This document shows, piece by piece, positions 1 through 64,000 of a stretch of 64,000 bases of DNA. The notes beneath the pieces were generated by a model. It was given only the letters and a program-made list of their open reading frames with translations. It did not search any database and was not told the DNA's origin. The translations under genes were made by a program, and so were the position numbers. The DNA comes from Patescibacteria group bacterium (GTDB lineage: Bacteria > Patescibacteriota > Patescibacteriia > UM-FILTER-42-10). The stretch covers positions 7,965-71,964 of the forward strand of contig JBAYGC010000004.1 of assembly GCA_041666845.1 (NCBI GenBank). Direction: 5' to 3'. How positions within the stretch are numbered: the first letter of the stretch is position 1; the number at the start of each line of letters is the position of its first letter.

Positions 1-537
1 TCATCCGCATCATTATTCCAAACACCGATACATGTATCCTGTTCTGCCGCATTGACGACTTTGGTTGTTCCACAACTTACAGGCACAATATCACCGTCTG
101 TTTTTTTTGTCAGCTCGGTATCAAAATCGCATTTCCTGGTTGCCTCCCCGCCAATCGTGAGATCATCAACAACCGGAATAACCAACGGCTGCAGTGAAAC
201 AATATTGGGGTTTATGAAATTTAAAATCATATAGGAAGTTAGCGCTAATACTAATCCAAATACTGCGCTCATTATTTGTTCCTTGGCACCGCTGATGATG
301 GAAGTATTACCGGCCGCGGTAATCCATTTGTATCCGGCAATAACCATCATTGCCGCCGCCAAAATCCCGGCTGAGGTGACAAAAAATTCATAAAAAATCC
401 TGATATACTCCCCCAAATCATCCACTGACTTCGTGTCCCCAATCGGGATATTCAGCGGTATCGGTGCGGCAGAAACGACCAGTGGGAAAAATATTATACC
501 CAATGAAACGATAAATATTTTGAGAAATGACTTATTC
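1..537 (-). CDS. Partial (5' complete, 3' beyond window) secreted/membrane protein; candidate VirB2/TrbC-like T4SS pilin subunit
   Basis: Manual translation of the minus strand from ATG (rc of 535-537) gives MNKSFLKIFIVSLGIIFFPLVVSAAPIP (signal peptide). Two hydrophobic helices follow, joined by a short polar loop (SAGILAAAMMVIAGYKWITAAGN ... SAVFGLVLALTSYMILNFI), which is the hallmark topology of VirB2/TrbC pilins. It lies at the distal end of the VirB3/VirB4 operon. The ORF continues past window position 1. Confidence 0.3.
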
Positions 538-563
538 ATAATACTATAGTCAATAATTTTGAA

Positions 564-1724
564 TTATCTTTTTCTTTTACCTTTACCAATTTGTTTTTCA
601 ACTTCATTAAGCTTTTTTTTACGTTCATTGTTCTCCCTGACCGCTTTTATCCAGACATATAGTACAGTGATCGACCAGGTTGGTACCAAATCAAGAGTTG
701 GAATTATTTCAATAAGAGCAGCGATCCATAATAGTAATTTGATTTTCCATGTACTTCTGAATAATAGAAATATTCTAAGTGTAATTACCAAGAATATATC
801 AACAGTCCAGTCAACCCATGATAACAAGCTGAGCGTCAAAATGTCAGTCGCATCTTTAATTACCGCAAACAATAACGCAATAAAATAAGTTGAATCGCGG
901 TGATTATTAATTTGCTGTCTTAATCTAATACCAGTCTTTAATGCTTCAACAATTGCTTTTGGAAGAGAACCGCTTTCAGCAACATTAGCCAGTGATTCTA
1001 GGTTATTTTTTGTGATTTCGAAAGCGCTATCTTTTTCCTTTTCATTTTTTGATTCATTTCTCTGCTCGTCCAGTTGTTGTTCAGTATCATTTTCCTCTCC
1101 TTCTGAAATATTCAGTGGCTGTTCATCACCCTCGCCATCCTCTTCGTTTTCATCTGAATTTTCTTGATCGGACGGAATATTATCCAAATTTCTTTGACCG
1201 CTCAATCCGTTGCTGTATTCAGGGATTATCTGACCTGTCCTGGCCGGATTGTTTTGTCTTCTAATCTTTGACCTTCGCATCAGCCGATTCGCTCTCGATT
1301 GCTGTTCTTCATTAATGTCTTCCGGTAAAGCATTAGCGGGTAATTCTTGCACAGGAGAACCGAGATTGACTATTCCACGCGATACCTGTCTTTTCTTTTG
1401 ATACTCCTTTTTTTTGTTATTCAGTTCTCTTTTCCTGTCTTTTTCCGTCACCGCCTCTCTTGTATCTCCTCCACCCACTTGAGGCAGATCAGGTACCATG
1501 TCAGACGACTGGTCAGTATCCCTGATAATTACTTTAATTTTCGTTCCACCGTCATCAGTCGGCTGCGTACTGGCTGAAAATCCTTCTGAAGAAGCGGTAG
1601 AAGCCCCTGGTTGATTTACTGGATTTTGTGAAGAACTTGCCCCAGCATCCGCTGATTGGTCAGCATTATCAGCATTTACTTTAATATTATTTTCAGTGTC
1701 TTTAACTGTCTCAGATCTTTCCAT
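564..1724 (-). CDS. Hypothetical protein with acidic low-complexity N-terminal half and C-terminal multi-TM region
   Basis: 386-aa ORF, co-directional and tightly spaced with the VirB4 operon. C-terminal hydrophobic helices (FIALLFAVIKDATDILTLSLLSWVDW..LLLWIAALIEIIPTLDLV). No recognisable catalytic motifs. Confidence 0.5.
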   Translation of the reverse strand: MERSETVKDTENNIKVNADNADQSADAGASSSQNPVNQPGASTASSEGFSASTQPTDDGGTKIKVIIRDTDQSSDMVPDLPQVGGGDTREAVTEKDRKRELNNKKKEYQKKRQVSRGIVNLGSPVQELPANALPEDINEEQQSRANRLMRRSKIRRQNNPARTGQIIPEYSNGLSGQRNLDNIPSDQENSDENEEDGEGDEQPLNISEGEENDTEQQLDEQRNESKNEKEKDSAFEITKNNLESLANVAESGSLPKAIVEALKTGIRLRQQINNHRDSTYFIALLFAVIKDATDILTLSLLSWVDWTVDIFLVITLRIFLLFRSTWKIKLLLWIAALIEIIPTLDLVPTWSITVLYVWIKAVRENNERKKKLNEVEKQIGKGKRKR

Positions 1725-1747
1725 TTTTTTACACTAGATTAACTTAA

Positions 1748-2377
1748 TTACAGCCAGTCTGCCTCATTGACCTTCCATTCATTATTTTCTAAAATAAATT
1801 TCAATTTTATATTCTGGTAAATTATTTCTGAATCCTCATTTAATTTTGTCTGATTCCGTTGTGTCGATACTGTGAACTCCGCCTTGCCGGCGTCTTCATT
1901 TATCAAATCAGTCGTAATACTGAGCGCCCTAGTGGTTACGCCGTAATACGCGTCATCAGGGCTGGTTTTTGCCTGTTGCTCTGCCACATAATTTTCCGCC
2001 CACTTTTTTAAACTGGTCGACATGTATATTCCAAGCTTTGTAATATTCTCAAAGTTGCTGTCGGAAGAATAACTGCCGAATCTCTCGGCAAAGTTCCGCG
2101 CAATCGGCTTCAACAACGTTTCTACGCTGGCGTTAACGTCTGAAGTTGGGCTGTTTGTATTGGAAGGTGCGCTGTTTGAATTGGCATTACCGTTCGTATT
2201 TACAGCTTGGTTAGTATTAGCATTACTATTGGTTGTTGCGTTGATGTTTGTTGCCGAGTTGGTATTTGTCCCGTCTATGCGCTCTTTGGTAAAATAGACA
2301 ACGGCAAATATGACAATAGTAGCCACTATAATTAGTGACATTAATACAATTAACACTAATTTTAACTTTTTATTCAT
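1748..2377 (-). CDS. Membrane-anchored protein (N-terminal TM, N/T-rich linker, ~110-aa C-terminal globular domain); possible VirB8-like component
   Basis: 209-aa ORF immediately downstream of VirB4. N-terminal TM (LVLIVLMSLIIVATIVIFAVVYF) followed by an Asn/Thr-rich spacer. The VirB8-like assignment is inference from position and topology only. Confidence 0.45.
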   Translation of the reverse strand: MNKKLKLVLIVLMSLIIVATIVIFAVVYFTKERIDGTNTNSATNINATTNSNANTNQAVNTNGNANSNSAPSNTNSPTSDVNASVETLLKPIARNFAERFGSYSSDSNFENITKLGIYMSTSLKKWAENYVAEQQAKTSPDDAYYGVTTRALSITTDLINEDAGKAEFTVSTQRNQTKLNEDSEIIYQNIKLKFILENNEWKVNEADWL

Positions 2378-2396
2378 ACGGGTATTGATTTAAAAA

Positions 2397-4292
2397 TTAT
2401 GATTCTGTTTGGTTTGCCATTTCCGCTTCAAACTCTTTTTTGGCATCTTCAATTTCCAGAAGCTGACGCGGATCGGATGTAATCAGCTGGTCTTCAGTAT
2501 ATGAAGCGACAATTTTTATTGCTGCGTGTTTTGCGCCCGCAAAAAATATACCTTCGCCTAAACCTGATTCAATCAATAAATATTTTTCTCCTTCCGTCAG
2601 CATAAAAGTGTTTACCAGGAGATCAATGCCGGCCGGTGATTGTTTCAACAGAAGCTGCAGAGATGAGTTGGTAACAATCGCCTGCCCATACGGAGAGCGC
2701 AAAAAGTCATTAACATCCTGCGTGATTGTCGTGACTCCGAGGTAGTACTTACGGCAGCGTTTTACCAGCGCATAAATAAACTTCGCCGAATCTTCATTCT
2801 GCATCAGCCACCAGGCTTCATCAATAACCAGCACCCTTTTTTTCACTTCGGAACGGACAATATTCCAGATATAGTTAATAATCGTGTAGATTCCGATCGG
2901 TCGCAACTCATCCTCCAAATCGCGGACGCTGAATACCACTAGCTGATTCTGTGTATCAATATTGGTCGGGCTGTTAAACAACCCGGCAAACGTACCTTTG
3001 GTATATTTTTTCAATCTTTCCGACAAATCCGCTCCGCCTTCCATGCCCAATAATATGTCTTCAAAATCCTGCATGATCGGCGCCTCAATCTTGGTCAAAT
3101 CCGATTCTGCGGATATATCCTTCTTCGCATAGGTTTCGATCAAAGCACGGTCTACTAATGAGTCTTCAGCATGTGTCAGATCACCGAGCATTAACCGCAC
3201 CAAACCTTTAAGGGTAATTACCGCCGAACGAATGATATCCGCCGGTTTATCCCTGCCCGAAACCGGACGTGGCAGGTCAAACGGATTAATCTTGCTTTCG
3301 GAGTTCAATGAGATATCAATATAAGCACCGCCTACTGCATCGCTTAAATGTTTATACTCCATTTCCGGATCGATAATAATAACCTCCGTACCAAGCATTA
3401 AGCTTCTGAGTACCTCCAGTTTAACCGCGTAGCTTTTTCCGGCACCGGAAGTGGCAAATACGACCGTATTGGCGTTTTGCAGACTGAAGCGATCAAACAG
3501 GATTAAACTATTATTATGTCGATTGACACCGTACAAGATGCCATTGTCTGATGTAAGTTCGGAAGAAATGAAAGGAAAGGATGAGGCACAAGGGGATGTA
3601 TTCATATTAAATGTGATATACAACTCGTCATTACCGATCGGCAAAGTTGAATTGAACCCCTGTTCCGACTGGAACAAAACGCGCTTGGAATAAACAAGTT
3701 TGGAACCGAAGATGGACTCGATCCTTTCCGTAATCCTGTCGAGTTCCTTTGTATCGTCCGCATAGGCAGATATATATAAAGCATATTGAAAGAATTTTTC
3801 CGTGCCTTGGGTTATTTCATCCCGGAGCATTTCAATATCTTTCAATGCAGTCTCTCTTAGGGGATCACGCGGAGCGCCTTTTTCCGCATCAGAAAGTATC
3901 TGCGCTTCCAGGGCACCGACTTTGTTCTTTAACTGTTTCAGGATTGCCTCGGGTTTTACCGGGTAAAAATACATGGCGATATCCATCGGAATATTCAGAT
4001 TGATCACCGGAGCAAACCAGCCAACGCTGATATATCTGGGGTAAGTAACTACAAAGACAGTACTGACAAATTTGGTGCCGAGCTGGACATAACGCGCATC
4101 AACCTTAAACGCTGAAGGGGCTATTAAATCACGGACTGAAACCACACCGCGCTGGAAAGACCTTTCCGCTTCAAGAATTTCTTTTTCTTCCTGAGCGAGT
4201 GTCCTTTCGCGTTCAGCTTGCTTCAAGGAAGACGCTTCCTTTTTTGCCTCTTCTTCGTCTTTGATATCCGCCTTTTTGAATAGTTGAACCAT
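2397..4292 (-). CDS. virB4: VirB4/TrbE/CagE-family T4SS ATPase, C-terminal ATPase portion
   Basis: Walker A (VVFATSGAGKSY), Walker B-like (RVLVIDEAWWLM), and the FVVTYPRY / LIAPS motifs typical of VirB4/TraE-PrgJ family. 631 aa. Confidence 0.85.
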   Translation of the reverse strand: MVQLFKKADIKDEEEAKKEASSLKQAERERTLAQEEKEILEAERSFQRGVVSVRDLIAPSAFKVDARYVQLGTKFVSTVFVVTYPRYISVGWFAPVINLNIPMDIAMYFYPVKPEAILKQLKNKVGALEAQILSDAEKGAPRDPLRETALKDIEMLRDEITQGTEKFFQYALYISAYADDTKELDRITERIESIFGSKLVYSKRVLFQSEQGFNSTLPIGNDELYITFNMNTSPCASSFPFISSELTSDNGILYGVNRHNNSLILFDRFSLQNANTVVFATSGAGKSYAVKLEVLRSLMLGTEVIIIDPEMEYKHLSDAVGGAYIDISLNSESKINPFDLPRPVSGRDKPADIIRSAVITLKGLVRLMLGDLTHAEDSLVDRALIETYAKKDISAESDLTKIEAPIMQDFEDILLGMEGGADLSERLKKYTKGTFAGLFNSPTNIDTQNQLVVFSVRDLEDELRPIGIYTIINYIWNIVRSEVKKRVLVIDEAWWLMQNEDSAKFIYALVKRCRKYYLGVTTITQDVNDFLRSPYGQAIVTNSSLQLLLKQSPAGIDLLVNTFMLTEGEKYLLIESGLGEGIFFAGAKHAAIKIVASYTEDQLITSDPRQLLEIEDAKKEFEAEMANQTES

Positions 4293-4303
4293 ATTTTTCC
4301 TTT

Positions 4304-5017
4304 TTATTTTTTATCGTCCTCTTCCATTGAACTAGAATCTTCTTCCACCTGAAGCTTATCCAAATCAACTAACTGCTCCTGGCTAAAAACTTCTGGATTA
4401 TATGTATTGTAGAAAAGCTCTATGATACTCTGGGTATCCAGCTGTACGGATTTCAATCCGATTGAAGATAGACCGTCAGTCACATAATCCACCCTTTTGA
4501 ACAGTTCGGTCCGATATTTATCAAACTTTTTACGTTTTAAATGAATGACTGATGTTGGTGATAATACCTCCTTCAATCTGGCAAAATATTTTTTTTGTTT
4601 ATCCGAAATCGGTGAATATGGAACAATAACATAAAATCTCTTGCTCATAATATCCGCGATCTCCACCAGCTCTTTAATGTATTGCTGATACTCCGCCGTC
4701 TGCATCCTGAGCAGTTCATTGGACTGCTCTTTTTCTACTTTCTTCAGCCGGTCCAGGTATTCTTCAATATTCAATTTCCTGGATTGAATTACAATTTGAA
4801 TGGAAAAATCAAACGAATTAAGAAACTGGGTATAGCCCTGAATAACAGCCACCTGCTCATCTTCCGATTTCAATGCGAAATTGATAGAAGAAACCAAAAT
4901 AATCGCCCTTAGGGTTCCATCTTTCATCGCAACTACGTTATCTTTAATCTCCAAAATATCGAGATGACTCTGTGTGGAAGCTTTTGGTTTTTGTCCTGCT
5001 AGCTGGTTAGAATGCAT
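4304..5017 (-). CDS. VirB4 N-terminal (CagE_TrbE_VirB-type) domain encoded as a separate ORF (split VirB4)
   Basis: 237 aa. The motif DGTLRAIILVSSINFALKSEDEQVAVIQGYTQFLNSFDFSIQIVIQSRKLN resembles the VirB4 N-terminal domain. Stops 12 nt upstream of the ATPase ORF in a different frame. The downstream ORF has its own AAGGA ribosome-binding site 6 nt before ATG, so it appears to be a genuine two-ORF arrangement rather than an obvious frameshift. Confidence 0.55.
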   Translation of the reverse strand: MHSNQLAGQKPKASTQSHLDILEIKDNVVAMKDGTLRAIILVSSINFALKSEDEQVAVIQGYTQFLNSFDFSIQIVIQSRKLNIEEYLDRLKKVEKEQSNELLRMQTAEYQQYIKELVEIADIMSKRFYVIVPYSPISDKQKKYFARLKEVLSPTSVIHLKRKKFDKYRTELFKRVDYVTDGLSSIGLKSVQLDTQSIIELFYNTYNPEVFSQEQLVDLDKLQVEEDSSSMEEDDKK

Positions 5018-5037
5018 ATTTGTTTTATTATTTAAGC

Positions 5038-5475
5038 TTAAAAAACGCTGTCCTCATCTTCTTCTTTAAACGCCCCGCCGGTATCAACCACTAGGGATAA
5101 GCGGGTCAATTTTGAATTCGTTACAACCATCTTAGGCGGAACAACCGCTACGGTTTTGATCGGACCTTTATGAACAGATAACCCCTTTTCTTGGACTACT
5201 GTTTTATTCCAAATCTTAATTTTCGGTTTTCTGATAGTGTATACAATATTCAAAATAAAATAGTGGAACGCTTGTCCGTTAATTCTCGCGAAGGCAACAA
5301 TACCGGCAAATCCAAACGTGAATAAAGCAATAAATATAAACAGTACAAAACCGAAAATCTTATATTCGATGAAGATAATACCAAACGCAATCAGGAAAAT
5401 TACAAACTGTCTGACCGAAATAGGTCCGATGATTTTGTCCTCAACTTCGATAAACTGTGGCACCACAAAACGCAT
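5038..5475 (-). CDS. Small double-TM protein, VirB3/PrgI-like candidate
   Basis: 145 aa. Two adjacent TM helices (VIFLIAFGIIFIEYKIFGFVLFIFIALFTFGFAGIVAFA) and a position immediately upstream of VirB4 match the canonical VirB3-VirB4 order. Confidence 0.4.
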   Translation of the reverse strand: MRFVVPQFIEVEDKIIGPISVRQFVIFLIAFGIIFIEYKIFGFVLFIFIALFTFGFAGIVAFARINGQAFHYFILNIVYTIRKPKIKIWNKTVVQEKGLSVHKGPIKTVAVVPPKMVVTNSKLTRLSLVVDTGGAFKEEDEDSVF

Positions 5476-5480
5476 ATAGG

Positions 5481-6875
5481 CTAAAATCTTAATTGCTTAT
5501 TTAAATCACCCACCGCTTCAAATTCTTCATCCGTCAAATATGAACGGCCGTCTATTTTTCTGCTGGAAATCACTTCCTGTACCGACTTTCCTTTGTTCAT
5601 GCCCTCATTGCCGATATCAAGATAGATTTGATAGATTTCCGATTTTTTCCACGCCTGGATCGCTTCTGATTTCTTGGTAAATGATTCCTCCTCCAGTAAA
5701 TCAACCTTCTCCTTTATCTTTTCTATCGCCTGGTGGGGATTTCCTCCTAAGCGACGAAAATCAACCAAATTCAAACTTCTGATTTCCTCAATCGGCCCCA
5801 TCAATCTTGTTGGTGTTTTAATATCTACAATCTTCGGCCGGGCATCAAATTCCGGCAATGGCCGCTGGATTCTCGGCAGGATCGGAATTCTTCTTTCTAC
5901 CACAGGGACAACCGGAGTAACCGGCTGGCTAGATTTTGTTTTTATTTCATTTTCCAGTTCACTTTTATTTTGCTGATGTAAATTGAGCACCGCTTTTTTT
6001 ATCTGTTCATTGGCAACTGCTTTTCTCATCCTCTCCTGCTGCTCTTTCTCTTTTTCCGCCTCCTGCATTTTCATCCTTTGCCTCATTTCGATTTTCTTAA
6101 TCTCCCCTTCATCATGAAAACTCATTGCTTTTTCCGCAGTTATTTTTACTATCTGTTCAACTGTTGCCGGATCAAGTTCCAAACCACCGACTTTTTTTGA
6201 ACGAACCAACAATTCTCTCAGCTGAACGGATGTCCGGATATCCCGCAAACGCGATGTAATAAGACTTTCAAATCTTTTTTGCATCAGCTCATCGGAAAAA
6301 CTGACCCCAGCCTGAACTGCAATTTCTTTAACAACCGTACCATAATCAATCGCCCTGGCGGCTGATGATACTTCTTCGTTATGCATCCTTTTTACCTCTT
6401 CCTCATCCTCGACATCAAAGTAGAAACTGGCATTTACCCCTTTACCAGGGATCATTCTGCTGGCTAGCCCGGGCTTTAATTGGGAAGCCGTAATCTGCTG
6501 GACACCCTCTTGCTTTTCAGAAGCTGGTATGACCATCTTTACGTTCACCGGTTCTTGTTTTGGGACTGCCTGGGAAAAAGGAGCAGATTTCACCGTAGAA
6601 ATTGGAATTTTTTTTGTTGCTAATTGGGCAACCGCCTTTTGGATAACAGAAGGATCTATCGCGGCCGGCTTCGGGACACGGGCAGTATTTACCGGAGCAA
6701 CAACTGTATTTTCTTCGCCTAATAGTTTAGCACCATTAACATAGCTGAACTGACCTTTTTGGTCCTTAATCAAAATCCTGGCGCCTTTTAATATTTCCTT
6801 TTCCTCATTATCCTTTTTGCCGCTCGCAACATTCAAAGATATTGAGGGGTTACTTTTGTTTTTTTGATCCTCCAT
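5481..6875 (-). CDS. Hypothetical coiled-coil/charged protein, first structural gene of the T4SS-like operon
   Basis: 464-aa ORF. K/E-rich coiled-coil segment (MRQRMKMQEAEKEKEQQERMRKAVANEQIKK). Its start lies 1 nt downstream of the stop of the PPDK_N gene (…TAA A ATG…), indicating translational coupling. Confidence 0.5.
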   Translation of the reverse strand: MEDQKNKSNPSISLNVASGKKDNEEKEILKGARILIKDQKGQFSYVNGAKLLGEENTVVAPVNTARVPKPAAIDPSVIQKAVAQLATKKIPISTVKSAPFSQAVPKQEPVNVKMVIPASEKQEGVQQITASQLKPGLASRMIPGKGVNASFYFDVEDEEEVKRMHNEEVSSAARAIDYGTVVKEIAVQAGVSFSDELMQKRFESLITSRLRDIRTSVQLRELLVRSKKVGGLELDPATVEQIVKITAEKAMSFHDEGEIKKIEMRQRMKMQEAEKEKEQQERMRKAVANEQIKKAVLNLHQQNKSELENEIKTKSSQPVTPVVPVVERRIPILPRIQRPLPEFDARPKIVDIKTPTRLMGPIEEIRSLNLVDFRRLGGNPHQAIEKIKEKVDLLEEESFTKKSEAIQAWKKSEIYQIYLDIGNEGMNKGKSVQEVISSRKIDGRSYLTDEEFEAVGDLNKQLRF

Positions 6876-6876
6876 T

Positions 6877-7824
6877 TTATTTCAGTGTTGTTATTGGTCT
6901 TGACTGCGTAATATATATTTTATTTTTTTCTATCGCCCATTCAATATCCTGCGGATGCCGATAATGCTTTTCAATTGCTTCACAAACTGTTGCCAGCTTG
7001 ACGATTTGTTTGCCCGTAAGTTTCTGCCGCTCTTGTATTGCCTTTGGCACCTTAACTTTTTTTATTCCCTTAGTTCCGGCCTGGACAATCATTTCTTTTT
7101 GCTCGGAAATATTGACATCCAGGATTGCTTTCTCTTTTTTATCAAATACATACGTATCCGGTGTAATCTGTCCTGAAACTATCGCTTCACCTTGGCCATA
7201 ACCCGCTTCAATCACCATTTGATTCCGGTCATTAGTTACCGGATGGGCCGTAAAGGTGACACCGGACACTTCGGAATTAACCATTTTTTGCACCACCACC
7301 CCCACACTGACTTTGGTTTTATGCAGTTTCTTTTCAAAACGATAGAATATAGCACGCGGAGTAAATAATGAAGACCAGCATTTGCGCACAGCATCAGTCA
7401 AATTGGCACAAGTTACAAACAAATATGTTTCCAATTCCCCTGCCCAGGAAGCCACTGAGGAATCCTCTGCCGTTGCTGAGGAACGGACAGCAACGTATTT
7501 GGTCTTCAATTTGTTAAAGGATGTTATAACTTCCTTTGTAATATCTTCGGGAACGGTGAAATCATGAATCAAGTCCCGAATAGTATTGGATACCCGATCC
7601 ACACTGTTAATGTCATTCAGATTGACTTTCTTTAACAGTGCATCTATCTCAACATCCAGATCGGTTTCCGCTAAGAAACGCTCAAAAGTGCTGGAAAGTA
7701 TTACAAATCCAGGCGGAACTGGCATTTTTACCCTGGTCATCTCCCCCAGTTGTGCGCCTTTCCCTCCTGCTTCCGCTACACTCTTTCTATTTAATTGCGA
7801 AAAAGTTTTGGTAAATTTTGCCAT
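6877..7824 (-). CDS. Standalone PPDK_N-type ATP-grasp nucleotide-binding domain protein (PEP synthase / pyruvate-phosphate-dikinase / rifampin-phosphotransferase N-terminal domain only)
   Basis: 315 aa. Motifs GGKGAQLGEM, VAVRSSATAEDS, ASWAGELETY, FTPRAIFYR, VSVGVVVQKMV and DIEWAIE are diagnostic of Pfam PPDK_N. It has no swivel or PEP-binding domains. Confidence 0.8.
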   Translation of the reverse strand: MAKFTKTFSQLNRKSVAEAGGKGAQLGEMTRVKMPVPPGFVILSSTFERFLAETDLDVEIDALLKKVNLNDINSVDRVSNTIRDLIHDFTVPEDITKEVITSFNKLKTKYVAVRSSATAEDSSVASWAGELETYLFVTCANLTDAVRKCWSSLFTPRAIFYRFEKKLHKTKVSVGVVVQKMVNSEVSGVTFTAHPVTNDRNQMVIEAGYGQGEAIVSGQITPDTYVFDKKEKAILDVNISEQKEMIVQAGTKGIKKVKVPKAIQERQKLTGKQIVKLATVCEAIEKHYRHPQDIEWAIEKNKIYITQSRPITTLK

Positions 7825-7837
7825 GAAAAATCTTTTA

Positions 7838-7866
7838 TATTATAGCATAACTCATAATAATTCACA
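7838..7866 (-). promoter_or_regulatory. Candidate sigma70 promoter for the PPDK_N/T4SS operon (TTGTGA-17-TATAAT on minus strand)
   Basis: The reverse complement reads ttgtgaattattatgagttatgctataat, about 14 nt before the ATG at 7824. Confidence 0.35.
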
Positions 7867-7958
7867 ACATTACATACAGGCGCAATTACACCCCGCCTGC
7901 CTACGACCGAAGCCGTAGGCTACTGGCGGGCAGGAATCGCGCCTGTTCCCTGGCCATT

Positions 7959-7986
7959 GACCCCGTTAGAGCATTTGCTCTAACGG
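7959..7986. promoter_or_regulatory. Perfect 13-bp inverted repeat with 2-nt loop (ccccgttagagca tt tgctctaacgggg) abutting the -35 box; candidate operator or insulating hairpin
   Basis: Seen directly in the sequence. It is absent from the otherwise homologous copy-2 promoter region, where the flanking sequence ccattgac | ttgacaaat is contiguous. It is flanked by a TTGAC direct repeat. Confidence 0.5.
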
Positions 7987-8015
7987 GGTTGACAAATCTA
8001 CAAAAAAGGTATATA
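7987..8015 (+). promoter_or_regulatory. Consensus sigma70 promoter (TTGACA-17-TATAAT) driving GC-rich cassette 1
   Basis: TTGACA at 7987-7992, a 17-nt spacer, and TATAAT at 8010-8015. The ~190-nt conserved leader follows. Confidence 0.7.
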
Positions 8016-8213
8016 ATCCTGTGTTAATTAACCTACTAAAAGCAGGTCTAAGGCAGGCAGTTTTATTGGATTGCGTTAGTCAAATAAAATAGCGTGCTTT
8101 TGCACATGATTGCCCATTCGAAAACAATTGAGGAGTAATCCTCATAACAATACATTCACTACGTGAAGACGTGGTGAAGCAGGAGTATCCACTCCCCAGC
8201 CAAGGAGTTCGTG

Positions 8214-8867
8214 ATGGAACAGTTAGTTTCGCAGATCCTGGCCTGGATCCCCGTAGGTGCCACCCGCGTCTCTCTGCTCGGCCGGCATTCGCTGTCCGTG
8301 CAGATCGGACCGAACGATTCCCGCACGCTCTCGCCCAAGGGCATCAAGCTCTGCCACGAGGTGAGCGACTTCTACAACCGACTCGTCCGCGAACTGGAAA
8401 TACGCTTCGGTGGCAGTGCTGTTTGTTTCCGGTCCGAGATGGCGCGTTCGTTCTCGACCGTCTGGGAGATCTTGAATCCCGACCACATCATCTGCGACCC
8501 GCGCCTCAACCTGCTGGCCAGCCTGAAGAAGATCCAGGGTGGCGAATGGTACAGGAGACGGAAGATCGCTGGAAGATCCGACGTGGCGATCATTTCCGAT
8601 TTTCTAGCGGCCGATCTCAGTGTCGGCGAAGACCAGCCGTTCGGAGAAAATGCCTTGAACTATCGGGAGTGGGCTACCGAACTGGATAATGACACCCGCG
8701 TACGAATCACCTTCGCACACGAGGTGGCCTGTTCCCTGGCGGCCCACCCTTATCTCGACTCCGATGTCGAACCCGGCCTGTCCGAATGCCAGGCTTACCT
8801 GTTCTGTGTGGACGACGCGGGCAATGTCCTACACGTGATCAAGGTCACCCCTCCGGCTACCCTGTAG
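8214..8867 (+). CDS. GC-rich (~62% GC) ORF of unknown function, cassette paralog 1 (217 aa)
   Basis: AAGGAG ribosome-binding site at 8202-8207, 6 nt before ATG at 8214. Homologous along its whole length to 12600..13247, and the changes between the copies are mostly synonymous third-position changes, so it is protein-coding in this frame. The C-terminal 50 aa are identical to the paralog (VAFAHEVACSLAAHPYLDSDVEPGLSECQAYLFCVDD.GNVL.VIKVTPPATL). No recognisable family. The ORF-track start at 8211 is a GTG; the ATG at 8214 is preferred. Confidence 0.7.
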   Translation: MEQLVSQILAWIPVGATRVSLLGRHSLSVQIGPNDSRTLSPKGIKLCHEVSDFYNRLVRELEIRFGGSAVCFRSEMARSFSTVWEILNPDHIICDPRLNLLASLKKIQGGEWYRRRKIAGRSDVAIISDFLAADLSVGEDQPFGENALNYREWATELDNDTRVRITFAHEVACSLAAHPYLDSDVEPGLSECQAYLFCVDDAGNVLHVIKVTPPATL

Positions 8868-8896
8868 CCAACTCGCTCATTCCTCGCTTTTCGAAA

Positions 8897-8936
8897 GGTT
8901 CCCATTCACTCTCACGAATGCTCGGAGCCTTTTTTC
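8897..8936 (+). terminator. Rho-independent terminator of cassette 1 (nested stem ggttcc…ggagcc + T6), identical in cassette 2
   Basis: The outer stem ggttcc/ggagcc encloses the hairpin cattc-actctcac-gaatg and is followed by tttttt. It is 100% identical at 13277-13316. Confidence 0.6.
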
Positions 8937-9043
8937 TTTGGTAAGAAACACCCGCAAGCGCGAATTGCATTTACTATTCAAAAAAATAATGGTTGATTTT
9001 TTTGTCCAGATGTGTTACAATAAGCATATTAATCACCCAAACA

Positions 9044-9366
9044 TGAATATCGAAATAATCCGTAATGTAATACTGGCAATCGGTTGGCCAGTTTTATTTG
9101 TTTTCAGTCTTTACATATTTTTGATTGGTAAAAAGGTTTATTCCGTGATCAAGGGTTCTTTGGTCGGGAAAATTACCAAAGTGCTAATATATTCAATGCT
9201 GATTGAGATGTACAGTCTGGGCATCGTCAGTACGATGTATCTTTTTGAGAATGCTAAAGGAGTATATGTCGTCCTGCCCGTATTTATTGTCTGGGGTTTT
9301 GTCTTTGCCTGGAGCATTAACACAATTAAAAAATCGAGTGATTTAACCAATAATATTACAAAATAA
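9044..9366 (+). CDS. Small 3-TM membrane protein, tandem paralog A
   Basis: Starting at MNIEIIRNVILAIGWPVLF, it aligns with paralog B (MSLELMRNTILFIGWPILI). Shared core: KGSLVGKITKVL.Y.ML.EMYSLGIVST.Y.FENAKGVY.VLPVF. The longer ORF from 8938 is likely an over-extension. Confidence 0.5.
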
Positions 9367-9381
9367 TTAACTAATAAATTT

Positions 9382-9708
9382 ATGTCGCTAGAACTTATGA
9401 GAAATACTATATTATTCATTGGATGGCCGATATTGATCGGCGGCTCAATCTACATTTTTGTCAAAGGCAGGAGCGTTTACCAACTGGTCAAAGGATCGTT
9501 GGTCGGTAAAATAACCAAAGTTCTGGTTTATACCATGCTGGTTGAGATGTATTCACTGGGAATTGTCAGTACCGCTTATATGTTTGAAAATGCCAAAGGA
9601 GTTTACTGGGTACTGCCGGTATTTACCGGGTGGTTCATTACTTTTGTTTGGTCACTGAAAACACTAAAATCTGCTGGCGAGGAAGCCAAAAAAATTACCC
9701 AAGGATAA
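9382..9708 (+). CDS. Small 3-TM membrane protein, tandem paralog B
   Basis: 108 aa, about 60% identical to paralog A. Lies upstream of the histidine kinase. Confidence 0.55.
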   Translation: MSLELMRNTILFIGWPILIGGSIYIFVKGRSVYQLVKGSLVGKITKVLVYTMLVEMYSLGIVSTAYMFENAKGVYWVLPVFTGWFITFVWSLKTLKSAGEEAKKITQG

Positions 9709-9729
9709 AAAATTATTAACGTTAAAAAA

Positions 9730-10005
9730 ATGGCAAACGGTGAAGAATACAAAAATATAATGAGCGAGATGATTAAAAAGCAAATAGTCATCTTAGGGCC
9801 GGATATTGCAATTATGAAGGCAAAGAATGTTACCGAACTGACGATCAACCCGGATGGAGAGGTAACAGAAATCAACGGAGAACCGCAAGTGGCATTACAA
9901 AGATTAATTGACGAATATGTTGCGCTTTCGGGTTTAATTGTCAAAAAGACAATGGAACCTCTATTAGCAAAATATCCTTCAGTAGTAGTTGAGCAAAAAC
10001 AATAA
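9730..10005 (+). CDS. Hypothetical small soluble protein
   Basis: 91-aa ORF between the TM paralogs and the kinase. No motif recognised. Confidence 0.4.
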   Translation: MANGEEYKNIMSEMIKKQIVILGPDIAIMKAKNVTELTINPDGEVTEINGEPQVALQRLIDEYVALSGLIVKKTMEPLLAKYPSVVVEQKQ

Positions 10006-10028
10006 ATCTCAATAGAATTATAGAATTC

Positions 10029-11777
10029 ATGAATCAAACAAATGTAATGTTGATATTTATTTTTTCAGTTGTTATTGTTGCAATTGTTATTAGTTTTTGC
10101 ATTTATATCAGAAAATTACGTGGTACACTAAAAGCTGAAAGTGAAAAAAGAGAATCAGAAAACAGCCGGCGCATGTATGAGCTGTCAATTCTCAAAGAAA
10201 TCGGGGAAAGAGCCGGTTATTCATTAAATACTCAAAGGATTGCCGACATTATCACCGGTTCTTTAAAGGAACTAATTGATTATTCCACTACCTCCTACAT
10301 CCTGGAAGATTCTCAAAAGAAAGAACTGCTTTTTAAGTGCGAAGTTGAAGAAAGCGTCAGCCCGAAATTTGTAGAAGATGTAAAGAGCAGAATGGTAGCG
10401 GCGCTTTCGATATTAACCGACCAGAATTATCAGGAACGAAAGATTGAAGAAGTCGTTGCGGGGACTATTTTGGACGATGAGAATAATGAGCCTTTGAGTT
10501 CATTTTTTAATATTCCGCTGACCGTAGGTGACAAAGTTGTCGGTATTCTGAACGTGTCCAGCACTAAAACTGGCTTGTATAAAGAAGATGAGATGACCAT
10601 CCTGTATAAAATAACCGCACAGGCATCCAATGCCGTTACCCGTCTACAAGACGTATTGGACTCCGAGCAGAGCAAACTGAACGCCATGGTGGTCAGCATG
10701 GCTGACGGAGTATTGATGATTGATAGAGAAAACAGGGTATATGTTATTAATCCCAAAGTTAAAGAACTACTGGGGATAGAAAGTGAAGAAATATCCATAT
10801 TTGATATTATTGAGGCTTTTGAGGGCAAGGTGGATTTCAGAACCAAACTTGAAGAGTGTATAAAACTGAACCGTCAGGAAGTGGTTGAAGAAACCTATCT
10901 GCAACACCGGTACATCCGAATTCTGTTCTCACCAGTCAAAGATAAAAACAAAGAAACTTTAGGAGCTGTGATTATTCTGCATGATATTACACATGACAAA
11001 GAACTGGAAAAGGTTAAAGAGGACTTCACCAGTATGATGGTGCACGATCTACGCTCTCCTTTGAACGGGATCCGGCTGATTTCTGAAATGCTACAGGATA
11101 AGAAAATGCCGAAGGATCAGTTTTTGCAGTCGGCAAAGATGATTCACGAAAGCACTACTAACATCCTGGAGCTGGTTAATGATTTACTGGACGTTGCCAA
11201 ATTAGAAGCAGGTAAATTTATTGTCGCTAAAGAAAAGGGTGATTTGAAATCGGTAATTACCAGCAGGATCAATTTCTTTCAGGCTCTCGCTAACGAAAAA
11301 AATATAAAACTTGATTCCTATTGGGAACCGGATATTGAACAAATTCCGTTTGATGAAAAAGAAATAGTACAAGTTTTGAATAATCTCCTGTCCAACGCAA
11401 TCAAGTTTACCAATAAAAATGGTAAAGTAACCGTACAAACACTGCTCCTAAAAAAAGATGAAGACGTTAATAAGAAAGCGGATGCCAATAAAATTAAATG
11501 GTTTATTTCGAATGCATCCCCTGCTCTGATGCAGAGTAAAAATGATTTGTTAATCTGCGCCGTCACTGATAACGGCAGTGGCATTGAACAGGATAAAATT
11601 AAAAAGCTGTTTAATAAATTCCAGCAGGTAGAAAGCGGTAAAAAATCAGAGGTAAAAGGGACAGGGCTGGGTTTAGTAATCGCCAAGGGCATAATTGAAG
11701 CGCATGGTGGCATGGTTGGTGTTGAATCCGTAATGAAAAAAGGTAGTACGTTTTATTTTACATTACCATTAGAATAA
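10029..11777 (+). CDS. Sensor histidine kinase (N-terminal TM, GAF-like and PAS-like regions, HisKA H-box, HATPase_c)
   Basis: N-terminal TM helix. H-box MVHDLRSPLNGI, N-box LSNAIKFT, G-boxes DNGSGI and GTGLGLVIAKGIIEAHGG. Confidence 0.85.
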   Translation: MNQTNVMLIFIFSVVIVAIVISFCIYIRKLRGTLKAESEKRESENSRRMYELSILKEIGERAGYSLNTQRIADIITGSLKELIDYSTTSYILEDSQKKELLFKCEVEESVSPKFVEDVKSRMVAALSILTDQNYQERKIEEVVAGTILDDENNEPLSSFFNIPLTVGDKVVGILNVSSTKTGLYKEDEMTILYKITAQASNAVTRLQDVLDSEQSKLNAMVVSMADGVLMIDRENRVYVINPKVKELLGIESEEISIFDIIEAFEGKVDFRTKLEECIKLNRQEVVEETYLQHRYIRILFSPVKDKNKETLGAVIILHDITHDKELEKVKEDFTSMMVHDLRSPLNGIRLISEMLQDKKMPKDQFLQSAKMIHESTTNILELVNDLLDVAKLEAGKFIVAKEKGDLKSVITSRINFFQALANEKNIKLDSYWEPDIEQIPFDEKEIVQVLNNLLSNAIKFTNKNGKVTVQTLLLKKDEDVNKKADANKIKWFISNASPALMQSKNDLLICAVTDNGSGIEQDKIKKLFNKFQQVESGKKSEVKGTGLGLVIAKGIIEAHGGMVGVESVMKKGSTFYFTLPLE

Positions 11778-11791
11778 TTTATAATACAAAT

Positions 11792-12160
11792 ATGGCAAAA
11801 AAAATATTAGTCATCGACGATGACGATGCAATCCAACAAGTTGTAAAATCTGCCCTCCTTTCCGAAGGCTATGAGGTAAGAATTGCCGATGATGGCAAAG
11901 AGGGTATAAAAGTAGTTAAAGAATTCGAACCGGACTTGATAATACTGGATATTATAATGCCGGTAATGGATGGTTTGGGGTTCTTAAAAGAAAATAAAAA
12001 TAAATCAATTCCAGTCATTATACTGACTTCTCTGGGCAAAGATGATAATGAGCAGAAATTTATTGATCTGGGAGCCAAGCATTTTCTGCAGAAGAGTATT
12101 GTACATATTGATGATATTAAACAAAAAATTGCTGAGGTATTGAAAGAGAAAAGCAAATAG
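11792..12160 (+). CDS. Stand-alone response-regulator receiver (CheY-like) domain protein
   Basis: KKILVIDDDDAIQ…DLIILDIIMPVMDGLGF…ILTSLG receiver signature. 122 aa, with no output domain. Confidence 0.8.
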   Translation: MAKKILVIDDDDAIQQVVKSALLSEGYEVRIADDGKEGIKVVKEFEPDLIILDIIMPVMDGLGFLKENKNKSIPVIILTSLGKDDNEQKFIDLGAKHFLQKSIVHIDDIKQKIAEVLKEKSK

Positions 12161-12176
12161 CAAATTGGGTAAATTG

Positions 12177-12206
12177 AAAACCTCGGGACAAACCCGGGGT
12201 TTTATT
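12177..12206 (+). terminator. Rho-independent terminator after the two-component module
   Basis: aaaa cctcggg acaaa cccgggg ttttatt. Confidence 0.6.
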
Positions 12207-12217
12207 ATTGATCTTTT

Positions 12218-12362
12218 TTTATTGTTCACCCCCACACTGACTTTGGTTTCGTGTGGTTTCTTCTTATAACGATAGAAAATAGCACATAAAGTGAATAATG
12301 AAGACCAGTATTTGCACACATCATCAATCAAATTGGTTTTAGTAACAAACAAATATGTTTTC
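12218..12362 (-). pseudogene. Relic fragment of a PPDK_N ATP-grasp gene (duplicate of 7283-7432)
   Basis: About 85% nucleotide identity to the internal part of 6877..7824. It encodes …CKYWSSLFTLCAIFYRYKKKPHETKVSVGV…, which matches VRKCWSSLFTPRAIFYRFEKKLHKTKVSVGVV in the intact gene. It lacks both gene ends, and the ORF-track entry 12005..12352 is only this relic. Confidence 0.55.
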
Positions 12363-12380
12363 GCCCTCCCCCTTCAGCCA

Positions 12381-12409
12381 TTGACAAATATGCAAAAATG
12401 GTATATAAT
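12381..12409 (+). promoter_or_regulatory. Consensus sigma70 promoter (TTGACA-17-TATAAT) driving GC-rich cassette 2
   Basis: TTGACA at 12381-12386 and TATAAT at 12404-12409. The leader at 12410-12599 is about 90% identical to the cassette-1 leader. Confidence 0.7.
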
Positions 12410-12599
12410 CCCCTGTTAATTAACCTGCTAAAAGTAGGTCTAAGGCAGGCAGTTTTATTGGATTGCGTTAGTCAAATAAAACAGCGTGCTTTTGCACATA
12501 GTTGCCCATTCGAAAACAATTGAGGAGTAATCCTCATAACAATACATTCGCTGCGTGAGCACGTGGCGAAGCAGGATCCCCCAAGCCAAGGAGTTCGTG

Positions 12600-13247
12600 A
12601 TGGAAATGGGACAGATGATCCAAATGATCTTTTCCGCGATTCCCGACGGTACCACCCGCGTGTCCTTGCTTGGTCGGCATTCGCTGTCCGTGCAGGACGG
12701 GCCCAACGACACCCGCGCGCTCTCGCCCAAGGGCATCGAACTCTGTCACGAGGTGCGTGGTTTCTACGCTCATCTCGTCCTGAATCTGGAACTCATCGGC
12801 AACGCCTCCTACTACTATTCCCAGATGGCACGTTCACTCATAACCATCCGGGAGATTCTGCTTCCGCGTAACTTCATCCTGGATGAACGACTGAACCTGC
12901 TGGCCAGCCTGAAGAAGATACAGGGCGGCGCCTGGTTCAAGGCGCAGAAGGACACCGGGCATTCCGATGTGGAGATTATCCGCGCCTTCCTGACCGATTC
13001 CAGCATCGGCGCCGGCCAGCCGTTCAAGCAGAACGCCGCGAACTACCTGGCCTGGGCTACCGAACCATACGGCCACCGTCTGCGAGTCGCTTTCGCACAT
13101 GAGGTGGCCTGTTCCCTGGCGGCCCACCCCTATCTCGACTCCGATGTCGAACCCGGCCTGTCCGAATGTCAGGCCTACCTGTTCTGCGTGGACGACTCGG
13201 GCAATGTCCTGCGCGTGATCAAGGTCACCCCTCCGGCTACCCTGTAG
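12600..13247 (+). CDS. GC-rich ORF of unknown function, cassette paralog 2 (215 aa)
   Basis: Same ribosome-binding-site context (AAGGAGttcgtgATG). About 60% aa identity to 8214..8867, with an identical C-terminus and 3' UTR. Confidence 0.7.
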   Translation: MEMGQMIQMIFSAIPDGTTRVSLLGRHSLSVQDGPNDTRALSPKGIELCHEVRGFYAHLVLNLELIGNASYYYSQMARSLITIREILLPRNFILDERLNLLASLKKIQGGAWFKAQKDTGHSDVEIIRAFLTDSSIGAGQPFKQNAANYLAWATEPYGHRLRVAFAHEVACSLAAHPYLDSDVEPGLSECQAYLFCVDDSGNVLRVIKVTPPATL

Positions 13248-13276
13248 CCAACTCGCTCATTCCTCGCTTTTCGAAA

Positions 13277-13316
13277 GGTTCCCATTCACTCTCACGAATG
13301 CTCGGAGCCTTTTTTC
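13277..13316 (+). terminator. Rho-independent terminator of cassette 2 (identical to 8897-8936)
   Basis: Identical sequence to the cassette-1 terminator. Confidence 0.6.
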
Positions 13317-13386
13317 TTTGGGAAAAACTTGAAATTTTATCAAAATAATGCCAATATTACACTAATAGACAATTAAACATAAACTT

Positions 13387-14280
13387 ATGAAAGAAATCGG
13401 ACCAATAGCAGTAGATAAAATTGAACAAGGAAAGGAAAGGGAAGGAGAATTACCAAAAATGACCGTCTTTTTATTACGCCATGGAGAAAGTAATAATGAC
13501 AAAACAAATCCCAATCGAGGACTTACTAACAAGGGTACGGAGCAGGTAACAGAAAGCATTAATCAGATATTAAATAGCCTATTGTTAGAAGGCAATCCGG
13601 ACTTTGAAGCATGGGATAATGAAGAGTCAAGAATAACCGCCGTTCAAAATGCCATCCAAAATGTAGAATTCCATCTGAGAGATTCCGGTACTGCCAGAAC
13701 ATTGGAGCAGGTTTGGCTGGAATATGAAATACTAAAACAATACGGAGTACCGGAAGAACACATTTATCTGCCACAAAGCGCATTTGAATATAAAGATAAA
13801 GAACCGGACGAAAAAGCCGGTCCCGGCATAGCTAAAAGGCTCAAAGGAGTTCAAGGAATGGACCAGAACCCGGCATATAGGACTAAAATCAAATCAAAGG
13901 AATACCAAGAACGCGTTGGTGCAACCGGAGACATGATGGCCTGGGCCATTTCACCCGAAGAAGATGTCCCGGATGATGTTGAAAAAAGAAGTCACATGGA
14001 AGAACGTTACGCGTCTGATATTGCGAAACTTGACCGGGTAGTCACCCACAAAATGGAAGGTTATCCAAAACGGGTAGTAGCGATTGCCAATTCCCATGCT
14101 TCCATTGCTACTATTGCCGCCGCCAAAGAATCTGGAATCCCACTCGAAAAACTCATGGGGAAAATCGGGGAAGTGCCGGAAGCTCAGGGTTTGCGTTATG
14201 ATTTTTATGAAGGTGAAACTGAACATACAGCCAAACCCTTCGGCCCTGAGATGGAACAGGTTATAACAGAATTGAGATAA
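13387..14280 (+). CDS. Histidine phosphatase superfamily (phosphoglycerate-mutase/SixA-like, RHG motif) protein
   Basis: The N-terminal motif VFLLRHGES is the catalytic RHG signature of branch-1 histidine phosphatases. The true start is possibly the internal Met at 13459 (MTVFLLRHGES). Confidence 0.65.
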   Translation: MKEIGPIAVDKIEQGKEREGELPKMTVFLLRHGESNNDKTNPNRGLTNKGTEQVTESINQILNSLLLEGNPDFEAWDNEESRITAVQNAIQNVEFHLRDSGTARTLEQVWLEYEILKQYGVPEEHIYLPQSAFEYKDKEPDEKAGPGIAKRLKGVQGMDQNPAYRTKIKSKEYQERVGATGDMMAWAISPEEDVPDDVEKRSHMEERYASDIAKLDRVVTHKMEGYPKRVVAIANSHASIATIAAAKESGIPLEKLMGKIGEVPEAQGLRYDFYEGETEHTAKPFGPEMEQVITELR

Positions 14281-14291
14281 TAGAAATACTA

Positions 14292-14366
14292 CAAAAACCG
14301 TTCCCCCGCGTCCGCGTCCGCCAGTTGGCGGAGGTGGATAGCAGATAACAAATAGGACGGTTTTTT
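14292..14366. terminator. Bidirectional terminator region between convergent genes
   Basis: The long-range stem caaaaaccgttcc … ggacggtttttt encloses the GC hairpin ccgccagttggcgg. A/T runs lie on both sides. Confidence 0.45.
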
Positions 14367-14374
14367 GATCTACA

Positions 14375-15883
14375 TTATTTAATCTTCAATATCCCGGTAT
14401 TACCATCTACTGCCACGATTTGTCCGTCTTTAAGAATCTTGGTTGTCATTCTCAAGCCAATAATTCCGGGAATTCCTGCCTCACGAGCTAGAGTGGCAGG
14501 ATGTGAAGTAATCCCCGGCCCTCCATCACAAATCAGCGCTGAAGCTATAGAAAGCACTTGAGTAAATACAGGCGTAGCTTGCAGAGTACATATAATATCT
14601 CCCCTTTTCACTTTATGGAATGAATCTGGATTAATCACAATCTTCACCGGCCCCTTGGCAACACCCGGTGAAACAGCCATACCTACTAATTCTTTTACGT
14701 TCTTGTCTACTTCCACAAATTTTTTATAATACTGTTTCGCTTTTTCTCCTGTAAACAAACTCGTTTTGCCATTTTCCATAATAAACGCACACAGCTTTAT
14801 TCTTTCATTAAGGATATTACTCATATCTAAATCTTTGGTAAGCATCGGTCTGACTTCTGCGGTTCGCAAATGACGCGCCTGGCGCATGGAAAGCCCGCCA
14901 CGCCGAGCTATTTCCATCAAAATCGGATCATAGTAATAAAGGGTCTGTGAGACAATGCTTTTCCGCAGTTCTTTATAGTAGATCCCTTCGCGCATTGTTT
15001 GAAATAAGCGTTGATGTTTTTTGTCAATTTTTAATTTATCTTGAATCTCATTTATCTTCGTGTCAATTTCTTTTTCCTTTATCAGCATTTTTTCTAATAT
15101 ATTCCCAGGATTTCTTTTTAGATGCTTTTTAAAACGAATGATAAAATCTTCGTATGTTAATACCGGATCGTCATAATCCCTAGTAATCCAAAAGAATTTT
15201 CTCTCATGATTCTTTATTAATCTCAATAACTCTTTATCTTTTTGAATAGAGCTAGTGGTATTTATGACATTTCCCATAAAATAATCTGCCCACTTTTTTC
15301 GCTTATTAATAATCTTGCATATTTTTAAAGCAGCTAAAGTTTCCTGCCTACTTACCATTGCTTTTGTTTCTGTAATAAGAGCATCCACATAATGCGCGGC
15401 TTTTTTTGTATCCGATTCTTTAGCGGCTATATACTCCTGCAAATATTTAAACAAATAGTTTTCTATAGCCAAAATCGGGAAATAGTGGGAATACACCTGT
15501 TTATAGCGTCTTTCGTATTCCTCGTGCAATCCCGCCAACCTGCTGTTACTTACTGTTCTAAGTTTTTTTAGATTATTATTCTTCTTCAGAAATCCATAGA
15601 AGCTTTTGGCAAACGCCTTCTGTGTTTTACCAAGCTTAATAAACATGTCCGGCTTTAGAAATACTATTTTTAAAACATGCTTCCCCACTCGTTCGTGATC
15701 GGCCTTATCAAAATACAAATACATATGATTCTCTTCAAACATCTGCACTATTCTTTTATAGGTAGTCCCGACTACATTTTTTAGCTCTTTTCCGATTGAC
15801 TCCATTGAAAGGTAATTTGGAAAAGGGCTCATCCGCTGCCTTTGGGATATTTGGAACCATACGATTTTTTTATTCTTGATCAT
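14375..15883 (-). CDS. PEP-utilizing-enzyme mobile (phosphohistidine swivel) domain protein, paralog 1; divergent ~390-aa helical N-domain
   Basis: C-terminal GGPGITSHPATLAREAGIPGIIG plus upstream GVAKGPVKIV…GDIICTLQATP match Pfam PEP-utilizers with the catalytic His. No ATP-grasp or PEP-binding TIM barrel. Confidence 0.8.
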   Translation of the reverse strand: MIKNKKIVWFQISQRQRMSPFPNYLSMESIGKELKNVVGTTYKRIVQMFEENHMYLYFDKADHERVGKHVLKIVFLKPDMFIKLGKTQKAFAKSFYGFLKKNNNLKKLRTVSNSRLAGLHEEYERRYKQVYSHYFPILAIENYLFKYLQEYIAAKESDTKKAAHYVDALITETKAMVSRQETLAALKICKIINKRKKWADYFMGNVINTTSSIQKDKELLRLIKNHERKFFWITRDYDDPVLTYEDFIIRFKKHLKRNPGNILEKMLIKEKEIDTKINEIQDKLKIDKKHQRLFQTMREGIYYKELRKSIVSQTLYYYDPILMEIARRGGLSMRQARHLRTAEVRPMLTKDLDMSNILNERIKLCAFIMENGKTSLFTGEKAKQYYKKFVEVDKNVKELVGMAVSPGVAKGPVKIVINPDSFHKVKRGDIICTLQATPVFTQVLSIASALICDGGPGITSHPATLAREAGIPGIIGLRMTTKILKDGQIVAVDGNTGILKIK

Positions 15884-16013
15884 GATACAATAATATGTTT
15901 AGTGCTTTATTAAATTGGCTGTAGCTTTTCATTAAGATAATTAACTTAATTTGGGATTTTTTGTTCATAGTTTGTTACTCGTTAGGAATATGAAGCTTTA
16001 GCTCCATTTGTAT

Positions 16014-17540
16014 TCAATAAACCTGAGAGTTTATATTCCTTTTAATGATGCCTTTTGTCGCGTCTACTTCCACCACGTCACCATCCTTGAATACTTTAGT
16101 GGCAACCTCTGTACCAATTATACATGGTATTCCCAATTCCCGGGATACTATTGCTGCATGGCAGGTAATACCACCAGCATTAGTAACAATGGCAGCTGCT
16201 TTATTCATAGCTGGCACCAATGATGGATTGGTGGAATAACTAAGCAAAATATCACCCTCATTGAATTTGTTCAAATCGCCAGTGGAATTAATTATCTTCA
16301 CAATGCCTTTGGCTTTGCCCGGATAGGCTACTTGACCTCTGATAATATCACTGTGTTTAATATTGGGCTTGGTCTGGACAAATAATTTTTTAAATTCTTT
16401 AGCCTTCGCACCAGTATAAAAGCCAACTCGACCATTTATTAAAATATGAGCTGAACATTGATACCGTTCATTTAATTGATTGTTAGTAAATGCTTTTTTG
16501 TTTTTTAACAAAATATCCTGATACTCAGCTCTAGTGACATAACGAGCCTGTAGTGGTGACCAATAAAAACGACTGGCAATTTCTTGATACCATCTGCCCA
16601 TAGCATAATTATGGTAATAAACCTGAACTTCTTTCCTAATTTCTTTTAAATAAGCTAGCTCCCGAACAATCTCGATTTGGTGCCATTCTTCTTTAGTAAA
16701 AAATGATTTTGCTTTGCTGTGAAACTTTTTAAGTTCAGCTAACCTTTTCTGTTTTATCCTTATTTCTTTATCAGGAAATATCCCCCATCGCCTTTTGACT
16801 AGATCAAGATAATATTCTGGACCAGCAGGCGGACCAACATAATAATATTGCAACCAGCCAAACTTTTCGGCCAGTCTTTTCAAATCGTTTTGAGCGTCAG
16901 TGGATAATTCTCCTATATTTTTACTATTTTTAAACTGTCTTAATAAATCTTTATTTTTCTTTGTTTTACTAATAAATTTTAAAACTGATAAATTTTCTTC
17001 GCTAATAGCGGTCGGCTTAGTAGAAGCAACTAAATTACTAAATACAATTTCCGGGTTACCTAATTTTTTTAACTTAAGCTCTAATTCTTGATATAAATTC
17101 ACCGAAAATTTAACCCTACTCATATCCAGTGTTTGCACTACCAAACCCCATTTCCAGCACTCAGCAAAAACATCATACAAGCCACAGTAAATTTTAAATA
17201 ACTGATTGTTTGTTTTCATCTTTAGATTGTCGGCCAATAAACGTCGACATAATATTTTCATCATTTTAAAAGCATCATAGTGGCCACGACAAAGCTGCTG
17301 AAAAAACTTTTTATCTTTAATTAACTTCTGACCAAAATAATCCCCTGCTTTTATAAACTGCGATTCTACGGGCCCCCAAGTCACAAAATCTTTTTCAAAA
17401 ACAAATAAACTCTCCAACTTTAATTTGTTGGCAGAAAGTTTTGGCAAATCTATCTTAAAATTTTTCTCATTCAAAATACACCAAGGAGTCAAAGCTACAT
17501 TATAATCCTCAACTAAAATGACAAATTTTCTTTTTGGCAT
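16014..17540 (-). CDS. PEP-utilizing mobile domain protein, paralog 2
   Basis: C-terminal GGITCHAAIVSRELGIPCIIG and AYPGKAKGIVKII…GDILLSYSTNP. Confidence 0.8.
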   Translation of the reverse strand: MPKRKFVILVEDYNVALTPWCILNEKNFKIDLPKLSANKLKLESLFVFEKDFVTWGPVESQFIKAGDYFGQKLIKDKKFFQQLCRGHYDAFKMMKILCRRLLADNLKMKTNNQLFKIYCGLYDVFAECWKWGLVVQTLDMSRVKFSVNLYQELELKLKKLGNPEIVFSNLVASTKPTAISEENLSVLKFISKTKKNKDLLRQFKNSKNIGELSTDAQNDLKRLAEKFGWLQYYYVGPPAGPEYYLDLVKRRWGIFPDKEIRIKQKRLAELKKFHSKAKSFFTKEEWHQIEIVRELAYLKEIRKEVQVYYHNYAMGRWYQEIASRFYWSPLQARYVTRAEYQDILLKNKKAFTNNQLNERYQCSAHILINGRVGFYTGAKAKEFKKLFVQTKPNIKHSDIIRGQVAYPGKAKGIVKIINSTGDLNKFNEGDILLSYSTNPSLVPAMNKAAAIVTNAGGITCHAAIVSRELGIPCIIGTEVATKVFKDGDVVEVDATKGIIKRNINSQVY

Positions 17541-17561
17541 ATTATTAAATACATAATCATA

Positions 17562-19028
17562 CTATTTATTCAACTTTTTTATAATTCCCCTATTCGCGTC
17601 CACTTCCACCAGATCGCCATCTTTTAATACTCTAGTAGCAACCTTTGTCCCAATTACACAGGGGACCTTCAATTCCCTAGCTACAATAGCGGCGTGACAA
17701 GTAATACCGCCAGAGTCAGTGATTATTGCACCGGCTTTTTGCATAGCAGGAACGACTTGAGGATTTGTGGATGTTGATACAAGTATATCTCCTTTTTTCA
17801 TTTTCGGTAGATCTAATACCTCGTCAATCCGTTTAACCACACCTTTTACTAAACCCGGATAAGCAGTATTTCCGTAAAGTACTTTGATTTTTGGATCAAC
17901 ACATAACGAACGTGAGATATCTTGAGAGATCCGCTTCACATTATTACCAGAAAGCACTTGATAATCAGTGCCTTTAAATAATACTACCGATTCCCTAATT
18001 CGTTCGTTCATTAATTCGGCACTGATATTGTTTTTCAGCAAGGCATCTTTCATTTCCTTTGGTGAAATCATGGATGCCTGGACTCTGGACAAATGATTTC
18101 TTTTGGCCAATTCTTGAATAAAATCATCCATTAGTAAGTGGGCCTTCTGGTTTAAGAATTTCCGTTCGAATTTCCAAAACCCCAGAGTTCGTAAAGCATG
18201 GATAACTCTTTTTTCCTGAACATTTAACCCAAGTTCCTGTTCCATGTTCTCCTGTTTTTTTGATAACCTATTTGCCGACTTGCCTTTTACAGCTAGCAGC
18301 TCCGTAACTGTCACTTTCTTGGCAGGAAGCAGGCTGAGCCGCTGTCGGATATCTTTTACTCCCCAAGCTGGTCCGTTATAACCATAACCGATCCAAGCGT
18401 ATTTCTTAAGATGATCAGCAACATCTTTTTTTGATAACTCATATCTCAGTTGTTTAAGCCGTAGCTTCAGCAAAGCCTTTTCCTCACGCAATATCACAGT
18501 TTCTCGGGGGGAAGAAGACAAAAGTTGAAAATATTCCCCGATTTTCTCATTACCTTTCCCTAATTTCCGACTAATGATCTGTTCCACTCGGTTGCTCAAA
18601 AGAGGTATTTCCATTTCAGCTGCGGTCGCCATTACACTATAAGTCATCATAGAAATAAATTTTTTCAGCCAATCCTGCCAGCGTGCTCTAAGTTCTTGAC
18701 CGCTCAATGCCGATAAATCACCTGAAAGCTTTTCTGCTGCTTCAAGCATCATCGGTACTTCTTTTTTATTTACTAACTCAATTTTTTTTAGCAAAATATC
18801 ATTTTGCTCTAGACGCTCTAGAATCTTTCTTCCAGGAACGGCTAAAGATCCTTCATTTGTTAGATAACTGAACGAGTTATCCTTATACCAACAGCCAATA
18901 ATACCATCCTCCACACCCACCTTTTTTGCTGCATATTGCGCACACCACCAGTACAGCATGGTGGGATAAAGATAAGCATTTTTATCATGGGCCAGTTCAA
19001 GCCATTTCTTTTGATATTGAATACTCAT
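17562..19028 (-). CDS. PEP-utilizing mobile domain protein, paralog 3
   Basis: C-terminal GGITCHAAIVARELKVPCVIG and AYPGLVKGVVKRI…GDILVSTSTNP. Confidence 0.8.
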   Translation of the reverse strand: MSIQYQKKWLELAHDKNAYLYPTMLYWWCAQYAAKKVGVEDGIIGCWYKDNSFSYLTNEGSLAVPGRKILERLEQNDILLKKIELVNKKEVPMMLEAAEKLSGDLSALSGQELRARWQDWLKKFISMMTYSVMATAAEMEIPLLSNRVEQIISRKLGKGNEKIGEYFQLLSSSPRETVILREEKALLKLRLKQLRYELSKKDVADHLKKYAWIGYGYNGPAWGVKDIRQRLSLLPAKKVTVTELLAVKGKSANRLSKKQENMEQELGLNVQEKRVIHALRTLGFWKFERKFLNQKAHLLMDDFIQELAKRNHLSRVQASMISPKEMKDALLKNNISAELMNERIRESVVLFKGTDYQVLSGNNVKRISQDISRSLCVDPKIKVLYGNTAYPGLVKGVVKRIDEVLDLPKMKKGDILVSTSTNPQVVPAMQKAGAIITDSGGITCHAAIVARELKVPCVIGTKVATRVLKDGDLVEVDANRGIIKKLNK

Positions 19029-19029
19029 A

Positions 19030-20508
19030 CTAGTTAATAATCTTTATATCCCCTTTTCTAGTATCCAGCTCTACCAAATCGCCGTCCTTTAGAACTTTTG
19101 TGGCAATCTTAGCACCGATAATACAAGGCTTTTTCATTTCTCGGGCAACAATGGCCGCATGTGAAGTCAATCCGCCTACATCCGTGACAAATGCCGCGGC
19201 TCTTTTCATTGCCGGCAGGAGCGAGGGGGTAGTAGCAACCGATACTAAGATATCACCATTTTTCACTTTAGCCATTTTTGATGCTTCATTTACGATTTTT
19301 ACTTTTCCCTTGGCGTAACCGGCTGAAGCTACTGTCCCATGAATAACAAAAACCTGCTGTATCTTTTGTTTTTCTCTTTTTACATTTTGTCTGACATAGT
19401 CTCTGGCCTTTTTGCCGGTAAAAATTATCTGCCGATCCTCGCTTAGCGCAATCCAAACACAATATTTACTTCGCTCCTGCAATACTTCCAGTGGAACCGC
19501 CTTTCTTGCTTTCAGCCAGTTAACTAGCTCTGACTTTGAACAATAATACAGCAATTTTTTCGGTACCTTAAACCTCCTTGATGCTACGGAAAGAATCTTT
19601 TCCCATTGAGAATATACACCGAATAATATTTCCATACGCAATCCCTTTAGATAAGTAAATGTCTGGGCAACATTGAAGAGATATTTTTCTTGATCATTTA
19701 GACCGAGCTTCTCAAACGTGGCAAGCTGTTTTTTCCGAAGCACAGTAGCATAAGTAAGCAGATCATTCAATTCTTTCTTTGCTTTCTTTTTATTTTTAAC
19801 CAGCTCTTTAATAGAAAGCTCCACTTCTTCAAATGCCATACGGGGACCAAGTTGTCCGAAACTTACCCAGTTCCATTTCTTGTAATAATTACCGACCTTC
19901 CTTTCCTCAACATTTCTTCCGGCAGTATTGACAATCATCTGCATGAGTTCAATTCTGGCTGTCTTTGAGGGTATAGGTCTTACTGGAGAAGAAAGTGTAT
20001 TCACTGTTTCAGGAATTGACACAGACTTCTTATTCTTCTCCACCGCCCTTTTTACTATTTTTTTTAGTAAGTGGGAATATTTTTGGAAATAGTGATCAGA
20101 AAACACCGGCACATAACCCCAAATACAAAGGTCATTAGCCAGTTTATAAGTTTTTTGTAAATAATTTGCCAACTGATGATTAGCCCATTGTTCCGGGTCA
20201 TCGTTTTCCACATCTCGGATTGATTTCAATAGAACTTTCGCTATATCCTCTGATTCTTTACGAACTCTTTCTACAAACCCAGGATTCTCCTGAATTTTAC
20301 CAATCAAGAAATCCGACCCCTTATCCCACGCAACATAGTCAACATAAAACAGAAGCTTTTGCTTTTCGTGTTCACAAAAAGTTCTCTCACCTACTTTACG
20401 GCCGTCCAATAGCTTCATCAATAGATTGCTCGGCCAAGCATTATGATTGGGTGAAATAGTTAGTGGACTTATGGAATATTCTTCGTGTGATAATACGTAT
20501 CTTTTCAT
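19030..20508 (-). CDS. PEP-utilizing mobile domain protein, paralog 4
   Basis: C-terminal GGLTSHAAIVAREMKKPCIIG. Its stop is 1 nt from the start of paralog 3. Confidence 0.8.
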   Translation of the reverse strand: MKRYVLSHEEYSISPLTISPNHNAWPSNLLMKLLDGRKVGERTFCEHEKQKLLFYVDYVAWDKGSDFLIGKIQENPGFVERVRKESEDIAKVLLKSIRDVENDDPEQWANHQLANYLQKTYKLANDLCIWGYVPVFSDHYFQKYSHLLKKIVKRAVEKNKKSVSIPETVNTLSSPVRPIPSKTARIELMQMIVNTAGRNVEERKVGNYYKKWNWVSFGQLGPRMAFEEVELSIKELVKNKKKAKKELNDLLTYATVLRKKQLATFEKLGLNDQEKYLFNVAQTFTYLKGLRMEILFGVYSQWEKILSVASRRFKVPKKLLYYCSKSELVNWLKARKAVPLEVLQERSKYCVWIALSEDRQIIFTGKKARDYVRQNVKREKQKIQQVFVIHGTVASAGYAKGKVKIVNEASKMAKVKNGDILVSVATTPSLLPAMKRAAAFVTDVGGLTSHAAIVAREMKKPCIIGAKIATKVLKDGDLVELDTRKGDIKIIN

Positions 20509-20553
20509 ATTTTTTCCCGTGAAGATGTTCTAAATATATCACATGTTGATTAA

Positions 20554-21627
20554 TTATAATTTTCTCACTATTCCTTTATTCGCGTCTACTTCCACCAGAA
20601 CACCGTCTCTAAAAACTTTCGTCGCAACTTTAGTCCCTACAATACAGGGCTTCTTCAATTCTCTTGCGGTAATAGCAGCATGAGACAGCAATCCACCGGA
20701 ATCAGTAATAAAACCGCCCGCCTTCTTCATTAAGGGCAAATACTCCGGCCTGGTCATGCTGGCAACTAAAATATCCCCTTTAGTGAAAGAAGTGATATTT
20801 TTCGGGTCATGAACAATTCTGACATGCCCGACGATTTTCCCCCTTTGTGCTACAGTTCCGTGGAGAACTTCAAATGACTGAACCTTATTAAGAATTGCCT
20901 CAACTTGCTTAAATTGGCGCCCGATAAAATGAATATTCTTATTGGTATTTGCAAACACAGCAAATCCAGGGTTGCGCTTCTGCAGTATCAATTTTGAAGG
21001 AAGTGGTTTGCCGTTCAGATAATCCTCAATTTCCTGGTATGTGCAACATAAGACTAATGATTGCGGCAATTTTTCTTTTTTTCCAATTTGTTTTGCCATA
21101 TTTTCCAGAAACTCTTCGGTTTCAGTCAGCACTGTTTCAGCATACACCCTGGCTTTCTCAAGTAATACAAAATATCTTTTAATCTGATTTTCAGACAATC
21201 CATCGACTATATATTTTACATTAATATGCGGCTGATAATATGCCACCAGCTTCTGAAAATATTCTTCAAATATTTTTGCAGTAAATATCGAACGGCTGTG
21301 AGTGCGAAGAAATTTCCTGATATGGTCCGACTGTTTTTTCAAATTATTGCAGATCTGAATTACACGCTTTGGATTACGGTTTACTTCATCAGCCAAATAG
21401 TGACAGAATTCCTCCCGATCTCTCTGTCGTGCCCATCCTTGGCTTTTTCCATTTTTTACTACTATTACAGTTTCGGGTAAGAAAGGTCTTCCGCGGAACC
21501 TGATCAAGCTGACATATTCCACTGCAAAGTGACTGCAGGAGAAAAGACTCCATTTTCCGGCCCAAATCTGTAACCAGTCCGGTCGGTTCAGTTCATCGGG
21601 TTTTATTTGGACAGTCTTTTTCATCAA
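20554..21627 (-). CDS. PEP-utilizing mobile domain protein, paralog 5 (shorter N-domain)
   Basis: C-terminal GGLLSHAAITARELKKPCIVG. 357 aa. Overlaps paralog 6 by 4 nt. Confidence 0.75.
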   Translation of the reverse strand: MMKKTVQIKPDELNRPDWLQIWAGKWSLFSCSHFAVEYVSLIRFRGRPFLPETVIVVKNGKSQGWARQRDREEFCHYLADEVNRNPKRVIQICNNLKKQSDHIRKFLRTHSRSIFTAKIFEEYFQKLVAYYQPHINVKYIVDGLSENQIKRYFVLLEKARVYAETVLTETEEFLENMAKQIGKKEKLPQSLVLCCTYQEIEDYLNGKPLPSKLILQKRNPGFAVFANTNKNIHFIGRQFKQVEAILNKVQSFEVLHGTVAQRGKIVGHVRIVHDPKNITSFTKGDILVASMTRPEYLPLMKKAGGFITDSGGLLSHAAITARELKKPCIVGTKVATKVFRDGVLVEVDANKGIVRKL

Positions 21628-23249
21628 ATTTTCCTTACTATTCCCTTCGTTGCGTCTACTTCCACTAAATCCCCGTCTTTAAATACTTTGGTGGCAATTT
21701 TTGTGCCGATAACACAAGGGATACCTAGTTCGCGTGATATGATTGCAGCATGGGAAGTTACCCCACCTTGTTCCGTAACAATGGCGGAGGCTTTTTTCAT
21801 TGCCGGTACTATATCCGGATCTGTAGCTATTGATACCAGTACATCACCATTTTTCATTTTATTCATATCTGACGATCTGATAATCAACTTTACTGCGCCC
21901 CTGCCCCTGCCGACACATCCGCATTGTCCCTGTACTTCTGTTATTTCATTATCAATTGCTATTTTAGTTTTTTCGGCCATTTTTTTTGCTTCGTTGCCGA
22001 CAAATACCTTTTCAATTCCCTTCTCGGCATAATACACACAATATTTTGTTCTTTTCTGCAACGCTTTTTTATCCGGTTTCTTTCCCCCGATTAACGCATC
22101 CCCGATTTCTGATTTTAGCATAAATCTTACCTGCATTAATGAAATATCCAGTCGCCTAGCTATTTCTTCCAATACCGGCTGCATATTATAGATTGCATAA
22201 ATCTGGGCAAACCGTCGATAAATCTTGGTTATCATGAAATCAGCCCAACTGGTGAATATTGTTTTCCACGGATTTTTTATCTTTAGTTTTTTGATTAATG
22301 TATTTCTTTTTATAATCAGATTCTTGTGCTCATTGATTTCATCTTTCAATAATTCTACTACATTTATGCCTTCACCAATCAGTTTTACAAGTTCCTTAAG
22401 ATAATAGTCAAAAGTGTAAATACCGTCCTTACCGATCCACATAAACTTCACGTAATGATATTTAATATAATGTTGCTCAATTAGTTTTAGTATCTCCATC
22501 TTAATCTGATCTTTCATCTCCGCTACTTTCTTTTCGAATGCAGCTTCATATTCCGGCGTATGTGTTTCCAGGCCATAGGGTGAAACATTATACTCTAAAA
22601 ATTCCTGATACAGTTCCCGGAACAGTTTTTTGTGATAAGAATCTTTCTGAATTTTTGACGCGATTGTCAAGAACTCCTCGCGCTCAATCTGAATTAGTGA
22701 TTTTTTTTCAGGTACAGTCAGTGTTACTAAATATTCATTAATCTTTTCTTTTCTGACCCCGATTGACTTCAAATATTTTTTAAGCTCTTCAGTAAAGTCG
22801 TTATGAAACATGTCGGCTGCTACCGGCAACCAGCCCCATTGGTAATATTTTGTGTGGATTTCATCATGCCTTTGATAAAAGAACCAAAGTTGCTTTTTGG
22901 TAAGTTTTTCCAAATTTTCCTGGGGAAGATTATGCGCAAAATAACGCAGTTTATCAGACCATTTTACAATTTCTTCATTTACCTCCACCGTAAATTGAGG
23001 ATTTTTGACAAATTTTTCAACCAAATGTTTTCCTTGCTTAAAAGAATCATCTTCTCCGAAATAGAACCACAGATGATATCCTTTATAGATCGCCATTACT
23101 TTTTCGTTGGCAAATCCACCCGGTTTGACAAATTCGTTGGCAAAACAGGAAAGCCAAATTTGCGAAAAAAACAGATCAATATCCGGTATGTCTTCAGCCA
23201 ACATCCATGAGTCTTGGCTATTTAAATGCTTCAATCTTCTTTTTGACAT
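21624..23249 (-). CDS. PEP-utilizing mobile domain protein, paralog 6
   Basis: C-terminal GGVTSHAAIISRELGIPCVIG and GRGAVKLII…GDVLVSIATDP. Confidence 0.8.
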   Translation of the reverse strand: MSKRRLKHLNSQDSWMLAEDIPDIDLFFSQIWLSCFANEFVKPGGFANEKVMAIYKGYHLWFYFGEDDSFKQGKHLVEKFVKNPQFTVEVNEEIVKWSDKLRYFAHNLPQENLEKLTKKQLWFFYQRHDEIHTKYYQWGWLPVAADMFHNDFTEELKKYLKSIGVRKEKINEYLVTLTVPEKKSLIQIEREEFLTIASKIQKDSYHKKLFRELYQEFLEYNVSPYGLETHTPEYEAAFEKKVAEMKDQIKMEILKLIEQHYIKYHYVKFMWIGKDGIYTFDYYLKELVKLIGEGINVVELLKDEINEHKNLIIKRNTLIKKLKIKNPWKTIFTSWADFMITKIYRRFAQIYAIYNMQPVLEEIARRLDISLMQVRFMLKSEIGDALIGGKKPDKKALQKRTKYCVYYAEKGIEKVFVGNEAKKMAEKTKIAIDNEITEVQGQCGCVGRGRGAVKLIIRSSDMNKMKNGDVLVSIATDPDIVPAMKKASAIVTEQGGVTSHAAIISRELGIPCVIGTKIATKVFKDGDLVEVDATKGIVRKI

Positions 23250-23312
23250 TCTATCTATATTCTCAATAAATATATACAGCGAGTTTGCTGTAATGTTATT
23301 TTAATCTAAAAA

Positions 23313-23822
23313 TTATGGTTTCCCCCCAAACATTTGTGACCATGTGGTGTTACAAAAAAGACAAGCACCTTCAACTATCGGAGCTTTCCTTTCCAGTCTG
23401 TATAATAAGTAATATTTTTGAGATGCTACATCATCATCAAGCGCATATCGAGTATATAAATATATATAGTGTTGATTTGTTTCATTATCAGTAATATTCA
23501 ATGGATCACTTGGCAGTGTCGGCATATATTTTGGTACCAGCGAGGGAATCCAATTATTTGGCTCGCTCCATGAATCACAGACGATAACTGAAGGCAGGGC
23601 ATTACATACCTTGTAATCAGGATAAACCCCGTAGTCGTTATAATAAAGCTCCAGAGCATTTCGGATTGCGTCTAGATCCGCAAGTCTTTTTGTATCTCGT
23701 GCTTCAGCCCTGGCATTTTGCATAGATACGAAAGCAATAGATGATATAAGACCAATAATGGCAACCACCACTAAAAGCTCCATTAATGTGAAACCTTTTT
23801 GTCCCTTATATAGATATTTCAT
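23313..23822 (-). CDS. Type IV pilin-like (prepilin N-terminal cleavage/methylation domain) protein
   Basis: KGFTLMELLVVVAIIGLISSIAF class III signal (G|FTLMEL) at the N-terminus. 169 aa. Confidence 0.8.
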   Translation of the reverse strand: MKYLYKGQKGFTLMELLVVVAIIGLISSIAFVSMQNARAEARDTKRLADLDAIRNALELYYNDYGVYPDYKVCNALPSVIVCDSWSEPNNWIPSLVPKYMPTLPSDPLNITDNETNQHYIYLYTRYALDDDVASQKYYLLYRLERKAPIVEGACLFCNTTWSQMFGGKP

Positions 23823-23833
23823 ATGTTTTTTTA

Positions 23834-25480
23834 TTATTGTGGCATAAAGAATTTACCCACTGCTATGTTTACACCTGACGTCATTTCATTCGGAAAAGCC
23901 ACCACTTCATAAAGCGGGTGTTCGCCCATGCCTTTCCAAATCTTAATTACCGCCCGGTCGCCTGACTGTACCGCGGTTACTATTTCATCTTTTCCATCAT
24001 AATTGAAATCACCCGTAGCTAAGCTTACTCCACCGCGAAATTCGGGATGGTAGGCAAAAAAACCGTTGTAATAGAGAGTCATCGAACCGTCGGGTAAACG
24101 ACGGAATATTCGGACATGTGGTCCGCCAACCGCTACCGGCGCAGTGATTATTTCATCACCACTACTCCCTACCAAATCACCCGTTGCAATATTCACCCCC
24201 CCTCGAAAATCGGTGGGGTAAGCCATGAATCCTAAAATGTGCGGCCAAATTTTATTTCCTTCATAATGAAATATTCGCACGTGTGGACCGCCGGTCAATA
24301 TTCCCGGAACCGTAATTATGTCAGCATGACCATCTGAATCCAGATCACCGCTTGCCACTTCCCAGCTTCCCCTCAGCCATTCGTTATAAGCAAAAAAGTT
24401 TTCAATCGTCGGTACATACATACCGTCACGTTTGCCGAAGATCCTAATATTCGGCCCGCCACCTGAAGCAGGAGATACGATTATTTCACTGCCGCCCTTC
24501 TTATCTACATCACCAATTGCAACTTTCACGCCGTTTCGGAATCCATCCTGATATACTGAAATTTCATCAAGCAGATCGCCCTTCCAGTTGAAAATACGCA
24601 CTCTCGGTTCATAGCCGGTGCCCGGACCGACAACTATCTCATCAATACCATCCGAGTCAAGATCACCGGTTGCGACATTTACACCGCCACGAAATGACTG
24701 GGAATAGGCAAAAAATTGGGAAAGCAAATGGCCTTCTTTTGTAAATATTCTAACCTGTGGCCCACCTCCCTGGTTCGGGACAGCAACTAAGTAACTCTCC
24801 TGAAGTTGTAATTCACCCCCACCAACCGGCGGTTGTACAGGATCATCGGGCAAACTGTCGTCCCCCGGAATTTCCGCTGGTGGATTAACCACAGTACATT
24901 CATCTGTCAGGTATGGAATTTCCTCCTGTGTACCACAATTATTTAAATCGCTGCAGGTTCTGGATTTTACCCCATCTATACATTCCGACCAGGCTGAACA
25001 TGTCCAAGATTCAACACAATCCGTACTATGGGTTGTGATATTTGAAAGCGCGGACCATTGTCCTTCATTATCTGCGGTTTTGATTGCAAAATAGTAAGTG
25101 GTGTTTGGCGCCAAACCCATAACAATGAACGATTCTTCCGTCCCGGCAGAGGAAGGAGCAGGAGGATCAATCACTTGTGTTGCACTGTCCCAGTTAGAGC
25201 TATTAATCGCTTGCGTACTGTAACGAATATCATATTCAACTGCCGTACCGGTAAAACCATCATCGCCGGGCGCTGTCCATTCGAGATTTATCGAATTTGC
25301 CGAAGTAGCACTAAACCCTGCCTGCACTTCAGTTAAGTATAGCTGATTATTATATGGATAGAGCAGGCTGTATGACAAACCGATCAATGCTGAAAATCCC
25401 GCAATTATTGCAATCTCAATACTTATCCTGACAAGAATTATTGGTTTGTTTTTAATTATTGAATCTGTTTTCACCTGCAT
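23834..25480 (-). CDS. Membrane-anchored surface protein with fibronectin type III domain and FG-GAP/VCBS-type beta-propeller repeats
   Basis: N-terminal TM. FN3-like segment (INLEWTAPGDDGFTGTAVEYDIRYS). Repeated GDLDSDG..EI..GPG…PRVRIF motifs occur in at least 6 copies. Confidence 0.65.
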   Translation of the reverse strand: MQVKTDSIIKNKPIILVRISIEIAIIAGFSALIGLSYSLLYPYNNQLYLTEVQAGFSATSANSINLEWTAPGDDGFTGTAVEYDIRYSTQAINSSNWDSATQVIDPPAPSSAGTEESFIVMGLAPNTTYYFAIKTADNEGQWSALSNITTHSTDCVESWTCSAWSECIDGVKSRTCSDLNNCGTQEEIPYLTDECTVVNPPAEIPGDDSLPDDPVQPPVGGGELQLQESYLVAVPNQGGGPQVRIFTKEGHLLSQFFAYSQSFRGGVNVATGDLDSDGIDEIVVGPGTGYEPRVRIFNWKGDLLDEISVYQDGFRNGVKVAIGDVDKKGGSEIIVSPASGGGPNIRIFGKRDGMYVPTIENFFAYNEWLRGSWEVASGDLDSDGHADIITVPGILTGGPHVRIFHYEGNKIWPHILGFMAYPTDFRGGVNIATGDLVGSSGDEIITAPVAVGGPHVRIFRRLPDGSMTLYYNGFFAYHPEFRGGVSLATGDFNYDGKDEIVTAVQSGDRAVIKIWKGMGEHPLYEVVAFPNEMTSGVNIAVGKFFMPQ

Positions 25481-28027
25481 TTAATAAGCTATTAAGTCGC
25501 TGATAGTTCCAGGAGGTGTGCTATCTACTGGCGGCAGAGGATTAAGCAATATTCTGCCATCATACATACTTAGTGTTACTGAATCCGTCTCACCGCCCGG
25601 ATTGGCAGCAGGATCTTGACCTCCCTCCGTTGCATCAATATATCTGTATGTTCCACCAAGATTAACTGTAGAAGTCGCTATTGTATTATTTAATAATACA
25701 ATGCCATTTTCAAAATCTCTCCGGTATATGCCGGATTGTACTTGAGCATAATCTGTCGTCGGCAAACCCAAATAACCTCTACCGACAGCATAATCATCGG
25801 TAGGCTGTCCGGTTTCAAAATCAACCCAATATTCATCAAACCATGATTGTGACCTGTTACCGTCGGGACTCTGCGGATTGTAATATATTCCGGTCATTAA
25901 ACTGGCGGCAAGTCCATAACGATGATACCGATAATAAGAAGTGCTACCTTGGAGATTTGCATTTTCAAATAAATTATCATTCAGATGTGGTGCCAGTGAA
26001 TTTTCTTCCCAATATTCAAATCCGCGCGTATTGGCCGGATCAAAGTAATAAGTAAGGGTACTTGGCTGAAACACCCTTTCCCACAAATTACCATTGTAGT
26101 CTCCATGATACACCGCATTACCATTACCGACGGTCAGCATGTCTTGACCCAACCGCTCCCGGTTCTTTTGCATTTGCGCGTGCATCCCTTCGTTCCATAT
26201 TTGCGTTGCTTTATCCAAGTCCGCTGAGTTATTCAAATCCTCATCAATACCATCAAAATCAAAGTCACAATACTGCTCATATACTCCCGGATTCTCTACA
26301 TAATCATATAAAAACCAGAAGGAAGGTCCGACAACATCCCACCAAATCCCGTCAAAATAATTCAGCCGGTCAAAGATATCTTTTTCCATGTGTTCCGCTG
26401 AAATGTCTGTATAAGGTGAAATGACATTCAAATTATAAATCAAATTACTGGGGAAACTTGGGTTATAGCAATAAGTACCCGGACTTTCCGAACTTTGCAG
26501 ACGGAGACTGGGATTCAGACGGTCATTGAAAGTCTTAAATGCCACACCGCTGTAATCCTGATAACCGATTGCATCTTTATAAAGAAGTACTGCCGCATTA
26601 GGATTGGCTTCCTTAATTTGACGAATGACATCCGGAACTCCTATGGCAGCTTTAGAAAAATTTACCATATCGTATCTGCTTAAATATTCCACTTCACTAG
26701 TAGTTGGCAAATTACCCCACCACAATTCCGAAATTTTTGGATAGGTCTGCGGAATATCCGGCAACACCCTGAATTGACGGAAAAAACCGTAATCATCCGG
26801 ATCATCTGATGTTCCCTGGCACTTGATGGCAACAGGAAACTGGTCAATAATATCGTCAACTGTCTGTGTAATTGAATGTTCGGTTCCTGCGGGGCCAGTA
26901 GAATTTGCAAGTACACTGTATTGCTCCGGCCTTACTCCGTAACGGCAGGTCATGGGCGATGGTGTTGTAAAACTGATGGTAAATTGCTCCGTATTCGGTA
27001 TAAAATACCCGTCAGGACTGGTCACTGATATCTTATGATCCAAGACGGTCGCACTACTGCTTAAAGCATCTCCGCCACCCGTGACTGTTAAGCCGATTTC
27101 ATCGCCCAGCACAAGATCACCGTCATAATAGATATCACTTTCGGAAAACGGTACGGATCTTTTGTAGTATTCGTGTATCTGATCTGAACTGAGCGGCGCA
27201 TTCAAGAATCTTAGTTCATCAACAATCACATTATTATTACCAACAACTATATTTTCACTACCCGGTACAATAGAGGGAAAATTTTCCCCCTCCGTATAGT
27301 CTCTTCTATAAACCTGTTCACCATTATAATAATATTTAATAACCTTCCCAGAAGCGGACCAAGTAGCGGTTAAGAGTACTGGGATACCTGTCGGCATTAC
27401 CACACGATCATTACCCCCTTGTGCAGAAAGTTCCCAGCCATCAGCATAATCATACATTGTAAATTTGAGTACATTTATCTCATGTACGTTCATCATGAAC
27501 GAATCACCGGTCGAATTATTGTGATATCTGAAAATATACGGACTCGTATCAAACACCGGATCAGTAAGTGGTTTTTTTAATGTCAGCCAGATGTCCATCG
27601 TCCCCTCGCTAAAATCAATATTGTTTGATAGGGAATATTCCGCACTACCGACCATACCCTTGCCAAATTTACCATTTTCGTAAGTAACCGAACCGGATGA
27701 AACCGGATTTTCGCCAGTTACCGTTGCCTGAGAATCATCAAAATGTGCTAAAAAGGTAGTAGGCACTGTGCCATTTTCCGCCACTTCGCTGTTTAGCGAC
27801 CATTCATACAGTGAATCTTCCGTGGCATCGGAATGCGCAACTATTTCACTACCAACGTACGGCTGAACAATATTCAGATAGGAGTCGGTCGCCTGCGTTT
27901 CCGGAGCCAACTTGCCATCTTTCCATAAATAAAAAACCGCCGTTGAAACAGCGGCACTTAAAACAAAAATGACAACTACTCTAGTTATTATACCCCTAGC
28001 CCTGAATGCGCCAATATCACTACGCAT
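25481..28027 (-). CDS. Large secreted/membrane-anchored protein with LamG/concanavalin-like domain
   Basis: N-terminal TM. LamG-like stretch (GTMDIWLTL…VLLTATWSASGKVIKYYYNGEQV…VDELRFLNAPLS). 848 aa. The remainder is unassigned. Confidence 0.55.
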   Translation of the reverse strand: MRSDIGAFRARGIITRVVVIFVLSAAVSTAVFYLWKDGKLAPETQATDSYLNIVQPYVGSEIVAHSDATEDSLYEWSLNSEVAENGTVPTTFLAHFDDSQATVTGENPVSSGSVTYENGKFGKGMVGSAEYSLSNNIDFSEGTMDIWLTLKKPLTDPVFDTSPYIFRYHNNSTGDSFMMNVHEINVLKFTMYDYADGWELSAQGGNDRVVMPTGIPVLLTATWSASGKVIKYYYNGEQVYRRDYTEGENFPSIVPGSENIVVGNNNVIVDELRFLNAPLSSDQIHEYYKRSVPFSESDIYYDGDLVLGDEIGLTVTGGGDALSSSATVLDHKISVTSPDGYFIPNTEQFTISFTTPSPMTCRYGVRPEQYSVLANSTGPAGTEHSITQTVDDIIDQFPVAIKCQGTSDDPDDYGFFRQFRVLPDIPQTYPKISELWWGNLPTTSEVEYLSRYDMVNFSKAAIGVPDVIRQIKEANPNAAVLLYKDAIGYQDYSGVAFKTFNDRLNPSLRLQSSESPGTYCYNPSFPSNLIYNLNVISPYTDISAEHMEKDIFDRLNYFDGIWWDVVGPSFWFLYDYVENPGVYEQYCDFDFDGIDEDLNNSADLDKATQIWNEGMHAQMQKNRERLGQDMLTVGNGNAVYHGDYNGNLWERVFQPSTLTYYFDPANTRGFEYWEENSLAPHLNDNLFENANLQGSTSYYRYHRYGLAASLMTGIYYNPQSPDGNRSQSWFDEYWVDFETGQPTDDYAVGRGYLGLPTTDYAQVQSGIYRRDFENGIVLLNNTIATSTVNLGGTYRYIDATEGGQDPAANPGGETDSVTLSMYDGRILLNPLPPVDSTPPGTISDLIAY

Positions 28028-28124
28028 AGTTTTTTTATACTCATATTACGTGATTAATGATAACAGAAAAATCGCATTTTGTCAATTTAGTGCTACTTAT
28101 GAAAATTTTTGCAAAATCTATATT

Positions 28125-28796
28125 TTATAGTTTTCTCGTTTTTTCAAAACCTTTTTTCCAATCCAAAAAATTCTTCCAGATATTCTTGTCTTTATGCCAA
28201 TTATCCCGATCCGCTTCATATGCCTGTTCCAATGCCCAAGCAATTTCGCTGAAAAATCCTATCTTTCTGAAATAATGGTCTCGGTTTTTTTTGTTAAAAA
28301 GTGCTTCGAACTTGATTTTACGCTTGCTAATCCATCCAGGATATTTTCCGCCGGTATCATCTAGAATAACAAGTACTTCTTGAATATTTAATTTTCCTTT
28401 GACATTCTTAATGAATATTTCCTTGCTTGCTCCAGTGGCAATTACATCATCAACCAAAACCGCTCTTGCACCTTTGCTATATGCTCCCTCAATCAAAGAA
28501 TCCGTGGAATAACCTTTAGTCTTTTTTCTAATGTAAACCCAAGGCAATTTTGTTTCCAAGGCTGTAGCGGCAGCTAAACTAATTCCACCAGTTGCCCCAC
28601 CGGCGATTACTTCAATCTTAGGTCTGATATTTCTAATAATTCTGGCAAATTCTTGTGCTACTGCCTTTAGTACAACTGGATCAGACAAAGCCGCTTTAGG
28701 ATCCCAATAAATCGGAACAATCCGGTCTGCTTGGATTTTAACACCAGGAACATAAAAACGCTTTTGGGCTAATATTTTGATTACCTCATTTTTCAT
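28125..28796 (-). CDS. Orotate-phosphoribosyltransferase-like type I PRTase, paralog 1, with W/K-rich C-terminal tail
   Basis: PRPP-binding motif AVLVDDVIATGAS. OPRT-like core (IAGGATGGISLAAATA…YIRKK…IEG). Tail DNWHKDKNIWKNFLDWKKGF. Confidence 0.75.
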   Translation of the reverse strand: MKNEVIKILAQKRFYVPGVKIQADRIVPIYWDPKAALSDPVVLKAVAQEFARIIRNIRPKIEVIAGGATGGISLAAATALETKLPWVYIRKKTKGYSTDSLIEGAYSKGARAVLVDDVIATGASKEIFIKNVKGKLNIQEVLVILDDTGGKYPGWISKRKIKFEALFNKKNRDHYFRKIGFFSEIAWALEQAYEADRDNWHKDKNIWKNFLDWKKGFEKTRKL

Positions 28797-29422
28797 TTTT
28801 TTATCCTACTTCCCCAGTTAATTGGATCTTTAAGATACTGTTTAATCGCTAAAGTATCTTCGAGATCAAAAATGTTGTGTTTAATACCAAAATTGGCAAT
28901 TTCTTGAAAAGTTACTAGATAGTGAATCTTTATTTTACTTGCTTTCTCGATTTTTTTTGCCAGTTCCTTTTTGACTATTGAAACTACTATAACATCTTCA
29001 ACTTTTGCCTTGTTTTTCCTAAGTACTTTGACGGCATTGTTAATATTGCTTCCAGTCACCATCATATCATCTATCAGTACCACTTTCTGGCCAGGCTTGA
29101 GAATCCCTTCAATTTGTTTTTTTGTACCATTTGTTTTTGGTTTTTTTCTGACGTAAATCATTGGTTTGACAAGTGCTCGGGCGAGAATACCGGCAAAAGC
29201 GATGCCTGCCGATTCATTTCCCGCAATTATATTATAATGCTTTGGCAGTAACCCCTTTAATTGATTAAAAACTATTGATAGTTCCTTGGGGTATGATAAT
29301 AGATTTCTATGGTCAAGATAAATAGGTTGATATAGCCCCGCTCCACCTAATAGCGGCTTTTTGTAATCACAATAAACATTTTGCGCCTTGTATAATGCCT
29401 TTATGATTTTTGGTTTGTTCAT
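28793..29422 (-). CDS. OPRT-like PRTase, paralog 2
   Basis: VVLIDDMMVTGSN PRPP motif. Overlaps neighbouring genes by 4 nt on both sides. Confidence 0.7.
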   Translation of the reverse strand: MNKPKIIKALYKAQNVYCDYKKPLLGGAGLYQPIYLDHRNLLSYPKELSIVFNQLKGLLPKHYNIIAGNESAGIAFAGILARALVKPMIYVRKKPKTNGTKKQIEGILKPGQKVVLIDDMMVTGSNINNAVKVLRKNKAKVEDVIVVSIVKKELAKKIEKASKIKIHYLVTFQEIANFGIKHNIFDLEDTLAIKQYLKDPINWGSRIKK

Positions 29423-30999
29423 AGCTTTTGGATTATCCCTCTTTCTGCATCAACCAATATTTTATCACCGTCGTTTAGTAATTTATCACAATCCGTCACG
29501 CCAACCACGCACGGTATTTTCATTTCTCTTGCCACGATTGCAGTATGACAAGTCAATCCACCCGCTCCTCCGATTAATGCTGATGCTTTTTTCATGGCCG
29601 GTACTAAATTCGGATTGGTATTGTGCGCTACCATAATATCCCCTTGCCGCATCTTCTTCATATCTGCCGGAATGTTTACTATCTTTACCACCCCATCAAC
29701 CCTGCCAGGATAGGCGCAAGTTCCAGAGAGTTGATTTTTGCTTTTTTTGGATTTTTCTATGCTTATGGTCTTCATGAATTTTTCCGCTTCACTCCCGGTT
29801 ATAACTCTATTGATATACCCCGCCTGTCCCTTGCGCTTCCAATAATCAACCGCCTTTTTAATCCTTTCATTCAGTATGTGAACATCCACTTTGCCAACTT
29901 TCAAAATGGTTATTATTTCACTCGGCTTTAAAGCCTGCATCTGGCTGATCGACAGTCCAAACCTTTTTCCTACCTCTTTAAAAATTTTCTCATAATAATA
30001 CATTGCGTTGTATAGTCCATCCTTCCGGTAACTCTTCATATAAACCATTCCCTGAGCCATCTTCAGAATATCTTTTTCATGTTCAGAAAATCCGATTTGA
30101 CTAATGAGCTTTTTCTGTTCTTTCAATAAATCATCTCGATCATTTTGTTTTTTACTTAACATTGCTTGTGGATTTTTCTTTCCACGCAATAATGCCTGCC
30201 AACGAGCCAAATAATCCTTCAACGGATAAGCCGGACCTTTATATTGATATGTTAATGGACTAAATTTTTGATAGTGTCTGATGATATCCTTATAAATTTG
30301 CCTATCAATCCTTTCTAAATTATTCATCAAACTTTGCAAACTAGACTGAATAAATACCTCCTTAAGCTTTCTTCTTCTAACGATTGCTGATGCAATTTTC
30401 AGAAAACTTTCTTCTTCTTTGTATAACAAACTACGTTTTGTTGGTGAGGTAAGAATTGAGAAAGCTATAGAAATACTATGTTTTAGATTAGTATTTTTCA
30501 ATTTTTTTACAAACATCTTCATAATCGCCTTAGTAACCAGCTGGTCCCCGGCATCGGATTGCCAAGTTACACCTAACGCATATCCATGACTAAGCATGTG
30601 AACATTTCTAATTTCTTTCATCAGTTTCGCAATTTGCATGTTACTCATGCTTGATAAATTCATTCTTTTCACTCTGTTCATTATCTTGAAGAATTCAGCA
30701 GTCGCTTCCTCAACATCTTTAATGATTTTTAAAGCCCATCTCGGTTTCTTTATTACCTTCTTTGCTAGGAATCCGCATTGCGCTTCAAATTCTTTCTGCA
30801 CAAAGATCATTTGAGAAGAATCACCATCAAAATAAGTAATATATTCCCGCGCAAAACTCCCCAATCCTTGTTTTGGGTACACAGAAAAAAATGCTTCACT
30901 TGGAATTTCCATCATGAAAATAGTATTCTGGGGGATATCTTCAACTACTTCCCATATTTTTTTACCAATTAACCCAGATTTCATGTTTTTCTTTTTCAT
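29419..30999 (-). CDS. PEP-utilizing mobile domain protein, paralog 7 (start trimmed to Met at 30999; ORF-track N-terminus runs through a tRNA)
   Basis: C-terminal GGLTCHTAIVAREMKIPCVVG and AYPGRVDGVVKIV…GDIMVAHNTNP. The N-domain shares the Y.YKGPAYP motif with the other paralogs. The upstream 183 nt of the tracked ORF overlap tRNA-Arg and are rejected. Confidence 0.75.
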   Translation of the reverse strand: MKKKNMKSGLIGKKIWEVVEDIPQNTIFMMEIPSEAFFSVYPKQGLGSFAREYITYFDGDSSQMIFVQKEFEAQCGFLAKKVIKKPRWALKIIKDVEEATAEFFKIMNRVKRMNLSSMSNMQIAKLMKEIRNVHMLSHGYALGVTWQSDAGDQLVTKAIMKMFVKKLKNTNLKHSISIAFSILTSPTKRSLLYKEEESFLKIASAIVRRRKLKEVFIQSSLQSLMNNLERIDRQIYKDIIRHYQKFSPLTYQYKGPAYPLKDYLARWQALLRGKKNPQAMLSKKQNDRDDLLKEQKKLISQIGFSEHEKDILKMAQGMVYMKSYRKDGLYNAMYYYEKIFKEVGKRFGLSISQMQALKPSEIITILKVGKVDVHILNERIKKAVDYWKRKGQAGYINRVITGSEAEKFMKTISIEKSKKSKNQLSGTCAYPGRVDGVVKIVNIPADMKKMRQGDIMVAHNTNPNLVPAMKKASALIGGAGGLTCHTAIVAREMKIPCVVGVTDCDKLLNDGDKILVDAERGIIQKL

Positions 31000-31005
31000 T
31001 CTAAT

Positions 31006-31080
31006 TGGTGCCCCCATGAGGAATCGAACCTCAATCTTAGGCTCCGGAAGCCCACATTCTATCCGTTGAACTACAGGGGC
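31006..31080 (-). tRNA. tRNA-Arg (anticodon CCG), CCA encoded
   Basis: The reverse complement reads GCCCCTG-TA-GTTC-AACGGATA-GAAT-G-TGGGC-TTCCGGA-GCCTA-AGAT-TGAGG-TTCGATT-CCTCA-TGGGGGC-A-CCA. This gives a cloverleaf with a 7-bp acceptor stem (two G-U pairs), U8, a GTTCGATTCC T-arm, U33 and anticodon CCG. Confidence 0.85.
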
Positions 31081-31234
31081 ATGTTGAAATATTAATCTAC
31101 TACTTGCCTTCCGAAGCTCAAATCTAATTTGAGCGAAAGAAGGAGCTACAGGCGCATTCTTGACGCAGCTTAATATTAACACGTTTATATATACTGGATC
31201 TATTGCCCGTCCGCTTTAATACTATTTTCAACTA

Positions 31235-31930
31235 CTATAACTCGTCTTTTTTAAGTGATTTTTTCCAAGCCAAAAACATCCGCCAACTCTTTTTATCTTT
31301 ATGCCAGCCGGTAGGATCAGCCAAATAAGCTTTCTGGACAGTTATTGCTTCAACAGGCAGTTTTTTAGCTTTCCTCACATAGTCAAGCCATTCGTGGCGG
31401 TTATAAAGATTATCAAAAGTAATTCCCATTTTCTGTAATCGTTTTTTAAAATTCTGATTCCTTGCATGCCAAGAATCATTGATTACCACCACGTGCTTCA
31501 CCCTAATCCCGTCCTTAGCGCAATCCTGAATCGCTTTCAATACCGTACTCCCTAAACCGATTACATCGTCTACTAAAACCCCAACGGAATTCTTTTGGTA
31601 GTCCCCTTCCACCCATTTTTTTCGCAAGGTAGGCTTTCTCTTTTTGTTTAAATAGGCAAAGGGAATTCTGGTTTTTAGACTGGTTGCCAAAGCAATGGGA
31701 ATGCCAGCCATAGGAATACCCACGATTAAATCTACTCTTTTCTTTCGATTGTATTTATTAATAATCTTCCCCAATTCCTCCGCGATTATCTCCATTACCT
31801 CAGGATGTGAGTAAAGGCATCTACTGTCATTAAAGAAAGGTACAATCGCTCCAGTAGTCGACTGTCTGAAGGGACCGACCGAGATTTTCATTTTGGCTAC
31901 TGCATTTAATACTCGTTTATTCTCGCTCAT
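31235..31930 (-). CDS. OPRT-like PRTase, paralog 3, W-rich tail
   Basis: GVLVDDVIGLGST. Tail GWHKDKKSWRMFLAWKK. Confidence 0.7.
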   Translation of the reverse strand: MSENKRVLNAVAKMKISVGPFRQSTTGAIVPFFNDSRCLYSHPEVMEIIAEELGKIINKYNRKKRVDLIVGIPMAGIPIALATSLKTRIPFAYLNKKRKPTLRKKWVEGDYQKNSVGVLVDDVIGLGSTVLKAIQDCAKDGIRVKHVVVINDSWHARNQNFKKRLQKMGITFDNLYNRHEWLDYVRKAKKLPVEAITVQKAYLADPTGWHKDKKSWRMFLAWKKSLKKDEL

Positions 31931-32631
31931 ATCTTATCAAAACTTTCATCAAAAATTAAGTTCTTTTCTACTACACCTAATTGTTTGAATTCCTTCCAAT
32001 TTTTGGGATCCTTTTGCCAGCCGAAAGGATCGTCAAGCATTTTGATAATGAGTCTGCAAAAATCCTTTTCTAGAAATTTCTGATCTGCAGCATATTTCAT
32101 TATACCCGGCCAAGTTATTAGTGCGATAAATTTATATTTTCTACTCTTTCGGAGCCAATTTTGTGCCTTGCGGTATTTGAGTCCGTAAAATGCATCCATA
32201 ATCACGATAATACCCTTAACCTTCAAACCAGCTGCTTCTAATGTTTTAACTATCTCCTTCTTATCACCACCAGTAGACATAGCATCATCCACTATTACCA
32301 CACTCTGACCCTTATGATACATGCCCTCGATAACGTTATTTGTATTGTACCCCTTCGGTTTTTTTCTCAGATAAAGAAAGTCTCTTTTTAGAGTACTGGC
32401 TACCGCTACACCGAAAGGCACCCCTGCGGCTTCCCGGCTGGCGATTAAATCCGATTTTATAGTCGCCGCTGCTTTTGCCAGTTCTTGGGTCAGTATGCTA
32501 AAAACCCTGTTTCGGGAAAAAGCATTACGATGATCGGGATATAGGGGAAAATGTCCGATACGCGGACTTATAAAATTCCCAGCAATAAAATATCCTTTGA
32601 ATAACAATGCTTTTGCCGCCCGTTTATTCAT
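31927..32631 (-). CDS. OPRT-like PRTase, paralog 4, W-rich tail
   Basis: VVIVDDAMSTGGD. Tail GWQKDPKNWKEFKQLG. Confidence 0.7.
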   Translation of the reverse strand: MNKRAAKALLFKGYFIAGNFISPRIGHFPLYPDHRNAFSRNRVFSILTQELAKAAATIKSDLIASREAAGVPFGVAVASTLKRDFLYLRKKPKGYNTNNVIEGMYHKGQSVVIVDDAMSTGGDKKEIVKTLEAAGLKVKGIIVIMDAFYGLKYRKAQNWLRKSRKYKFIALITWPGIMKYAADQKFLEKDFCRLIIKMLDDPFGWQKDPKNWKEFKQLGVVEKNLIFDESFDKI

Positions 32632-32697
32632 ATAATTATCCTGAAATTAGCTACTTAGCAAGTTTTTCCTGCAATGAACCCACAGGATAAATTTACT

Positions 32698-33372
32698 CTA
32701 TTTAGCTGAATCAGTAAAACCTTCAGATTTTGCCAGTGAAACAAATTCGTTCCACTTTTTATTATCTTTCTGCCATATCTTCAAATTCTTCCATATATCA
32801 AACATATAATCACCGAGTTTCTTCGAGATATATCCGTTCTTAACCATGTATTTGACCAGATCATTATGTTTTACGAATGAGTGAATTCTTATTTTATTCT
32901 TTGCATAAAATGGTATGTACTCCACACCAGCATCATAAAGTACCAAAACGTCTTTTACAACCAGACCTTTTCTCTGTAATGTCTTAATGAAGCGTTCTTT
33001 GGTACTGCCGGTCCCGATTCCATCATCAACTACCAAGACATTCTCACCTTTTCTATACAACCCTTCCAGTAAAGTCGCTGTCGAACCGTCTTTGCGCGTT
33101 TTCTGCCGGAGATAAATAAAAGGTTTGTGTGAAGCAAGCGATACGGCCATAGCTAGAGGTGTGCCTGATACCATCGTGCCTGCTACCAGATCAATATTTT
33201 TTCCCTTCATAAAATTAGCAATTTCTTCTGACACAACTTTCATTTTATCCGGGTGGGAATAAAGACGCTTGCTGGTAATATAAATCGGAGATGGTTCGCC
33301 CAGTGAGCCGTAAAACTTGCCAAAAACAAAAAAACCAAAGTCACTCAGTAGCTTGGCGATACGTTTATTCAT
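32698..33372 (-). CDS. OPRT-like PRTase, paralog 5, W-rich tail (start taken at MNKRIAKLL, as in the other paralogs)
   Basis: VLVVDDGIGTGST. Tail IWQKDNKKWNEFVSLAK. The ORF track extends 11 codons further upstream, to 33405. Confidence 0.7.
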   Translation of the reverse strand: MNKRIAKLLSDFGFFVFGKFYGSLGEPSPIYITSKRLYSHPDKMKVVSEEIANFMKGKNIDLVAGTMVSGTPLAMAVSLASHKPFIYLRQKTRKDGSTATLLEGLYRKGENVLVVDDGIGTGSTKERFIKTLQRKGLVVKDVLVLYDAGVEYIPFYAKNKIRIHSFVKHNDLVKYMVKNGYISKKLGDYMFDIWKNLKIWQKDNKKWNEFVSLAKSEGFTDSAK

Positions 33373-33516
33373 AAAAACAATTAGTATTAATACATTAGAT
33401 AGCAACTACTATCATAACGGATTTTCCAAAATTTGAAAACCCCATAACCTACTATCTTCTACGCTTGGTATTTGAATTCGGGAATTAACTCCCACACTTG
33501 ATACTAAGTGTAGAAG

Positions 33517-33545
33517 TTGACAAAAATGGGAAATAGGTGTATAGT
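33517..33545 (+). promoter_or_regulatory. Consensus-like sigma70 promoter (TTGACA-17-TATAGT) for the GC-rich island 3 operon
   Basis: TTGACA at 33517-33522 and TATAGT at 33540-33545. Confidence 0.5.
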
Positions 33546-33561
33546 TGCCTGTTAAAATTGA

Positions 33562-33582
33562 ATACTCTTGTTGGAAGAGTAT
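33562..33582. promoter_or_regulatory. Perfect 8-bp/5-nt-loop palindrome (atactctt gttgg aagagtat) just downstream of the -10; candidate operator
   Basis: Seen directly in the sequence. Positioned +17 to +37 relative to the -10 box. Confidence 0.4.
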
Positions 33583-33711
33583 AGACAGTCTGTTAAATGT
33601 GAAGTAATTCGTTTTCAGCAGAGTGCCTATTTTACTGGCACATTGACATAGAACACAACCAGTCCTGAAATACTGGCTGGCACAGAATCACCACTATCCC
33701 GGAGGTAGATA

Positions 33712-34299
33712 ATGACGAAGCGAGTCTTTATCCAGGGTGATCGCGATCCCAGTGTGGATCTCGCCGCATGCGCGCTGGAGATTGCTCAGCTCCTTAAGCA
33801 GAGGGGTTGGGAAGCGAACGTCGGCGCGTACGGCGGACTGGTTCGGATCTTCGAGGAGTCTGGCATGCGCTGCCATGCGCATGTTATAGCACCTCGCGGT
33901 AGAGAAGTCCAGTTCAGCGAACGAATCGTCGCATCGGTCACAGACTGCAACCAACTCGTTCGGTCTCTCCCGGCGGAGGTCCGCTGGGGAGGCGAAGCCG
34001 ACCAGATTCTCACCTGGGGTCTTCGTCTCGGCATCTGGATGGCTCATTCCGATGCCTTCATCTTCTTCGCCGGCCGGGAAGGTACGATGGCCCACCTTAT
34101 CCCGGTTCTCGCCTGGAACCGCAAGGTTCTGGCCAAAGAAGGGCGGGCCAAGAAGGTTGTCCTGTTCGGGTGGTTACGCAGTCAGATCAACGCCCTGCGG
34201 GCACTCGGTCTGTATTCGCCAGCCGATACGTGGCTGGCCTTCTACCCGGCCTTCCGCTGGAGCGAAGAGCTGACCGTCAACTTCCTCACCGAGGAGTGA
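33712..34299 (+). CDS. GC-rich LOG/SLOG-like (TIGR00730 / lysine-decarboxylase-like Rossmann) protein
   Basis: GGAGG ribosome-binding site 6 nt upstream. The motifs VGAYGGLVRIFEES and SDAFIFFAGREGTMAHLIPVLAW resemble the LOG-family GGGxGxMG and SDAFIALPGGxGTxEE…W motifs. About 60% GC on the plus strand within AT-rich surroundings. 195 aa. Confidence 0.4.
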   Translation: MTKRVFIQGDRDPSVDLAACALEIAQLLKQRGWEANVGAYGGLVRIFEESGMRCHAHVIAPRGREVQFSERIVASVTDCNQLVRSLPAEVRWGGEADQILTWGLRLGIWMAHSDAFIFFAGREGTMAHLIPVLAWNRKVLAKEGRAKKVVLFGWLRSQINALRALGLYSPADTWLAFYPAFRWSEELTVNFLTEE

Positions 34300-34303
34300 C
34301 AAC

Positions 34304-34435
34304 ATGGGCTTCATCAAGCCTGTCGCGCTCCTGCTTTCGCTGGTATGCCTGCTGGTAGCGACGAAGAACCATCGCAGTGATGGATCTCTCGCCACGATCG
34401 GCACCCTGCTCCTTATCGTTGGCGCAATGGCCTAA
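34304..34435 (+). CDS. 43-aa double-TM hydrophobic peptide co-transcribed with the SLOG-like gene
   Basis: GAGGAG ribosome-binding site 7 nt before ATG. MGFIKPVALLLSLVCLLVATKNHRSDGSLATIGTLLLIVGAMA has two hydrophobic segments. It is GC-rich and below the ORF-track size cutoff. Confidence 0.4.
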   Translation: MGFIKPVALLLSLVCLLVATKNHRSDGSLATIGTLLLIVGAMA

Positions 34436-34461
34436 AGCCTGGCGCCCCGCATCCTCTTCCC

Positions 34462-34514
34462 CCCCGCGCATCAAACTGATTAATTTCAGGGCGATGCGCG
34501 GGGTGTTTATTTTG
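34462..34514. terminator. Large inverted repeat (ccccgcgcatc … gatgcgcgggg, 11-bp stems, 20-nt loop) + T-rich tract; bidirectional terminator
   Basis: Seen directly in the sequence. It closes the GC-rich island and abuts the stop of the convergent kinase gene. Confidence 0.45.
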
Positions 34515-35553
34515 TCAAAATACTTGCATACCAATCGGCCGTTTTGTTTTTACTTCTGGTTATTAAAGCCAATCCGGTTTCTCTGATTTTTGCCTCCAAT
34601 CGTGGCCGGTTTTTGTAATATGATCCAGACCGGCCGTCGGTTCTGGAGACCATATATATCCCGGTCCAGACGGTAGTTCGTTTGATGACCCCCTTAATTT
34701 CATGAGCGGATATACCAAAAGATTTCATTGTTTTAACGTATGCTTTTATAAAATTTTTGATAAAATATCGGCAATCTTTGGATACTGCTACTTTTTCTTC
34801 CAGTATTTTTATTAGCCAATGTGCTAAAAAAATTCCATTATCGAGGGCTGGGTCATTTTCCATGGCAAAATCAAAATCCAAAACAGAAAAGCCATGCTTG
34901 CTGACAAAAATATTTCTGTATACTGGATCACCCCAAACAAAAGATTTCTTTGCTCTATCAGAATTTTTAACAAATTTTTTGATTGCTTCTTCTTTAATTA
35001 ATTTTTTAGCACCGAACATAACCCAATCCCGCCATATGAAATTTACTTTATTTTGATTGGAAATATTACTAAATAGCAGAGGCATGTTGTAGGTTCTCCC
35101 GTGCATCTTTCCAAAAAAATTACCAAACTCTTCTGCTAACTGCGGTTGCACTTTGTCTCTATTAAATTCTTCAATTAGTATTTTCTTTTTTCCTTGGATA
35201 TCATCCAACACTAAAATATAGTTGTGATAATCAACATGCAAAACTTGTGGTACGATCTTTTTCCCGATTAGTGACTCTAAAAATTTCAATTTCCTACCTT
35301 CAATTACAGTTCTTGCCGGATTTATTCGAATCTTTCGGTCTCTTTTTACATACCCATCAGACTGCTTCAAGTATAATATTTTCTTACCTTGATTAGTAAG
35401 ACATTCTGCTCGATAAACAAAAAATGCATTTGAATATTTTGTTATTTCGGTAACATTTATTACCTTTTTTATTTCAAAAATGAATCCATCTACCGCCTTG
35501 GCATTCAAATATCCAGCAATATTTTTTTCAGATAAGATTGTCCTTTTATTCAT
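34507..35553 (-). CDS. Aminoglycoside-phosphotransferase/choline-kinase-fold (APH / MTR-kinase-like) small-molecule kinase
   Basis: Catalytic-loop-like VWGDPVYRNIFV (HGDxxxxN analogue) and VLDFDFAMENDPALDNG (DFE motif). 348 aa. Confidence 0.55.
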   Translation of the reverse strand: MNKRTILSEKNIAGYLNAKAVDGFIFEIKKVINVTEITKYSNAFFVYRAECLTNQGKKILYLKQSDGYVKRDRKIRINPARTVIEGRKLKFLESLIGKKIVPQVLHVDYHNYILVLDDIQGKKKILIEEFNRDKVQPQLAEEFGNFFGKMHGRTYNMPLLFSNISNQNKVNFIWRDWVMFGAKKLIKEEAIKKFVKNSDRAKKSFVWGDPVYRNIFVSKHGFSVLDFDFAMENDPALDNGIFLAHWLIKILEEKVAVSKDCRYFIKNFIKAYVKTMKSFGISAHEIKGVIKRTTVWTGIYMVSRTDGRSGSYYKNRPRLEAKIRETGLALITRSKNKTADWYASILTK

Positions 35554-35726
35554 GATATATTCATCTTAACGCTTGTTTTACCGCTTGTAAACACACTAAA
35601 ACATATCTACTATTCTTTAAATTATGTGAACAGCAGAGCTTGCCAAATGCAGTTGATCACAACTACACAGACTTGCTTGCCCCCATATTAGACTCTGCAC
35701 CTACATCTTCTCAAGTAAAAAACAGG

Positions 35727-35752
35727 CTTCTTGGCCTGCTTTTATAACTCGC
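35727..35752 (-). terminator. Rho-independent terminator (caggc ttcttg gcctg flanked by A6/T4)
   Basis: On the minus strand it reads gcaggccaagaagcctg tttttt, downstream of gene 35758..37107. Confidence 0.5.
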
Positions 35753-35757
35753 TAAAA

Positions 35758-37107
35758 CTATACCTGATTCGGTATGGAAAGTTTAACGCCCTCATCTTTA
35801 ACTTCCTGCCACACGTATTTTCCGCTGGCCAAATCGCCGTACACCATCCCCTGCACAGAAGTCTGTCCTTTTTCTACTAACATATTTTCGAGCTGTACAC
35901 CGAATCTGGCAGATTCAGCATCATCTAAACCCATTTTTTCTTTGAATATATTTTGTAAAAATACGCTGAAGTAGGGTGCGGTAAATCCGTTGCGTTGAAA
36001 ATCAGCTACTACTTCGGGCTTATATTCATTCTGCAAAATACTTTTTGTAAATGCACTGATTCTTTCGTTCAATTTCAATTCTGCGACCAGATCCCCTTTT
36101 TCCGCGATAATCCGCAAAGCCGCGATTGCCTTATATTTATCTTTTTGGTCAACTGCTGACATGAATGTTTCAACAATTGCACTTAAATTACCATTGTTCA
36201 GCTGTTCCAGGCCGGTTTCTGCATCATGAATCATAATCCTTTCTCCTTCGGAACCGAGGAATTCTTCAATCAGTTTTTCACGCTGTTTTTCCGGATCGAT
36301 AGTTTCGGCAGAAACTGGCTTTACTCTATCAACTATCTCTTCTTCAACCATATGCCCGGTAGTTGGAGTATAAAGTGGGGTCGGAAAACGGAGATAATCA
36401 TAAACCCGGATGACTTTCAGTATCAAATTTTTTTCCGCCGGAGCGAGGTTGCGCACATTTTTACCCTGGTTGATGTAGCTCACTTCTTCCACGGGCGAAT
36501 GCAAACTGGAAGAATTAAAGAATGCTTCAAAATCAACCAGCCAATTACCGACTGTCGACTCCTTCGTCTGCTTCAGGCCGTCATCTAAATTATATGCGCC
36601 ACCGATTGGCATTTTACCGATCTTTTCTTTGTTTTCCCTGATACTTTGAATCATGCGTTGACGTAAAACAACCAGCAAATCGAATGGGAAGCCTTTGAAT
36701 ACCATCATATTATAAAACAGCTCTTCAACCGGCAACTCCCAATAAAATGCTTTAACCAGAAAGTTTCGTAATAGCCAGGTGATTTCGAGCTCGCCACGGA
36801 CAGGCATTGTACGGAACATGCCATAAATCACCAAGTCCTGGTATTTCAGATATAGTTTCGGATCCTGTTCCTGGAAACCTTTGATCAGATTCTGCAGGAC
36901 GAAAATCATTTCCGATGAATCGCCCAATTCCATACCAAACTGCGGATCAATGAAAGTAATAAAAAGCCTTTCATATATTTTCTCATTTTTCAGATCTTCA
37001 GCGGATATTTGGCGGATGGAATCCGGAGTAAACAAAATAATTCGTTCCTGAACAATTTTATTTACGATATCTTCACGTAATGGAATTGAGTTTAAATCCA
37101 TGATCAA
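35758..37107 (-). CDS. Hypothetical protein
   Basis: 449-aa ORF with no recognised motifs. Upstream neighbour of the large membrane protein. Confidence 0.5.
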   Translation of the reverse strand: MIMDLNSIPLREDIVNKIVQERIILFTPDSIRQISAEDLKNEKIYERLFITFIDPQFGMELGDSSEMIFVLQNLIKGFQEQDPKLYLKYQDLVIYGMFRTMPVRGELEITWLLRNFLVKAFYWELPVEELFYNMMVFKGFPFDLLVVLRQRMIQSIRENKEKIGKMPIGGAYNLDDGLKQTKESTVGNWLVDFEAFFNSSSLHSPVEEVSYINQGKNVRNLAPAEKNLILKVIRVYDYLRFPTPLYTPTTGHMVEEEIVDRVKPVSAETIDPEKQREKLIEEFLGSEGERIMIHDAETGLEQLNNGNLSAIVETFMSAVDQKDKYKAIAALRIIAEKGDLVAELKLNERISAFTKSILQNEYKPEVVADFQRNGFTAPYFSVFLQNIFKEKMGLDDAESARFGVQLENMLVEKGQTSVQGMVYGDLASGKYVWQEVKDEGVKLSIPNQV

Positions 37108-37137
37108 TTTGATATTAAGTAACTGAAAATTAAACTA

Positions 37138-40100
37138 TTATTCCCCGCTGTCCGGGTTAGGATTCGGCTCTGTCGGAGGTTCTGGAGTAGGTTCGGAGGG
37201 TGTCGGGGGAACAGCACTGGACTCAGCAGAAGCATCAGTTGAGCTTGTCGGTCCCTGTGGCTCACTGTCTTCCGCTGACTTTCCGCTTGTATCGGGTGTC
37301 TCCGGTTTTGGCGCATCAGATTCGGAAGCAGTCGGAGAACTTGGTTCCGCGGATGGCTTTGATGTGGTGCCCGAAGACTGTCTCGGAGTATTATCACTTG
37401 GTTTGGTACCGGGTTGAGGACGCCCTGTTCGAGGTCGAGGTCCCGGTTTTCCCGGGGTCCGCGGAGCTGGCTTTGGAACAGATCCCTCTGCTGGCTTAGA
37501 AGATCCGGAGTCGGGAGCATCATCTTTTGGTTTTTCTTCACCTTTGAATTTATCCGCTTTTGCTTCTTTCATTAGTTTAACCAACTGCACCAAAGCTTGA
37601 GTCATGATTTGCTGTGACATTCGATCAGTAGCATTGCCACTGGATACCTGATCAAAATTGTGTTGAACAGTCTCAACTGCATTCCGCATACCTTTGCTCT
37701 TTTCCGATTCTTCCATTTTATCAATATTCTCCTTCATGGTAGACATTAGTCGATACATGGCAGCACTCATTTCCGTAAACGACTGCGGATCGATCACCTT
37801 ATCCAAACTGGCAAACTGACCACTCAGATTATCAAGTTGTCCCGCCAATTCACTAATATCTCCCAGAGCTCTGTCATCATCAGGGACAATACCGGCAAAT
37901 TCCGGTCCTTTCAATTCTTTATACGCATTTTCGATCTCGGTATTAATACTTCTTATTCGTTCAACTTCCGACGCGACAACTTCCTTCATTTGAGCATCAT
38001 CCAAAAAGTCCACCGGCTCTCCACCTTTTTTCGGAGTTTTGGACCAGACACCTCTATTGTATGTATAGTTGTGTTCATTTGCTTCGATGGGCTTCTTTTC
38101 ATCAATATTGGTTTGCATTTCTTCCATACTCTGTTCAACTGTTTTTGCTGGTGCAGCTTCTTCTTTAACCGGAGGTTTATATCCATTTTCTAATGCTTTG
38201 GCTAATTCAGGACCCGGAGCAGGTGGACTCATTCTGGACAAATCAACTGGAGCATTGTCTTTAAAGTCCTTACCATCAGTAACTTTATCACGATATTTAT
38301 AATAATCCCCATCTATTGGAATTGGTGCTGTAGGATTTTTTGAACCTCTATAAGCACTATTCCATAAAGCCCTGACCATTGCTGGATTTAAATCGTAAGT
38401 CTTCTTAAATTGCTTATAGGCAGCTGTTTCTTCTGTTTCTGTTCCATCCTTTTCTTCTTTTTTTGTTTTTACAAGATTTCCGTTTTCATCAAACAACCGA
38501 TCTTCCCAATTTTCGTCACTGATCCCATTATGACTACCAACCAGAATCTGCGATAACCGCGCCTGGAAATGATGCGCTTCCGGAATCATGGAAGGTGTTA
38601 GCACCTCACCCAAAAATCTTTTCTGGGAAACAGACATGAGATTCGCGTCGGTAGAAAAATCCCAACCATCCTCAATATCTTCACCTTTCTCATTTTTCCT
38701 GTTTTGTTTATATACAAGCGAGCGCATAGCATGGGGAGCCACGCCCTGCATGAAGGCACGCGAGCCTCTCTTGCGTGCCTCGCCTTTTACCTCTCCGATT
38801 CTTTCATCCTCATTCATAATCCGGTATTTGCCGGTTTTTGCATCCAAGGTAGCCATCGTCTGCTCCCAATGGCCGACATTGCGGGACGACTGGCTGATCG
38901 TATACATGGTACGCAAAGCAGTCTGCTCTTCATGTGAGGCCTTTCCCGCATTTATATTTGATTCTTTAGTAGCTCTTTTCATATAAGCACTTCTTTGTTT
39001 AGCATCTTTTTCAGGATCAAGTTTGTCGTAATTGACTCCTTCTGCATCAGCGATCTTTTTAGCAATAGTGGTTGGGTCAAATTTAGCACGATCCAACTGC
39101 AAATAACCCATTGTAAACTGCTTGAATCCTTCGTCATCCATTACTTTAGCTTTTTCATAACTATCAAAACCGAATTGCTTGGCTGTTGGGTCATCCTTTA
39201 TCAGACCGCTGGAAAGAAAATGGGCATAGACATCATCCAGGTTACCACGGGACGCGGCTAAGTTAATTACTGCTTCGCGAGAGCGCTCACCCTTGATACC
39301 ACCCATACGCATCGCTCGTTCCGCCAGTTCCGCCATTTTTTCTTTACCAGCGCCGGATTCTGAAATCTCTTTCAGCATTTCACTCTCATACTCACCTACC
39401 ACCGCACTGCGTGCCATTTCCGCTCTCGACATGGCTGCACCTTTAGCTGAAACTTTAAGATTACCCCGTTTCTGACGGAAAAAGCTTGGTATCCATTCGT
39501 CCATAACCTTTTCGGCCATCTGTTCTCCTTTACCGGCTATTTCCCTGTTTTGCTGTGTCGCCAAACGCTCACCTCTCTGACCAATACCCTTCCAGTACGA
39601 GGGACTCAAAATCGGCGCTTTTTCCGTAATCTTTCTGCCGATCGCACCGTAAGTTCGCTTCGCAAAGCGGTTGTTGAAAGGCTTCTTTAAAGTCTTCATG
39701 CCCATTGATTTCAGCTTGTCCGGGAACCGACCGACTGTCGATCCGCCCATCACACCGAATTCCTGCGTCAGCATAATACCGGTCAAAAGCAGTGCTATAG
39801 TAATAATATAATTAAACATGTTCTGAGTATTCATGATTGCTGAAGCACCTTTTGGCAATTTAGCAGCATCGGGAGCGGTGGGATCAGCAATAGTCCCATC
39901 ACTAACTCCTATATCAGATAAATCAATCGGCGCTCCCGCACTGGTAGAAATAACGGAAAGTGACAACCATAAAAAGAAAGCTAGGACCGGACCAGCCGTG
40001 AGATTTTTACCCAGCTCCGTCCACCAACGGGAAGCGTAACGCGAAGTGTTGGGCAAAACCGATGCTATATAGGCAACCGGGGAAAGAATCACCAAGATCC

Positions 40101-40800
40101 AGATCATCAGAATTCTTGCCACCAAGATTACCAGCATAGCCAGCAAAACCGCGATTGCCACGACCAACATCCCGTTAGCTAAAAAGATAGCCATAATTAC
40201 GGAACCGATGCCTTTCAATTCATTAACAAACCCCTTGGTGTCCTGGGCAAAACTGGTCATCTGCGCCAGATTCAACCCGACAGTCAAAACTATCGCGGCG
40301 GAATCCTGAAATGAATATACAAACGTCAGCATGATCACCTGGGAAAAATCCACAAAAATACCGGTGATGGTCTTACTGAAATTGATCAGAACCGCCATGA
40401 TTATCATCTTGGTCAGCAGACTGCGCGCGTGATACTGCTGAAGTTTCATGATTGTACCGAAAGCGATGACAATCAGGATCACAATAAACATCATATTGGA
40501 AAGATCTCTGATGATCGTCCAGCCGATATGCACTGCCGGCGGCGCTTTCATGTTGACGAAATTATTATAGCTGAATATTTTAATCACTAATTCAATTATC
40601 ATGCCCAATAAAGACCCCAACAATTGCATTATATTTGCGCCGAAATCTCCAATCGCACCGATAATCGCTTCAGAGACATCAAAGCCCGCAAGCGCTTCTG
40701 ACTTTTCCGGAAAAATAAGTCCGACAAAAACAAGTACACCCAACACGCCGAGTATTGGTAAGAGCGCCTTTCTGATTCGTGACAAAATCTTTCTGAACAT
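37138..40800 (-). CDS. Large polytopic membrane protein (N-terminal ~10 TM helices, long charged cytoplasmic/extracellular region, Pro/Ser/Thr-rich C-terminal tail); possible VirB6/TrbL-like
   Basis: 1220 aa. Multiple hydrophobic helices in the first ~330 aa. C-terminal low complexity (…PKPAPRTPGKPGPRPRTGRPQPGTKP…PTEPNPNPDSGE). The VirB6-like call is topology-based inference only. Confidence 0.6.
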   Translation of the reverse strand: MFRKILSRIRKALLPILGVLGVLVFVGLIFPEKSEALAGFDVSEAIIGAIGDFGANIMQLLGSLLGMIIELVIKIFSYNNFVNMKAPPAVHIGWTIIRDLSNMMFIVILIVIAFGTIMKLQQYHARSLLTKMIIMAVLINFSKTITGIFVDFSQVIMLTFVYSFQDSAAIVLTVGLNLAQMTSFAQDTKGFVNELKGIGSVIMAIFLANGMLVVAIAVLLAMLVILVARILMIWILVILSPVAYIASVLPNTSRYASRWWTELGKNLTAGPVLAFFLWLSLSVISTSAGAPIDLSDIGVSDGTIADPTAPDAAKLPKGASAIMNTQNMFNYIITIALLLTGIMLTQEFGVMGGSTVGRFPDKLKSMGMKTLKKPFNNRFAKRTYGAIGRKITEKAPILSPSYWKGIGQRGERLATQQNREIAGKGEQMAEKVMDEWIPSFFRQKRGNLKVSAKGAAMSRAEMARSAVVGEYESEMLKEISESGAGKEKMAELAERAMRMGGIKGERSREAVINLAASRGNLDDVYAHFLSSGLIKDDPTAKQFGFDSYEKAKVMDDEGFKQFTMGYLQLDRAKFDPTTIAKKIADAEGVNYDKLDPEKDAKQRSAYMKRATKESNINAGKASHEEQTALRTMYTISQSSRNVGHWEQTMATLDAKTGKYRIMNEDERIGEVKGEARKRGSRAFMQGVAPHAMRSLVYKQNRKNEKGEDIEDGWDFSTDANLMSVSQKRFLGEVLTPSMIPEAHHFQARLSQILVGSHNGISDENWEDRLFDENGNLVKTKKEEKDGTETEETAAYKQFKKTYDLNPAMVRALWNSAYRGSKNPTAPIPIDGDYYKYRDKVTDGKDFKDNAPVDLSRMSPPAPGPELAKALENGYKPPVKEEAAPAKTVEQSMEEMQTNIDEKKPIEANEHNYTYNRGVWSKTPKKGGEPVDFLDDAQMKEVVASEVERIRSINTEIENAYKELKGPEFAGIVPDDDRALGDISELAGQLDNLSGQFASLDKVIDPQSFTEMSAAMYRLMSTMKENIDKMEESEKSKGMRNAVETVQHNFDQVSSGNATDRMSQQIMTQALVQLVKLMKEAKADKFKGEEKPKDDAPDSGSSKPAEGSVPKPAPRTPGKPGPRPRTGRPQPGTKPSDNTPRQSSGTTSKPSAEPSSPTASESDAPKPETPDTSGKSAEDSEPQGPTSSTDASAESSAVPPTPSEPTPEPPTEPNPNPDSGE

Positions 40801-40816
40801 TATTGATTGATAAAGT

Positions 40817-43800
40817 TTAGCTTGGCTGTACTGTTATCGTCCCGTTGAATTCCTGGTAATTCTGAGTTGTACTGTTGATATCACATGGGCGAAGTCCGGG
40901 CGTCGCGCTGTTCTGGTCATTACAGAAGCCCCAATTATCTTTCAACATTATTTCAATATTATAGATCTGTGTCGCGCCCGGCTCATCATATGTATGGGAG
41001 AACAAATGCGGTTGACTTGGGTCAGATTTTGGCGCGCCGTTCCACACGATGGAACTGGTAGAACCGTCGCCCCAGTCGATAACAATGTTCTTCAAAGCTT
41101 CCTGTTCCGGATCCACAAAACTGGTAAATGACAGGGTAATTGACCCGCCGCCGAATAATTCCACATCCCCATCGGCACCGTTGATCAAGACATTATCAAT
41201 CGCCGGAAGAATAGCACAATAGTCGTTGTCCGGTGGCCAAGTCGGACGCGGACCGGCGCCGTCCGTGTTACAGAGTGGCATGTGGTTAAATTCATTATTC
41301 CATACATAGTTCCAGCTCGGATTGGCCGGATTAATTTTTTCGTATGTTGCCGTATCTACATCCCAGAACCAAGCATCGTAAACGTAGGCAAATATTCTTT
41401 GCAGATTATCTACCGCCCACACATTGCCGTCAAACCCGGTTGCCTGGTTCACGCCATCTCCGGCATTTCTGGCGGCCGCGCCAACACAGGATCCGGCGTT
41501 GACACTGGTACAATACGCGTCATCGGTGCAGTATTTGGTCACATCACCACTGCAATAACCTAACCCCACGCACACACCGCGGTTGCCGTCTTCCCCTCCG
41601 CAGTCCGCATCTGTCGTGCAGGCATACTGAGTTCCACGATGCACCGTGTCATAACTGCCACCCATACATACTTTCGGCACGCAATCACCATCACAACTGT
41701 ACGGACTGCCCGCTCGTGTATTATTCACCGGTGGAGTTGGTGTACTGTCAAAATTCTCAATATATAATGGCTGCATACCGTCCGATACACTGCTATCCCA
41801 AGTTGATCCCGGATCATCACCTTGACCCGCTACAATTGCCCCAAACGGAGCGGCATTTTCATTGTATTTATATAGAATATCGCGAATTTGATATGAGCTG
41901 GTATTAGCAGTTCTTTGTGCCCAGGCTTTATCGTCAGAAATACTGGCTACTTTTGCCACCTCGGTACAAACATCCCGCAGGTATACATAGCCCATTACCC
42001 ACATTCCTCCGCTACCACCACTGCCGTCTTCCATATAAACGTAATAATTATCTATAGTGTGATCAGTGGCAGAGAAATTGGTTTTGATTCTGAGATGATT
42101 GTCATTACCGTCCCAACTGATATCCCAGTCATTTTCGGCATTGGCTATCCAAGTAGCTCCACCACCCGGCCAGTCGGAATGTGATGATCGTTGCTGTACC
42201 CATTCAATCCGGTCTATTTCCCAATCATGATATGTCCGGTCACTTCCCTGGGCTAGGACTGTAGTGTTTATTCCACCACCACCGCGACAACTACAAAATC
42301 CCCAAGCGTTGTCACTTAAAGGTCGCTGGCCGTCATAGTTCTCACACCACCCAAGATCTTCAAGTGACCCACATCCACTATCATCACCATCACAAGTTTC
42401 TTCAATATCTCCAGCATGTGTGAAGTTTGTTACAAGATTACGTCGATAACCCGCCACTTTTCCAACTAAATCAGTTACTATATTAGAAGCACCGCAGAGA
42501 CTGTTTTCATCATCATTACCTACTAGTAGGGTTGTATCATCATAGTTTCCAGTAGCTTCCACACACATATATAAAGGTCTGCGTCCTTTGTAGCCTGCCG
42601 GATCTACCGTACCGAATACGCTGGACTCACCGGAAATAACATCTACCGGCCACCAGGTAATACACTTGTCCGGATTGGTCGGATCGGTCTCTATACAGTA
42701 ACCCTGCCAGCCGTTAAACTGCACTAGGTCGCTGTTTGTGTATTGGCAAACCTCGGAGTCTTCTCGCGGATACGCGCGACAGGACCTGATCAGGTATTTC
42801 TGATCGCCGTCAGTAGTGGAAAGATTTTCCGCTGGAACCGCTGTGATTGCCGGTGCCCCCGGTGGTTGCCAGTTGAATTGCATAGAAGAGTTGCCCAGTT
42901 TCTGATAATACTCAATCATGATCGGATGCCAACCGGCATCGAGCCCATTAACAGTAAACGAATCATTATGCACGCCGTCCGTCCAGTTTTCTTGAACCGG
43001 TACAGTCAGATCATCAATAAAGAATTTATATCCGTCATCCACAACCAAGTTGAATAAATGATTACCCGTATTTTCAACCAGTAATTTACCGGCCCAACGC
43101 ACCGCGACCATTTCTGTTGCTCCGGCATTATCATTCAGCAGTGTCGGCATTGATGCATTATCATAGTTCAGATAATCACTGACATAAGTACCAAGGTAAT
43201 TACCAAAGACTAATTCCAGCTCAGTAGTTAATTCAACCTGCGGAATCAAGTAGTTACTTGGAATGGCAGTAATTCTATTATATGTCGGAAATAACATTCC
43301 TTCAGTTAGTGGACTGATTACACCGTCACCATTTTGATCCCAGGCATAATTGATACAAAATGCATCCGGTATTCCACCACCACAATTTGTCGGGTTCCAT
43401 TGTCCTGATGTCCTTCCCATTTGTACTCCGCCATAACCACCACCATTAGTAAATTCAATCTTGACCGGATGCCAGCCGGCAGTGAAATATTGCGACCACA
43501 TATAACCCAGCGTTGGTATACTGCCCCAGGCGCTGACGATCTCCGAACCCGCCGCCATATCGTCCACCCAAATCCTGACTCCGTCATTCACATTGAAAAA
43601 TAATGTTTGATAGCCCGATGTCGGAATATTAATTCCACCTTCCCATCTGCCTGAACTGTTAGCAACAATAAAGTCAGCATTATCCGGTACTAGCGGATCC
43701 ATTTCTCCCGGGATCGTTACGGTCGCATCGCCATTTCCACATAGCGTACATAACGCTGTATCTCCGGCATTACAAGCTATACATGGCTCATACCAATTGA

Positions 43801-46800
43801 TCTTTGGTACGATATATGGATTACCAGGACAAGCTGTCGTCAAATTTCCATCTGTAAAACATTCCTCATTCAGTCCTGAAACACTGGTTGAACTTGGTTG
43901 ATAAACAAAAGTGTAGAAGTCTCCGCGGATACCCGGAGAGTCAGAAGCCTTCACCGCCAGTGCTGGCTTCATGGATACGTTGTCCACGGAGAACGAAACA
44001 TTACCGCCCATATTCCGAATCAACAGGAAGGTTTCCGCGTTTTCATCCGGGATGCCGTTAATCCTTACCGGTTTCAGTACCTGCTGTTCCCAACCGGTTG
44101 AACCATCAAAATAACCCAGGAAATTTTCACCGACAATATTGCCATTCTCAAATTGAGCTAGTGAAACTGAAATAGTTTCCTGTCCGGCTTCCGGCAGGTT
44201 TTCAAACCGGAAATCCAGACTGGCGATGTATTCAGTATTGTTTAATATATTTGTTCCCAAACTGGTCTTAATACCCAGTCCGGTAAATTCACAACTGCCA
44301 ATCACGCACTCTCCGCCGGCCACGGTACAGATTGTCCCCTGGTTCGTGGACAAATCATCGCAAACACCCTGCGACCCTGCCGAATATAGCAGGTAATTAT
44401 TCTCATCCAATGCGGAATTGCCGACCGTTTCCGGTCCTTCCACGACACTGACACTGCTGTCCAGATCGGGGAAGATAGCTGTCCACGACCCTTCTTCTTC
44501 GGCGGTAATACAATTCGGAATGGCGGTCAGATTCTCATCCGGTACGCAGTTCTCATCCACCACGCAAGAAGTATCTTTATTATCCATATTCTCATCACAA
44601 ACCATGAACCGACTTAACGCGTTCGACTCAAAATCACCAAATCTTACCAAATCTTTTGTGATTGCTCCGCCCAGACCAACTTCATACATTTCCGAATAGG
44701 GATAATACCCTTCAATAATGTCACACTTATCGCCAAGTCCGGCACAAGTAGTGGCTTCTGTTGCTACAGTGCAATCAACGGAATGATCATCCCGACAGCC
44801 ATACTGCAAACCGGCGCTGACATACCCGGACAGATTTTGAAACTCGTCCAGCGGATATGCCGCCGTATCACCGGTGACATTGGTCGGTCCTGGATCGATC
44901 GTACTGATACAGGAACCGTTGGAACCCAATTCATCACACAAGCCGATTTCAAAACAAACGTCCTCTTTTGTTTTACCATCACCGTCCAAGTCTGTGTTGT
45001 CATCCACCTCAAAAGATGTTTTGCAGTACAACCATTCGTCACAGACACGGTCTCTTTTAACCTTTAACACTGTGTTCGAATCCGCTATCGGACTTCCTCC
45101 TGCTGTATATAAACTGCACGCGCCTCCGCCCAGACATTCAGCGCCTCCGCTAGTACATAGGTCATTTGGATTTGTGCCCCCAATACAGGTTCCGAATCTA
45201 CCCAGTACCGGTGGTCCAAATTCCGGATTTTCAATACATAAACCGCCCGCACCGCAGTCCGCATCAACATCGCAATCATTACCATAAGTTACCGGATTAC
45301 CCAGGTCACAATAGAACTCCTGGCCATCCGGGCTTAAATCCGCCGTGTAATTCAGCGACTGAGTTGTATCACTGAATAAGACACAGCCTTTTTCTGCATT
45401 AACCACTCCGTTACAACTGGTGGAATCAACGCTGGATTTAATATTATAATATGTCGAACATCCCGGCAGTCCGCCCGGTGTCACAACACAATTCTCATCA
45501 AACAAAACCGTGTCGCCCTCATAAGGACACAACGGCTGACAGCCGATCGGATCCAGCGGGTCACTATAGGCCGTACATCCGTCCGCTTTGGAATCGCAAA
45601 GGCCCACCCATGGCACACATCTGGCACTATCAGCACATGGTACCGCATCATCCGGATTACAGATTGTATTCGGGGCCGCTGCCGGCGTGCCCCCCTCACA
45701 GACAAAAGCTGGGATCGCCGGACTGGGTGGTGTTGGTGTAGTTTCGCACGGTGTTTCTGTTCCGGAGATATACCAGTCAAAATCGTATGAACCCTGCAAC
45801 TGTTTATATTCGCAAGTACGACCATCAATCGGCTGTTTGAAATAAGTTTTGCCTCCGCCACCTGAGAAACCATATTCCTCGCAACCGGATTCGGAATTAT
45901 CGCACCAAATATTATCATATTCAGCTGCGTTATCTTTCAGATAAACATCCTCATACGAAATTAGATTATTTTCTTCATCAAAATTCGGTAACCCTAACCT
46001 ACTGCATCCCTGATTATCAGCTGAGCAATAATTGTCTGGATTGTTGATTACTGTTACCAGTGAATCATCTGGTGTAATAACATGACTTAGAGTTTGCGCG
46101 GGATCACCAAATTCCTCAGCATAAGGCGATCGGGTATTAGCAGTATCAATTAATGCTTCACAACCGACCGTATCTTCACTGCACAATTTCGAAAATGACA
46201 TCAGATAATGAATATTACTATCAACATCGGAATACGCTTCACAATTTTCGGATCCATAACAGGTATCATATGAACCACGGACTAAATACCGGTTTGTGGT
46301 TGTTTCAACCAGTTCAATATTATCCAAGTAAATTTGACTGCCGACATTTTGGAACTGTAGAGCGGTCGGTAGACCGGACCACAGCGCTGTATCAGAAGTA
46401 TTGATTGTTACCGGGCCTAGTCTAAATTCCTGCCATTCAGGTGTAAGCCATACTTCCGGAGGAAATGTAGTGCCTGATTGATCAGCAAACCAATTATCCC
46501 CGCCTACGGCACCGATCGCCGTATTAAACTTAATGTACATATTGTCACTAGCGGAATCAGATCTGCCCCAGAACTTTAATTCGTAAGTTTTTCCATCTTC
46601 CAAAGTTACCGGTTTTTCTGTATTGGCATTTGTATTAAGAGAGTGTCCGCCGACGATTATTGAATTATTACTGACTGTTCCCGGTGCCCAACTCATGGTT
46701 GTACCGTCCTCAAAATCATCAGAAAATATCTGGCGATAGTTATATCCCGAATTACCCAAGTATTCACGGCAACCGGCATATTGTGCCGGACAGGAACGGC

Positions 46801-49800
46801 TTTCGCTCGGAGTACCATAATAAGTATCACCGTCAATACTGTTTCTCTCCGGATGGCAATCATCAGTAACTGAAATTGTCATTGATTTGTATCGATAAAA
46901 CACATGCAAACTGGCATCAAAGAACTGCGTGCAGTCCGGATCCGTGCCATAAACTGCTGAACACTCAGAATCCGCCTGGATATTTGCGTTCGTATCCGCA
47001 CAGGTTAAGTTAGTCGGATTCGGATCAACATTCAAATGAGTACACGGTGCGTTGCCGACTTCCACCGGACCGCCGGTATAAACAATGTTACTTTGCTTCA
47101 ACCTGAATGAGCGCAATTGATAACCAGCTACCGCGTCCCCTTCCCAAGCATAGTAAGTATCAATATTTGCTGAGTTGGTCGGAACGCACTGTTTTAGGAA
47201 AGAATAATATTCAATTCCTTCTCCGCCGGCCGCGACTTCGTCCAGATTTGTATATTCTTCGCAACCGACATAGGCCGCGGAACACTGTTCTCCGGTATCC
47301 GGAATAAATGATATAACCGGTAAACATGCCCCTGTCCCGCAATCAGCATTAATTAAGCAAGCCTCCCCCTCATTCGGACCGCCATAGCAGTACTGACCAG
47401 AACGCTCAATATTATTGGGATCCGGCATTACAGTGGTCAGTTTAACTTCTTCAAAAGCTTTGCATCCGACATCTTCAGCAGAACACTCGTCAGACGGCCT
47501 GATTTGCGCCGGCACCGGATCTCCGCTTAATAGCGGGGTATAAAATTGGCATCCGACATCCAGCGGATCACAAGTATCTCTTTCACCGTTCAGGTATACT
47601 TTATTTATCGCGCCGTAATCCACATATTCACTGGCGATTTTTGATTCTTCCACCATAGTCGCATCCAGCAACAAATTGCATCCACTATCCGGTGCAATTT
47701 CAAAAGCAACATGTTCAGTACCAATGGGGAAGGAATCCGGGTATGTATAAGTCACGACATATCTTTGCCATTCACTGCTTATATTATCAATATTAACCGA
47801 CTCCAGTGGAACATTGATCGCGTCAACTATTTCTAATCTTGAATTATTATTGCACGATGCTAAATCATTCGGATCTTTTTTTGCGTAAATTGAAACCGTA
47901 AATGTCCTGCTACTTACCGGAGAACCTGTTTCCGCTGAACCTACTAATAACTCCGTTAACGCCGGTCCGGAGTTCAATATCAGTGCATTGTTACCTGCAT
48001 AAGGTGAATCACCAGGAGTATTTGGTGTTACTATTTCGACTTCCGCGCCAAAAACCGGCGCCCATGCTGAATCAAAATTATCCGCTATCCCATCATCTGG
48101 GACGCTCAGATTGTCATAGTAATCAAAGCTAGGATTGGTGTGTAAATTTGTGCCGTTGGTTGTGCGGATAAATTCGTCACAACCCGCCGCGCTTGCGTCG
48201 CAAGTTTCCGCTGAAGCGGTAAGATGCGACAACCATGATGCGCCTGCCGCTGGCGGCACATAGCCGGACGGCCCGACTACACCATCTGACCACGCGCTGT
48301 AATCATCATTATTCAAATCGTCCCAATAGCATTCCCATCTTTCATCGGTTTGGTTGTACTCTTTGCAGTACCATTGGCAACCGACATTATCCGCGGAACA
48401 GCCGTTGAAATCTAGGGTTGTCGCCAAATACGACGCAGGCTGGCCTTGTCGGTCAGTATAGGTGGTGCAGGTATTATAATAGTCGGGGCATGATTCGCCA
48501 TTGAATCTCCAAATCGGATCTTCTTTGGTGCAATAGCCGTATTCCAGACAGTTACCGGTTTCGTCTTCGGCAATACATGACTGATCATCAACACATGAGG
48601 TATTGCGTTGAATCTGGCGAACCTTTGGAGTTTCATCTATTCCGTCATCATCAATATATTCGTCAAAAAGGAATGTCTCATTATAACCGCTGTTCACGCA
48701 TTGGGTTGCCGGCGCTTTCAGTACCCAGTCCGGATCGATCAACTGATAATACTGGGAAGTTTCATCATTGAAATCTTTAATCAAATCATTCAAACTCCGT
48801 GCGCCTCCGCCGAACTCCCTGATGTAAGAAGCGGCTAACTCCCAACTGACCGGTACTATTCGATACCTTCTTAACAAAACCAAACTGCGGTACGGATAAC
48901 CCTCCTGATAATTCAGCTGTGATCCGCCGTCGCCGTAACCAAACGGTTTGTCACCGTTGATATAACCCAGCTCAATCGCTTCTTCCAGACGCAACTGCTG
49001 TTCCACTGCCGTACGGAAACTCGAATCAATGGCGCAGTTTTCCGGCTCGGCAAAATCAGTCGGGCAGGAAGATAGTTTATTTAAAATGTCTACAGATCCG
49101 CCCGCGCTCAGCGAAGGCTGGTTGAATGAAGCAAATTTTGCTTCCGCGGCCGCAATACCTGAAGACCGGCCGAACTTACCCTGGTCAAATCCCGTATTAT
49201 CCGCCGCGGGGTTCAAACCTTTGACCAAAATATATTCCATATACTTCTTGACTAAAGTATTGGTAAACGTTCCGATCATATCCGCGATAATACTGCCAGT
49301 GCTGGTTTTATCGGCAGTAGTTGTTTCCCATAAAGCAAAATTTTGTGCCGCTTCAATAGTCGCGGCCGGGGTTTTAATATCGCCGGTTACTATACTAGTC
49401 AGTGCCGTAAAATCCTTGGCTTGTTTCGCCGCTTCCGCCTCTTCCGCTTTTTGTTTTTCCGTCTTGGCTTCGCGATAGATTTTCAAATACTGTCCCACTT
49501 GTGCCGTATCCTCGCCGAACATATTCGGAAATTCTTGCAAAATAGTCCTAGATAATTGAGCGGGATCCACACCCTTGATGGCAAAACCTAAATCTATATC
49601 CGCTGAGAAAAGCGTGCCATCCGTAAACTTACTGACAATTGAAGTAACATCACATTTCGCCTTCCTGTCACTTCCAGGAGTTGGCAATCCTAAATCAAGA
49701 TTAATGCTTTCCGTTATTGATACTTTTAAAGTCGGATTAATGTCACAAATACTTTTTCCCCATGCTTCAGATGTGATCTGGTCAAGATAATCACCAACCG

Positions 49801-50161
49801 CGGAATTACCGGCGTCTAATAATGCCTGACCAAATTGTTTAGTATTGAATAACGGCTTTTGTCCGGCCGCGCCGCTCGCTATCTTCACTGCCGTATCATA
49901 AGCCAACTGTTGGGTAAAAGTCCTTAATGCATTTTTGAAAGCAATGTCCGAAGATTTTTCAACAGCAGAGGTGATGGCTTGCCACAATTTTGCCGGAATG
50001 TCCTGAATAACTGTCGTAAAAGTTACATCACCAACACCAAATAATGCGTTTGCCGGCTTCGGGATAAAAAGAAAAAGTTGTATCAGAAATGTAACAAAAA
50101 TAAAAACACCAATTAGTTTTCCTTTGAAATGGTGTTTAGGATTTTTTTGATCGCCACTCAT
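40817..50161 (-). CDS. Giant (3114 aa) Cys-rich secreted protein with two PA14-like domains and a C-terminal PKD domain; putative adhesin
   Basis: N-terminal signal/TM. PA14-like stretches (DGVRIWVDD…WHPVKIEFTNGGGYGGVQM and GYKFFIDDLTVP…WHPIMIEYYQKLGNSSMQFNWQ). PKD signature near the C-terminus (IDWGDGSTS…HLFSHTYDEPG). Numerous Cys pairs. Confidence 0.7.
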   Translation of the reverse strand: MSGDQKNPKHHFKGKLIGVFIFVTFLIQLFLFIPKPANALFGVGDVTFTTVIQDIPAKLWQAITSAVEKSSDIAFKNALRTFTQQLAYDTAVKIASGAAGQKPLFNTKQFGQALLDAGNSAVGDYLDQITSEAWGKSICDINPTLKVSITESINLDLGLPTPGSDRKAKCDVTSIVSKFTDGTLFSADIDLGFAIKGVDPAQLSRTILQEFPNMFGEDTAQVGQYLKIYREAKTEKQKAEEAEAAKQAKDFTALTSIVTGDIKTPAATIEAAQNFALWETTTADKTSTGSIIADMIGTFTNTLVKKYMEYILVKGLNPAADNTGFDQGKFGRSSGIAAAEAKFASFNQPSLSAGGSVDILNKLSSCPTDFAEPENCAIDSSFRTAVEQQLRLEEAIELGYINGDKPFGYGDGGSQLNYQEGYPYRSLVLLRRYRIVPVSWELAASYIREFGGGARSLNDLIKDFNDETSQYYQLIDPDWVLKAPATQCVNSGYNETFLFDEYIDDDGIDETPKVRQIQRNTSCVDDQSCIAEDETGNCLEYGYCTKEDPIWRFNGESCPDYYNTCTTYTDRQGQPASYLATTLDFNGCSADNVGCQWYCKEYNQTDERWECYWDDLNNDDYSAWSDGVVGPSGYVPPAAGASWLSHLTASAETCDASAAGCDEFIRTTNGTNLHTNPSFDYYDNLSVPDDGIADNFDSAWAPVFGAEVEIVTPNTPGDSPYAGNNALILNSGPALTELLVGSAETGSPVSSRTFTVSIYAKKDPNDLASCNNNSRLEIVDAINVPLESVNIDNISSEWQRYVVTYTYPDSFPIGTEHVAFEIAPDSGCNLLLDATMVEESKIASEYVDYGAINKVYLNGERDTCDPLDVGCQFYTPLLSGDPVPAQIRPSDECSAEDVGCKAFEEVKLTTVMPDPNNIERSGQYCYGGPNEGEACLINADCGTGACLPVISFIPDTGEQCSAAYVGCEEYTNLDEVAAGGEGIEYYSFLKQCVPTNSANIDTYYAWEGDAVAGYQLRSFRLKQSNIVYTGGPVEVGNAPCTHLNVDPNPTNLTCADTNANIQADSECSAVYGTDPDCTQFFDASLHVFYRYKSMTISVTDDCHPERNSIDGDTYYGTPSESRSCPAQYAGCREYLGNSGYNYRQIFSDDFEDGTTMSWAPGTVSNNSIIVGGHSLNTNANTEKPVTLEDGKTYELKFWGRSDSASDNMYIKFNTAIGAVGGDNWFADQSGTTFPPEVWLTPEWQEFRLGPVTINTSDTALWSGLPTALQFQNVGSQIYLDNIELVETTTNRYLVRGSYDTCYGSENCEAYSDVDSNIHYLMSFSKLCSEDTVGCEALIDTANTRSPYAEEFGDPAQTLSHVITPDDSLVTVINNPDNYCSADNQGCSRLGLPNFDEENNLISYEDVYLKDNAAEYDNIWCDNSESGCEEYGFSGGGGKTYFKQPIDGRTCEYKQLQGSYDFDWYISGTETPCETTPTPPSPAIPAFVCEGGTPAAAPNTICNPDDAVPCADSARCVPWVGLCDSKADGCTAYSDPLDPIGCQPLCPYEGDTVLFDENCVVTPGGLPGCSTYYNIKSSVDSTSCNGVVNAEKGCVLFSDTTQSLNYTADLSPDGQEFYCDLGNPVTYGNDCDVDADCGAGGLCIENPEFGPPVLGRFGTCIGGTNPNDLCTSGGAECLGGGACSLYTAGGSPIADSNTVLKVKRDRVCDEWLYCKTSFEVDDNTDLDGDGKTKEDVCFEIGLCDELGSNGSCISTIDPGPTNVTGDTAAYPLDEFQNLSGYVSAGLQYGCRDDHSVDCTVATEATTCAGLGDKCDIIEGYYPYSEMYEVGLGGAITKDLVRFGDFESNALSRFMVCDENMDNKDTSCVVDENCVPDENLTAIPNCITAEEEGSWTAIFPDLDSSVSVVEGPETVGNSALDENNYLLYSAGSQGVCDDLSTNQGTICTVAGGECVIGSCEFTGLGIKTSLGTNILNNTEYIASLDFRFENLPEAGQETISVSLAQFENGNIVGENFLGYFDGSTGWEQQVLKPVRINGIPDENAETFLLIRNMGGNVSFSVDNVSMKPALAVKASDSPGIRGDFYTFVYQPSSTSVSGLNEECFTDGNLTTACPGNPYIVPKINWYEPCIACNAGDTALCTLCGNGDATVTIPGEMDPLVPDNADFIVANSSGRWEGGINIPTSGYQTLFFNVNDGVRIWVDDMAAGSEIVSAWGSIPTLGYMWSQYFTAGWHPVKIEFTNGGGYGGVQMGRTSGQWNPTNCGGGIPDAFCINYAWDQNGDGVISPLTEGMLFPTYNRITAIPSNYLIPQVELTTELELVFGNYLGTYVSDYLNYDNASMPTLLNDNAGATEMVAVRWAGKLLVENTGNHLFNLVVDDGYKFFIDDLTVPVQENWTDGVHNDSFTVNGLDAGWHPIMIEYYQKLGNSSMQFNWQPPGAPAITAVPAENLSTTDGDQKYLIRSCRAYPREDSEVCQYTNSDLVQFNGWQGYCIETDPTNPDKCITWWPVDVISGESSVFGTVDPAGYKGRRPLYMCVEATGNYDDTTLLVGNDDENSLCGASNIVTDLVGKVAGYRRNLVTNFTHAGDIEETCDGDDSGCGSLEDLGWCENYDGQRPLSDNAWGFCSCRGGGGINTTVLAQGSDRTYHDWEIDRIEWVQQRSSHSDWPGGGATWIANAENDWDISWDGNDNHLRIKTNFSATDHTIDNYYVYMEDGSGGSGGMWVMGYVYLRDVCTEVAKVASISDDKAWAQRTANTSSYQIRDILYKYNENAAPFGAIVAGQGDDPGSTWDSSVSDGMQPLYIENFDSTPTPPVNNTRAGSPYSCDGDCVPKVCMGGSYDTVHRGTQYACTTDADCGGEDGNRGVCVGLGYCSGDVTKYCTDDAYCTSVNAGSCVGAAARNAGDGVNQATGFDGNVWAVDNLQRIFAYVYDAWFWDVDTATYEKINPANPSWNYVWNNEFNHMPLCNTDGAGPRPTWPPDNDYCAILPAIDNVLINGADGDVELFGGGSITLSFTSFVDPEQEALKNIVIDWGDGSTSSIVWNGAPKSDPSQPHLFSHTYDEPGATQIYNIEIMLKDNWGFCNDQNSATPGLRPCDINSTTQNYQEFNGTITVQPS

Positions 50162-50194
50162 ATTTCTTATAGAAATAATTAAACTCCCGAGATA

Positions 50195-51028
50195 TTATAA
50201 CCCCTCTTGCAACGCTTGCGTGTATAAAAGCAGTAGAGTCTCATCATCTACCTGGCTCAAATCCGATTCACTCACTCCGCTACTAATAAGTAGCTGCCTG
50301 ATTTGCGTCGCATCCAGTTTTTGTAAAGCATCTACCGTAATCTCTTGCCCGGCAGAATCACTTGGCACTCCGGTGTTGGTATTCTTAAGATCATTGATAT
50401 CAATGCCGGTATCAGTGACTGTATCCTGGTAAACAGATTTGAGTGTCGCGTCATCCATGGCATCCACGATATTTGCCGGCGCACCTAGCTCTTTCAATGT
50501 CGCTCTCAAATCCGCGGAAGAAATATCAGCTGTCACAGTTGCACTATTAGTTGAACTGTTAATATTCGTGTTTCCGGCAACCGGGGTGATCACACAAGTC
50601 TTACCCTTTGGACAGTTTGGATCACTTCCGCTGTCTAACTCGTCTTTGTCTGTAATATTATCTCCATCAGAATCCGCTAAATACGGACTAGTCTCATAAA
50701 TATTGAGCTCATCATAATCATTTAACCCATCCTGATCCGTATCTTTGCCCTTCAGAAAGACCAACTGAACATCTTCTGATGTACTATTTACTAACGAATT
50801 ATCAGTGCTATCGCTATTATCACCAGATAATGGAGCCTTAATAGTGCCAGTAATCTGGAACACACCCAGAATCATTGCACTAAAACCAATAAATAAAACG
50901 GCTCCAAAAATTATACTCTGACGCTTTTGGGAATCGATTTGTGACTTTTTGTTTTGATTTTCCTGGGGTGAGACTATATCCATAACTCGTTTGTGGAGTG
51001 TATAATAGCTCAAAATTACGCGCCCCAA
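50195..51028 (-). CDS. Membrane-anchored protein with thrombospondin-type-3-like Ca-binding Asp-rich repeats
   Basis: TM helix. DTDQDGLNDYDE and DSDGDNITDKDE motifs. Confidence 0.5.
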   Translation of the reverse strand: MGRVILSYYTLHKRVMDIVSPQENQNKKSQIDSQKRQSIIFGAVLFIGFSAMILGVFQITGTIKAPLSGDNSDSTDNSLVNSTSEDVQLVFLKGKDTDQDGLNDYDELNIYETSPYLADSDGDNITDKDELDSGSDPNCPKGKTCVITPVAGNTNINSSTNSATVTADISSADLRATLKELGAPANIVDAMDDATLKSVYQDTVTDTGIDINDLKNTNTGVPSDSAGQEITVDALQKLDATQIRQLLISSGVSESDLSQVDDETLLLLYTQALQEGL

Positions 51029-51098
51029 TTATATCATAATAACCCCAAAGTGTCAAACTATGTATAACTAACTACCCTGAATCTCCCAGGATAAGCCA

Positions 51099-51971
51099 TT
51101 ATTCTAATATTTTCGCTAATATTAGACCCATTGTCAGACTTTTCCAGTCATTTATTGTGATATCCTGCGGTCTTAATTCTGGTTTTATACCATTTTCAGA
51201 TAAAATTCCCTTAATTTTCTGCGCGTCAGCGTGAAAACTATTGGTTAAATTGTTGTGAATCTGCTTGCGTTTGGCTGAAAAACCCCCTTTTACCACCTGA
51301 AAAAACTGTTTTTGGGTGAAGTTATAGCCATTTTGTGTATTTTCTTCCTTGATCTGTTTATCACTCTTAATCCCCTCAATCATGATCACTGAACTATCCA
51401 CCTTTGGTTTTGGCCAAAAGCAGTCTTTAGACACTGCTCTTACAATGCGTGGATTACCGAAATATTGCACAGAAACCGCCAAAAGACTCAATTCGGAAGG
51501 CTTGGCAGTAATTCTTTCCGCCACTTCCTTTTGAATCAATACTGACATTGTTTTAGGCTTTGGATCCTGCTCCAGAAATTTTCTCAAGACATATGAAGTA
51601 ATGTTATATGGAATATTCGCGACAATTTTGTATTGCTCACCCCCCATCAGTTTACTGACATCCATTTTGATAATATCCTGATGAATTACTTCAATCGCCG
51701 GAAAAGATTTTTCTAATTTTTTAAGTGCCGGGATAAATCTTTTTTCCAGCTCTACCGCCCAGACTTTATTGACCTTCTCCGCCAGTTTCTTTGTTAATGG
51801 CCCGAAGCCGGCGCCGATCTCCAGTACATTGTCATCAGGTTTAAGTTGTGCCGAATCAACAATCGCATCCAACACCTCTTCGTCAACTAAAAAATTCTGT
51901 CCGCTCTCCCGCTGAGGACGGATGCCGAAGTTCTTAGTCAGATATTTTATTTCCGCTTCTAGATTATTCAA
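51099..51971 (-). CDS. rsmA: 16S rRNA (adenine1518/1519-N6)-dimethyltransferase RsmA/KsgA
   Basis: QNFLVDEEVLDAIVD, SAM motif LEIGAGFGPLTKKL, IVANIPYNITS. Confidence 0.85.
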   Translation of the reverse strand: MNNLEAEIKYLTKNFGIRPQRESGQNFLVDEEVLDAIVDSAQLKPDDNVLEIGAGFGPLTKKLAEKVNKVWAVELEKRFIPALKKLEKSFPAIEVIHQDIIKMDVSKLMGGEQYKIVANIPYNITSYVLRKFLEQDPKPKTMSVLIQKEVAERITAKPSELSLLAVSVQYFGNPRIVRAVSKDCFWPKPKVDSSVIMIEGIKSDKQIKEENTQNGYNFTQKQFFQVVKGGFSAKRKQIHNNLTNSFHADAQKIKGILSENGIKPELRPQDITINDWKSLTMGLILAKILE

Positions 51972-51988
51972 AATATATTTATTTACAA

Positions 51989-52600
51989 TTAAACAACAAC
52001 ACTCCCTTTTCTCAATATAATTATTTTACTGGATGCGACTTTTACGATAGTTGAAGGTTTAACTTCCGGCAGTTTGCCCGCATCCACTACCAAATCAATT
52101 TTTTGATCAAACCCGTGAATTTGTTTCTTAATCGCGCTGACAGAATAACACTCTTTTCCCTTTGACTGATTTGCGCTGGTGCTGATTATCGGTCGACCTA
52201 ATTCATCGGCAATTGTGCGGGCAATTTTATTCCCGGACACTCTTACTGCCAAACTCGGTTTTCTGGCAGTAAGCATTGCTGGAATATTTTTTTTCTTTTT
52301 TAATACTAACGTCAAGGCGCCCGGCCAGAATTTTTTCGCAAGTAGAAGTGATGGGGAATTAAACATAACAAACTTTCTGGCCTGTTTTAAATCACCGACA
52401 ATTACAGGTAGTGGAAGCTTTACTGATCGTCTTTTTATGGCGTAAATCTTTTTTATTACTTCTTTGTTCAGAGCATCGCCACCTACGGCATAGGCGGTTT
52501 CCGTCGGATAGACAATTACACTACCAGATTTCAGATGCGCGACAATTTTATTTAGCGTTTGTTTGGAAAGTCTATTATTTTGGACAGAAACAGTCTCCAT
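51989..52600 (-). CDS. tsaC: L-threonylcarbamoyladenylate synthase (YrdC/TsaC domain)
   Basis: VIVYPTETAYAVGGDA, FWPGALTLVL, PIISTSANQSKG motifs. Confidence 0.8.
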   Translation of the reverse strand: METVSVQNNRLSKQTLNKIVAHLKSGSVIVYPTETAYAVGGDALNKEVIKKIYAIKRRSVKLPLPVIVGDLKQARKFVMFNSPSLLLAKKFWPGALTLVLKKKKNIPAMLTARKPSLAVRVSGNKIARTIADELGRPIISTSANQSKGKECYSVSAIKKQIHGFDQKIDLVVDAGKLPEVKPSTIVKVASSKIIILRKGSVVV

Positions 52601-52606
52601 GAATTT

Positions 52607-53785
52607 CTATAATACATTAATGAATAATGATACTAGGGCGGCTAGTGGAAAGGCTAAACCCATGCCCCCCAGGGCAATTACTAAAAGCATAAAGCTCAAT
52701 ATTATAACTCGCCCCAAACCGATAGCCATTTCGCGCAGTACCGTATATTCATCAACATAATGGCCGGAATCAGCCGCTTTTTCATACATCAACGCGTCAA
52801 ATGGAGTGCGCATCACAATAGTTGCAAAACTGTGGTATGTCGACGCGATAAAGATTTGGAAACCGGTAGTAACAAAAGTTTTAATCAGCCAACCAACCGC
52901 ATACAAAATAGAGCCGGTACGCATCAGTTTCTTTTTGCGCATCTGATCTGTATATTTCCCCATTCCCAATTGAATAATAATAGTCAGCAACACAACTACC
53001 GAGGAGATGATGCCGATCATCAGATATTTGCCATCTAGAATTTGCCAGACAAAGATCGGCCATAAAACAACCCCGACCGAATTTTCCGCCCCATCCGCGC
53101 CGTAAGCTAGAAGCATTCTCCGGTTTTTTTTATGAAAAAGTTTTTTGAATGTTTCGAAGTAACCGAAGCTGTACTTCTCATAAACCGCCCTGGTTAAAAG
53201 AAACGGGATCAATGACAGAGTGATCAGAATAATTACTACCACAAACAGTATTTGAAAATTAAACTGGTCCAAAATAAATCCGCCGGCAAACGGAACGGCA
53301 ATGCTGACCAGCGATGCGATTGCCGCCAGAAAGCTGATTTGCTTCCCTCGGTTGCGCCGGTCCGTGAATTCGGCAAAGTCAGTGTGGTACGGAACCCAGT
53401 AAAACATCCGGTAGATTGTGAGAAAAACCAAAGAGGCAATTGTAAATACCCAGATATTGGATTCAAAATAATAAAAACAGACGTAATGTAAAACCAAAAA
53501 AGGAATGCTCAAAATGAGCGTCTTTTTCAGATTTATCCTGGACATTACACGGGCGCCGATCGGACAAGTGAAAAAATAGGCTAGATACCCTATTAAAAAA
53601 TAATAGATAACGTAGTAAATATTTTTGTCATATACCAGGTAAAGAAAAACGGGCAAAAAAAGCCCGAGCATTCCATTCGCCACCTGCAGAATCACCCGAT
53701 TCATATACAGCGAAATCACTCCTGAAGAAAGTTCGCTCTTCAGATAGAATTTTGAAAAAAATCCGCTCATCTTATTTGACCACAA
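52607..53785 (-). CDS. Polytopic membrane transporter, MFS-like
   Basis: About 12 predicted TM helices across 392 aa. No definitive MFS signature was read, so the call is topology-based. Confidence 0.5.
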   Translation of the reverse strand: MWSNKMSGFFSKFYLKSELSSGVISLYMNRVILQVANGMLGLFLPVFLYLVYDKNIYYVIYYFLIGYLAYFFTCPIGARVMSRINLKKTLILSIPFLVLHYVCFYYFESNIWVFTIASLVFLTIYRMFYWVPYHTDFAEFTDRRNRGKQISFLAAIASLVSIAVPFAGGFILDQFNFQILFVVVIILITLSLIPFLLTRAVYEKYSFGYFETFKKLFHKKNRRMLLAYGADGAENSVGVVLWPIFVWQILDGKYLMIGIISSVVVLLTIIIQLGMGKYTDQMRKKKLMRTGSILYAVGWLIKTFVTTGFQIFIASTYHSFATIVMRTPFDALMYEKAADSGHYVDEYTVLREMAIGLGRVIILSFMLLVIALGGMGLAFPLAALVSLFINVL

Positions 53786-56700
53786 TATTTAACAGCTTGC
53801 CCGGTACAAATATTTTCTTGACGACTTGCTTATCTGCAATCAATTCCTGAATTTTACTGCTTTGCTCTAAATATTGTAGCACATCTTCCTCCGTAACGTC
53901 AGCCGGCATCAGGCATTTATCTTTCAGCTTGCCGTTGATTTGTATCACAAACTCAATTTTCTGGTCTTTAACCAGTCTCGGATCAAATTTCGGCCAGGAT
54001 TCCAGATGGATAGATTTATTGTTTCCCAGTTGTAACCATAATTCTTCAGTTAAATGTGGTGCAAATGGGGATAATATCAGTAATAATTTTTCAAATGTAA
54101 TCTTATCAATCTTCCTTGCTCCCTGCATTTCATTGACCAAAATCATTAAAGCTGAGACAGCCGTATTAAACCGGAATTCATTGATGTCTTCCGTTACCTT
54201 TTTAATCGTTTTATGCAGTAGACTCTTTATCTTTTCATCAACACCCTTAACCCCTAATCCCTTAGCCCTTAATCCTAATAAATAAACTTTATCCAAAAAT
54301 CTTCTCACTCCCACAATCCCCTTCGTATCCCAAGGAATCGCCTCGGCAAACGGGCCCATGAACATTTCATACATCCGCAGAGTATCCGCGCCGTATTCTT
54401 TTACCACGTCGTCGGGATTGATTACGTTGCCCAGCGATTTCGACATTTTCTTACCATCTTCCGCTAGCACCATACCGTGTGAAATTCGTTTTTGATATGG
54501 CTCGGATGTCGGCACTAACTTCAAATCGTAAAGCGCTTTGTGCCAGAACCGGGAATATAATAGATGCAGTGTCGTGTGTTCCATCCCGCCGTTGTATAAA
54601 TCAACCGGCGTCCAGTATTTCAATGCTTGCTGTGAAGCAAACTCTTTGTCATTATGCGGATCCGTATAACGCAAGAAATACCAACTGGAACCCGCCCAGT
54701 TCGGCATGGTGTCCGTCTCCCTTTTTGCTTTACCACCACACTTGGGACATTTCACATTCACCCAATCTTTAATTCCCGCCAGCGGTGACTCGCCGGTTTC
54801 TGTCGGTTCGTAGTTTTTAACTTTTGGCAGTTCCACGGGCAAATCTTTTTCCAGCACCGACACGATTCCGCATTTTTCGCAGTGAACTAATGGAATCGGC
54901 TCGCCCCAGTAATGCTGACGGGAAAAAATCCAATCACGGAGTTTATATTGCACTGAAGAATCTGCTAAACCCAATTTCTTTAAATCTTCAATAATCTTTA
55001 CTTTAGCACCCAGTTTACCAAACGAAGTTAATCCATTATATTTGCCTGAATTTATTAAGTTACCTTCCCCAGCAAATACTGACTTATTTGCAACAATTTC
55101 GGGATGTGGTTGATTTTCTGAATGAACAATTATCGGTTCAATTACTTTTATTACTGGCAACTTATACTTCGTTGCAAATTCAAAATCCCGTTCATCATGA
55201 GCCGGTACGGCCATAATCGCGCCAGTGCCATATCCCGTCAGCACATAATCCGCGACCCAAACCGGAATCTCTTCACCACTGGCCGGATTGATTGCTTTGA
55301 CTCCTTTCAGTTCAACCCCGGTTTTGTCTTTTGCCAGATCCGTTCTCTCCAAATCGCTTTTATTCTGGGATGCTTTAATATATTTTTCTACTTCTTCAAA
55401 ATTATTAATTTCCGGTTTCAGCTTCTCCACCAATTCATGTTCCGGCGCCAATACCAGATAGGTCGCACCGAATATCGTATCCGGCCGGGTAGTAAATATT
55501 TTTACCGAAGGAATTAAATCATCCAGCAGTTCCGGCAGTTTTATAATACCTTTGCGTTCATTAAAATGGCCTTTCCCCGGTAGTAGTTTAAAACTCGCTT
55601 CTGGGATGTGCTTCTTATAAAAATCTATCGATTCTGGTGAGATGTATGGATCATCGTCAGAATAATATACCACTACTTTTCTGACATTCTGCTTGATCTT
55701 TTTCCAGTCGAATTTTAAATCAGCAAATTTCTTTATTGCATCCCAATCAGCATGGGGAAATTCTTTGTTTAAGTGTTTCCAATCCTGAAGCGGATTGACC
55801 GGAGCAACCATAATTAGTTGATCAATTTCTCGATTGGTTTCTTGAATAAGATTTAAAGCGGCTGGCGCACCTAGGCTATGGCAGACAATAGTTGAAACAT
55901 CGCTAAAAGAGTCCATAAGAGCTTTTGTCCAATCATTAACTACCGGGTGATCGGTAGCAGGAAGATCGGGTACGCCTACTTGCCACCCTTCTTCTTGTAA
56001 TACATTTTTTAGCCAAGGAAACCAATTCTCCCTTCGATGACCACTTACCCCGTGCACAATTAAACAATGCTTCGTTTTATTCCCCGCTAATCTTGGATAT
56101 TTAATTTTAAAAGATACCTCCGCGCCTTCACTGCGCCCGATCCAGTTGATCTGCTGAGATTTTATCTTTTCCAGATAATCAACCGTATCCAAATCGTCAA
56201 TCAGACGCTGGGCATACTGAGTTATTTTAAACATCCATTGTTTCAAATTCTTTTTGGTTACTTCCGTACCACAGCGCTCGCATTTGCCGTTCACTACTTC
56301 CTCATTAGCTAGTCCGATCTTACAGGAAGGACACCAGTTAATCGGCATTTCACTTTGATAGACCAGTCCTTTCTTATACAGCTGTAAAAAAATCCACTGC
56401 GTCCATTTATAATATTCCGTGTCGGTAGTAACCACTTCTCTGGACCAATCAAAAGAGAGCCCCAGGGATTTTAATTGTGTGCGGAAACGTTCTATATTAT
56501 CTTTAGTAATGTCGGCTGGATTTTTTTTAACCTTAATCGCGTAATTTTCTGTCGGCAGACCGAATGCGTCAAAACCGATGGGGAAAAGGACATTATTGCC
56601 TTCCATCCGTTTTTTGCGCGCCACGATGTCGAGTGCCGTATAACTGCGCGGGTGACCGACATGCAATCCTTCCGCCGAAGGATACGGAAATTCAATCAAA

Positions 56701-56816
56701 CAGTAGAATTTGTCCTTTTTAGGATCGTCTTTTGTCACATAAAGACCGTCCTGACTCCACTTGTCCTGCCACTTTTTTTCGATTAAGTGATGATCGTACT
56801 TCTCTGCCTCGGACAT
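53772..56816 (-). CDS. leuS: Leucyl-tRNA synthetase with an inserted alpha/beta-hydrolase (YdeN/RBBP9-like serine hydrolase) domain upstream of the CP1 editing domain
   Basis: HIGH = HVGH. Zn knuckle CPSC…CERCG. WIGRSEGAEVSF. TTRPDT editing motif. GTGAIMAVPAHDERD. KMSKS. About 190 extra residues (aa ~245-435, nt ~55512-56084) lie between WIGRSEGAEVSFKI and IFTTRPDT, with IVHGVSGH…VCHSLGA…MVAPV…SDDDP…GKGHF, i.e. GxSxG nucleophile-elbow hydrolase architecture. Confidence 0.85.
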   Translation of the reverse strand: MSEAEKYDHHLIEKKWQDKWSQDGLYVTKDDPKKDKFYCLIEFPYPSAEGLHVGHPRSYTALDIVARKKRMEGNNVLFPIGFDAFGLPTENYAIKVKKNPADITKDNIERFRTQLKSLGLSFDWSREVVTTDTEYYKWTQWIFLQLYKKGLVYQSEMPINWCPSCKIGLANEEVVNGKCERCGTEVTKKNLKQWMFKITQYAQRLIDDLDTVDYLEKIKSQQINWIGRSEGAEVSFKIKYPRLAGNKTKHCLIVHGVSGHRRENWFPWLKNVLQEEGWQVGVPDLPATDHPVVNDWTKALMDSFSDVSTIVCHSLGAPAALNLIQETNREIDQLIMVAPVNPLQDWKHLNKEFPHADWDAIKKFADLKFDWKKIKQNVRKVVVYYSDDDPYISPESIDFYKKHIPEASFKLLPGKGHFNERKGIIKLPELLDDLIPSVKIFTTRPDTIFGATYLVLAPEHELVEKLKPEINNFEEVEKYIKASQNKSDLERTDLAKDKTGVELKGVKAINPASGEEIPVWVADYVLTGYGTGAIMAVPAHDERDFEFATKYKLPVIKVIEPIIVHSENQPHPEIVANKSVFAGEGNLINSGKYNGLTSFGKLGAKVKIIEDLKKLGLADSSVQYKLRDWIFSRQHYWGEPIPLVHCEKCGIVSVLEKDLPVELPKVKNYEPTETGESPLAGIKDWVNVKCPKCGGKAKRETDTMPNWAGSSWYFLRYTDPHNDKEFASQQALKYWTPVDLYNGGMEHTTLHLLYSRFWHKALYDLKLVPTSEPYQKRISHGMVLAEDGKKMSKSLGNVINPDDVVKEYGADTLRMYEMFMGPFAEAIPWDTKGIVGVRRFLDKVYLLGLRAKGLGVKGVDEKIKSLLHKTIKKVTEDINEFRFNTAVSALMILVNEMQGARKIDKITFEKLLLILSPFAPHLTEELWLQLGNNKSIHLESWPKFDPRLVKDQKIEFVIQINGKLKDKCLMPADVTEEDVLQYLEQSSKIQELIADKQVVKKIFVPGKLLNIVVK

Positions 56817-57173
56817 GCTAATTATCTTCCTTTCAAAACATTAATTTAGACCCTTGTTTACAGTATTTTAACACTTTTTGGCACTTATTGGAATCAACAA
56901 AACGTAGAAAAAATGGGGGTAATCTGTGCATTGGATCAAATATTTTGGCTAATCTAAGCTATTATTTCATCAATTTTTCATAAATTAATTTGACAAATGA
57001 AAGTGACCATGATAGCTTACTGAGTATCCTAAATCGCTCTGAACTAAAACACTGGTTTAGGTAATAAATTATGAAATACTAAAACAACTAATAGCTATTT
57101 TCTAAATCATAGAACATGGCTTTTAATTTGGGAGAAAACGATTAGTATTCAAATCAAAAAAACACTCAGTCAT

Positions 57174-58466
57174 ATGTTGGTAATCTTCTTGAAAGGTTTG
57201 ATCTACCTGAAGAAAGTGATTTTCTTTTTGGGAAAATATCTGATAGTAATCCCTGTTCAAAAAATAGCAAGTTTTATATTTTATTTCCTGATTGTCCGGA
57301 TGTATAAGATATATTTGACAATCAAATCACAGTTGGGTTCAATTTACCGTCCGGCAAAAGGAAAATTGCTTTATTCTTTCTCAACCAGGTATGTCGTGCA
57401 TGCGCTGATAATCCTATTAACAATTATTGTCACAACCAGCAATTTAAATGCCAAGGAGCTAAACTCGGAAGTCGGACAAAATAATATCCTATCAACCCTT
57501 GTTCATCCACAGGGCGAAGAGCTGTACGTTGAGACCTCTGAAACCAACATTGATAATAATTCAATCTTCGCGCAGTCTAGCGGAAGTGTTACCAGTTCAG
57601 GAGGTATTGGTGGCAATACTGTGACAATCGGCGATAACACTACTATTACTGCGGAAGGGGCGATTATTAAACCGAATTTAATTGCCACAACGATTGGTGA
57701 CCGTGTTCGTGAATCAGTAATTTATCATGACGTCCAGGGCGGAGAAACAGTTAGCGACATTGCGGCTTTATATAGTGTTTCTACTAATACAATATTATGG
57801 GAAAATAAACTTGGTGCCCGAGATTTTATCAAACCCGGACAAAGATTAACCATTCTTCCGGTATCCGGAATTTCTTATCAAGTTAAATCCGGAGATACTC
57901 TGGACAAAATAGCAGAAAAATACGGAGCAAAGGCAGATGAAATAGTTGAATACAACCAGTTGGCTTCCGCTGAAGCAATTTCCAAAGATCAGATTATCAT
58001 ATTGCCCGGCGGAGTGCCGCCGGCACCACCGGCGCCTGTTGTACAGCCAACATCCCGCTTCGCTTCTGTTTCCGATTTCTTCGTGCCGGATGATGCGACA
58101 CCGACATATGGCACAAAACTACAATGGCCGACACCCAGTCACAGGATCAACCAATATTATGGCTGGCGACATACAGGACTGGACATTGACGGTACTACTG
58201 CTTCTCCAAACTATGCTGCTGACACAGGGCGTGTTATCTACGCCGGCTGGTCGGGCGGATACGGACTGATGGTGAAGATTGATCATGGCAACGGTATGCA
58301 GACACTCTATGGCCATTTCAGCAAAATAGCCGTCAGCGTCGGTGACAACGTCACTAGGGGTCAAACACTGGGTATGATGGGTTGTACGGGTTGGTGTACA
58401 GGAAATCATTTACACTTCGAAGTGATTGTAAACGGTAAGAAACAGAACCCATTAAGTTATTTATAA
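57174..58466 (+). CDS. Membrane-anchored LysM-LysM-M23 peptidoglycan metallo-endopeptidase
   Basis: Two LysM-like segments (YHDVQGGETVSDIAALY…, YQVKSGDTLDKIAEKYG…). M23 motifs (HTGLDIDG, GHFSKI, GNHLHFEV). The true start is probably an internal Met. Confidence 0.75.
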   Translation: MLVIFLKGLIYLKKVIFFLGKYLIVIPVQKIASFIFYFLIVRMYKIYLTIKSQLGSIYRPAKGKLLYSFSTRYVVHALIILLTIIVTTSNLNAKELNSEVGQNNILSTLVHPQGEELYVETSETNIDNNSIFAQSSGSVTSSGGIGGNTVTIGDNTTITAEGAIIKPNLIATTIGDRVRESVIYHDVQGGETVSDIAALYSVSTNTILWENKLGARDFIKPGQRLTILPVSGISYQVKSGDTLDKIAEKYGAKADEIVEYNQLASAEAISKDQIIILPGGVPPAPPAPVVQPTSRFASVSDFFVPDDATPTYGTKLQWPTPSHRINQYYGWRHTGLDIDGTTASPNYAADTGRVIYAGWSGGYGLMVKIDHGNGMQTLYGHFSKIAVSVGDNVTRGQTLGMMGCTGWCTGNHLHFEVIVNGKKQNPLSYL

Positions 58467-58474
58467 ACAAAAAA

Positions 58475-58503
58475 GGCTTGATTGCGTAATTGAGCCTTTT
58501 TTA
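58475..58503 (+). terminator. Rho-independent terminator (ggcttgatt gcgt aattgagcc + T-run)
   Basis: 9-bp stem including two G-U pairs, followed by ttttttatt. Confidence 0.55.
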
Positions 58504-58533
58504 TTATTTTTAAAATGATATAATAGATCCGCT

Positions 58534-59196
58534 ATGGGAAATTTATATACTATTGCCACACCAATTGGAAACTTAGAGGATATTACTCTAAGAGCCCTTA
58601 AAACGCTCAAAGAGGTGGATCTTATCGCATGTGAAGACACCAGGCACACATTGATACTATTGAATCATTTTGAAATCAACAAACCTCTGATTAGCTATCA
58701 CCAGCACAGTAAAATATCCAAAATAGATTACCTGATCGGGGAATTGAAGGCGGGTAAAAATGTTGCGGTAGTTACTGACGCTGGTACACCCGGTATATCC
58801 GATCCCGGACAGGTTTTAATAAATAAAGCCATAGAAAATAATATTTCTGTAATACCAATTCCAGGCCCGTCTGCGGTTATTACAGCGCTCTCCGCAGCTG
58901 GTGTACCAACCGATTCATTTGTATATTTAGGATTTCTTCCCCATAAAAAAGGAAGGAAAACAATACTAGATTCTTTTGAAAATGAAAAAAGAACAATTGT
59001 TTTTTATGAATCAACGCACCGTATCGAAAAACTGCTTGGAGAATTAATAAACATCCTTGGAGATAGAAAAATTGTAATTGCTCGTGAATTGACCAAAATT
59101 TATGAAGAATTCTTAAGAGGTACTGTTACTGAAGTGCAGGAAAATTTAAAAGTCACTAAAGGTGAGTTTGTGGTAATTATCAGCGCCATTAAGTAA
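58534..59196 (+). CDS. rsmI: 16S rRNA (cytidine1402-2'-O)-methyltransferase RsmI (tetrapyrrole-methylase fold)
   Basis: MGNLYTIATPIGNLEDITLRALKTL…LIACEDTRHT N-terminal signature. An extended -10 (tgatataat) lies at 58516-58524. Confidence 0.8.
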   Translation: MGNLYTIATPIGNLEDITLRALKTLKEVDLIACEDTRHTLILLNHFEINKPLISYHQHSKISKIDYLIGELKAGKNVAVVTDAGTPGISDPGQVLINKAIENNISVIPIPGPSAVITALSAAGVPTDSFVYLGFLPHKKGRKTILDSFENEKRTIVFYESTHRIEKLLGELINILGDRKIVIARELTKIYEEFLRGTVTEVQENLKVTKGEFVVIISAIK

Positions 59197-59249
59197 TAGC
59201 CATCCCTCTGTCTATTTGTCATTCCCGACCTGATTGGGAATGACCTAAC

Positions 59250-59282
59250 AAAAAAGAGCTGTGATCTACACAGCTCTTTTCT
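59250..59282. terminator. Bidirectional rho-independent terminator (agagctgtg atcta cacagctct flanked by A6 and T5)
   Basis: Perfect 9-bp stem between convergent genes. Preceded by a second 8-bp hairpin, tcattccc…gggaatga, at 59219-59243. Confidence 0.65.
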
Positions 59283-59292
59283 ATTTTATAAA

Positions 59293-60024
59293 CTAGAAAT
59301 TTGTCCCGGGCGCAGTAATCATTCCCGCGCCAAAATCATTAACCATCAGTTTGCTCGGGTCCATACTGACCATGATTGGTGTCGAGGCCGTGGTTCCATC
59401 CTTATAAGTAACTACTATGTTGAATGATAACGTACGGTTTATCGAAGCCGGTGTATGGTTAGCATACTGCAGTATATTGCTTGAATTGTGTGAGCCCATA
59501 GTCTCAAGGATATCATCTTCGTTGTACGTCACGCCCGGACGGCATTCGATACGCACCTCCACTGCTGATATTTGTGTTTGACTGCTACTGATCCAAGTAC
59601 CAAGATTCGGTGTATTGGAAACTGTCTCGCAACTGCCCATGGCACTCATATTATTTATACTGACATTCTCCGCGGCTACGGCAGACGCTTCATTAGTTGT
59701 TTTTACTGACGCGTGCCCGAGCATATAGTAACCCGGCTCATGGATTTTTGTTGTGGAAAATTCCATAGCACTAACAGTTGCGTATGTTGAATCAACTGTT
59801 GCATATTTTCCTGTTGCCGGTTTTTTATTACCTTCTGAAACGGTCGAGTTCATATTAGCCGACTGATTTACATTAATTGCAGAATTTGTATTTGAGATAT
59901 TAGTATTATAATCATCTCCGGCACCCTGAGATAAAAAATACCAGGTTAAACCACCACCAATAATTACTACCCCGGCAATAATAGCTATCAATGCTACTGT
60001 GACAATCCCTTTCTGGTTATTCAT
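59293..60024 (-). CDS. Membrane-anchored N/T-rich secreted protein (paralog family with next two genes)
   Basis: N-terminal TM (IVTVALIAIIAGVVIIGGG) and an Asn-rich low-complexity linker. Confidence 0.5.
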   Translation of the reverse strand: MNNQKGIVTVALIAIIAGVVIIGGGLTWYFLSQGAGDDYNTNISNTNSAINVNQSANMNSTVSEGNKKPATGKYATVDSTYATVSAMEFSTTKIHEPGYYMLGHASVKTTNEASAVAAENVSINNMSAMGSCETVSNTPNLGTWISSSQTQISAVEVRIECRPGVTYNEDDILETMGSHNSSNILQYANHTPASINRTLSFNIVVTYKDGTTASTPIMVSMDPSKLMVNDFGAGMITAPGTNF

Positions 60025-60060
60025 ATTATTTTGACTGATAATTTTAATTAAATATGTGAC

Positions 60061-61317
60061 TTAATCAGTGAATTGGAAAGTAGAAATCATATCCTCAAAA
60101 ATCTCCGTATACGAACCTTGAAATTCATCTTCAGGAATATACTGGACTATGCTGTATAGTCTCCCATCTTTTAGCATATATAATCGGTTGTTGTAAGCGC
60201 CAAAAACATCTTCACCGGTCTGCCGGATCGCTGCAATGCCGTCAACAGTCACATTGTTTTGCGTTATCACCGTAGAGTCCCCGTTAATATTAGCAACCGC
60301 TTCCGTAACCGTTGCTGCGGTATTTCCTCCCCACCAAATCTCAACTTTACTGCCCTGCATCATTTCTGTCGCCACTTCCTGAGCCAGCGCGCGCTCATCC
60401 ATAAACATCACCGGATTGCCAGAGCTTAAGTCCAGCTCCCAAGTATCCGGGTAATCAATGGAAAACGCGGGTGCTTGGTTGGTATAAGTTTGCCAGCCAC
60501 TTGTCATCGTAGTATCTGAAGTGAATTGGAATGTGGAAACAAAACTGTTATATAGTGCCTCACGTTCAGATGAAAATTCAGGTGATAATTGATTGCCTGT
60601 ACTGATTTGGTAAAAAATATCATCAGTAATGAACATAGTGTTTGCTCCAACAACCTTTTCATTTCCGCTGCTATCTTTAACTATATTCATAAATACAAAT
60701 GCCCGTTCCCCATTTATTGTTTTTTCTTCATAAGTAGCATCCTCGCTAATATATTTTGGCATATTACTTGCAAGTACATCTTCGAGACTCTCAACACCGG
60801 CGGAATTGTCTGATGTATTGACTCTAACTACCATGTCGTTACCTATTTGGAAGTCTACAATATAACCAAGGTCATCAGAACCACTAATTCCACTTCCCAA
60901 CTCACTATAGCTCCCATTTGCTGGATATTTAACTTTATAATTATATCTATCACTTACATATAACTCCCACTCCGCAGTCACCGCAAAAGTATTGGTATTA
61001 AGTGCTGTGTTGGTATTTGAATGTGGATTAAATCCACTATTTGTATTAGCCGAAGTATTTGTATTGGTAATCACTTCCGTGAACGTCTTTCCGCCCGCCG
61101 CGCATTGTCTGGGATAACTTTCCATTACTGGATAGCCGGCGGCCTCACATTCAGCAAAAGAATTTATTGTAACTACTGTGTTGGTATTTGAAGTATTGGT
61201 ATTTGCATTGTCGGAACGCCCGAATATTAACCACCACGCACCTAAAAAAATAACTGCAGCCCCGACAAACGCCGAAATTGCAATGATTAAATGAGTAAAT
61301 TTATTTTGATTAATCAT
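60061..61317 (-). CDS. Membrane-anchored N/T-rich secreted protein
   Basis: N-terminal TM and TNTNTS-type low-complexity repeats. 418 aa. Confidence 0.5.
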   Translation of the reverse strand: MINQNKFTHLIIAISAFVGAAVIFLGAWWLIFGRSDNANTNTSNTNTVVTINSFAECEAAGYPVMESYPRQCAAGGKTFTEVITNTNTSANTNSGFNPHSNTNTALNTNTFAVTAEWELYVSDRYNYKVKYPANGSYSELGSGISGSDDLGYIVDFQIGNDMVVRVNTSDNSAGVESLEDVLASNMPKYISEDATYEEKTINGERAFVFMNIVKDSSGNEKVVGANTMFITDDIFYQISTGNQLSPEFSSEREALYNSFVSTFQFTSDTTMTSGWQTYTNQAPAFSIDYPDTWELDLSSGNPVMFMDERALAQEVATEMMQGSKVEIWWGGNTAATVTEAVANINGDSTVITQNNVTVDGIAAIRQTGEDVFGAYNNRLYMLKDGRLYSIVQYIPEDEFQGSYTEIFEDMISTFQFTD

Positions 61318-61327
61318 ATCATTCGAG

Positions 61328-62050
61328 TTAGTTATTTTTTAATTGAAATGAATTATAAAAAGTTTCAAATTCCAGATTGCGGCTGGCACCGTCATTGATC
61401 GCATAGAGCGTGTCACCATCCTCAAAGAATATTTGTACGTGTCTCCAGCCTGTTATCGTATCCGTCGTTACAGTAGCTCTGGTCGCCTGCTTGCCGGCAA
61501 CTGTAATTCTTTCTCTTATCTCCCTGCGGTCCGAAAACTGACTGCCCATTTTAGCAATTAATTCATCCATTTCGGTTGAAGCGGTACTATAAAGCAGAAC
61601 AGACCAGATATTATCACCTTCTACCTCCGGTGATGAAAATGTGACAGTCTCCAAAGCAAGGTCTGATCCGGATATGTCTGTGTGCATTTCCCAACCACTG
61701 GGATATTGCACAGTAAATTTTTGATGTTCATATAACTGCCTTTCTTCATTCTGGACGTTTGTGTTTGCAGTCACATTAATATTAGACGCACTCTTTATTT
61801 TAATACAACTGCACTGGCATTCGCCGTTGACTAGCCGATAATTACTGCTCGTACCTGCCGAACAGATCTGCTCCTCCTGACATTTACCGATGCATGCGGT
61901 AATAATATTATTTGAAGGATCTAGATCACCACCGACGTATGTATTAAAATACCAAAAAATTCCGTACGCCAAGCCGGCAATCAATGTAATCATTATCATA
62001 GCAATTGATAATGTCAGAATGATGTGAATATAATTTGTGCTTCCCTTCAT
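61328..62050 (-). CDS. Membrane-anchored Cys-rich secreted protein
   Basis: N-terminal TM and a Cys cluster (CIGKCQEEQICSAG…CQCSC). Confidence 0.5.
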   Translation of the reverse strand: MKGSTNYIHIILTLSIAMIMITLIAGLAYGIFWYFNTYVGGDLDPSNNIITACIGKCQEEQICSAGTSSNYRLVNGECQCSCIKIKSASNINVTANTNVQNEERQLYEHQKFTVQYPSGWEMHTDISGSDLALETVTFSSPEVEGDNIWSVLLYSTASTEMDELIAKMGSQFSDRREIRERITVAGKQATRATVTTDTITGWRHVQIFFEDGDTLYAINDGASRNLEFETFYNSFQLKNN

Positions 62051-62147
62051 ATTTTATGGTAAATATACTACTATAGTATATACCATTTTGTGTTTTTATT
62101 ATAGATTTATGATTAAAGATTAAAGATATTTCCATAAATCTTAAAAC

Positions 62148-63668
62148 TTATAACTTTAATCTGTACTGAAGCGCCTCGGCAATGTGCTGGGTTTGGATTT
62201 TCTCCACCTGTTCTATATCGGCAATTGTTCTGGCTACTTTCAGTACCCGATAATACGCCCGGGCTGACAGGGGGAATTTTTCCACTGCTTGCTTTAACAA
62301 TGCCTGAGCCTCTTTACCCACCCGGCAGTAACAGTTGATCTCCTTTTGTGTCATCTCAGAATTTTCCAAAAGTCCGACCGGTTTTAAGCGATCAATTTGG
62401 ATTAACCGTGCTTTTTTTACTTTTTTTCTAATCTCGATTGTTTCTGAAAGCGTTCCCGGTTCTTTAACCAGTTCTGAAAATTCAATCCTGGCAACTTCGA
62501 CATGCAAATCCATCCTATCAAGCAATGGTCCGGATACTCTTTTTTGGTAATTAATTATTTGGTTGGGTGCGCACCGACACTCCTTTTTCGGGTCGGAAAG
62601 ATAACCGCATGGGCAAGGATTAGCTGCGGTGATCAGCATGAACTTAGCAGGAAACTGAATTGTACTGGACACTCTGGCCACCATTACTTGCCCATCCTCC
62701 AAAGGCTGGCGAAGACTCTCTAAAACAATCCGCGGGAATTCCGGTAACTCGTCCAAAAACAACACCCCGCGGTGCGCCAAAGATATTTCGCCCGGCTTTG
62801 GAGTTCTGCCGCCGCCGATCAGTGCGGCGGCAGATGCGGTATGGTGTGGTGATCTGAACGGTCTTTTGGTAATCAGTGCCCCGCCTTTAGCCAGCAATTT
62901 GGCAACACTGTAAATTTTAGTAACTTCAAACATTTCCGGTGTTTCCAGTTCCGGAAGAATTGAAAGGATACTTCTGGCCAACATCGTTTTGCCAGTGCCG
63001 GGAGGACCGGTCATAAAGAGATTGTGCCCGCCGGCCGCAGCAATCACCAGCGCCCGTTTGGCAAATTCCTGACCTTTCACTTGAGAAAAAGTTTCATCAA
63101 TATTACCATCATCAGTCTGCTTTGTAATACGATACAGCGTTGGAGTTATTAGCCGGACATTATTTAAATGATCAACAAGCTGCATTAAGCTTGAAACAGC
63201 GAACACTTTTACGCCGGAGATGACCCGTGCTTCCTCTATGTTTTCAGCGGGTAAAAATATGTTTCTGATATGATTTTGTTTCGCCATCATAACGACAGAT
63301 AATACCCCACTCACCTTCCGTACCGTTCCATCCAAAGCAAGCTCCCCAATGAATATTGATTTCTCTTTTGGTAAGTTTATATCAACACCCCGCGTTGCCA
63401 TATATATCCCCAATGCTATCGGCAAGTCAAACGATGAACCTTCTTTTTTCAGATCGGCAGGTGCCAAATTTACCGTTACCCTGGTTCTGGGAAATGGCAG
63501 GCCACTATTAATGATCGCCGAGCGAACCCTGATCTTGGCTTCCTGTACAGCAGTATCCGGTAACCCCACCACAATCATATTGGGCAGGCCAGGCGCGACA
63601 TCCGCTTCCACTTCAATAATTTGGCTTTCGATACCGACTAAAGCGGCGGAGTATAGTTTTGAAGGCAT
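62148..63668 (-). CDS. comM: YifB/ComM-family Mg-chelatase-like AAA+ ATPase
   Basis: N-terminal MPSKLYSAALVGIESQIIEVEADVAPGLP…VGLPDTAVQEAKIRV matches the ComM N-domain. Walker A TGPPGTGKT. Confidence 0.8.
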   Translation of the reverse strand: MPSKLYSAALVGIESQIIEVEADVAPGLPNMIVVGLPDTAVQEAKIRVRSAIINSGLPFPRTRVTVNLAPADLKKEGSSFDLPIALGIYMATRGVDINLPKEKSIFIGELALDGTVRKVSGVLSVVMMAKQNHIRNIFLPAENIEEARVISGVKVFAVSSLMQLVDHLNNVRLITPTLYRITKQTDDGNIDETFSQVKGQEFAKRALVIAAAGGHNLFMTGPPGTGKTMLARSILSILPELETPEMFEVTKIYSVAKLLAKGGALITKRPFRSPHHTASAAALIGGGRTPKPGEISLAHRGVLFLDELPEFPRIVLESLRQPLEDGQVMVARVSSTIQFPAKFMLITAANPCPCGYLSDPKKECRCAPNQIINYQKRVSGPLLDRMDLHVEVARIEFSELVKEPGTLSETIEIRKKVKKARLIQIDRLKPVGLLENSEMTQKEINCYCRVGKEAQALLKQAVEKFPLSARAYYRVLKVARTIADIEQVEKIQTQHIAEALQYRLKL

Positions 63669-63724
63669 GGGTCTTTTGGTAATTGGTTATTTCGTAATTG
63701 GTAATTGTCAAAATGTACTCCTCG

Positions 63725-64000
63725 CTATATTTTCTGCCTATCAATAGATCGAATTAGACCATTAATAAGCATCCCGACTTGATTACATTTACAGATTAAA
63801 GTGTTGGACTCTACTTCATTGATATAATCCAAACTCACAGCAAGTATCAAATAATTATGAACCTCAGCCAATGATCCTCTGGCAATATAGTAAATGCGTA
63901 CTTTGTCCCTGAAATGATAACGTGCAAATCCCTCAGCTATGTTTGCGGGAGCAGAAAGAGAAGCTCTTCTTAGCTGACTAATGATTCCAAAGGTTTCTTC
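63725..64000 (-). CDS. Partial four-helix-bundle (23S rRNA intervening-sequence-type) protein, 5' end beyond window
   Basis: The reverse complement translates to …RSSLSAPANIAEGFARYHFRDKVRIYYIARGSLAEVHNYLILAV…, a motif typical of the TIGR02436 family. Stop (rc TAG) at 63725-63727. Confidence 0.5.
   Translation of the reverse strand, partial: EETFGIISQLRRASLSAPANIAEGFARYHFRDKVRIYYIARGSLAEVHNYLILAVSLDYINEVESNTLICKCNQVGMLINGLIRSIDRQKI

Follow-up and report, generated by a model that had tools for sequence, protein, structure and literature searches.

What is the long 5′ leader that precedes each of two GC-rich paralogous genes in this Patescibacteria (CPR) MAG, and does it act as RNA? The window (the whole 64,000-nt stretch of MAG DNA analyzed here) contains two monocistronic cassettes on the forward strand that share one layout: promoter, leader of about 190 nt, Shine-Dalgarno (SD) sequence AAGGAG with an ATG start codon, GC-rich ORF, and terminator. 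Their promoters, at 7989 to 8017 (TTGACA, 17-nt spacer, TATAAT) and 12381 to 12409, match the sigma-70 consensus at 12 of 12 positions and are the only two such matches within positions 7700 to 13500. Judging from promoter geometry, transcription of cassette 1 probably starts at about 8023, which places its leader (about 190 nt) at 8023 to 8213; the leader of cassette 2 (about 184 nt) spans 12415 to 12599. The initial annotation had begun the leader at 8016, which falls inside the −10 element, whereas its length of about 190 nt agrees with the 184 nt that separate the −10 from the SD in cassette 1. The SD and start codon of cassette 1 can be read from the sequence at 8202 to 8207 and 8214 to 8216, the SD of cassette 2 lies at 12588 to 12593, and SD and ATG are kept in all close homologs. 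The ORFs (8214 to 8867, 217 amino acids; 12600 to 13247, 215 amino acids) are 67 to 68% identical at the amino acid level and are followed by strong, identical intrinsic terminators (8893 to 8939 and 13273 to 13319; stem GGUUCC...GGAGCC, then UUUUUU).

The two leaders are conspicuously alike. A repeat search matched 7989 to 8184 with 12381 to 12576 (196 nt, 92% identical), and pairwise alignment of 7989 to 8213 with 12381 to 12599 gave an identity of 0.919 over 222 aligned positions, with one 6-nt indel. The similarity starts at the first base of the −35 TTGACA, continues past the SD and ATG, and stops at the terminator. Conservation of about 90%, as initially described, is therefore borne out from promoter to ribosome-binding site (92%), and so is its excess over the synonymous sites of the ORFs, since third positions in same-amino-acid codons are 0.76 identical overall. 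The leader is nevertheless not the standout conserved part of the cassette. Third-position identity is 0.59 to 0.76 in the first three quarters of the ORF, but the last quarter is 93% identical in amino acids and 0.88 at third positions, and the 3′ UTR and terminator are about 100% identical (8696 to 8947 versus 13076 to 13327, covering the last ORF quarter, 3′ UTR, and terminator, are 94 to 100% identical). The same last quarter has only 57 to 64% amino acid identity to the ortholog at homolog locus L001, and this pattern suggests that the cassette ends were homogenized by gene conversion or share recent ancestry. Paralog conservation alone is thus a weak argument for function, because it is confounded by gene conversion.

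Locus L001 (L-numbers denote retrieved homolog loci, and c1 and c2 the cassettes of the window) has the same synteny as the window, with neighboring proteins 88 to 100% identical. Between the two, identity is 0.588 at 4-fold degenerate sites (n = 927), 0.82 in the promoter, 0.90 in the leader between its main hairpin (P2, described below) and the ATG, and 0.67 to 0.69 in P2 itself, where pairing is retained; some other intergenic regions also reach 0.80 to 0.90, a caveat on how these values are read. Among close genomes, sequence conservation in the leader is highest in the 110 nt that follow P2. The idea that the leader is no more conserved than its flanks was dropped, as the 4-fold sites show the flanks to be under strong protein-level constraint. 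In L001 there is only one cassette, and the TM-TM-91aa-HisK block is found 3 kb farther downstream; the window, for its part, contains a 134-nt relic of a PPDK_N gene right in front of cassette 2 (12227 to 12360, a copy of 7297 to 7430, 84% identical). The relic and the different gene order in L001 therefore indicate that the window carries a duplicative segmental rearrangement.

Homogenized cassette ends, a segmental duplication marked by the relic, and similarly conserved intergenic regions elsewhere are what one would expect if the leader had no RNA function at all and its similarity simply reflected recent duplication, gene conversion, or DNA-level signals such as palindromic operators. 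The properties of P2 make this a very improbable account. P2 is a long irregular hairpin on the forward strand (8050 to 8101 in cassette 1, 12442 to 12493 in cassette 2) that forms the conserved core of the leader; an A run marks its 5′ base, and a U run (8098 to 8101) ends it on the 3′ side. A hairpin pairing ttttatt with aataaaa, noticed in the initial annotation, is real and is the middle of P2. P2 occurs in seven leaders (c1, c2, L001, L003, L005, L006/L008, and L009; eight with the L008 variant), and the proteins of these homologs are 32 to 59% identical to the window ORF. Its common form is 5′ (G)AAAGCACGCUGUUUUG ... CAGCGUGCUUUU 3′, with a helix of about 20 to 25 bp; an A run comes before it and 4 to 6 U after it in every case. 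The 3′ arm, GCGUGCUUUU, is identical in five of seven sequences, and the apical loop is not conserved. P2 lies about 75 nt after the predicted transcription start, with 71 to 116 nt between it and the start codon. Its 5′ flank differs among leaders in both length and sequence, and L001 lacks this flank.

Covariation supports this structure. RNAalifold on the seven leaders (a small sample of about 5 to 6 independent lineages) gives 20 pairs in P2, 7 of them with compensatory changes, so that the covariation among further homologs that the initial annotation had named as a check is present. Among P2 cells, 88.6% are paired, compared with 34 to 49% in slid-partner controls, and the covariation score is 0.317 versus 0.205, with none of 500 shuffles reaching 0.317. 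The pairs include 17 G·U and only 3 A·C combinations across the seven sequences, and the hairpin is more stable on the forward strand in 7/7; P2 is therefore a feature of the RNA transcribed from that strand. A covariance model, R1, matches only the P2 leaders, upstream of family ORFs and always in gene orientation, and scores 59 to 76 bits on the forward strand and 23 to 40 bits on the reverse (a difference of 35 to 45 bits). Cassette 2 is matched at 74 bits (12438 to 12500), and no further R1 copy occurs elsewhere in the window. P2 thus combines the generic features of a structured cis-regulatory RNA: compensatory substitutions, location on the transcribed strand, and constant placement with respect to a gene family.

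The compensatory changes seen even where the proteins are only 32 to 46% identical, the G·U excess over A·C with strand-asymmetric stability, and the position of P2 downstream of the −10, inside the predicted transcript, largely refute an origin without RNA function. The comparative sequence evidence instead supports an RNA-level role for the leader, whether as a cis-regulatory element or as a leader-derived RNA. The initial annotation had reached the same conclusion from paralog conservation; the conclusion stands, though on P2 covariation, strand bias, and identity to L001 rather than on that weaker argument.

P2 does not correspond to a described RNA family. The covariance-model search proposed with the initial annotation returned no Rfam family matching the leader: with Rfam 15 at gathering thresholds, the sole match in the whole window was a tRNA (31009 to 31080, reverse strand). 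Relaxed searches of 7800 to 9000 (E ≤ 10) gave chance-level matches only, none inside the leader, and those of leaders L002, L003, L005, and L008 (E ≤ 1) gave nothing inside the leader. The tRNA lies within a listed ORF (29419 to 31182), whose true start must therefore be further downstream. A metagenome search with ACGCYGTTTTG N{15,45} GYGTGYTTTT lacked specificity and returned at least 120 matches, mostly unrelated hairpins; among the matches listed, only L058 (= L003) and L065 (= L001) had the ORF downstream, and no new members emerged. Neither protein relatives nor the P2 pattern were found in viral contigs, and thus there is no sign of a phage-borne element. Our literature search found no description of the leader or the gene cluster. 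The P2 leader motif is new, its kind (a leader hairpin or attenuator) is familiar, and it is confined to a single clade within a rare CPR gene family.

P2 is missing from seven other homolog leaders. Homologs of this kind nonetheless have long leaders. L135, a more distant homolog, has a nonhomologous 69-nt hairpin (about 230 to 310; −26.6 kcal/mol) with a U run in the corresponding place, 97 nt upstream of the ATG. In L011, two tandem paralogs (1380 to 1500 and 2330 to 2473) share a conserved promoter and 5′ leader start of their own.

How would such a hairpin work? We tentatively favor P2 as a leader-embedded intrinsic terminator, that is, an attenuator, behind a very strong promoter, and put the probability of this reading at roughly 0.4. 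Of the 21 cells for the three pairs beside the GC stem, 18 have A on the 5′ side and U on the 3′ side, and none is flipped to U-A, so that the 3′ U run is always kept. In 7/7 sequences the stem GCACGCUG/CAGCGUGC, or a variant of it, is followed by 4 to 6 U within 8 nt, with a hairpin ΔG of −11 to −22 kcal/mol, and the bona fide 3′ terminators at these loci share the same design of A run, GC-rich stem, and U run; the analogous hairpin with a U run in L135 also speaks for attenuation. The U run reaches 5 to 6 U in L005, L006, and L009 and has 4 U in the window clade, where it is followed by a GCAC that extends the helix. With two lower-stem mismatches in addition (G·G and A·A in the window copies), the window's own P2 would be a weak or poor terminator, and a simple terminator scanner made no forward-strand call at P2, owing to its long loop and irregular stem.

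The placement of promoters bears on the same question. Near-consensus promoters (TTGACA, 17 nt, TAnnnT) occupy the same relative place in 14/14 retrieved homolog loci, with leaders spanning 72 to 227 nt. A promoter scan of 7700 to 13500 and inspection of the homolog leaders found no convincing second promoter between P2 and the ORF. One candidate, a TTGAYA-like box after P2 (AUUGACAAU), was rejected; it has a usable −10 in L005 only, and the scanner made no call. Expression of the ORF therefore requires read-through of P2. In the attenuation model, the very strong promoter would drive transcription, RNA polymerase would be partly or conditionally stopped at P2, and read-through transcripts alone would carry the ORF; downstream, hairpins P3 and P4 and SD-like or anti-SD-like sequences could tune translation or stability. 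Termination at P2, regulated read-through, and the agent of that regulation are the steps that we infer.

Known leader attenuators (the protein-dependent BglG/SacY-RAT, PyrR, and TRAP systems and LoaP-controlled leader terminators) likewise place a terminator-shaped hairpin in a long leader between promoter and SD and control expression by read-through. Unlike them, the P2 leader has neither a RAT-like or other conserved antiterminator nor a nearby cognate RNA-binding regulator, the U run in the window clade is short (4 U), and termination at P2 is a predicted step. No conserved antiterminator pairing was found in the leaders: a purine tract able to pair with the U-rich 5′ arm occurs in L003, L005, and L009 only, and that pairing is much weaker than P2. 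By inspection, the leaders contain neither the dual hexaloops of ANTAR targets nor a RAT hairpin over the terminator 5′ arm with its regulator. No gene for an RNA-binding regulator is evident near the cassettes, and the neighboring response regulator (11792 to 12160) is receiver-only, with no ANTAR domain.

The closest rival to attenuation invokes mRNA stability or processing and no termination. P1 (a small hairpin preceding P2) and P2 would be 5′-proximal protective hairpins, or P2 a long double-stranded site for RNase III-type processing, and the hairpins together with SD-like purine tracts would yield a long-lived, highly expressed mRNA. We regard this as possible, with less weight than attenuation. 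Known 5′ UTR stabilizers include the 5′ hairpin of Escherichia coli ompA, the STAB-SD of Bacillus thuringiensis cry3A, and the leaders of Lactobacillus S-layer genes, and the P2 leader resembles them in its strong promoter, its length, its 5′-proximal hairpins, and its SD-like purine tracts far upstream. The near-consensus promoters and long leaders at 14/14 loci suggest selection for high, robust expression, and a helix of some 20 to 25 bp that makes a poor terminator in the window suits protection or processing. In L001 and L006 the hairpin begins about 0 to 3 nt from the predicted transcription start; L136, a homolog without P2, has a long leader hairpin with no U run (about 123 to 205); and SD-like tracts (GGAGAGAG, CCAAGGAG, and GAGGAG) recur in leaders, resembling the STAB-SD principle of Bacillus cry3A. 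In c1, c2, L003, L005, and L009, however, the first hairpin lies 9 to 30 nt from the predicted start, beyond the tolerance of classical 5′ stabilizers, and the unflipped A/U pairs of P2 preserve a 3′ U run that a pure stability hairpin would not need. It is this retained U run that also sets the main hairpin apart from the described stabilizers.

If transcription does end at P2, the short product could itself be the functional molecule: an abundant leader-derived or independent sRNA of about 60 to 125 nt, composed of promoter-proximal P1 and P2 and ending at the U run, that acts in trans, with the ORF expressed by read-through. The order of promoter, hairpins, and terminator-shaped 3′ end is the anatomy of a bacterial sRNA gene, and the lower stem of P2 shows more sequence conservation than pairing alone would demand. 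Premature termination generates 5′ UTR-derived sRNAs such as SreA and SreB in Listeria and rnTrpL in Sinorhizobium, and the promoter and P2 would likewise release a short, stable leader RNA. Here, however, the leader has no conserved single-stranded seed: neither the P1 loop nor the linker, the candidates for target pairing, is conserved, and in L001 the product would be a bare hairpin. Every occurrence of the motif is immediately upstream of a member of the histidine-phosphatase-like family, in the same orientation, and the strong conservation of the 110 nt after P2 argues for a function of the full-length leader. We consider a trans-acting product improbable.

A metabolite riboswitch, in which P2 would serve as the terminator expression platform, was among the options first proposed and is the least likely of them. 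The leader is long, conserved, and structured and has a terminator-like hairpin in front of an enzyme gene, and in length, structure, and covariation it is like riboswitches with terminator platforms. But P2 is a single irregular hairpin with no conserved apical loop; the leaders have no conserved multihelix junction and no conserved unpaired nucleotides, and Rfam gives no match even at E ≤ 1. The sequence 5′ of P2, where an aptamer would have to be sought, is variable and, as L001 demonstrates, dispensable, and the region after P2 is not conserved in distant homologs. A riboswitch is accordingly very unlikely. Given the lack of a conserved aptamer and the dispensability of the sequence 5′ of P2, attenuation at P2 would more likely depend on a trans-acting protein or RNA, or amount to simple leakiness, than respond to a small molecule.

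The remainder of the leader is also structured. The two leaders have more favorable folds than their dinucleotide shuffles (z = −3.8 for cassette 1 and −3.6 for cassette 2; 0 of 200 shuffles as good). P1 (8031 to 8047, ACCUACU/AGCAGGU in the minimum free energy [MFE] fold; 12423 to 12439 in cassette 2) differs at one pair between cassettes, A·C versus G·U. In L003, L005, L006, and L009 its place is taken by a hairpin of unrelated sequence, and L001 lacks it, with P2 beginning at the predicted transcription start; by inspection, P1 loops are 3 to 16 nt long and have no conserved bases. A GUGC-UUUU-GCAC hairpin (8094 to 8105), pointed out in the initial annotation, is an alternative fold overlapping P2 at its 3′ arm and U run. 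It is invariant in c1, c2, and L001, and L003 has GCGC with a U·G pair kept; conservation is confined to these four closest sequences, and the hairpin is missing from L005, L006, and L009. A ttaattaa palindrome (8025 to 8032), also flagged at the time, fares worse and is conserved in neither L001 nor L003.

Downstream of P2, P3 (8129 to 8144; 12521 to 12536 in cassette 2) is a UGAGGA-GUAA-UCCUCA hairpin in which an SD-like arm pairs with an anti-SD-like arm. It is identical in c1, c2, and L001; L003 has CAGAGGA-CAUG-UCCUCUG, with an altered loop and the closing pair changed from U-A to A-U. P4 (8155 to 8178, UUCACUACGU-GAAG-ACGUGGUGAA; 12547 to 12570 in cassette 2) shows one compensatory A-U to G-C change and one A-U to G-U change between cassettes, carries C-G for U-G in L001, and is absent from L003. 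In distant homologs, the TTGAYAAU box is the only alignable sequence 3′ of P2, usually accompanied by a small hairpin right before the SD. Several candidates were discarded. P5 (8182 to 8195) occurs in cassette 1 but is deleted in cassette 2 and missing in L001, which disqualifies it as a general anti-SD hairpin; a long-range closing stem in the MFE fold (CCUGU/GCAGGA) reaches upstream of the predicted transcription start and is not conserved in L001; and small leader ORFs, such as one on the reverse strand beginning MRITPQLFSNGQ, occur only in three near-identical leaders, lack an SD, and have no counterparts in L003, L005, L006, or L009.

The ORF behind the leader fits the histidine phosphatase superfamily, on the basis of a modeled phosphoglycerate mutase-like (PGM-like) fold, an RH(S) motif, and a second histidine. 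The AF2 model (pLDDT 97.5, 56-sequence alignment) had top Foldseek matches that were all dPGM, RosC, SixA, or the MutT1 C-terminal domain (E = 7e−8 to 3e−6, TM 0.5 to 0.6), and a PDB profile search gave PGAM5 and SixA on the RHS motif (E = 0.02 to 0.06). R24, H25, and H169 are invariant and E170 nearly so in a 24-sequence alignment. With branch 1 of the superfamily (dPGM, SixA, PGAM5, and RosC) the predicted protein thus shares the fold, an N-terminal RH(S), and a C-terminal H-E; it differs in having no Pfam match at threshold (His_Phos_1 at E = 0.14 in one member), very high GC3, and very fast evolution. GC3 is 0.74 to 0.77 (0.84 in L001) in a genome of 41% GC. The ORF is 59% identical in amino acids to its L001 ortholog, compared with 88 to 100% for its neighbors, with change nearly equal at all codon positions, and these ORFs thus evolve fast or are under diversifying selection. 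An exhaustive profile search found about 70 clusters of 190 to 240 amino acids, with Patescibacteria the only taxon named, and a profile scan of genome contigs with a 4-protein alignment found only the L001 contig.

A PPDK_N gene lies upstream of the ORF in all 8 loci with flanking gene sequence (in the window, a stand-alone PPDK_N ATP-grasp gene at 6877 to 7824), PEP-utilizer genes are nearby in 5 loci, and PrgI/TraC-like type IV secretion genes in 3. From this association we suggest that the ORF product might remove phosphate from a phospho-histidine or phospho-metabolite of the PPDK_N/PEP-utilizer system. At least five paralogs of about 500 amino acids, each ending in a PEP-utilizers (phospho-histidine swivel) domain, occupy 14375 to 23249, with a repeat copy at 29510 to 29601; with PPDK_N and the cassettes they look like an unusual split, multiparalog phosphotransfer system that several Patescibacteria share. 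The PPDK_N/cassette locus is immediately preceded by a type IV secretion set (2397 to 5475; VirB4-like ATPase, TraC-like, and PrgI) that is 93 to 100% identical to L001 in amino acids. Between the cassettes lie tandem paralogous small membrane-protein genes (9040 to 9366 and 9382 to 9708) and a GAF-PAS histidine kinase (10029 to 11777), followed by the receiver-only response regulator. Further along, the window contains giant ORFs of 1,220 (37138 to 40800) and 3,114 (40817 to 50161) amino acids.

To our knowledge, regulatory RNAs have hardly been reported from Patescibacteria (CPR), which have very few classical regulators; the P2 leader offers a concrete, testable handle on gene control in this group, and R1 can be used to annotate more genomes. 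In a more ambitious and rather doubtful extension of the attenuation reading, P2 would be a Patescibacteria-specific regulatory RNA, a conditional terminator read by a trans factor, that gates a rapidly diversifying histidine-phosphatase-like protein working with PPDK_N/PEP-utilizer proteins and type IV secretion, perhaps at the host interface. Should P2 be no more than a stabilizing hairpin, the leader would belong to ordinary 5′ UTR biology.

Palindromes flank the cassettes at several loci. A perfect 28-bp palindrome, CCCCGTTAGAGCA-TT-TGCTCTAACGGGG (7961 to 7988), abuts the −35 of cassette 1 and is missing from cassette 2; L001 has its exact reverse complement, with the central TT replaced by AA. 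Possible roles are those of an operator or an insulator hairpin, or it may be a flipped cruciform. Slightly upstream, a GC-rich nested hairpin (7866 to 7947) is inserted in a CAGGCGC...GCGCCTG palindrome that is without the insert in L001. L003 carries a 28-nt palindrome, GCAGGCGCGAATTC(A/G)AATTCGCGCCTGC, on both sides of its cassette (about 786 to 813 and 1796 to 1823). As a repeated mobile element, the palindrome GCAGGCGCGAATTC was rejected, since its occurrence in the window is not above chance; a half-site relic of the L003-type palindrome is present at 8954 to 8967.

Follow-up and report, generated by a model that had tools for sequence, protein, structure and literature searches.

Diverged orotate phosphoribosyltransferase-like paralogues with a C-terminal extension as a candidate base-salvage module in Patescibacteria

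Five minus-strand genes encoding OPRT-like type I phosphoribosyltransferases (PRTases) lie within positions 28125–33372 of the window, the whole 64-kb stretch of DNA that was analysed. They are best read, with a probability that we put at roughly 55%, as part of a PRPP-dependent module for base salvage, particular to this lineage and diversified in specificity, in which the PRTases descend from OPRT but are no longer PyrE and form a Patescibacteria-centred family that has a C-terminal extension as its hallmark. The gene cluster probably recycles nucleobases in an organism that is thought to depend on scavenged nucleotides. Descriptions of CPR/Patescibacteria generally hold that de novo nucleotide synthesis is lacking, and how these bacteria acquire and interconvert nucleotides is poorly defined. 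A full-text literature search returned nothing on this group of PRTases or on sets of OPRT-like paralogues in CPR. The locus provides a testable gene set for CPR nucleotide supply, in which several diverged enzymes of OPRT fold, with a family-specific extension that we assign to the hood, are accompanied by an MTR-kinase-like kinase and a LOG-fold protein in a conserved operon. The features of the locus, with the PRTases named A to E, are as follows:

34507..35553, minus strand: APH-fold kinase, 348 aa; PF01636; first gene of the conserved module
33712..34299, plus strand: divergent LOG-fold protein, 195 aa; motif R..SDAFIFFAGREGTMAHL; 60% GC island
32698..33372, minus strand: PRTase E, 224 aa from ATG; tail WQKDNKKWNEFVSLAKSEGFTDSAK; PF00156, 31.9 bits
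31927..32631, minus strand: PRTase D, 234 aa; tail WQKDPKNWKEFKQLGVVEKNLIFDESFDKI; ATGA overlap with C
31235..31930, minus strand: PRTase C, 231 aa; tail WHKDKKSWRMFLAWKKSLKKDEL
31006..31080, minus strand: tRNA-Arg (CCG), found by ARAGORN; Rfam tRNA, 58.9 bits
29419..31017 or 30999 (start alternatives), minus strand: Rph-like protein, 524–532 aa; PF00391, 84.5 bits
28793..29422, minus strand: PRTase B, 209 aa; tail-less, ending DPINWGSRIKK
28125..28796, minus strand: PRTase A, 223 aa; tail WHKDKNIWKNFLDWKKGFEKTRKL; ATGA overlap with B

The first-pass annotation had described a tandem array of two overlapping gene pairs plus one gene set apart by a tRNA gene. The 4-nt overlaps are indeed ATGA start/stop overlaps, in D/C and in B/A, and the Rph-like gene overlaps PRTase B in the same way. 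However, the gap between E and D is a 66-nt spacer with no tRNA in it, and the array is not a plain tandem one, as the 1.6-kb Rph-like gene and the tRNA-Arg (CCG) are located between C and B, giving the order E, spacer, D/C, tRNA, Rph-like gene, B/A. The annotation had also passed over the neighbouring genes for the kinase, the LOG-like and the Rph-like proteins, and most of what hints at function lies in that context. The tRNA was rejected as a part of the system because Rfam detected none at that position in the seven related loci scanned; in the locus L007, for example, the C orthologue and the PEP-utilizers gene have no tRNA between them. A search for riboswitches with Rfam (27900–35900 at E ≤ 1, and seven related loci at gathering score) yielded only tRNAs and thus gave no clue to a ligand.

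The type I PRTase core that had been assigned to all five proteins holds, with PF00156 scores of 31.9–44.6 bits against a gathering threshold of 26.3. The PRPP-binding Asp-Asp is invariant among them and each contains the K/R-rich flexible loop that precedes an E-G. Their best NCBIfam matches are all OPRT models. The AlphaFold2 model of PRTase C (pLDDT 95.5) likewise retrieves OPRTs as its top Foldseek matches (E about 1e-16, TM 0.73–0.80). With PyrE structures of the Gram-positive/UMPS type (2aee, 3dez, 2wns, 3qw4) the family has in common the fold (TM 0.71–0.80), the PRPP Asp-Asp loop, the Lys-rich flexible loop and a C-terminal hood helix ending in D-P-x-x-W. Most of the basic catalytic-loop residues are retained in all five; in PRTase C a catalytic-loop Arg is replaced by Asn (YLNKKRK) and T-T by G-L. 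The five genes would encode catalytically competent type I PRTases.

The distance from PyrE is nonetheless considerable. Scores against TIGR00336 (pyrE) are 71.6 (A), 89.3 (B), 59.6 (C), 82.8 (D) and 74.1 bits (E), all under the cut-off of 106.8, and even B, the closest of the five to canonical OPRT, reaches just 128.6 bits with NF001729, the best score with that model (cut-off 245). By contrast, three tail-less metagenomic OPRTs used as controls, P0018, P0087 and P0101, pass TIGR00336 with 148, 121 and 151 bits. At the positions that match E. coli S-G-x-K26-S and D155-R156 in the alignment, which we take to bind orotate on the basis of the E. coli/Salmonella enzyme, each of the five subfamilies has replacements of its own, and the three controls keep the E. 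coli residues. Streptococcal PyrE also lacks the Asp-Arg in the alignment, so that its loss does not by itself exclude orotate and is weakened as proof against this substrate. We propose that orotate is not the acceptor of most or all paralogues. The automated label “orotate phosphoribosyltransferase” on these proteins is probably wrong, which matters for metabolic reconstructions of Patescibacteria. Models of Apt, Hpt and Upp give the PRTases 15–52 bits, far under their cut-offs; thus, while the role that we propose resembles that of Apt, Hpt/Xpt and Upp, namely PRPP-dependent base salvage, the sequence affinity is with OPRT. Anti-phage PRTases (PADLOC PRTase_III-A, ShosT) were considered and discarded, the matches being partial (17–29 bits, over the PRPP loop) and partner genes being absent.

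The five paralogues share 26–34% identity, and every one has separate orthologues elsewhere at 40–87%. Those of E are P0020 (80%) and proteins in loci L007 (87%) and L014 (81%), and those of D are P0032 (49%) and proteins in L007 (65%), L011 (59%), L014 (63%) and L017 (47%). PRTase A is matched by P0026 (82%) and P0024/L012 (58%), and B by P0044, P0060 and P0100 (46–53%), which are tail-less too. The paralogy is ancient and maintained, as opposed to a simple dosage duplication. Hood-strand residues and those aligned with Arg156 vary between subfamilies and are constant within each, a pattern that fits the substrate diversification suggested previously. We propose that each ancient paralogue has its own acceptor, a nucleobase or related heterocycle, onto which it transfers the phosphoribosyl group of PRPP. 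Proteins with two fused PRTases in tandem (P0021 and others) were set aside as evidence for heterodimers, since their membership of this family is not clear and they are of the B-like or canonical-tailed kind.

A conserved tail had been ascribed to all five PRTases. It is present in A, C, D and E, for which the four tail strings quoted earlier are exact, and missing from B, which ends six residues past the first Trp. The tails share the motif W-x6-W-x2-F and extend 22–29 residues beyond the Trp that closes the PyrE hood helix, as a predicted added helix. Canonical OPRTs lack the extension, as had been proposed: the S. pyogenes and S. mutans PyrE proteins (2aee, 3dez) end in ...NWQQ and ...TWQ, respectively, and the C-termini of the three controls lie 2–9 residues past the Trp. 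An alignment of 70 family members shows near-invariance of the first Trp of the motif, and 16 orthologues of PRTase C all have W209, W216 and F219. Among the top 150 matches there are 96 single-domain cluster representatives, of which 32 carry a strict W-x6-W-x2-[FYLW] near the C-terminus. The motif is not a chance pattern.

Conservation of the tail across subfamilies is limited to the W/W/F aromatic triad and does not extend to charge; the net charge is +5 in A and C, 0 in D and +1 in E, with Lys richness confined to the A and C types. In the monomer model of C the tail is a helix (residues 213–225) with a pLDDT of 96–98, and the maximum hydrophobic moments of the tails, 0.49–0.63, are moderately amphipathic. 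The restricted distribution of the lysines and the core-like confidence of the helix argue for intramolecular packing, and since the aromatic triad is what is conserved, we read the tail as a packed extension of the base-binding hood. It would comprise one extra amphipathic helix whose three aromatics pack back onto the hood subdomain, a site that we infer from the pLDDT and from where canonical OPRTs have their C-terminus, which is in the hood. So placed, it may enlarge or stiffen the lid above the base pocket.

The kinase, the LOG-like protein and two to five PRTases are found together in nine independent Patescibacteria-type loci (the window, L007, L004, L005, L011, L012/13, L014/15, L016 and L017), three of which were reached from the kinase side. 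Tail-bearing PRTases adjoin all three kinase homologues examined (36–60% identity). The closest solved relative of the kinase family profile in the PDB is MTR kinase (2olc, E=6e-12); the kinase scores 44 bits with the MTRK model TIGR01767 and does not reach its cut-off of 275. The LOG-like protein is present in all nine loci. Its gene in the window is a GC-rich island antisense to the operon, as indicated by GC content and a codon-position test. The protein model (pLDDT 85.6) finds LOG/YgdH-family structures as its 17 best and most of its top 36 Foldseek matches (TM about 0.55–0.68). A profile search of the PDB gives LOG at E=0.018, and Pfam PF03641 only E=0.23. The protein has the Rossmann-like fold of the LOG/PpnN (YgdH) nucleotide 5'-monophosphate nucleosidases, but where their alignable motif is R...SDAFIxxPGGxGTxxEL, the 195-aa protein reads xGREGTxAHL. 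The Glu of PGGxGTxxE is therefore lost (GREGTxAH), and the protein may bind rather than cleave nucleotides.

These multi-paralogue operons differ from those of PyrE in that they contain the kinase and the LOG-like protein, not pyr genes, and a scan of ORFs in the 64-kb window turned up no pyr gene. Other partners belong to PRPP and NAD salvage. In L014 the same gene row contains another LOG, a nicotinate PRTase and a PRPP synthetase that scores 280 bits with TIGR01251 (cut-off 113), and in L012 the row PRT-PRT-NAPRTase consists of overlapping genes, with the NAPRTase scoring 302 against the TIGR01513 cut-off of 297.4. In L012 and L014 the PRTases share an operon with a bona fide NAPRTase and with PRPP synthetase. 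The gene row of L011 additionally includes Maf and a HAD hydrolase. In the salvage module that we favour, nucleoside monophosphates would be split by the divergent LOG-fold protein to give bases and ribose 5-phosphate, and a ribose-type intermediate would be the substrate of the MTR-kinase-like enzyme; PRPP synthetase and nicotinate PRTase belong to the same operon in some genomes.

The Rph-like protein has a substrate-binding region and a swivelling phospho-His PEP-utilizers domain, and its residues 307–522 align with residues 653–864 of rifampin phosphotransferase (5fbs/5hv1). Its phospho-His domain and part of the substrate domain ahead of it are shared with that enzyme and PigC-type dikinases, but the ATP-grasp domain is missing. 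The window contains seven such paralogues and one stand-alone ATP-grasp PPDK_N protein (6877–7824, 22 kb away). Orthologues adjoin PRTases in L007 (67%), between those of C and A, and in L011 (43%), where the gene overlaps a PRTase directly. Such genes are absent beside the PRTases in six of the nine loci, and the Rph-like gene was for this reason rejected as a universal partner. In the three loci where they do occur beside the PRTases, it is hard to see what part Rph-like genes would play in a simple salvage scheme.

The cluster could alternatively make a specialised nucleotide-like metabolite (a signal, cofactor, antibiotic or modified nucleotide), with the PRTases attaching ribose phosphate to unusual heterocycles, intermediates being phosphorylated by the kinase and by the Rph-like dikinase halves, and the LOG-like protein trimming or binding those intermediates. 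The link of one specific Rph-like subfamily to PRTases in the window, L007 and L011, the number of Rph-like paralogues alongside the PPDK_N protein, the secondary metabolites that are substrates of the characterised relatives Rph and PigC/RedH, and the non-canonical LOG motif all lend this idea some weight. We regard it as distinctly less probable than base salvage, as most loci lack Rph-like genes, the recurring partners are housekeeping PRPP/NAD salvage enzymes and biosynthetic scaffold genes are absent. Improbable to a further degree is a tail that acts as an amphipathic helix at a membrane interface or docks a partner, coupling, for example, PRTase to base transporter or PRTase to PRTase, and the first-pass proposal of a common docking or membrane element was not borne out. 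The basic character on which it would draw, strong in the Trp-rich tails of A and C, is not conserved in D and E, the conserved residues are the three aromatics, and no transporter gene is consistently adjacent in the loci inspected. A free membrane-binding helix, moreover, usually receives lower predicted confidence, in our experience, than the tail has in the monomer model. Favouring docking are the moderate amphipathicity, the short G-x-hydrophobic C-termini of many family members (e.g., KTGKL, SKSGI, GKFI), the translationally coupled gene pairs and the shared active sites of OPRT dimers (PMC5430920).

That the genes are simple duplicates raising PyrE dosage, or that B is a true PyrE and the other four are degenerate copies, seems very unlikely, even though OPRT models top the matches of all five, JGI labels some family members as orotate phosphoribosyltransferase and the tail-less B is the most OPRT-like; against this stand the low identity between paralogues, pyrE scores under a cut-off that the controls pass, subfamilies conserved across distant genomes with catalytic motifs intact, and the lack of another pyr gene among the scanned ORFs of the window. 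We give equally little credence to non-catalytic PRTase-fold regulators or nucleic-acid binders (PyrR-, PurR-, GfcR- or ComF-like) whose Lys/Trp tail binds RNA or DNA. Matches to the purR, GfcR and comF models exist but are far under the cut-offs, and the basic tails of A and C and a Trp-repressor-like gene among the PRTases in L004 are offset by the non-basic tails of D and E, the absence of a DNA-binding domain and the conservation of the catalytic Asp-Asp and loop lysines.

Beyond base salvage as set out above, a broader scheme can be entertained speculatively, in which Patescibacteria of this group run a self-contained nucleotide-remodelling pathway from recruited folds. Nucleotides from the host would be taken apart by the LOG-derived protein together with a ribose-1-kinase-like enzyme, and the tail-bearing OPRT-derived PRTases, possibly as obligate heterodimers encoded by the ATGA-coupled pairs, would rebuild a full nucleotide set or make non-canonical ribotides, with the split Rph-like phospho-His enzymes as extra phosphoryl donors.

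All genes between 28125 and 33372 lie on the minus strand and comprise five OPRT-like type I PRTase paralogues (A–E), a tRNA gene and an Rph-like gene. From first to last in transcription order, these are:

32698-33372, minus, PRTase E, 224 aa counted from ATG
31927-32631, minus, PRTase D, 234 aa
31235-31930, minus, PRTase C, 231 aa
31006-31080, minus, tRNA-Arg(CCG), between C and the Rph-like gene
29419-30999/31017, minus, Rph-like PEP-utilizers protein, 524-532 aa, between tRNA-Arg and B
28793-29422, minus, PRTase B, 209 aa
28125-28796, minus, PRTase A, 223 aa

A 66-nt spacer separates E from D, and ATGA overlaps join the genes at the D/C, PEP-utilizers/B and B/A junctions. The mechanical ORF of the Rph-like gene (29419-31182, 587 aa) reads through the tRNA-Arg gene. 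The true start lies further downstream, at either 31017 or 30999, the former giving a 12-nt overlap with the tRNA-Arg 3' end. The first-pass annotation described five PRTases sharing a C-terminal extension, the tail, and laid out as two overlapping gene pairs and one gene set apart by a tRNA gene. The tail strings it quoted match the window proteins exactly and the genes and motif are real, but the tail is present in A, C, D and E only, B ending in ...DPINWGSRIKK. Likewise the tRNA is present, but a 1.6-kb protein gene also interrupts the array.

All five proteins pass the Pfam PF00156 model and their top NCBIfam matches are OPRT models. Against TIGR00336, A–E score 59.6-89.3 bits, all below the cut-off of 106.8, while tail-less OPRT controls score 121-151. 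The paralogues share 26-34% pairwise identity, and each has orthologues of its own: P0026 (82%) and P0024 (58%) for A, P0060 (53%) and P0044 (50%) for B, many at 50-77% for C, P0032 (49%) and locus orthologues (47-65%) for D, and P0020 (80%) for E. MAGs with orthologues include those of Candidatus Uhrbacteria, Candidatus Kerfeldbacteria and unclassified Patescibacteria. This divergence and separate orthology exclude the possibility that A–E are simple dosage duplicates of PyrE. Full-text literature searches turned up no publication on this family or on several OPRT-like paralogues in CPR genomes. The PRTases form a genuine OPRT-derived family that is conserved, undescribed to date and marked by its C-terminal helix. 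In the window it has expanded to five ancient paralogues within a conserved kinase/LOG-like/PRTase module of Patescibacteria.

The mobile hood of OPRT, an N-terminal region, closes the orotate/OMP crevice, and PRPP is bound by basic flexible-loop residues of the neighbouring subunit (PMC5430920). When 34 sequences from the five subfamilies and the controls were aligned, the groups differed as follows in the hood strand and at the position of E. coli D155-R156.

Table. Hood strand and residues at the E. coli D155-R156 position.
Controls: S-G-x-x-x-P-[IV]-Y-x-D-x-R; D-R in 3/4 (P0103 without)
A: IQxxRxxPxY; DDT (orthologues GDN, DDS)
B: GGxGxxQPIY; S-[IT]-V
C: STTGAxVPFFNDSR; [ND]-[PS]-W
D: SPRIGxFPLYPD (close-orthologue consensus); D-A-x (one orthologue N-T-W)
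E: GSLGxPSPIYITSK; [DN]-A-[GE]

All of A–E keep the PRPP motif Asp-Asp and, preceding E-G, a loop rich in Lys/Arg; in C the loop Arg is replaced by Asn and the phosphate-loop T-T by G-L. Arg156 and Lys26 of the E. coli enzyme function in orotate binding, and streptococcal PyrE likewise does not carry the Asp-Arg pair. Judged from these residues, the pattern in A–E is as expected if the substrates had diversified while the chemistry was kept, without amounting to proof of it.

The tail lies beyond the canonical PyrE end, as the first-pass annotation had proposed. In pairwise HMMER alignments the S. pyogenes and S. mutans enzymes (2aee, ...DQVNWQQ; 3dez, ...TWQ) stop at the first Trp of the motif W-x6-W-x2-F, and the tail-less metagenomic controls P0018, P0087 and P0101, which pass the pyrE equivalog-domain model, end 2-9 residues past it. 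By comparison, 23, 22, 29 and 24 residues follow this Trp in A, C, D and E, respectively. The family consensus is [YF]-x-x-[DN]-P-x-x-W-[QH]-[KE]-[DN]-x-x-[KN]-W-x-x-[FY]. When 1.84 billion representative proteins were searched, the best 150 matches included 96 cluster representatives with a single domain; 32 of these have the strict motif, and looser variants occur in more. The tail net charge is +5 in A and C, 0 in D and +1 in E; its invariant feature is three aromatic residues rather than the lysines. Many metagenomic proteins of 430-470 aa (P0021, P0022, P0025, P0028 and others) give two distinct matches to the family profile, and some of them, such as P0021, P0022 and P0025, look like chains of two tandem PRTase domains. 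Their nearest type is the tail-less B, and they end in the canonical W..GF. Where a protein of similar size has only one PRTase match, located in its C-terminal half, it may be a fusion with a different domain.

An AlphaFold2 model of C, computed from a 70-sequence family alignment, has a mean pLDDT of 95.5 and a pTM of 0.91. Its C-terminus consists of a helix (residues 193-204), a loop carrying D-P-x-x-W209 and an additional helix (213-225), with pLDDT values of 96-98 across residues 201-220. The top Foldseek PDB matches are OPRTs (E values down to 2e-16, TM 0.7-0.8), among them Leishmania and human UMPS and the streptococcal, Burkholderia and Bacillus enzymes. In the E. coli and Salmonella OPRTs the C-terminal helix is also part of the hood. 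From this we infer that the tail would form one extra hood helix, held through the W/W/F triad against a predicted contact surface. The suggestion of the first-pass annotation that the tail is a membrane or docking element is disfavoured by both the conservation pattern and the confident monomer prediction. It is also unlikely that A–E are regulators or nucleic-acid binders, as their catalytic motifs are conserved and the D and E tails are not basic.

The genomic context bears most of the functional signal. Two further genes lie immediately upstream of the PRTase row:

33712-34299, plus (opposite to the PRTases), LOG-like protein, 195 aa
34507-35553, minus, APH-fold kinase

The kinase family profile has B. 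subtilis methylthioribose kinase as its closest solved structure (E=6e-12); the kinase itself scores 44 bits against the MTR-kinase model, whose cut-off is 275. The LOG-like protein had no significant match in a Pfam scan, but a 9-sequence profile retrieved only LOG-family entries from the PDB (best E=0.018). Its AlphaFold2 model (pLDDT 85.6) gave LOG/YgdH/'lysine-decarboxylase-like' structures as the 17 best and most of the top 36 Foldseek matches. Its motif R...SDAFIFFAGREGTMAHL is alignable with the LOG signature R...PGGxGTxxE, although the Glu is lost. GC content rises sharply over the LOG-like gene, which forms an island of 60% GC and GC3 0.70 (neighbours 33-40% and 0.30-0.41). Its orthologues in most related loci show this excess too; in 6/8 it is marked, reaching 11-18 points over the locus GC. 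Codon-position identities (position 2 > 1 >> 3) show that the gene is truly coding; antisense (operon-strand) RNA of the region 33712-34506, which takes in the spacer after the gene, has a folding z of -4.4 (20 shuffles only).

The kinase, the LOG-like protein and 2-5 tail-bearing PRTases occur together in nine independent loci:

Window, Patescibacteria MAG
L007, marine Patescibacteria
L004, Candidatus Uhrbacteria
L005, Candidatus Kerfeldbacteria
L011, unclassified
L012/L013, 'bacterium' MAGs
L014/L015, found via kinase homologue, 60% identity
L016, found via kinase homologue, 37% identity
L017, found via kinase homologue, 36% identity

In L014 the row also holds a genuine PRPP synthetase (280 bits, cut-off 113), another LOG, a member of the Carb_kinase family and a nicotinate PRTase. 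Overlapping PRT-PRT-NAPRTase genes are present in L012, the NAPRTase passing TIGR01513; in L016 a canonical LOG adjoins the kinase, and in L011 Maf and a HAD hydrolase are added. Because the added members are PRPP-supply and nucleotide/NAD salvage enzymes, we favour the reading that the row is a salvage module. What the PRTases act on, and what the tail does, we infer. The module offers a concrete, testable handle on how CPR bacteria acquire nucleotides.

That the cluster instead makes a specialised metabolite is an explanation we keep alive, mainly because of the Rph-like gene. Its product matches a single Pfam model, that of the swivelling phospho-histidine domain ('PEP-utilizers'). Over residues 307-522 the protein aligns with rifampin phosphotransferase (5fbs, 5hv1; residues 653-864), a stretch comprising part of the substrate domain and the swivelling His domain. 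It has no ATP-grasp domain. Orthologues adjoin PRTases in L007 (67%) and L011 (43%, gene starts overlapping) and are absent from beside the PRTases in the other six loci. We treat the protein as an accessory with a putative role. An Rfam scan of 27900-35900 and seven related loci found no riboswitch, and PADLOC models gave no defence-system signature for the PRTases.

Related genes lie elsewhere in the window:

14375-23249, minus, six further Rph-like paralogues
6877-7824, minus, stand-alone PPDK_N ATP-grasp protein, the only one present

The seven Rph-like paralogues each have an N-terminal region of ~280-470 aa and a PEP-utilizers swivelling His domain without an ATP-grasp, resembling the C-terminal two-thirds of rifampin phosphotransferase. 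Together with the single PPDK_N protein they look like a split, expanded dikinase system. L011 has a comparable run of five Rph-like genes. Type IV secretion-like genes (2397-5475, minus), encoding a VirB4/TraG P-loop ATPase and a PrgI-family protein, adjoin the stand-alone PPDK_N gene.

L007 is without B, another PEP-utilizers gene taking its place, and its A orthologue (14509-15106) is broken into ORFs of 115 and 63 aa by a frameshift, pseudogenization or an assembly error. In L004, a Trp-repressor-family (PF01371) protein, a possible local regulator, is encoded between two PRTase genes (8469-9092). Synteny upstream of the kinase is kept despite 22-40% protein identity (window 35758-50161, minus; L011 1-8332; L014 1-6834) and includes genes for a protein of >3000 aa (PA14 domain in the window and L014, CBM/dockerin matches in L011), one of 1100-1500 aa with a weak TrbL_3 match in L011, and one of ~450 aa without a family. 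Finally, in the 1014-aa leucyl-tRNA synthetase (53772-56816, minus) a serine-hydrolase domain of the alpha/beta type (PF06821, E=5e-19) appears to be inserted at residues 252-431, after the first half of the catalytic domain and before the editing domain.

Follow-up and report, generated by a model that had tools for sequence, protein, structure and literature searches.

The window analyzed here, a 64,000-nt stretch from a Patescibacteria group bacterium, carries a short plus-strand island between an array of phosphoribosyltransferase (PRTase) genes and the gene of an APH-like kinase; the neighbours of the island are PRTases, the kinase and PEP-utiliser proteins. As listed in Table 1, we predict that the island forms a self-contained expression unit with a strong sigma-70 promoter, a structured leader of ~165 nt, two genes and an intrinsic terminator. 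The gene for a 43-aa membrane peptide would be translationally coupled to the preceding gene for a 195-aa protein, and its ribosome-binding site falls within the final codons of that gene; the equivalent position in the orthologous locus L004 reads AAGGAAGG. We do not regard a 133-aa antisense ORF at 33694-34095 as a gene, because GC3-rich sequence is expected to hold long antisense ORFs and because the substitutions follow the sense frame.

Table 1. Features of the island and its flanks, with positions in the window
Feature	Position	Strand	Basis or remark
Five PRTase genes	28125-29422 and 31235-33405		beside the island
Sigma-70-type promoter, TTGACA-17-TATAGT	33517..33545	+	11 of 12 consensus positions
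P1, the "operator palindrome", 8-bp stem and 5-nt loop	33562..33582	+	near the 5' end of the predicted transcript
P2, long leader hairpin, then conserved AUUUUAC(U)GGC	33583..33629	+	RNAalifold
Conserved leader hairpin CCAGUCC...GGCUGG	33659..33680	+	three-sequence consensus fold
Ribosome-binding site GGAGG of the 195-aa ORF	33701-33705	+	read from the sequence, 6 nt 5' of the ATG; kept in L001 and L004
195-aa protein, predicted SLOG-superfamily member	33712..34299	+	AlphaFold/AF2, Foldseek and profile matches
Ribosome-binding site GAGGAG of the 43-aa ORF	34291-34296	+	read from the sequence, 7 nt 5' of the second ATG
43-aa ORF, two hydrophobic segments (residues 6-20 and 29-43) and polar loop K-N-H-R-(S/G)-D-G	34304..34435	+	
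Intrinsic terminator, long G+C-rich hairpin, then UGUUUAUUUUG	34462..34515	+	inverted repeat I1
APH-like kinase gene	34507-35553		downstream of the island

An earlier note on this DNA had described a plus-strand island of ~60% GC with GGAGG and GAGGAG ribosome-binding sites, lying between a PRTase array and an APH-like kinase. Our GC scan and reading of the sequence bear out this description, so that the observation of the island is confirmed, while its interpretation is partly supported. Scanned in steps of 100-nt windows, the GC content was 0.56-0.63 between ~33,700 and 34,500 and 0.28-0.45 on both flanks, compared with 0.60 for the block overall and 0.41 for the whole window. GC3 was 0.70 for the 195-aa ORF and likewise 0.70 for the 43-aa ORF; in the window's remaining 41 long ORFs, it averaged 0.381 (sd 0.048, max 0.48). 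The rise is limited to the two coding sequences and the terminator, and begins at the ribosome-binding site, whereas the promoter and the ~165-nt leader (33406-33700) are AT-rich, as is the rest of the genome. The extent of 33406-34514 given earlier for the island thus holds for the coding part and the terminator, and not for the promoter and leader. The GC-rich anomaly is common to two other lineage-specific genes of the window.

The 195-aa protein had been read as a LOG/SLOG-like protein, and structure prediction agrees with this fold. The AF2 model reached a pLDDT of 85.3 and a pTM of 0.84, and its best Foldseek matches in the PDB were YgdH, LOG, MoCo carrier protein and DprA, with E-values down to 1.6e-6. 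The top 30 matches were LOG-type or MoCo carrier proteins; 59 matches had E <= 1e-3, and among the matches listed all were SLOG members (LOG/YgdH, MCP, DprA, TT1465/TT1887). Sequence profiles pointed in the same direction. LOG chains were matched weakly but consistently, with E = 0.26 for the single sequence and E = 3.4e-4 for a 45-sequence profile, and PF03641 was matched at 12.1 bits (gathering cut-off, 27) and, weakly, by 20 of the 45 relatives (best E, 3.5e-5). No Pfam or NCBIfam model scored above threshold for the 195-aa protein, and there was no NCBIfam match. Designer pentatricopeptide repeats, which stood atop the 45-sequence profile search of the PDB, were discarded as spurious, being the sum of weak repeats on a helix-strand segment; the same artefact accounts for two very long proteins. 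In the gene, differences between codon positions followed the order 3rd > 1st > 2nd. The model and these matches indicate that the product is a member of the SLOG (SMF/DprA/LOG) Rossmannoid superfamily, in a small unclassified family closest to LOG/YgdH.

The residues depart from LOG at the expected catalytic site. The family signature comprises F-[VI]-Q-G-D-R, G38xxG41, W102-G-x-R105, FF-(P/A)-G-R-E-G-T-x-A-H128 and G153-W154. The PGGxGTxxE motif anticipated in the earlier note was not found, and its place is taken by AGREGTMAH in the window protein and PGREGTxAH in the family. In CgLOG, the catalytic Glu is Glu122, and Arg99 is the catalytic, ribose-binding Arg (PMC4979012). In three independent alignments, the catalytic Arg of LOG corresponded to R105 and its catalytic Glu to H128; in 2a33 and 9us2, the residue opposite R105 is the Arg of the LOG "RK". 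Arg stands at this position in 42 of 45 relatives. At the position of the catalytic Glu, we counted His in 36 of 45 sequences, Gln in six, and D, G and L in one each, with Glu in none. The glycine loops are retained (G9 in 43/45, G38 in 41/45, G41 in 44/45, G121 in 42/45, G124 in 40/45 and T125 in 43/45), and conserved charged residues that are new relative to LOG occur at D10-R11 and R122-E123. Because the catalytic Glu is replaced by His, LOG-type hydrolysis cannot simply be assumed for this protein.

With 58 clusters among 1.84 billion representatives, the family is small; a scan of genome contigs with the protein alignment returned the L001 contig only. In the 12 distinct loci examined, it always lies inside PRTase gene arrays of Patescibacteria: OPRT-like PRTase genes surround the SLOG gene in all 12 loci with flanking sequence, which answers positively the question, raised earlier, of whether homologues co-occur with such arrays. 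Usually the SLOG gene is on the strand opposite to the array and has its own TTGACA-17-TATAAT promoter, and an APH-like kinase often follows downstream. L004 and L030 also have PRPP synthase and NAPRTase genes in the vicinity, and L005 has PfkB kinases. The array of L023 also holds a canonical LOG (PGQVGTLDE, 31.9 bits), so the two proteins of that array probably differ in what they do. Between loci, the identities of the SLOG protein and the neighbouring kinase were 79/70, 64/62, 46/51 and 34/36%, that is, one tracks the other, and therefore the genes are co-inherited. As a separate observation, the SLOG gene stays GC3-rich over deeply diverged loci though its co-inherited neighbours are AT-rich.

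We considered whether the island might be foreign DNA, taken up recently as a cassette from a GC-rich organism and functionally unconnected to the genes around it. A GC3 of 0.70 against 0.38, the use of CTC, CTG, GCC and CGC codons as in GC-rich genomes, and the opposite orientation of the gene, which has a promoter and a terminator of its own, would all suit such an origin. However, the gene recurs together with its neighbourhood in 12 distinct loci whose SLOG proteins are only 24-79% identical, its divergence follows that of the kinase, and the GC rise leaves the promoter and leader untouched. Moreover, GC3 is high in 10 of the 12 loci, at 0.60-0.72 in genomes of 0.36-0.49 GC, and therefore the bias has been maintained in the family for long and is not a recent import. 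Taken together, recent import is very unlikely.

The consensus promoter claimed for the island holds beyond the window. It matches all 12 consensus positions (TTGACA-17-TATAAT) in the orthologous loci L001, L004, L026 and L030, reads TTGACA-17-TATAGT or TATACT in L005, L023 and L006, and was kept in each locus that we read. Downstream of it, the P1 arms ATACTCTT (33562-33569) and AAGAGTAT (33575-33582) make a perfect inverted repeat (100% complementary), which folds as RNA with -8.4 kcal/mol (z = -2.7). Counted from the predicted transcript start, P1 spans about +10 to +31, within the transcribed leader. L001 retains the stem with another sequence (ATTCTCT/AGAGAAT), and L004 retains just 4 bp. 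Because the sequence shifts between loci and the symmetry stays, P1 appears to be a better fit to an RNA hairpin than to a protein operator. The palindrome of the "operator palindrome" proposed earlier is real, and it behaves like an RNA hairpin.

The remainder of the leader also has predicted structure. For P2, RNAalifold on four leaders (window, L001, L004 and L026) predicted 22 pairs, 6 of them with compensatory changes; the 12-bp outer stem was 87.5% paired with 4 compensatory pairs, versus 31-52% when the partner was slid. These values are only suggestive of a conserved structure, given four sequences of which three are close. The CCAGUCC...GGCUGG hairpin is followed by an invariant AAUCACCAC and then the ribosome-binding site. 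In conservation, the leader roughly equals the coding sequence: its identity to L004 is 0.72-0.74, and that of its 3' half, over all three pairs of loci, is 0.77-0.85. The fold of the complete leader gave z = -1.1. A recent recombination tract was considered as the source of the high conservation between the window and L004 leaders, since the adjacent PRTase shows 94% protein identity. We dropped this idea because the nucleotide identity of the PRTase gene is just ~0.82 between the two, with many synonymous changes; this PRTase is simply a well-conserved orthologue. Rfam gave no match to the leader (33546-33711) at gathering scores and none of any meaning at E <= 10; on the whole window, and in a permissive search on the island, it returned only the tRNA and two chance-level matches. 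An exact 19-mer of the leader hit 15 stretches in metagenome contigs, of which 13 were chance and two were known orthologous contigs, giving no evidence in the contigs scanned that the leader precedes other genes. At the other end of the unit, the terminator folds with -31.3 kcal/mol (z = -2.8), and its hairpin is retained in L001 and L004 despite altered stem bases.

The second ORF behaves differently from the first across loci. On the Kyte-Doolittle scale, the two hydrophobic segments of the 43-aa peptide average 2.0-2.95 and its loop -2.6. In L001 and L004 the ORF has identical length and frame; its second codon position is the least variable (4-6 differences versus 7-13 elsewhere), with a dN/dS of only 0.31-0.79. 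Its conservation in homologous loci, which the earlier note had made a condition of its reading, is limited to the three genomes that are closest, where protein identity is 60% or more. In 7 of the 9 other distinct loci, the downstream gap of 55-112 nt is too short for it. L030 and L031 have longer gaps, both of 381 nt; in that of L030, nothing hydrophobic was seen among the ORFs of at least 25 aa read by eye, and the absence of the peptide was thus read in 8 of the 9 distant loci. A homologue search with the peptide found only itself, and Pfam gave no significant match. The peptide thus looks like a recent local add-on rather than a general partner, and may serve this lineage as an accessory outside the core mechanism, for instance as a membrane tether or modulator.

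This distribution bears on the sensor/effector or toxin-like dyad suggested earlier, in which the SLOG protein would sense a nucleotide signal and the 43-aa peptide would damage the membrane as effector or toxin. The peptide is indeed hydrophobic, with two helices and a predicted translational coupling to the SLOG gene, and conflict systems based on nucleotide signalling do have SLOG domains as sensors (Burroughs et al. 2015, as cited in PMC6459960). Nevertheless, a partner confined to the three closest genomes does not fit a dyad, there is no SMODS/CD-NTase, TIR, SLATT domain or other defence gene nearby, and the SLOG gene is passed on vertically, together with a metabolic array, rather than residing in a variable defence island. 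PADLOC found no match for the SLOG protein, the 43-aa peptide, the kinase or a 449-aa neighbour, and its defence-system models gave only weak generic PRTase matches among the neighbours. The sensor/effector or toxin reading is therefore unsupported, and we regard the dyad as highly improbable.

We propose instead that the LOG-like protein binds a 5-phosphoribosyl compound, likely cleaves or exchanges a base-ribose bond, and serves the PRTase array, a reading to which we assign a probability of about 0.5. The LOG loops for the 5'-phosphate (G9, G38xxG41, G121 and G124-T125) are kept, along with the ribose-contacting R105. Judging by fold and neighbourhood, the ligand would be a nucleoside 5'-monophosphate or a PRPP-like compound, as made or used by the surrounding OPRT-like PRTases, and the base-ribose bond would most likely be cleaved or exchanged by chemistry modified from that of LOG. 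The SLOG step could then be a separately controlled reverse or editing step for the base-salvage array; with a promoter and leader of its own and a direction of transcription opposite to that of the array, the gene would not be co-expressed with the PRTases.

Because the catalytic Glu is missing from every member, the 195-aa protein may not be a hydrolase at all. Within the SLOG superfamily, the MoCo carrier protein, DprA and YpsA are binders. In addition, a hydrolase beside PRTases would set up a futile cycle unless tightly regulated, which counts against the enzyme reading. The protein might thus be a non-catalytic sensor or carrier that binds a nucleotide or phosphoribosyl ligand and regulates or buffers the PRTase pathway, for example by protein-protein contact. 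Besides the loss of Glu in 45 of 45 members, the MoCo carrier proteins and DprA among the structural matches and the canonical LOG beside the family member in L023 speak for such a role. Pairs of YpsA-clade SLOG and PRTase genes have also been reported, with a proposed binding role and a nucleotide or NAD derivative as ligand (Brzozowski et al. 2019, PMC6459960). On the other hand, Arg105 is strictly conserved and His128, Asp10 and Arg11 are nearly invariant, which resembles an active site more than a simple binding pocket, and YpsA (2NX2) is missing from the 50 best Foldseek matches. His is able to stand in for Glu as a general base. We therefore consider a pure sensor or carrier possible but rather doubtful, and retain the LOG-like protein acting on a 5-phosphoribosyl compound as the preferred reading. 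That the family is a new enzyme class on the LOG scaffold, performing His-based phosphorolysis or base exchange on 5-phosphoribosyl nucleotides as a separately regulated counterpart of the PRTase array, with an undescribed structured leader RNA and selected GC-rich codons, seems unlikely.

Most nucleotide biosynthesis is missing from Patescibacteria (CPR), which rely on salvage, and, to our knowledge, little is known about their salvage enzymes and how these are controlled. What emerges from the present analysis is a small SLOG family, so far without annotation, in which the catalytic motif is altered and whose genes are locked into PRTase arrays. A soluble protein of 195 aa with a short list of candidate ligands is a concrete and cheap target for biochemistry. 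It is also a warning that the fold alone is insufficient for annotating genes of this family as LOG, cytokinin-activating or lysine-decarboxylase-like. The GC-rich coding anomaly may point to a gene-specific constraint on expression or RNA stability.

Among known systems, molybdenum cofactor carrier protein (MCP) offers a precedent for a non-catalytic SLOG binder and gave structural matches to the 195-aa protein at E ~2e-5 (2iz7, 2iz5 and 6y01); unlike the setting of MCP, the island has no Moco-related genes nearby, and its conserved Arg, His and Asp pattern differs. SLOG-SLATT and other nucleotide-signal conflict systems resemble the island in that a SLOG domain adjoins the gene for a protein with two TM helices. 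The partner here, however, a peptide of 43 aa, matches neither SLATT nor any other Pfam model and occurs in one small clade only, with no signal-generating enzyme nearby and no PADLOC match for the pair.

The closest relatives by structure are the LOG/YgdH (PpnN-type) nucleotide 5'-monophosphate phosphoribohydrolases (PF03641, "Lysine_decarbox"), which have the Rossmannoid SLOG fold in common with the 195-aa protein and are its top matches (9us2, 2a33, 5its, 5wq3 and 7w2i). Its phosphate loop G-x-x-G-T, the catalytic ribose-binding Arg and a size of ~190 aa are LOG-like. In contrast to LOG, PGGxGTxxE has become (P/A)G-R-E-G-T-x-A-H, 42 of 45 sequences have His or Gln in place of the catalytic Glu, and the phosphate-binding Ser of strand 1 (Ser19 in CgLOG) is replaced by the Asp of the new Q-G-D-R motif. 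Pfam scores the protein at 12 bits, with the cut-off at 27, and the genomic context is a PRTase array in Patescibacteria. In that context, the family resembles the YpsA clade, also of small SLOG-superfamily proteins with conserved adjacency to PRTase genes (12 of 12 distinct loci here). The two differ in that none of the 45 family members has a YpsA-type Pfam match, and in signature, GxD/E for YpsA versus QGDR and GREGTxAH here. Unlike the YpsA pairs, the present loci combine several OPRT-like PRTases in arrays with an APH-like kinase, and place the SLOG gene on the opposite strand.

No family model in Pfam, NCBIfam or PADLOC matched the protein encoded by the 195-aa ORF of island 3, the third GC-rich block of the window. 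When 5.8 billion proteins were searched by word index, five relatives emerged: the protein itself, present in a Patescibacteria MAG, and sequences with 77, 60, 44 and 38% identity. Among 1.84 billion cluster representatives, profile searching matched 58 clusters, 45 of them at E ≤ 1e-10. The family is therefore small. An AlphaFold2 model built from the alignment of these five sequences was confident (pLDDT 85.3, pTM 0.84), with strands alternating with helices. In Foldseek comparison of this predicted model with the PDB, the top matches all belonged to the SMF/DprA/LOG (SLOG) superfamily, led by Neisseria YgdH (E = 1.6e-6), followed by Arabidopsis LOG3, the Corynebacterium and Mycobacterium LOGs, and then MoCo carrier proteins and DprA. 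The sequence profiles were weak and agreed: the single sequence found 2a33 at E = 0.26, a 45-sequence profile found 9us2 at E = 3.4e-4, and 20 of the 45 family members gave sub-threshold matches to PF03641. Therefore, the LOG/SLOG-like fold called in the earlier note was correct, and the protein sits in a known superfamily. A role in a conflict system, suggested there from the SLOG domain, is highly improbable.

In CgLOG, phosphate is held by the PGGxGTxxE motif together with Ser19; Arg99 contacts the ribose and is proposed to form the catalytic pair with Glu122 (PMC4979012). Three independent alignments (against 2a33, 9us2 and a canonical LOG encoded in the related locus L023) placed F-F-A-G-R-E-G-T-M-A-H-L of the window protein on F/L-P-G-G-x-G-T-x-x-E-L of LOG, and R105 on the catalytic Arg. 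Among the 45 family members, R105 and G121 are each present in 42 and T125 in 43, G153-W154 is near-invariant, and R122-E123, at the x positions of the motif, occurs in about half. The Glu position carries His in 36/45 and Gln in 6/45, and the Ser19 position carries Asp in 29/45, within a family-specific F-[VI]-Q-G-D-R motif. The canonical LOG motif expected earlier was thus absent: AGREGTMAH replaces PGGxGTxxE, with His at the catalytic Glu position. To judge from these alignments, the phosphate-ribose cradle is retained and the chemistry-defining residue altered; the protein belongs to a SLOG family of its own and is not orthologous to LOG. The canonical LOG of L023 (3749-4378, −; PF03641, 31.9 bits) keeps the Glu in its motif PGQVGTLDE. 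Since it shares one phosphoribosyltransferase (PRTase) array with a divergent SLOG member, the roles of the two are probably not redundant.

Features of island 3 and its surroundings in the window
Feature	Coordinates	Strand	Remarks
Promoter	33517-33545	+	TTGACA-17-TATAGT; 11/12 positions agree with consensus
Inverted repeats	33456-33471/33501-33516; 33487-33499/33506-33518		13-16 nt; 85-88% complementary; abut −35 hexamer
Palindrome	33562-33582		perfect 8 bp
Ribosome-binding site, 195-aa ORF	33701-33705	+	GGAGG; proper spacing to start codon
195-aa ORF	33712-34299	+	GC3 0.70
Ribosome-binding site, 43-aa ORF	34291-34296	+	GAGGAG; proper spacing to start codon
43-aa ORF	34304-34435	+	GC3 0.70
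Terminator-type hairpin	34462-34515		long, G+C-rich; U-tract
APH-like kinase	34507-35553		weak methylthioribose-kinase and Bud32 similarity
Five OPRT-like PRTase genes	28125-29422; 31235-33405		best PDB matches orotate PRTases
Highly conserved PRTase	32698-33405	−	
tRNA-Arg(CCG)	31006-31080	−	inside PRTase/PEP-utiliser array
Seven PEP-utiliser paralogues and stand-alone PPDK_N protein	6877-7824; 14375-23249; 29419-31182	−	paralogues ~360-590 aa
Island 1 ORF	8211-8867	+	GC3 0.74
Island 2 ORF	12555-13247	+	GC3 0.77
Tandem small membrane proteins	8938-9366; 9382-9708	+	directly downstream of island 1

Island 3 is a real feature. In 100-nt windows, GC reaches 0.56-0.63 across ~33,700-34,500 vs 0.28-0.45 on either flank, the window overall being 0.415. 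The description of the island as GC-rich holds for the coding sequences and the terminator, to which the high GC is confined, but not for the promoter and the ~165-nt leader, which are AT-rich like the remaining genome. The consensus promoter, both ribosome-binding sites and the flanks, with the orotate-PRTase-like (OPRT-like) genes on one side and the APH-like kinase on the other, were all found as proposed.

GC3 is 0.381 ± 0.048, with a maximum of 0.48, over the window's 41 other long ORFs, so the 195-aa gene and the ORFs of islands 1 and 2 are extreme outliers. Across 12 loci (window, L001, L004, L005, L006, L023, L024, L025, L026, L029, L030 and L032, the L numbers denoting related loci with homologues of the gene), the SLOG-family gene has a GC3 of 0.60-0.72 in 10, vs 0.29-0.54 for its neighbours. 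Its codon choices are of the GC-rich-genome type, as a foreign cassette might have. However, pairwise identities of the SLOG protein track those of the adjoining kinase (79/70, 64/62, 46/51, 45/34 and 34/36%), indicating that the genes were inherited together. Given this co-inheritance with AT-rich neighbours, and the AT-rich promoter and leader directly abutting the gene, recent horizontal transfer does not account for the bias, and we regard the foreign-cassette reading as very unlikely. An antisense gene opposite the ORF was also rejected, because substitutions follow the sense frame. The bias is long-maintained and gene-specific; candidate causes are a repair or conversion process with a bias of its own and selection acting on how stable the mRNA is or how fast it is translated.

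Islands 1 and 2 repeat this layout, with TTGACA-17-TATAAT, an AT-rich leader (~190 nt) and a GC3-rich, lineage-specific ORF. They encode paralogous orphan proteins with only four homologues in 5.8 billion proteins; DNA identity between the two is 92-94% at the termini and in the sequence upstream. The proteins carry an LLGRHS motif, and their low-confidence AlphaFold2 model (pLDDT 69) weakly matched the histidine-phosphatase/PGAM family (E = 5e-5, TM 0.39). The tandem membrane proteins beside island 1 are paralogues with the common core GSLVGKITKVL(I/V)Y(S/T)ML(I/V)EMYSLGIVST and no Pfam match.

The palindrome had been taken for an operator. It lies within the transcribed leader, ~10-31 nt past the probable start of transcription; in L001 the sequence has changed (ATTCTCT/AGAGAAT) and the stem is kept, and in L004 only 4 bp are left. 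A stem kept despite a different sequence, at a position inside the transcript, is more in keeping with a hairpin at the 5' end of the RNA than with an operator bound by a protein. If a protein operator exists, the inverted repeats abutting the −35 hexamer are a more plausible site. Further downstream, a long leader hairpin is common to the window, L001, L004 and L026 (a 45%-identity locus), with 22 predicted pairs, 6 of them showing compensatory changes, and an outer 12-bp stem that is 87.5% paired vs 31-52% when the partner is slid. A conserved AUUUUAC(U)GGC follows it. The leader matched no Rfam family, its whole fold is not unusually stable (z = −1.1), and its identity to L004 (0.72-0.74) about equals that of the coding sequence. 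An exact-match metagenome scan with the leader motif found only the two orthologous contigs, and in more distant members of the family the leader is short (~75-90 nt). In the window sub-clade, the leader may plausibly be a structured regulatory element.

The 43-aa ORF (MGFIKPVALLLSLVCLLVATKNHRSDGSLATIGTLLLIVGAMA) recurs in the two closest lineages, L001 (MDFIKPLLLVVSLVCLLTAAKDHRGDGPLAKIGTLLLIVGAMA) and L004 (MRFVKPIVLVLALACLLISVKNHRGDGPFATIGTLLLFAGALA), and both share its length, frame, ribosome-binding site and terminator. Substitutions preserve hydrophobicity, codon position 2 is the least variable (4-6 differences vs 7-13 at the others), and the peptide has a basic loop joining two hydrophobic segments, all of which favour a translated peptide. 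Its dN/dS (0.31-0.79) does not support this strongly, and ORFs of this size are frequent in GC-rich DNA. A database search with the peptide matched nothing besides itself. Seven loci (L005, L006, L023, L024, L026, L029 and L032) have no room for the ORF, since just 55-112 nt, closed by a terminator, lie downstream of the gene. Of the two 381-nt gaps, in L030 and L031, that of L030 was inspected by eye for ORFs of at least 25 aa, and no hydrophobic ORF was seen. Although probably real, the peptide is a recent accessory restricted to a single small clade. Under the refuting condition set in the earlier note, a small ORF not conserved in homologous loci, the proposed sensor/effector dyad fails as a general property, and the 195-aa protein is neither a canonical LOG nor half of such a dyad.

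We read the neighbourhoods of 12 distinct loci besides the window, at 24-79% identity to its protein, counting L001 and L002, two assemblies of one place, as one. PRTase genes adjoin the SLOG-family gene in 12/12, often on both sides, so homologues do co-occur with PRTase arrays, and this synteny is conserved and informative. An APH-like kinase lies downstream in the window, L001, L004, L005, L026, L028, L030 and L031; close by are PRPP synthase or NAPRTase genes in L004 and L030, PfkB kinases in L005, and PEP-utiliser paralogues in L026 and the window. The gene is antiparallel to its neighbours in all distinct loci except L024, with its own TTGACA-17-TATA(A/G/C)T promoter and terminator in each locus examined for them.

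The arrays showed further features. The highly conserved PRTase is 94% identical in protein to L004 4736-5410 (nucleotide ~0.82), and the SLOG protein and kinase of the two loci are just 62-64% identical; constraint on this PRTase is much tighter than on the genes beside it. In L004, a GIY-YIG gene is inserted between it and the island. The PRTases of the block nearer the island (−) have a C-terminal extension outside the Pfam PRTase domain, with a recurring W-x-K-D-x-(K/P)-x-W-x-x-F (e.g., GWHKDKKSWRMF, GWQKDPKNWKEF and IWQKDNKKWNEF). Because the tRNA-Arg(CCG) overlaps the 5' end of the mechanically listed PEP-utiliser ORF 29419-31182, the real start of that ORF must be further downstream; CGG occurs five times in the GC-rich 195-aa gene. 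Each PEP-utiliser paralogue pairs a unique N-terminal region with a PEP-utilising mobile (swivel His) domain at its C-terminus, and the window encodes a separate stand-alone PPDK_N ATP-binding protein; the arrangement resembles a dikinase or phosphotransferase set that has been split and diversified. In L026 and L027, too, PRTases are adjoined by similar arrays.

As for function, the 195-aa protein combines the SLOG fold, the kept cradle and catalytic Arg, the Glu-to-His change and the strict PRTase-array context, and its gene, as read from promoter and terminator, is transcribed autonomously in the direction opposite to the array. On this basis, we infer that it would bind a 5-phosphoribosyl ligand related to the substrates or products of the PRTases. 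Our preferred reading, at about 0.5, is that it may cleave off or exchange the base through chemistry modified from that of LOG. A role as a non-catalytic sensor or carrier is possible but distinctly less probable. The YpsA clade provides a precedent for SLOG-PRTase coupling as such (PMC6459960), but the window family is not YpsA-like, either in structure or in motifs.
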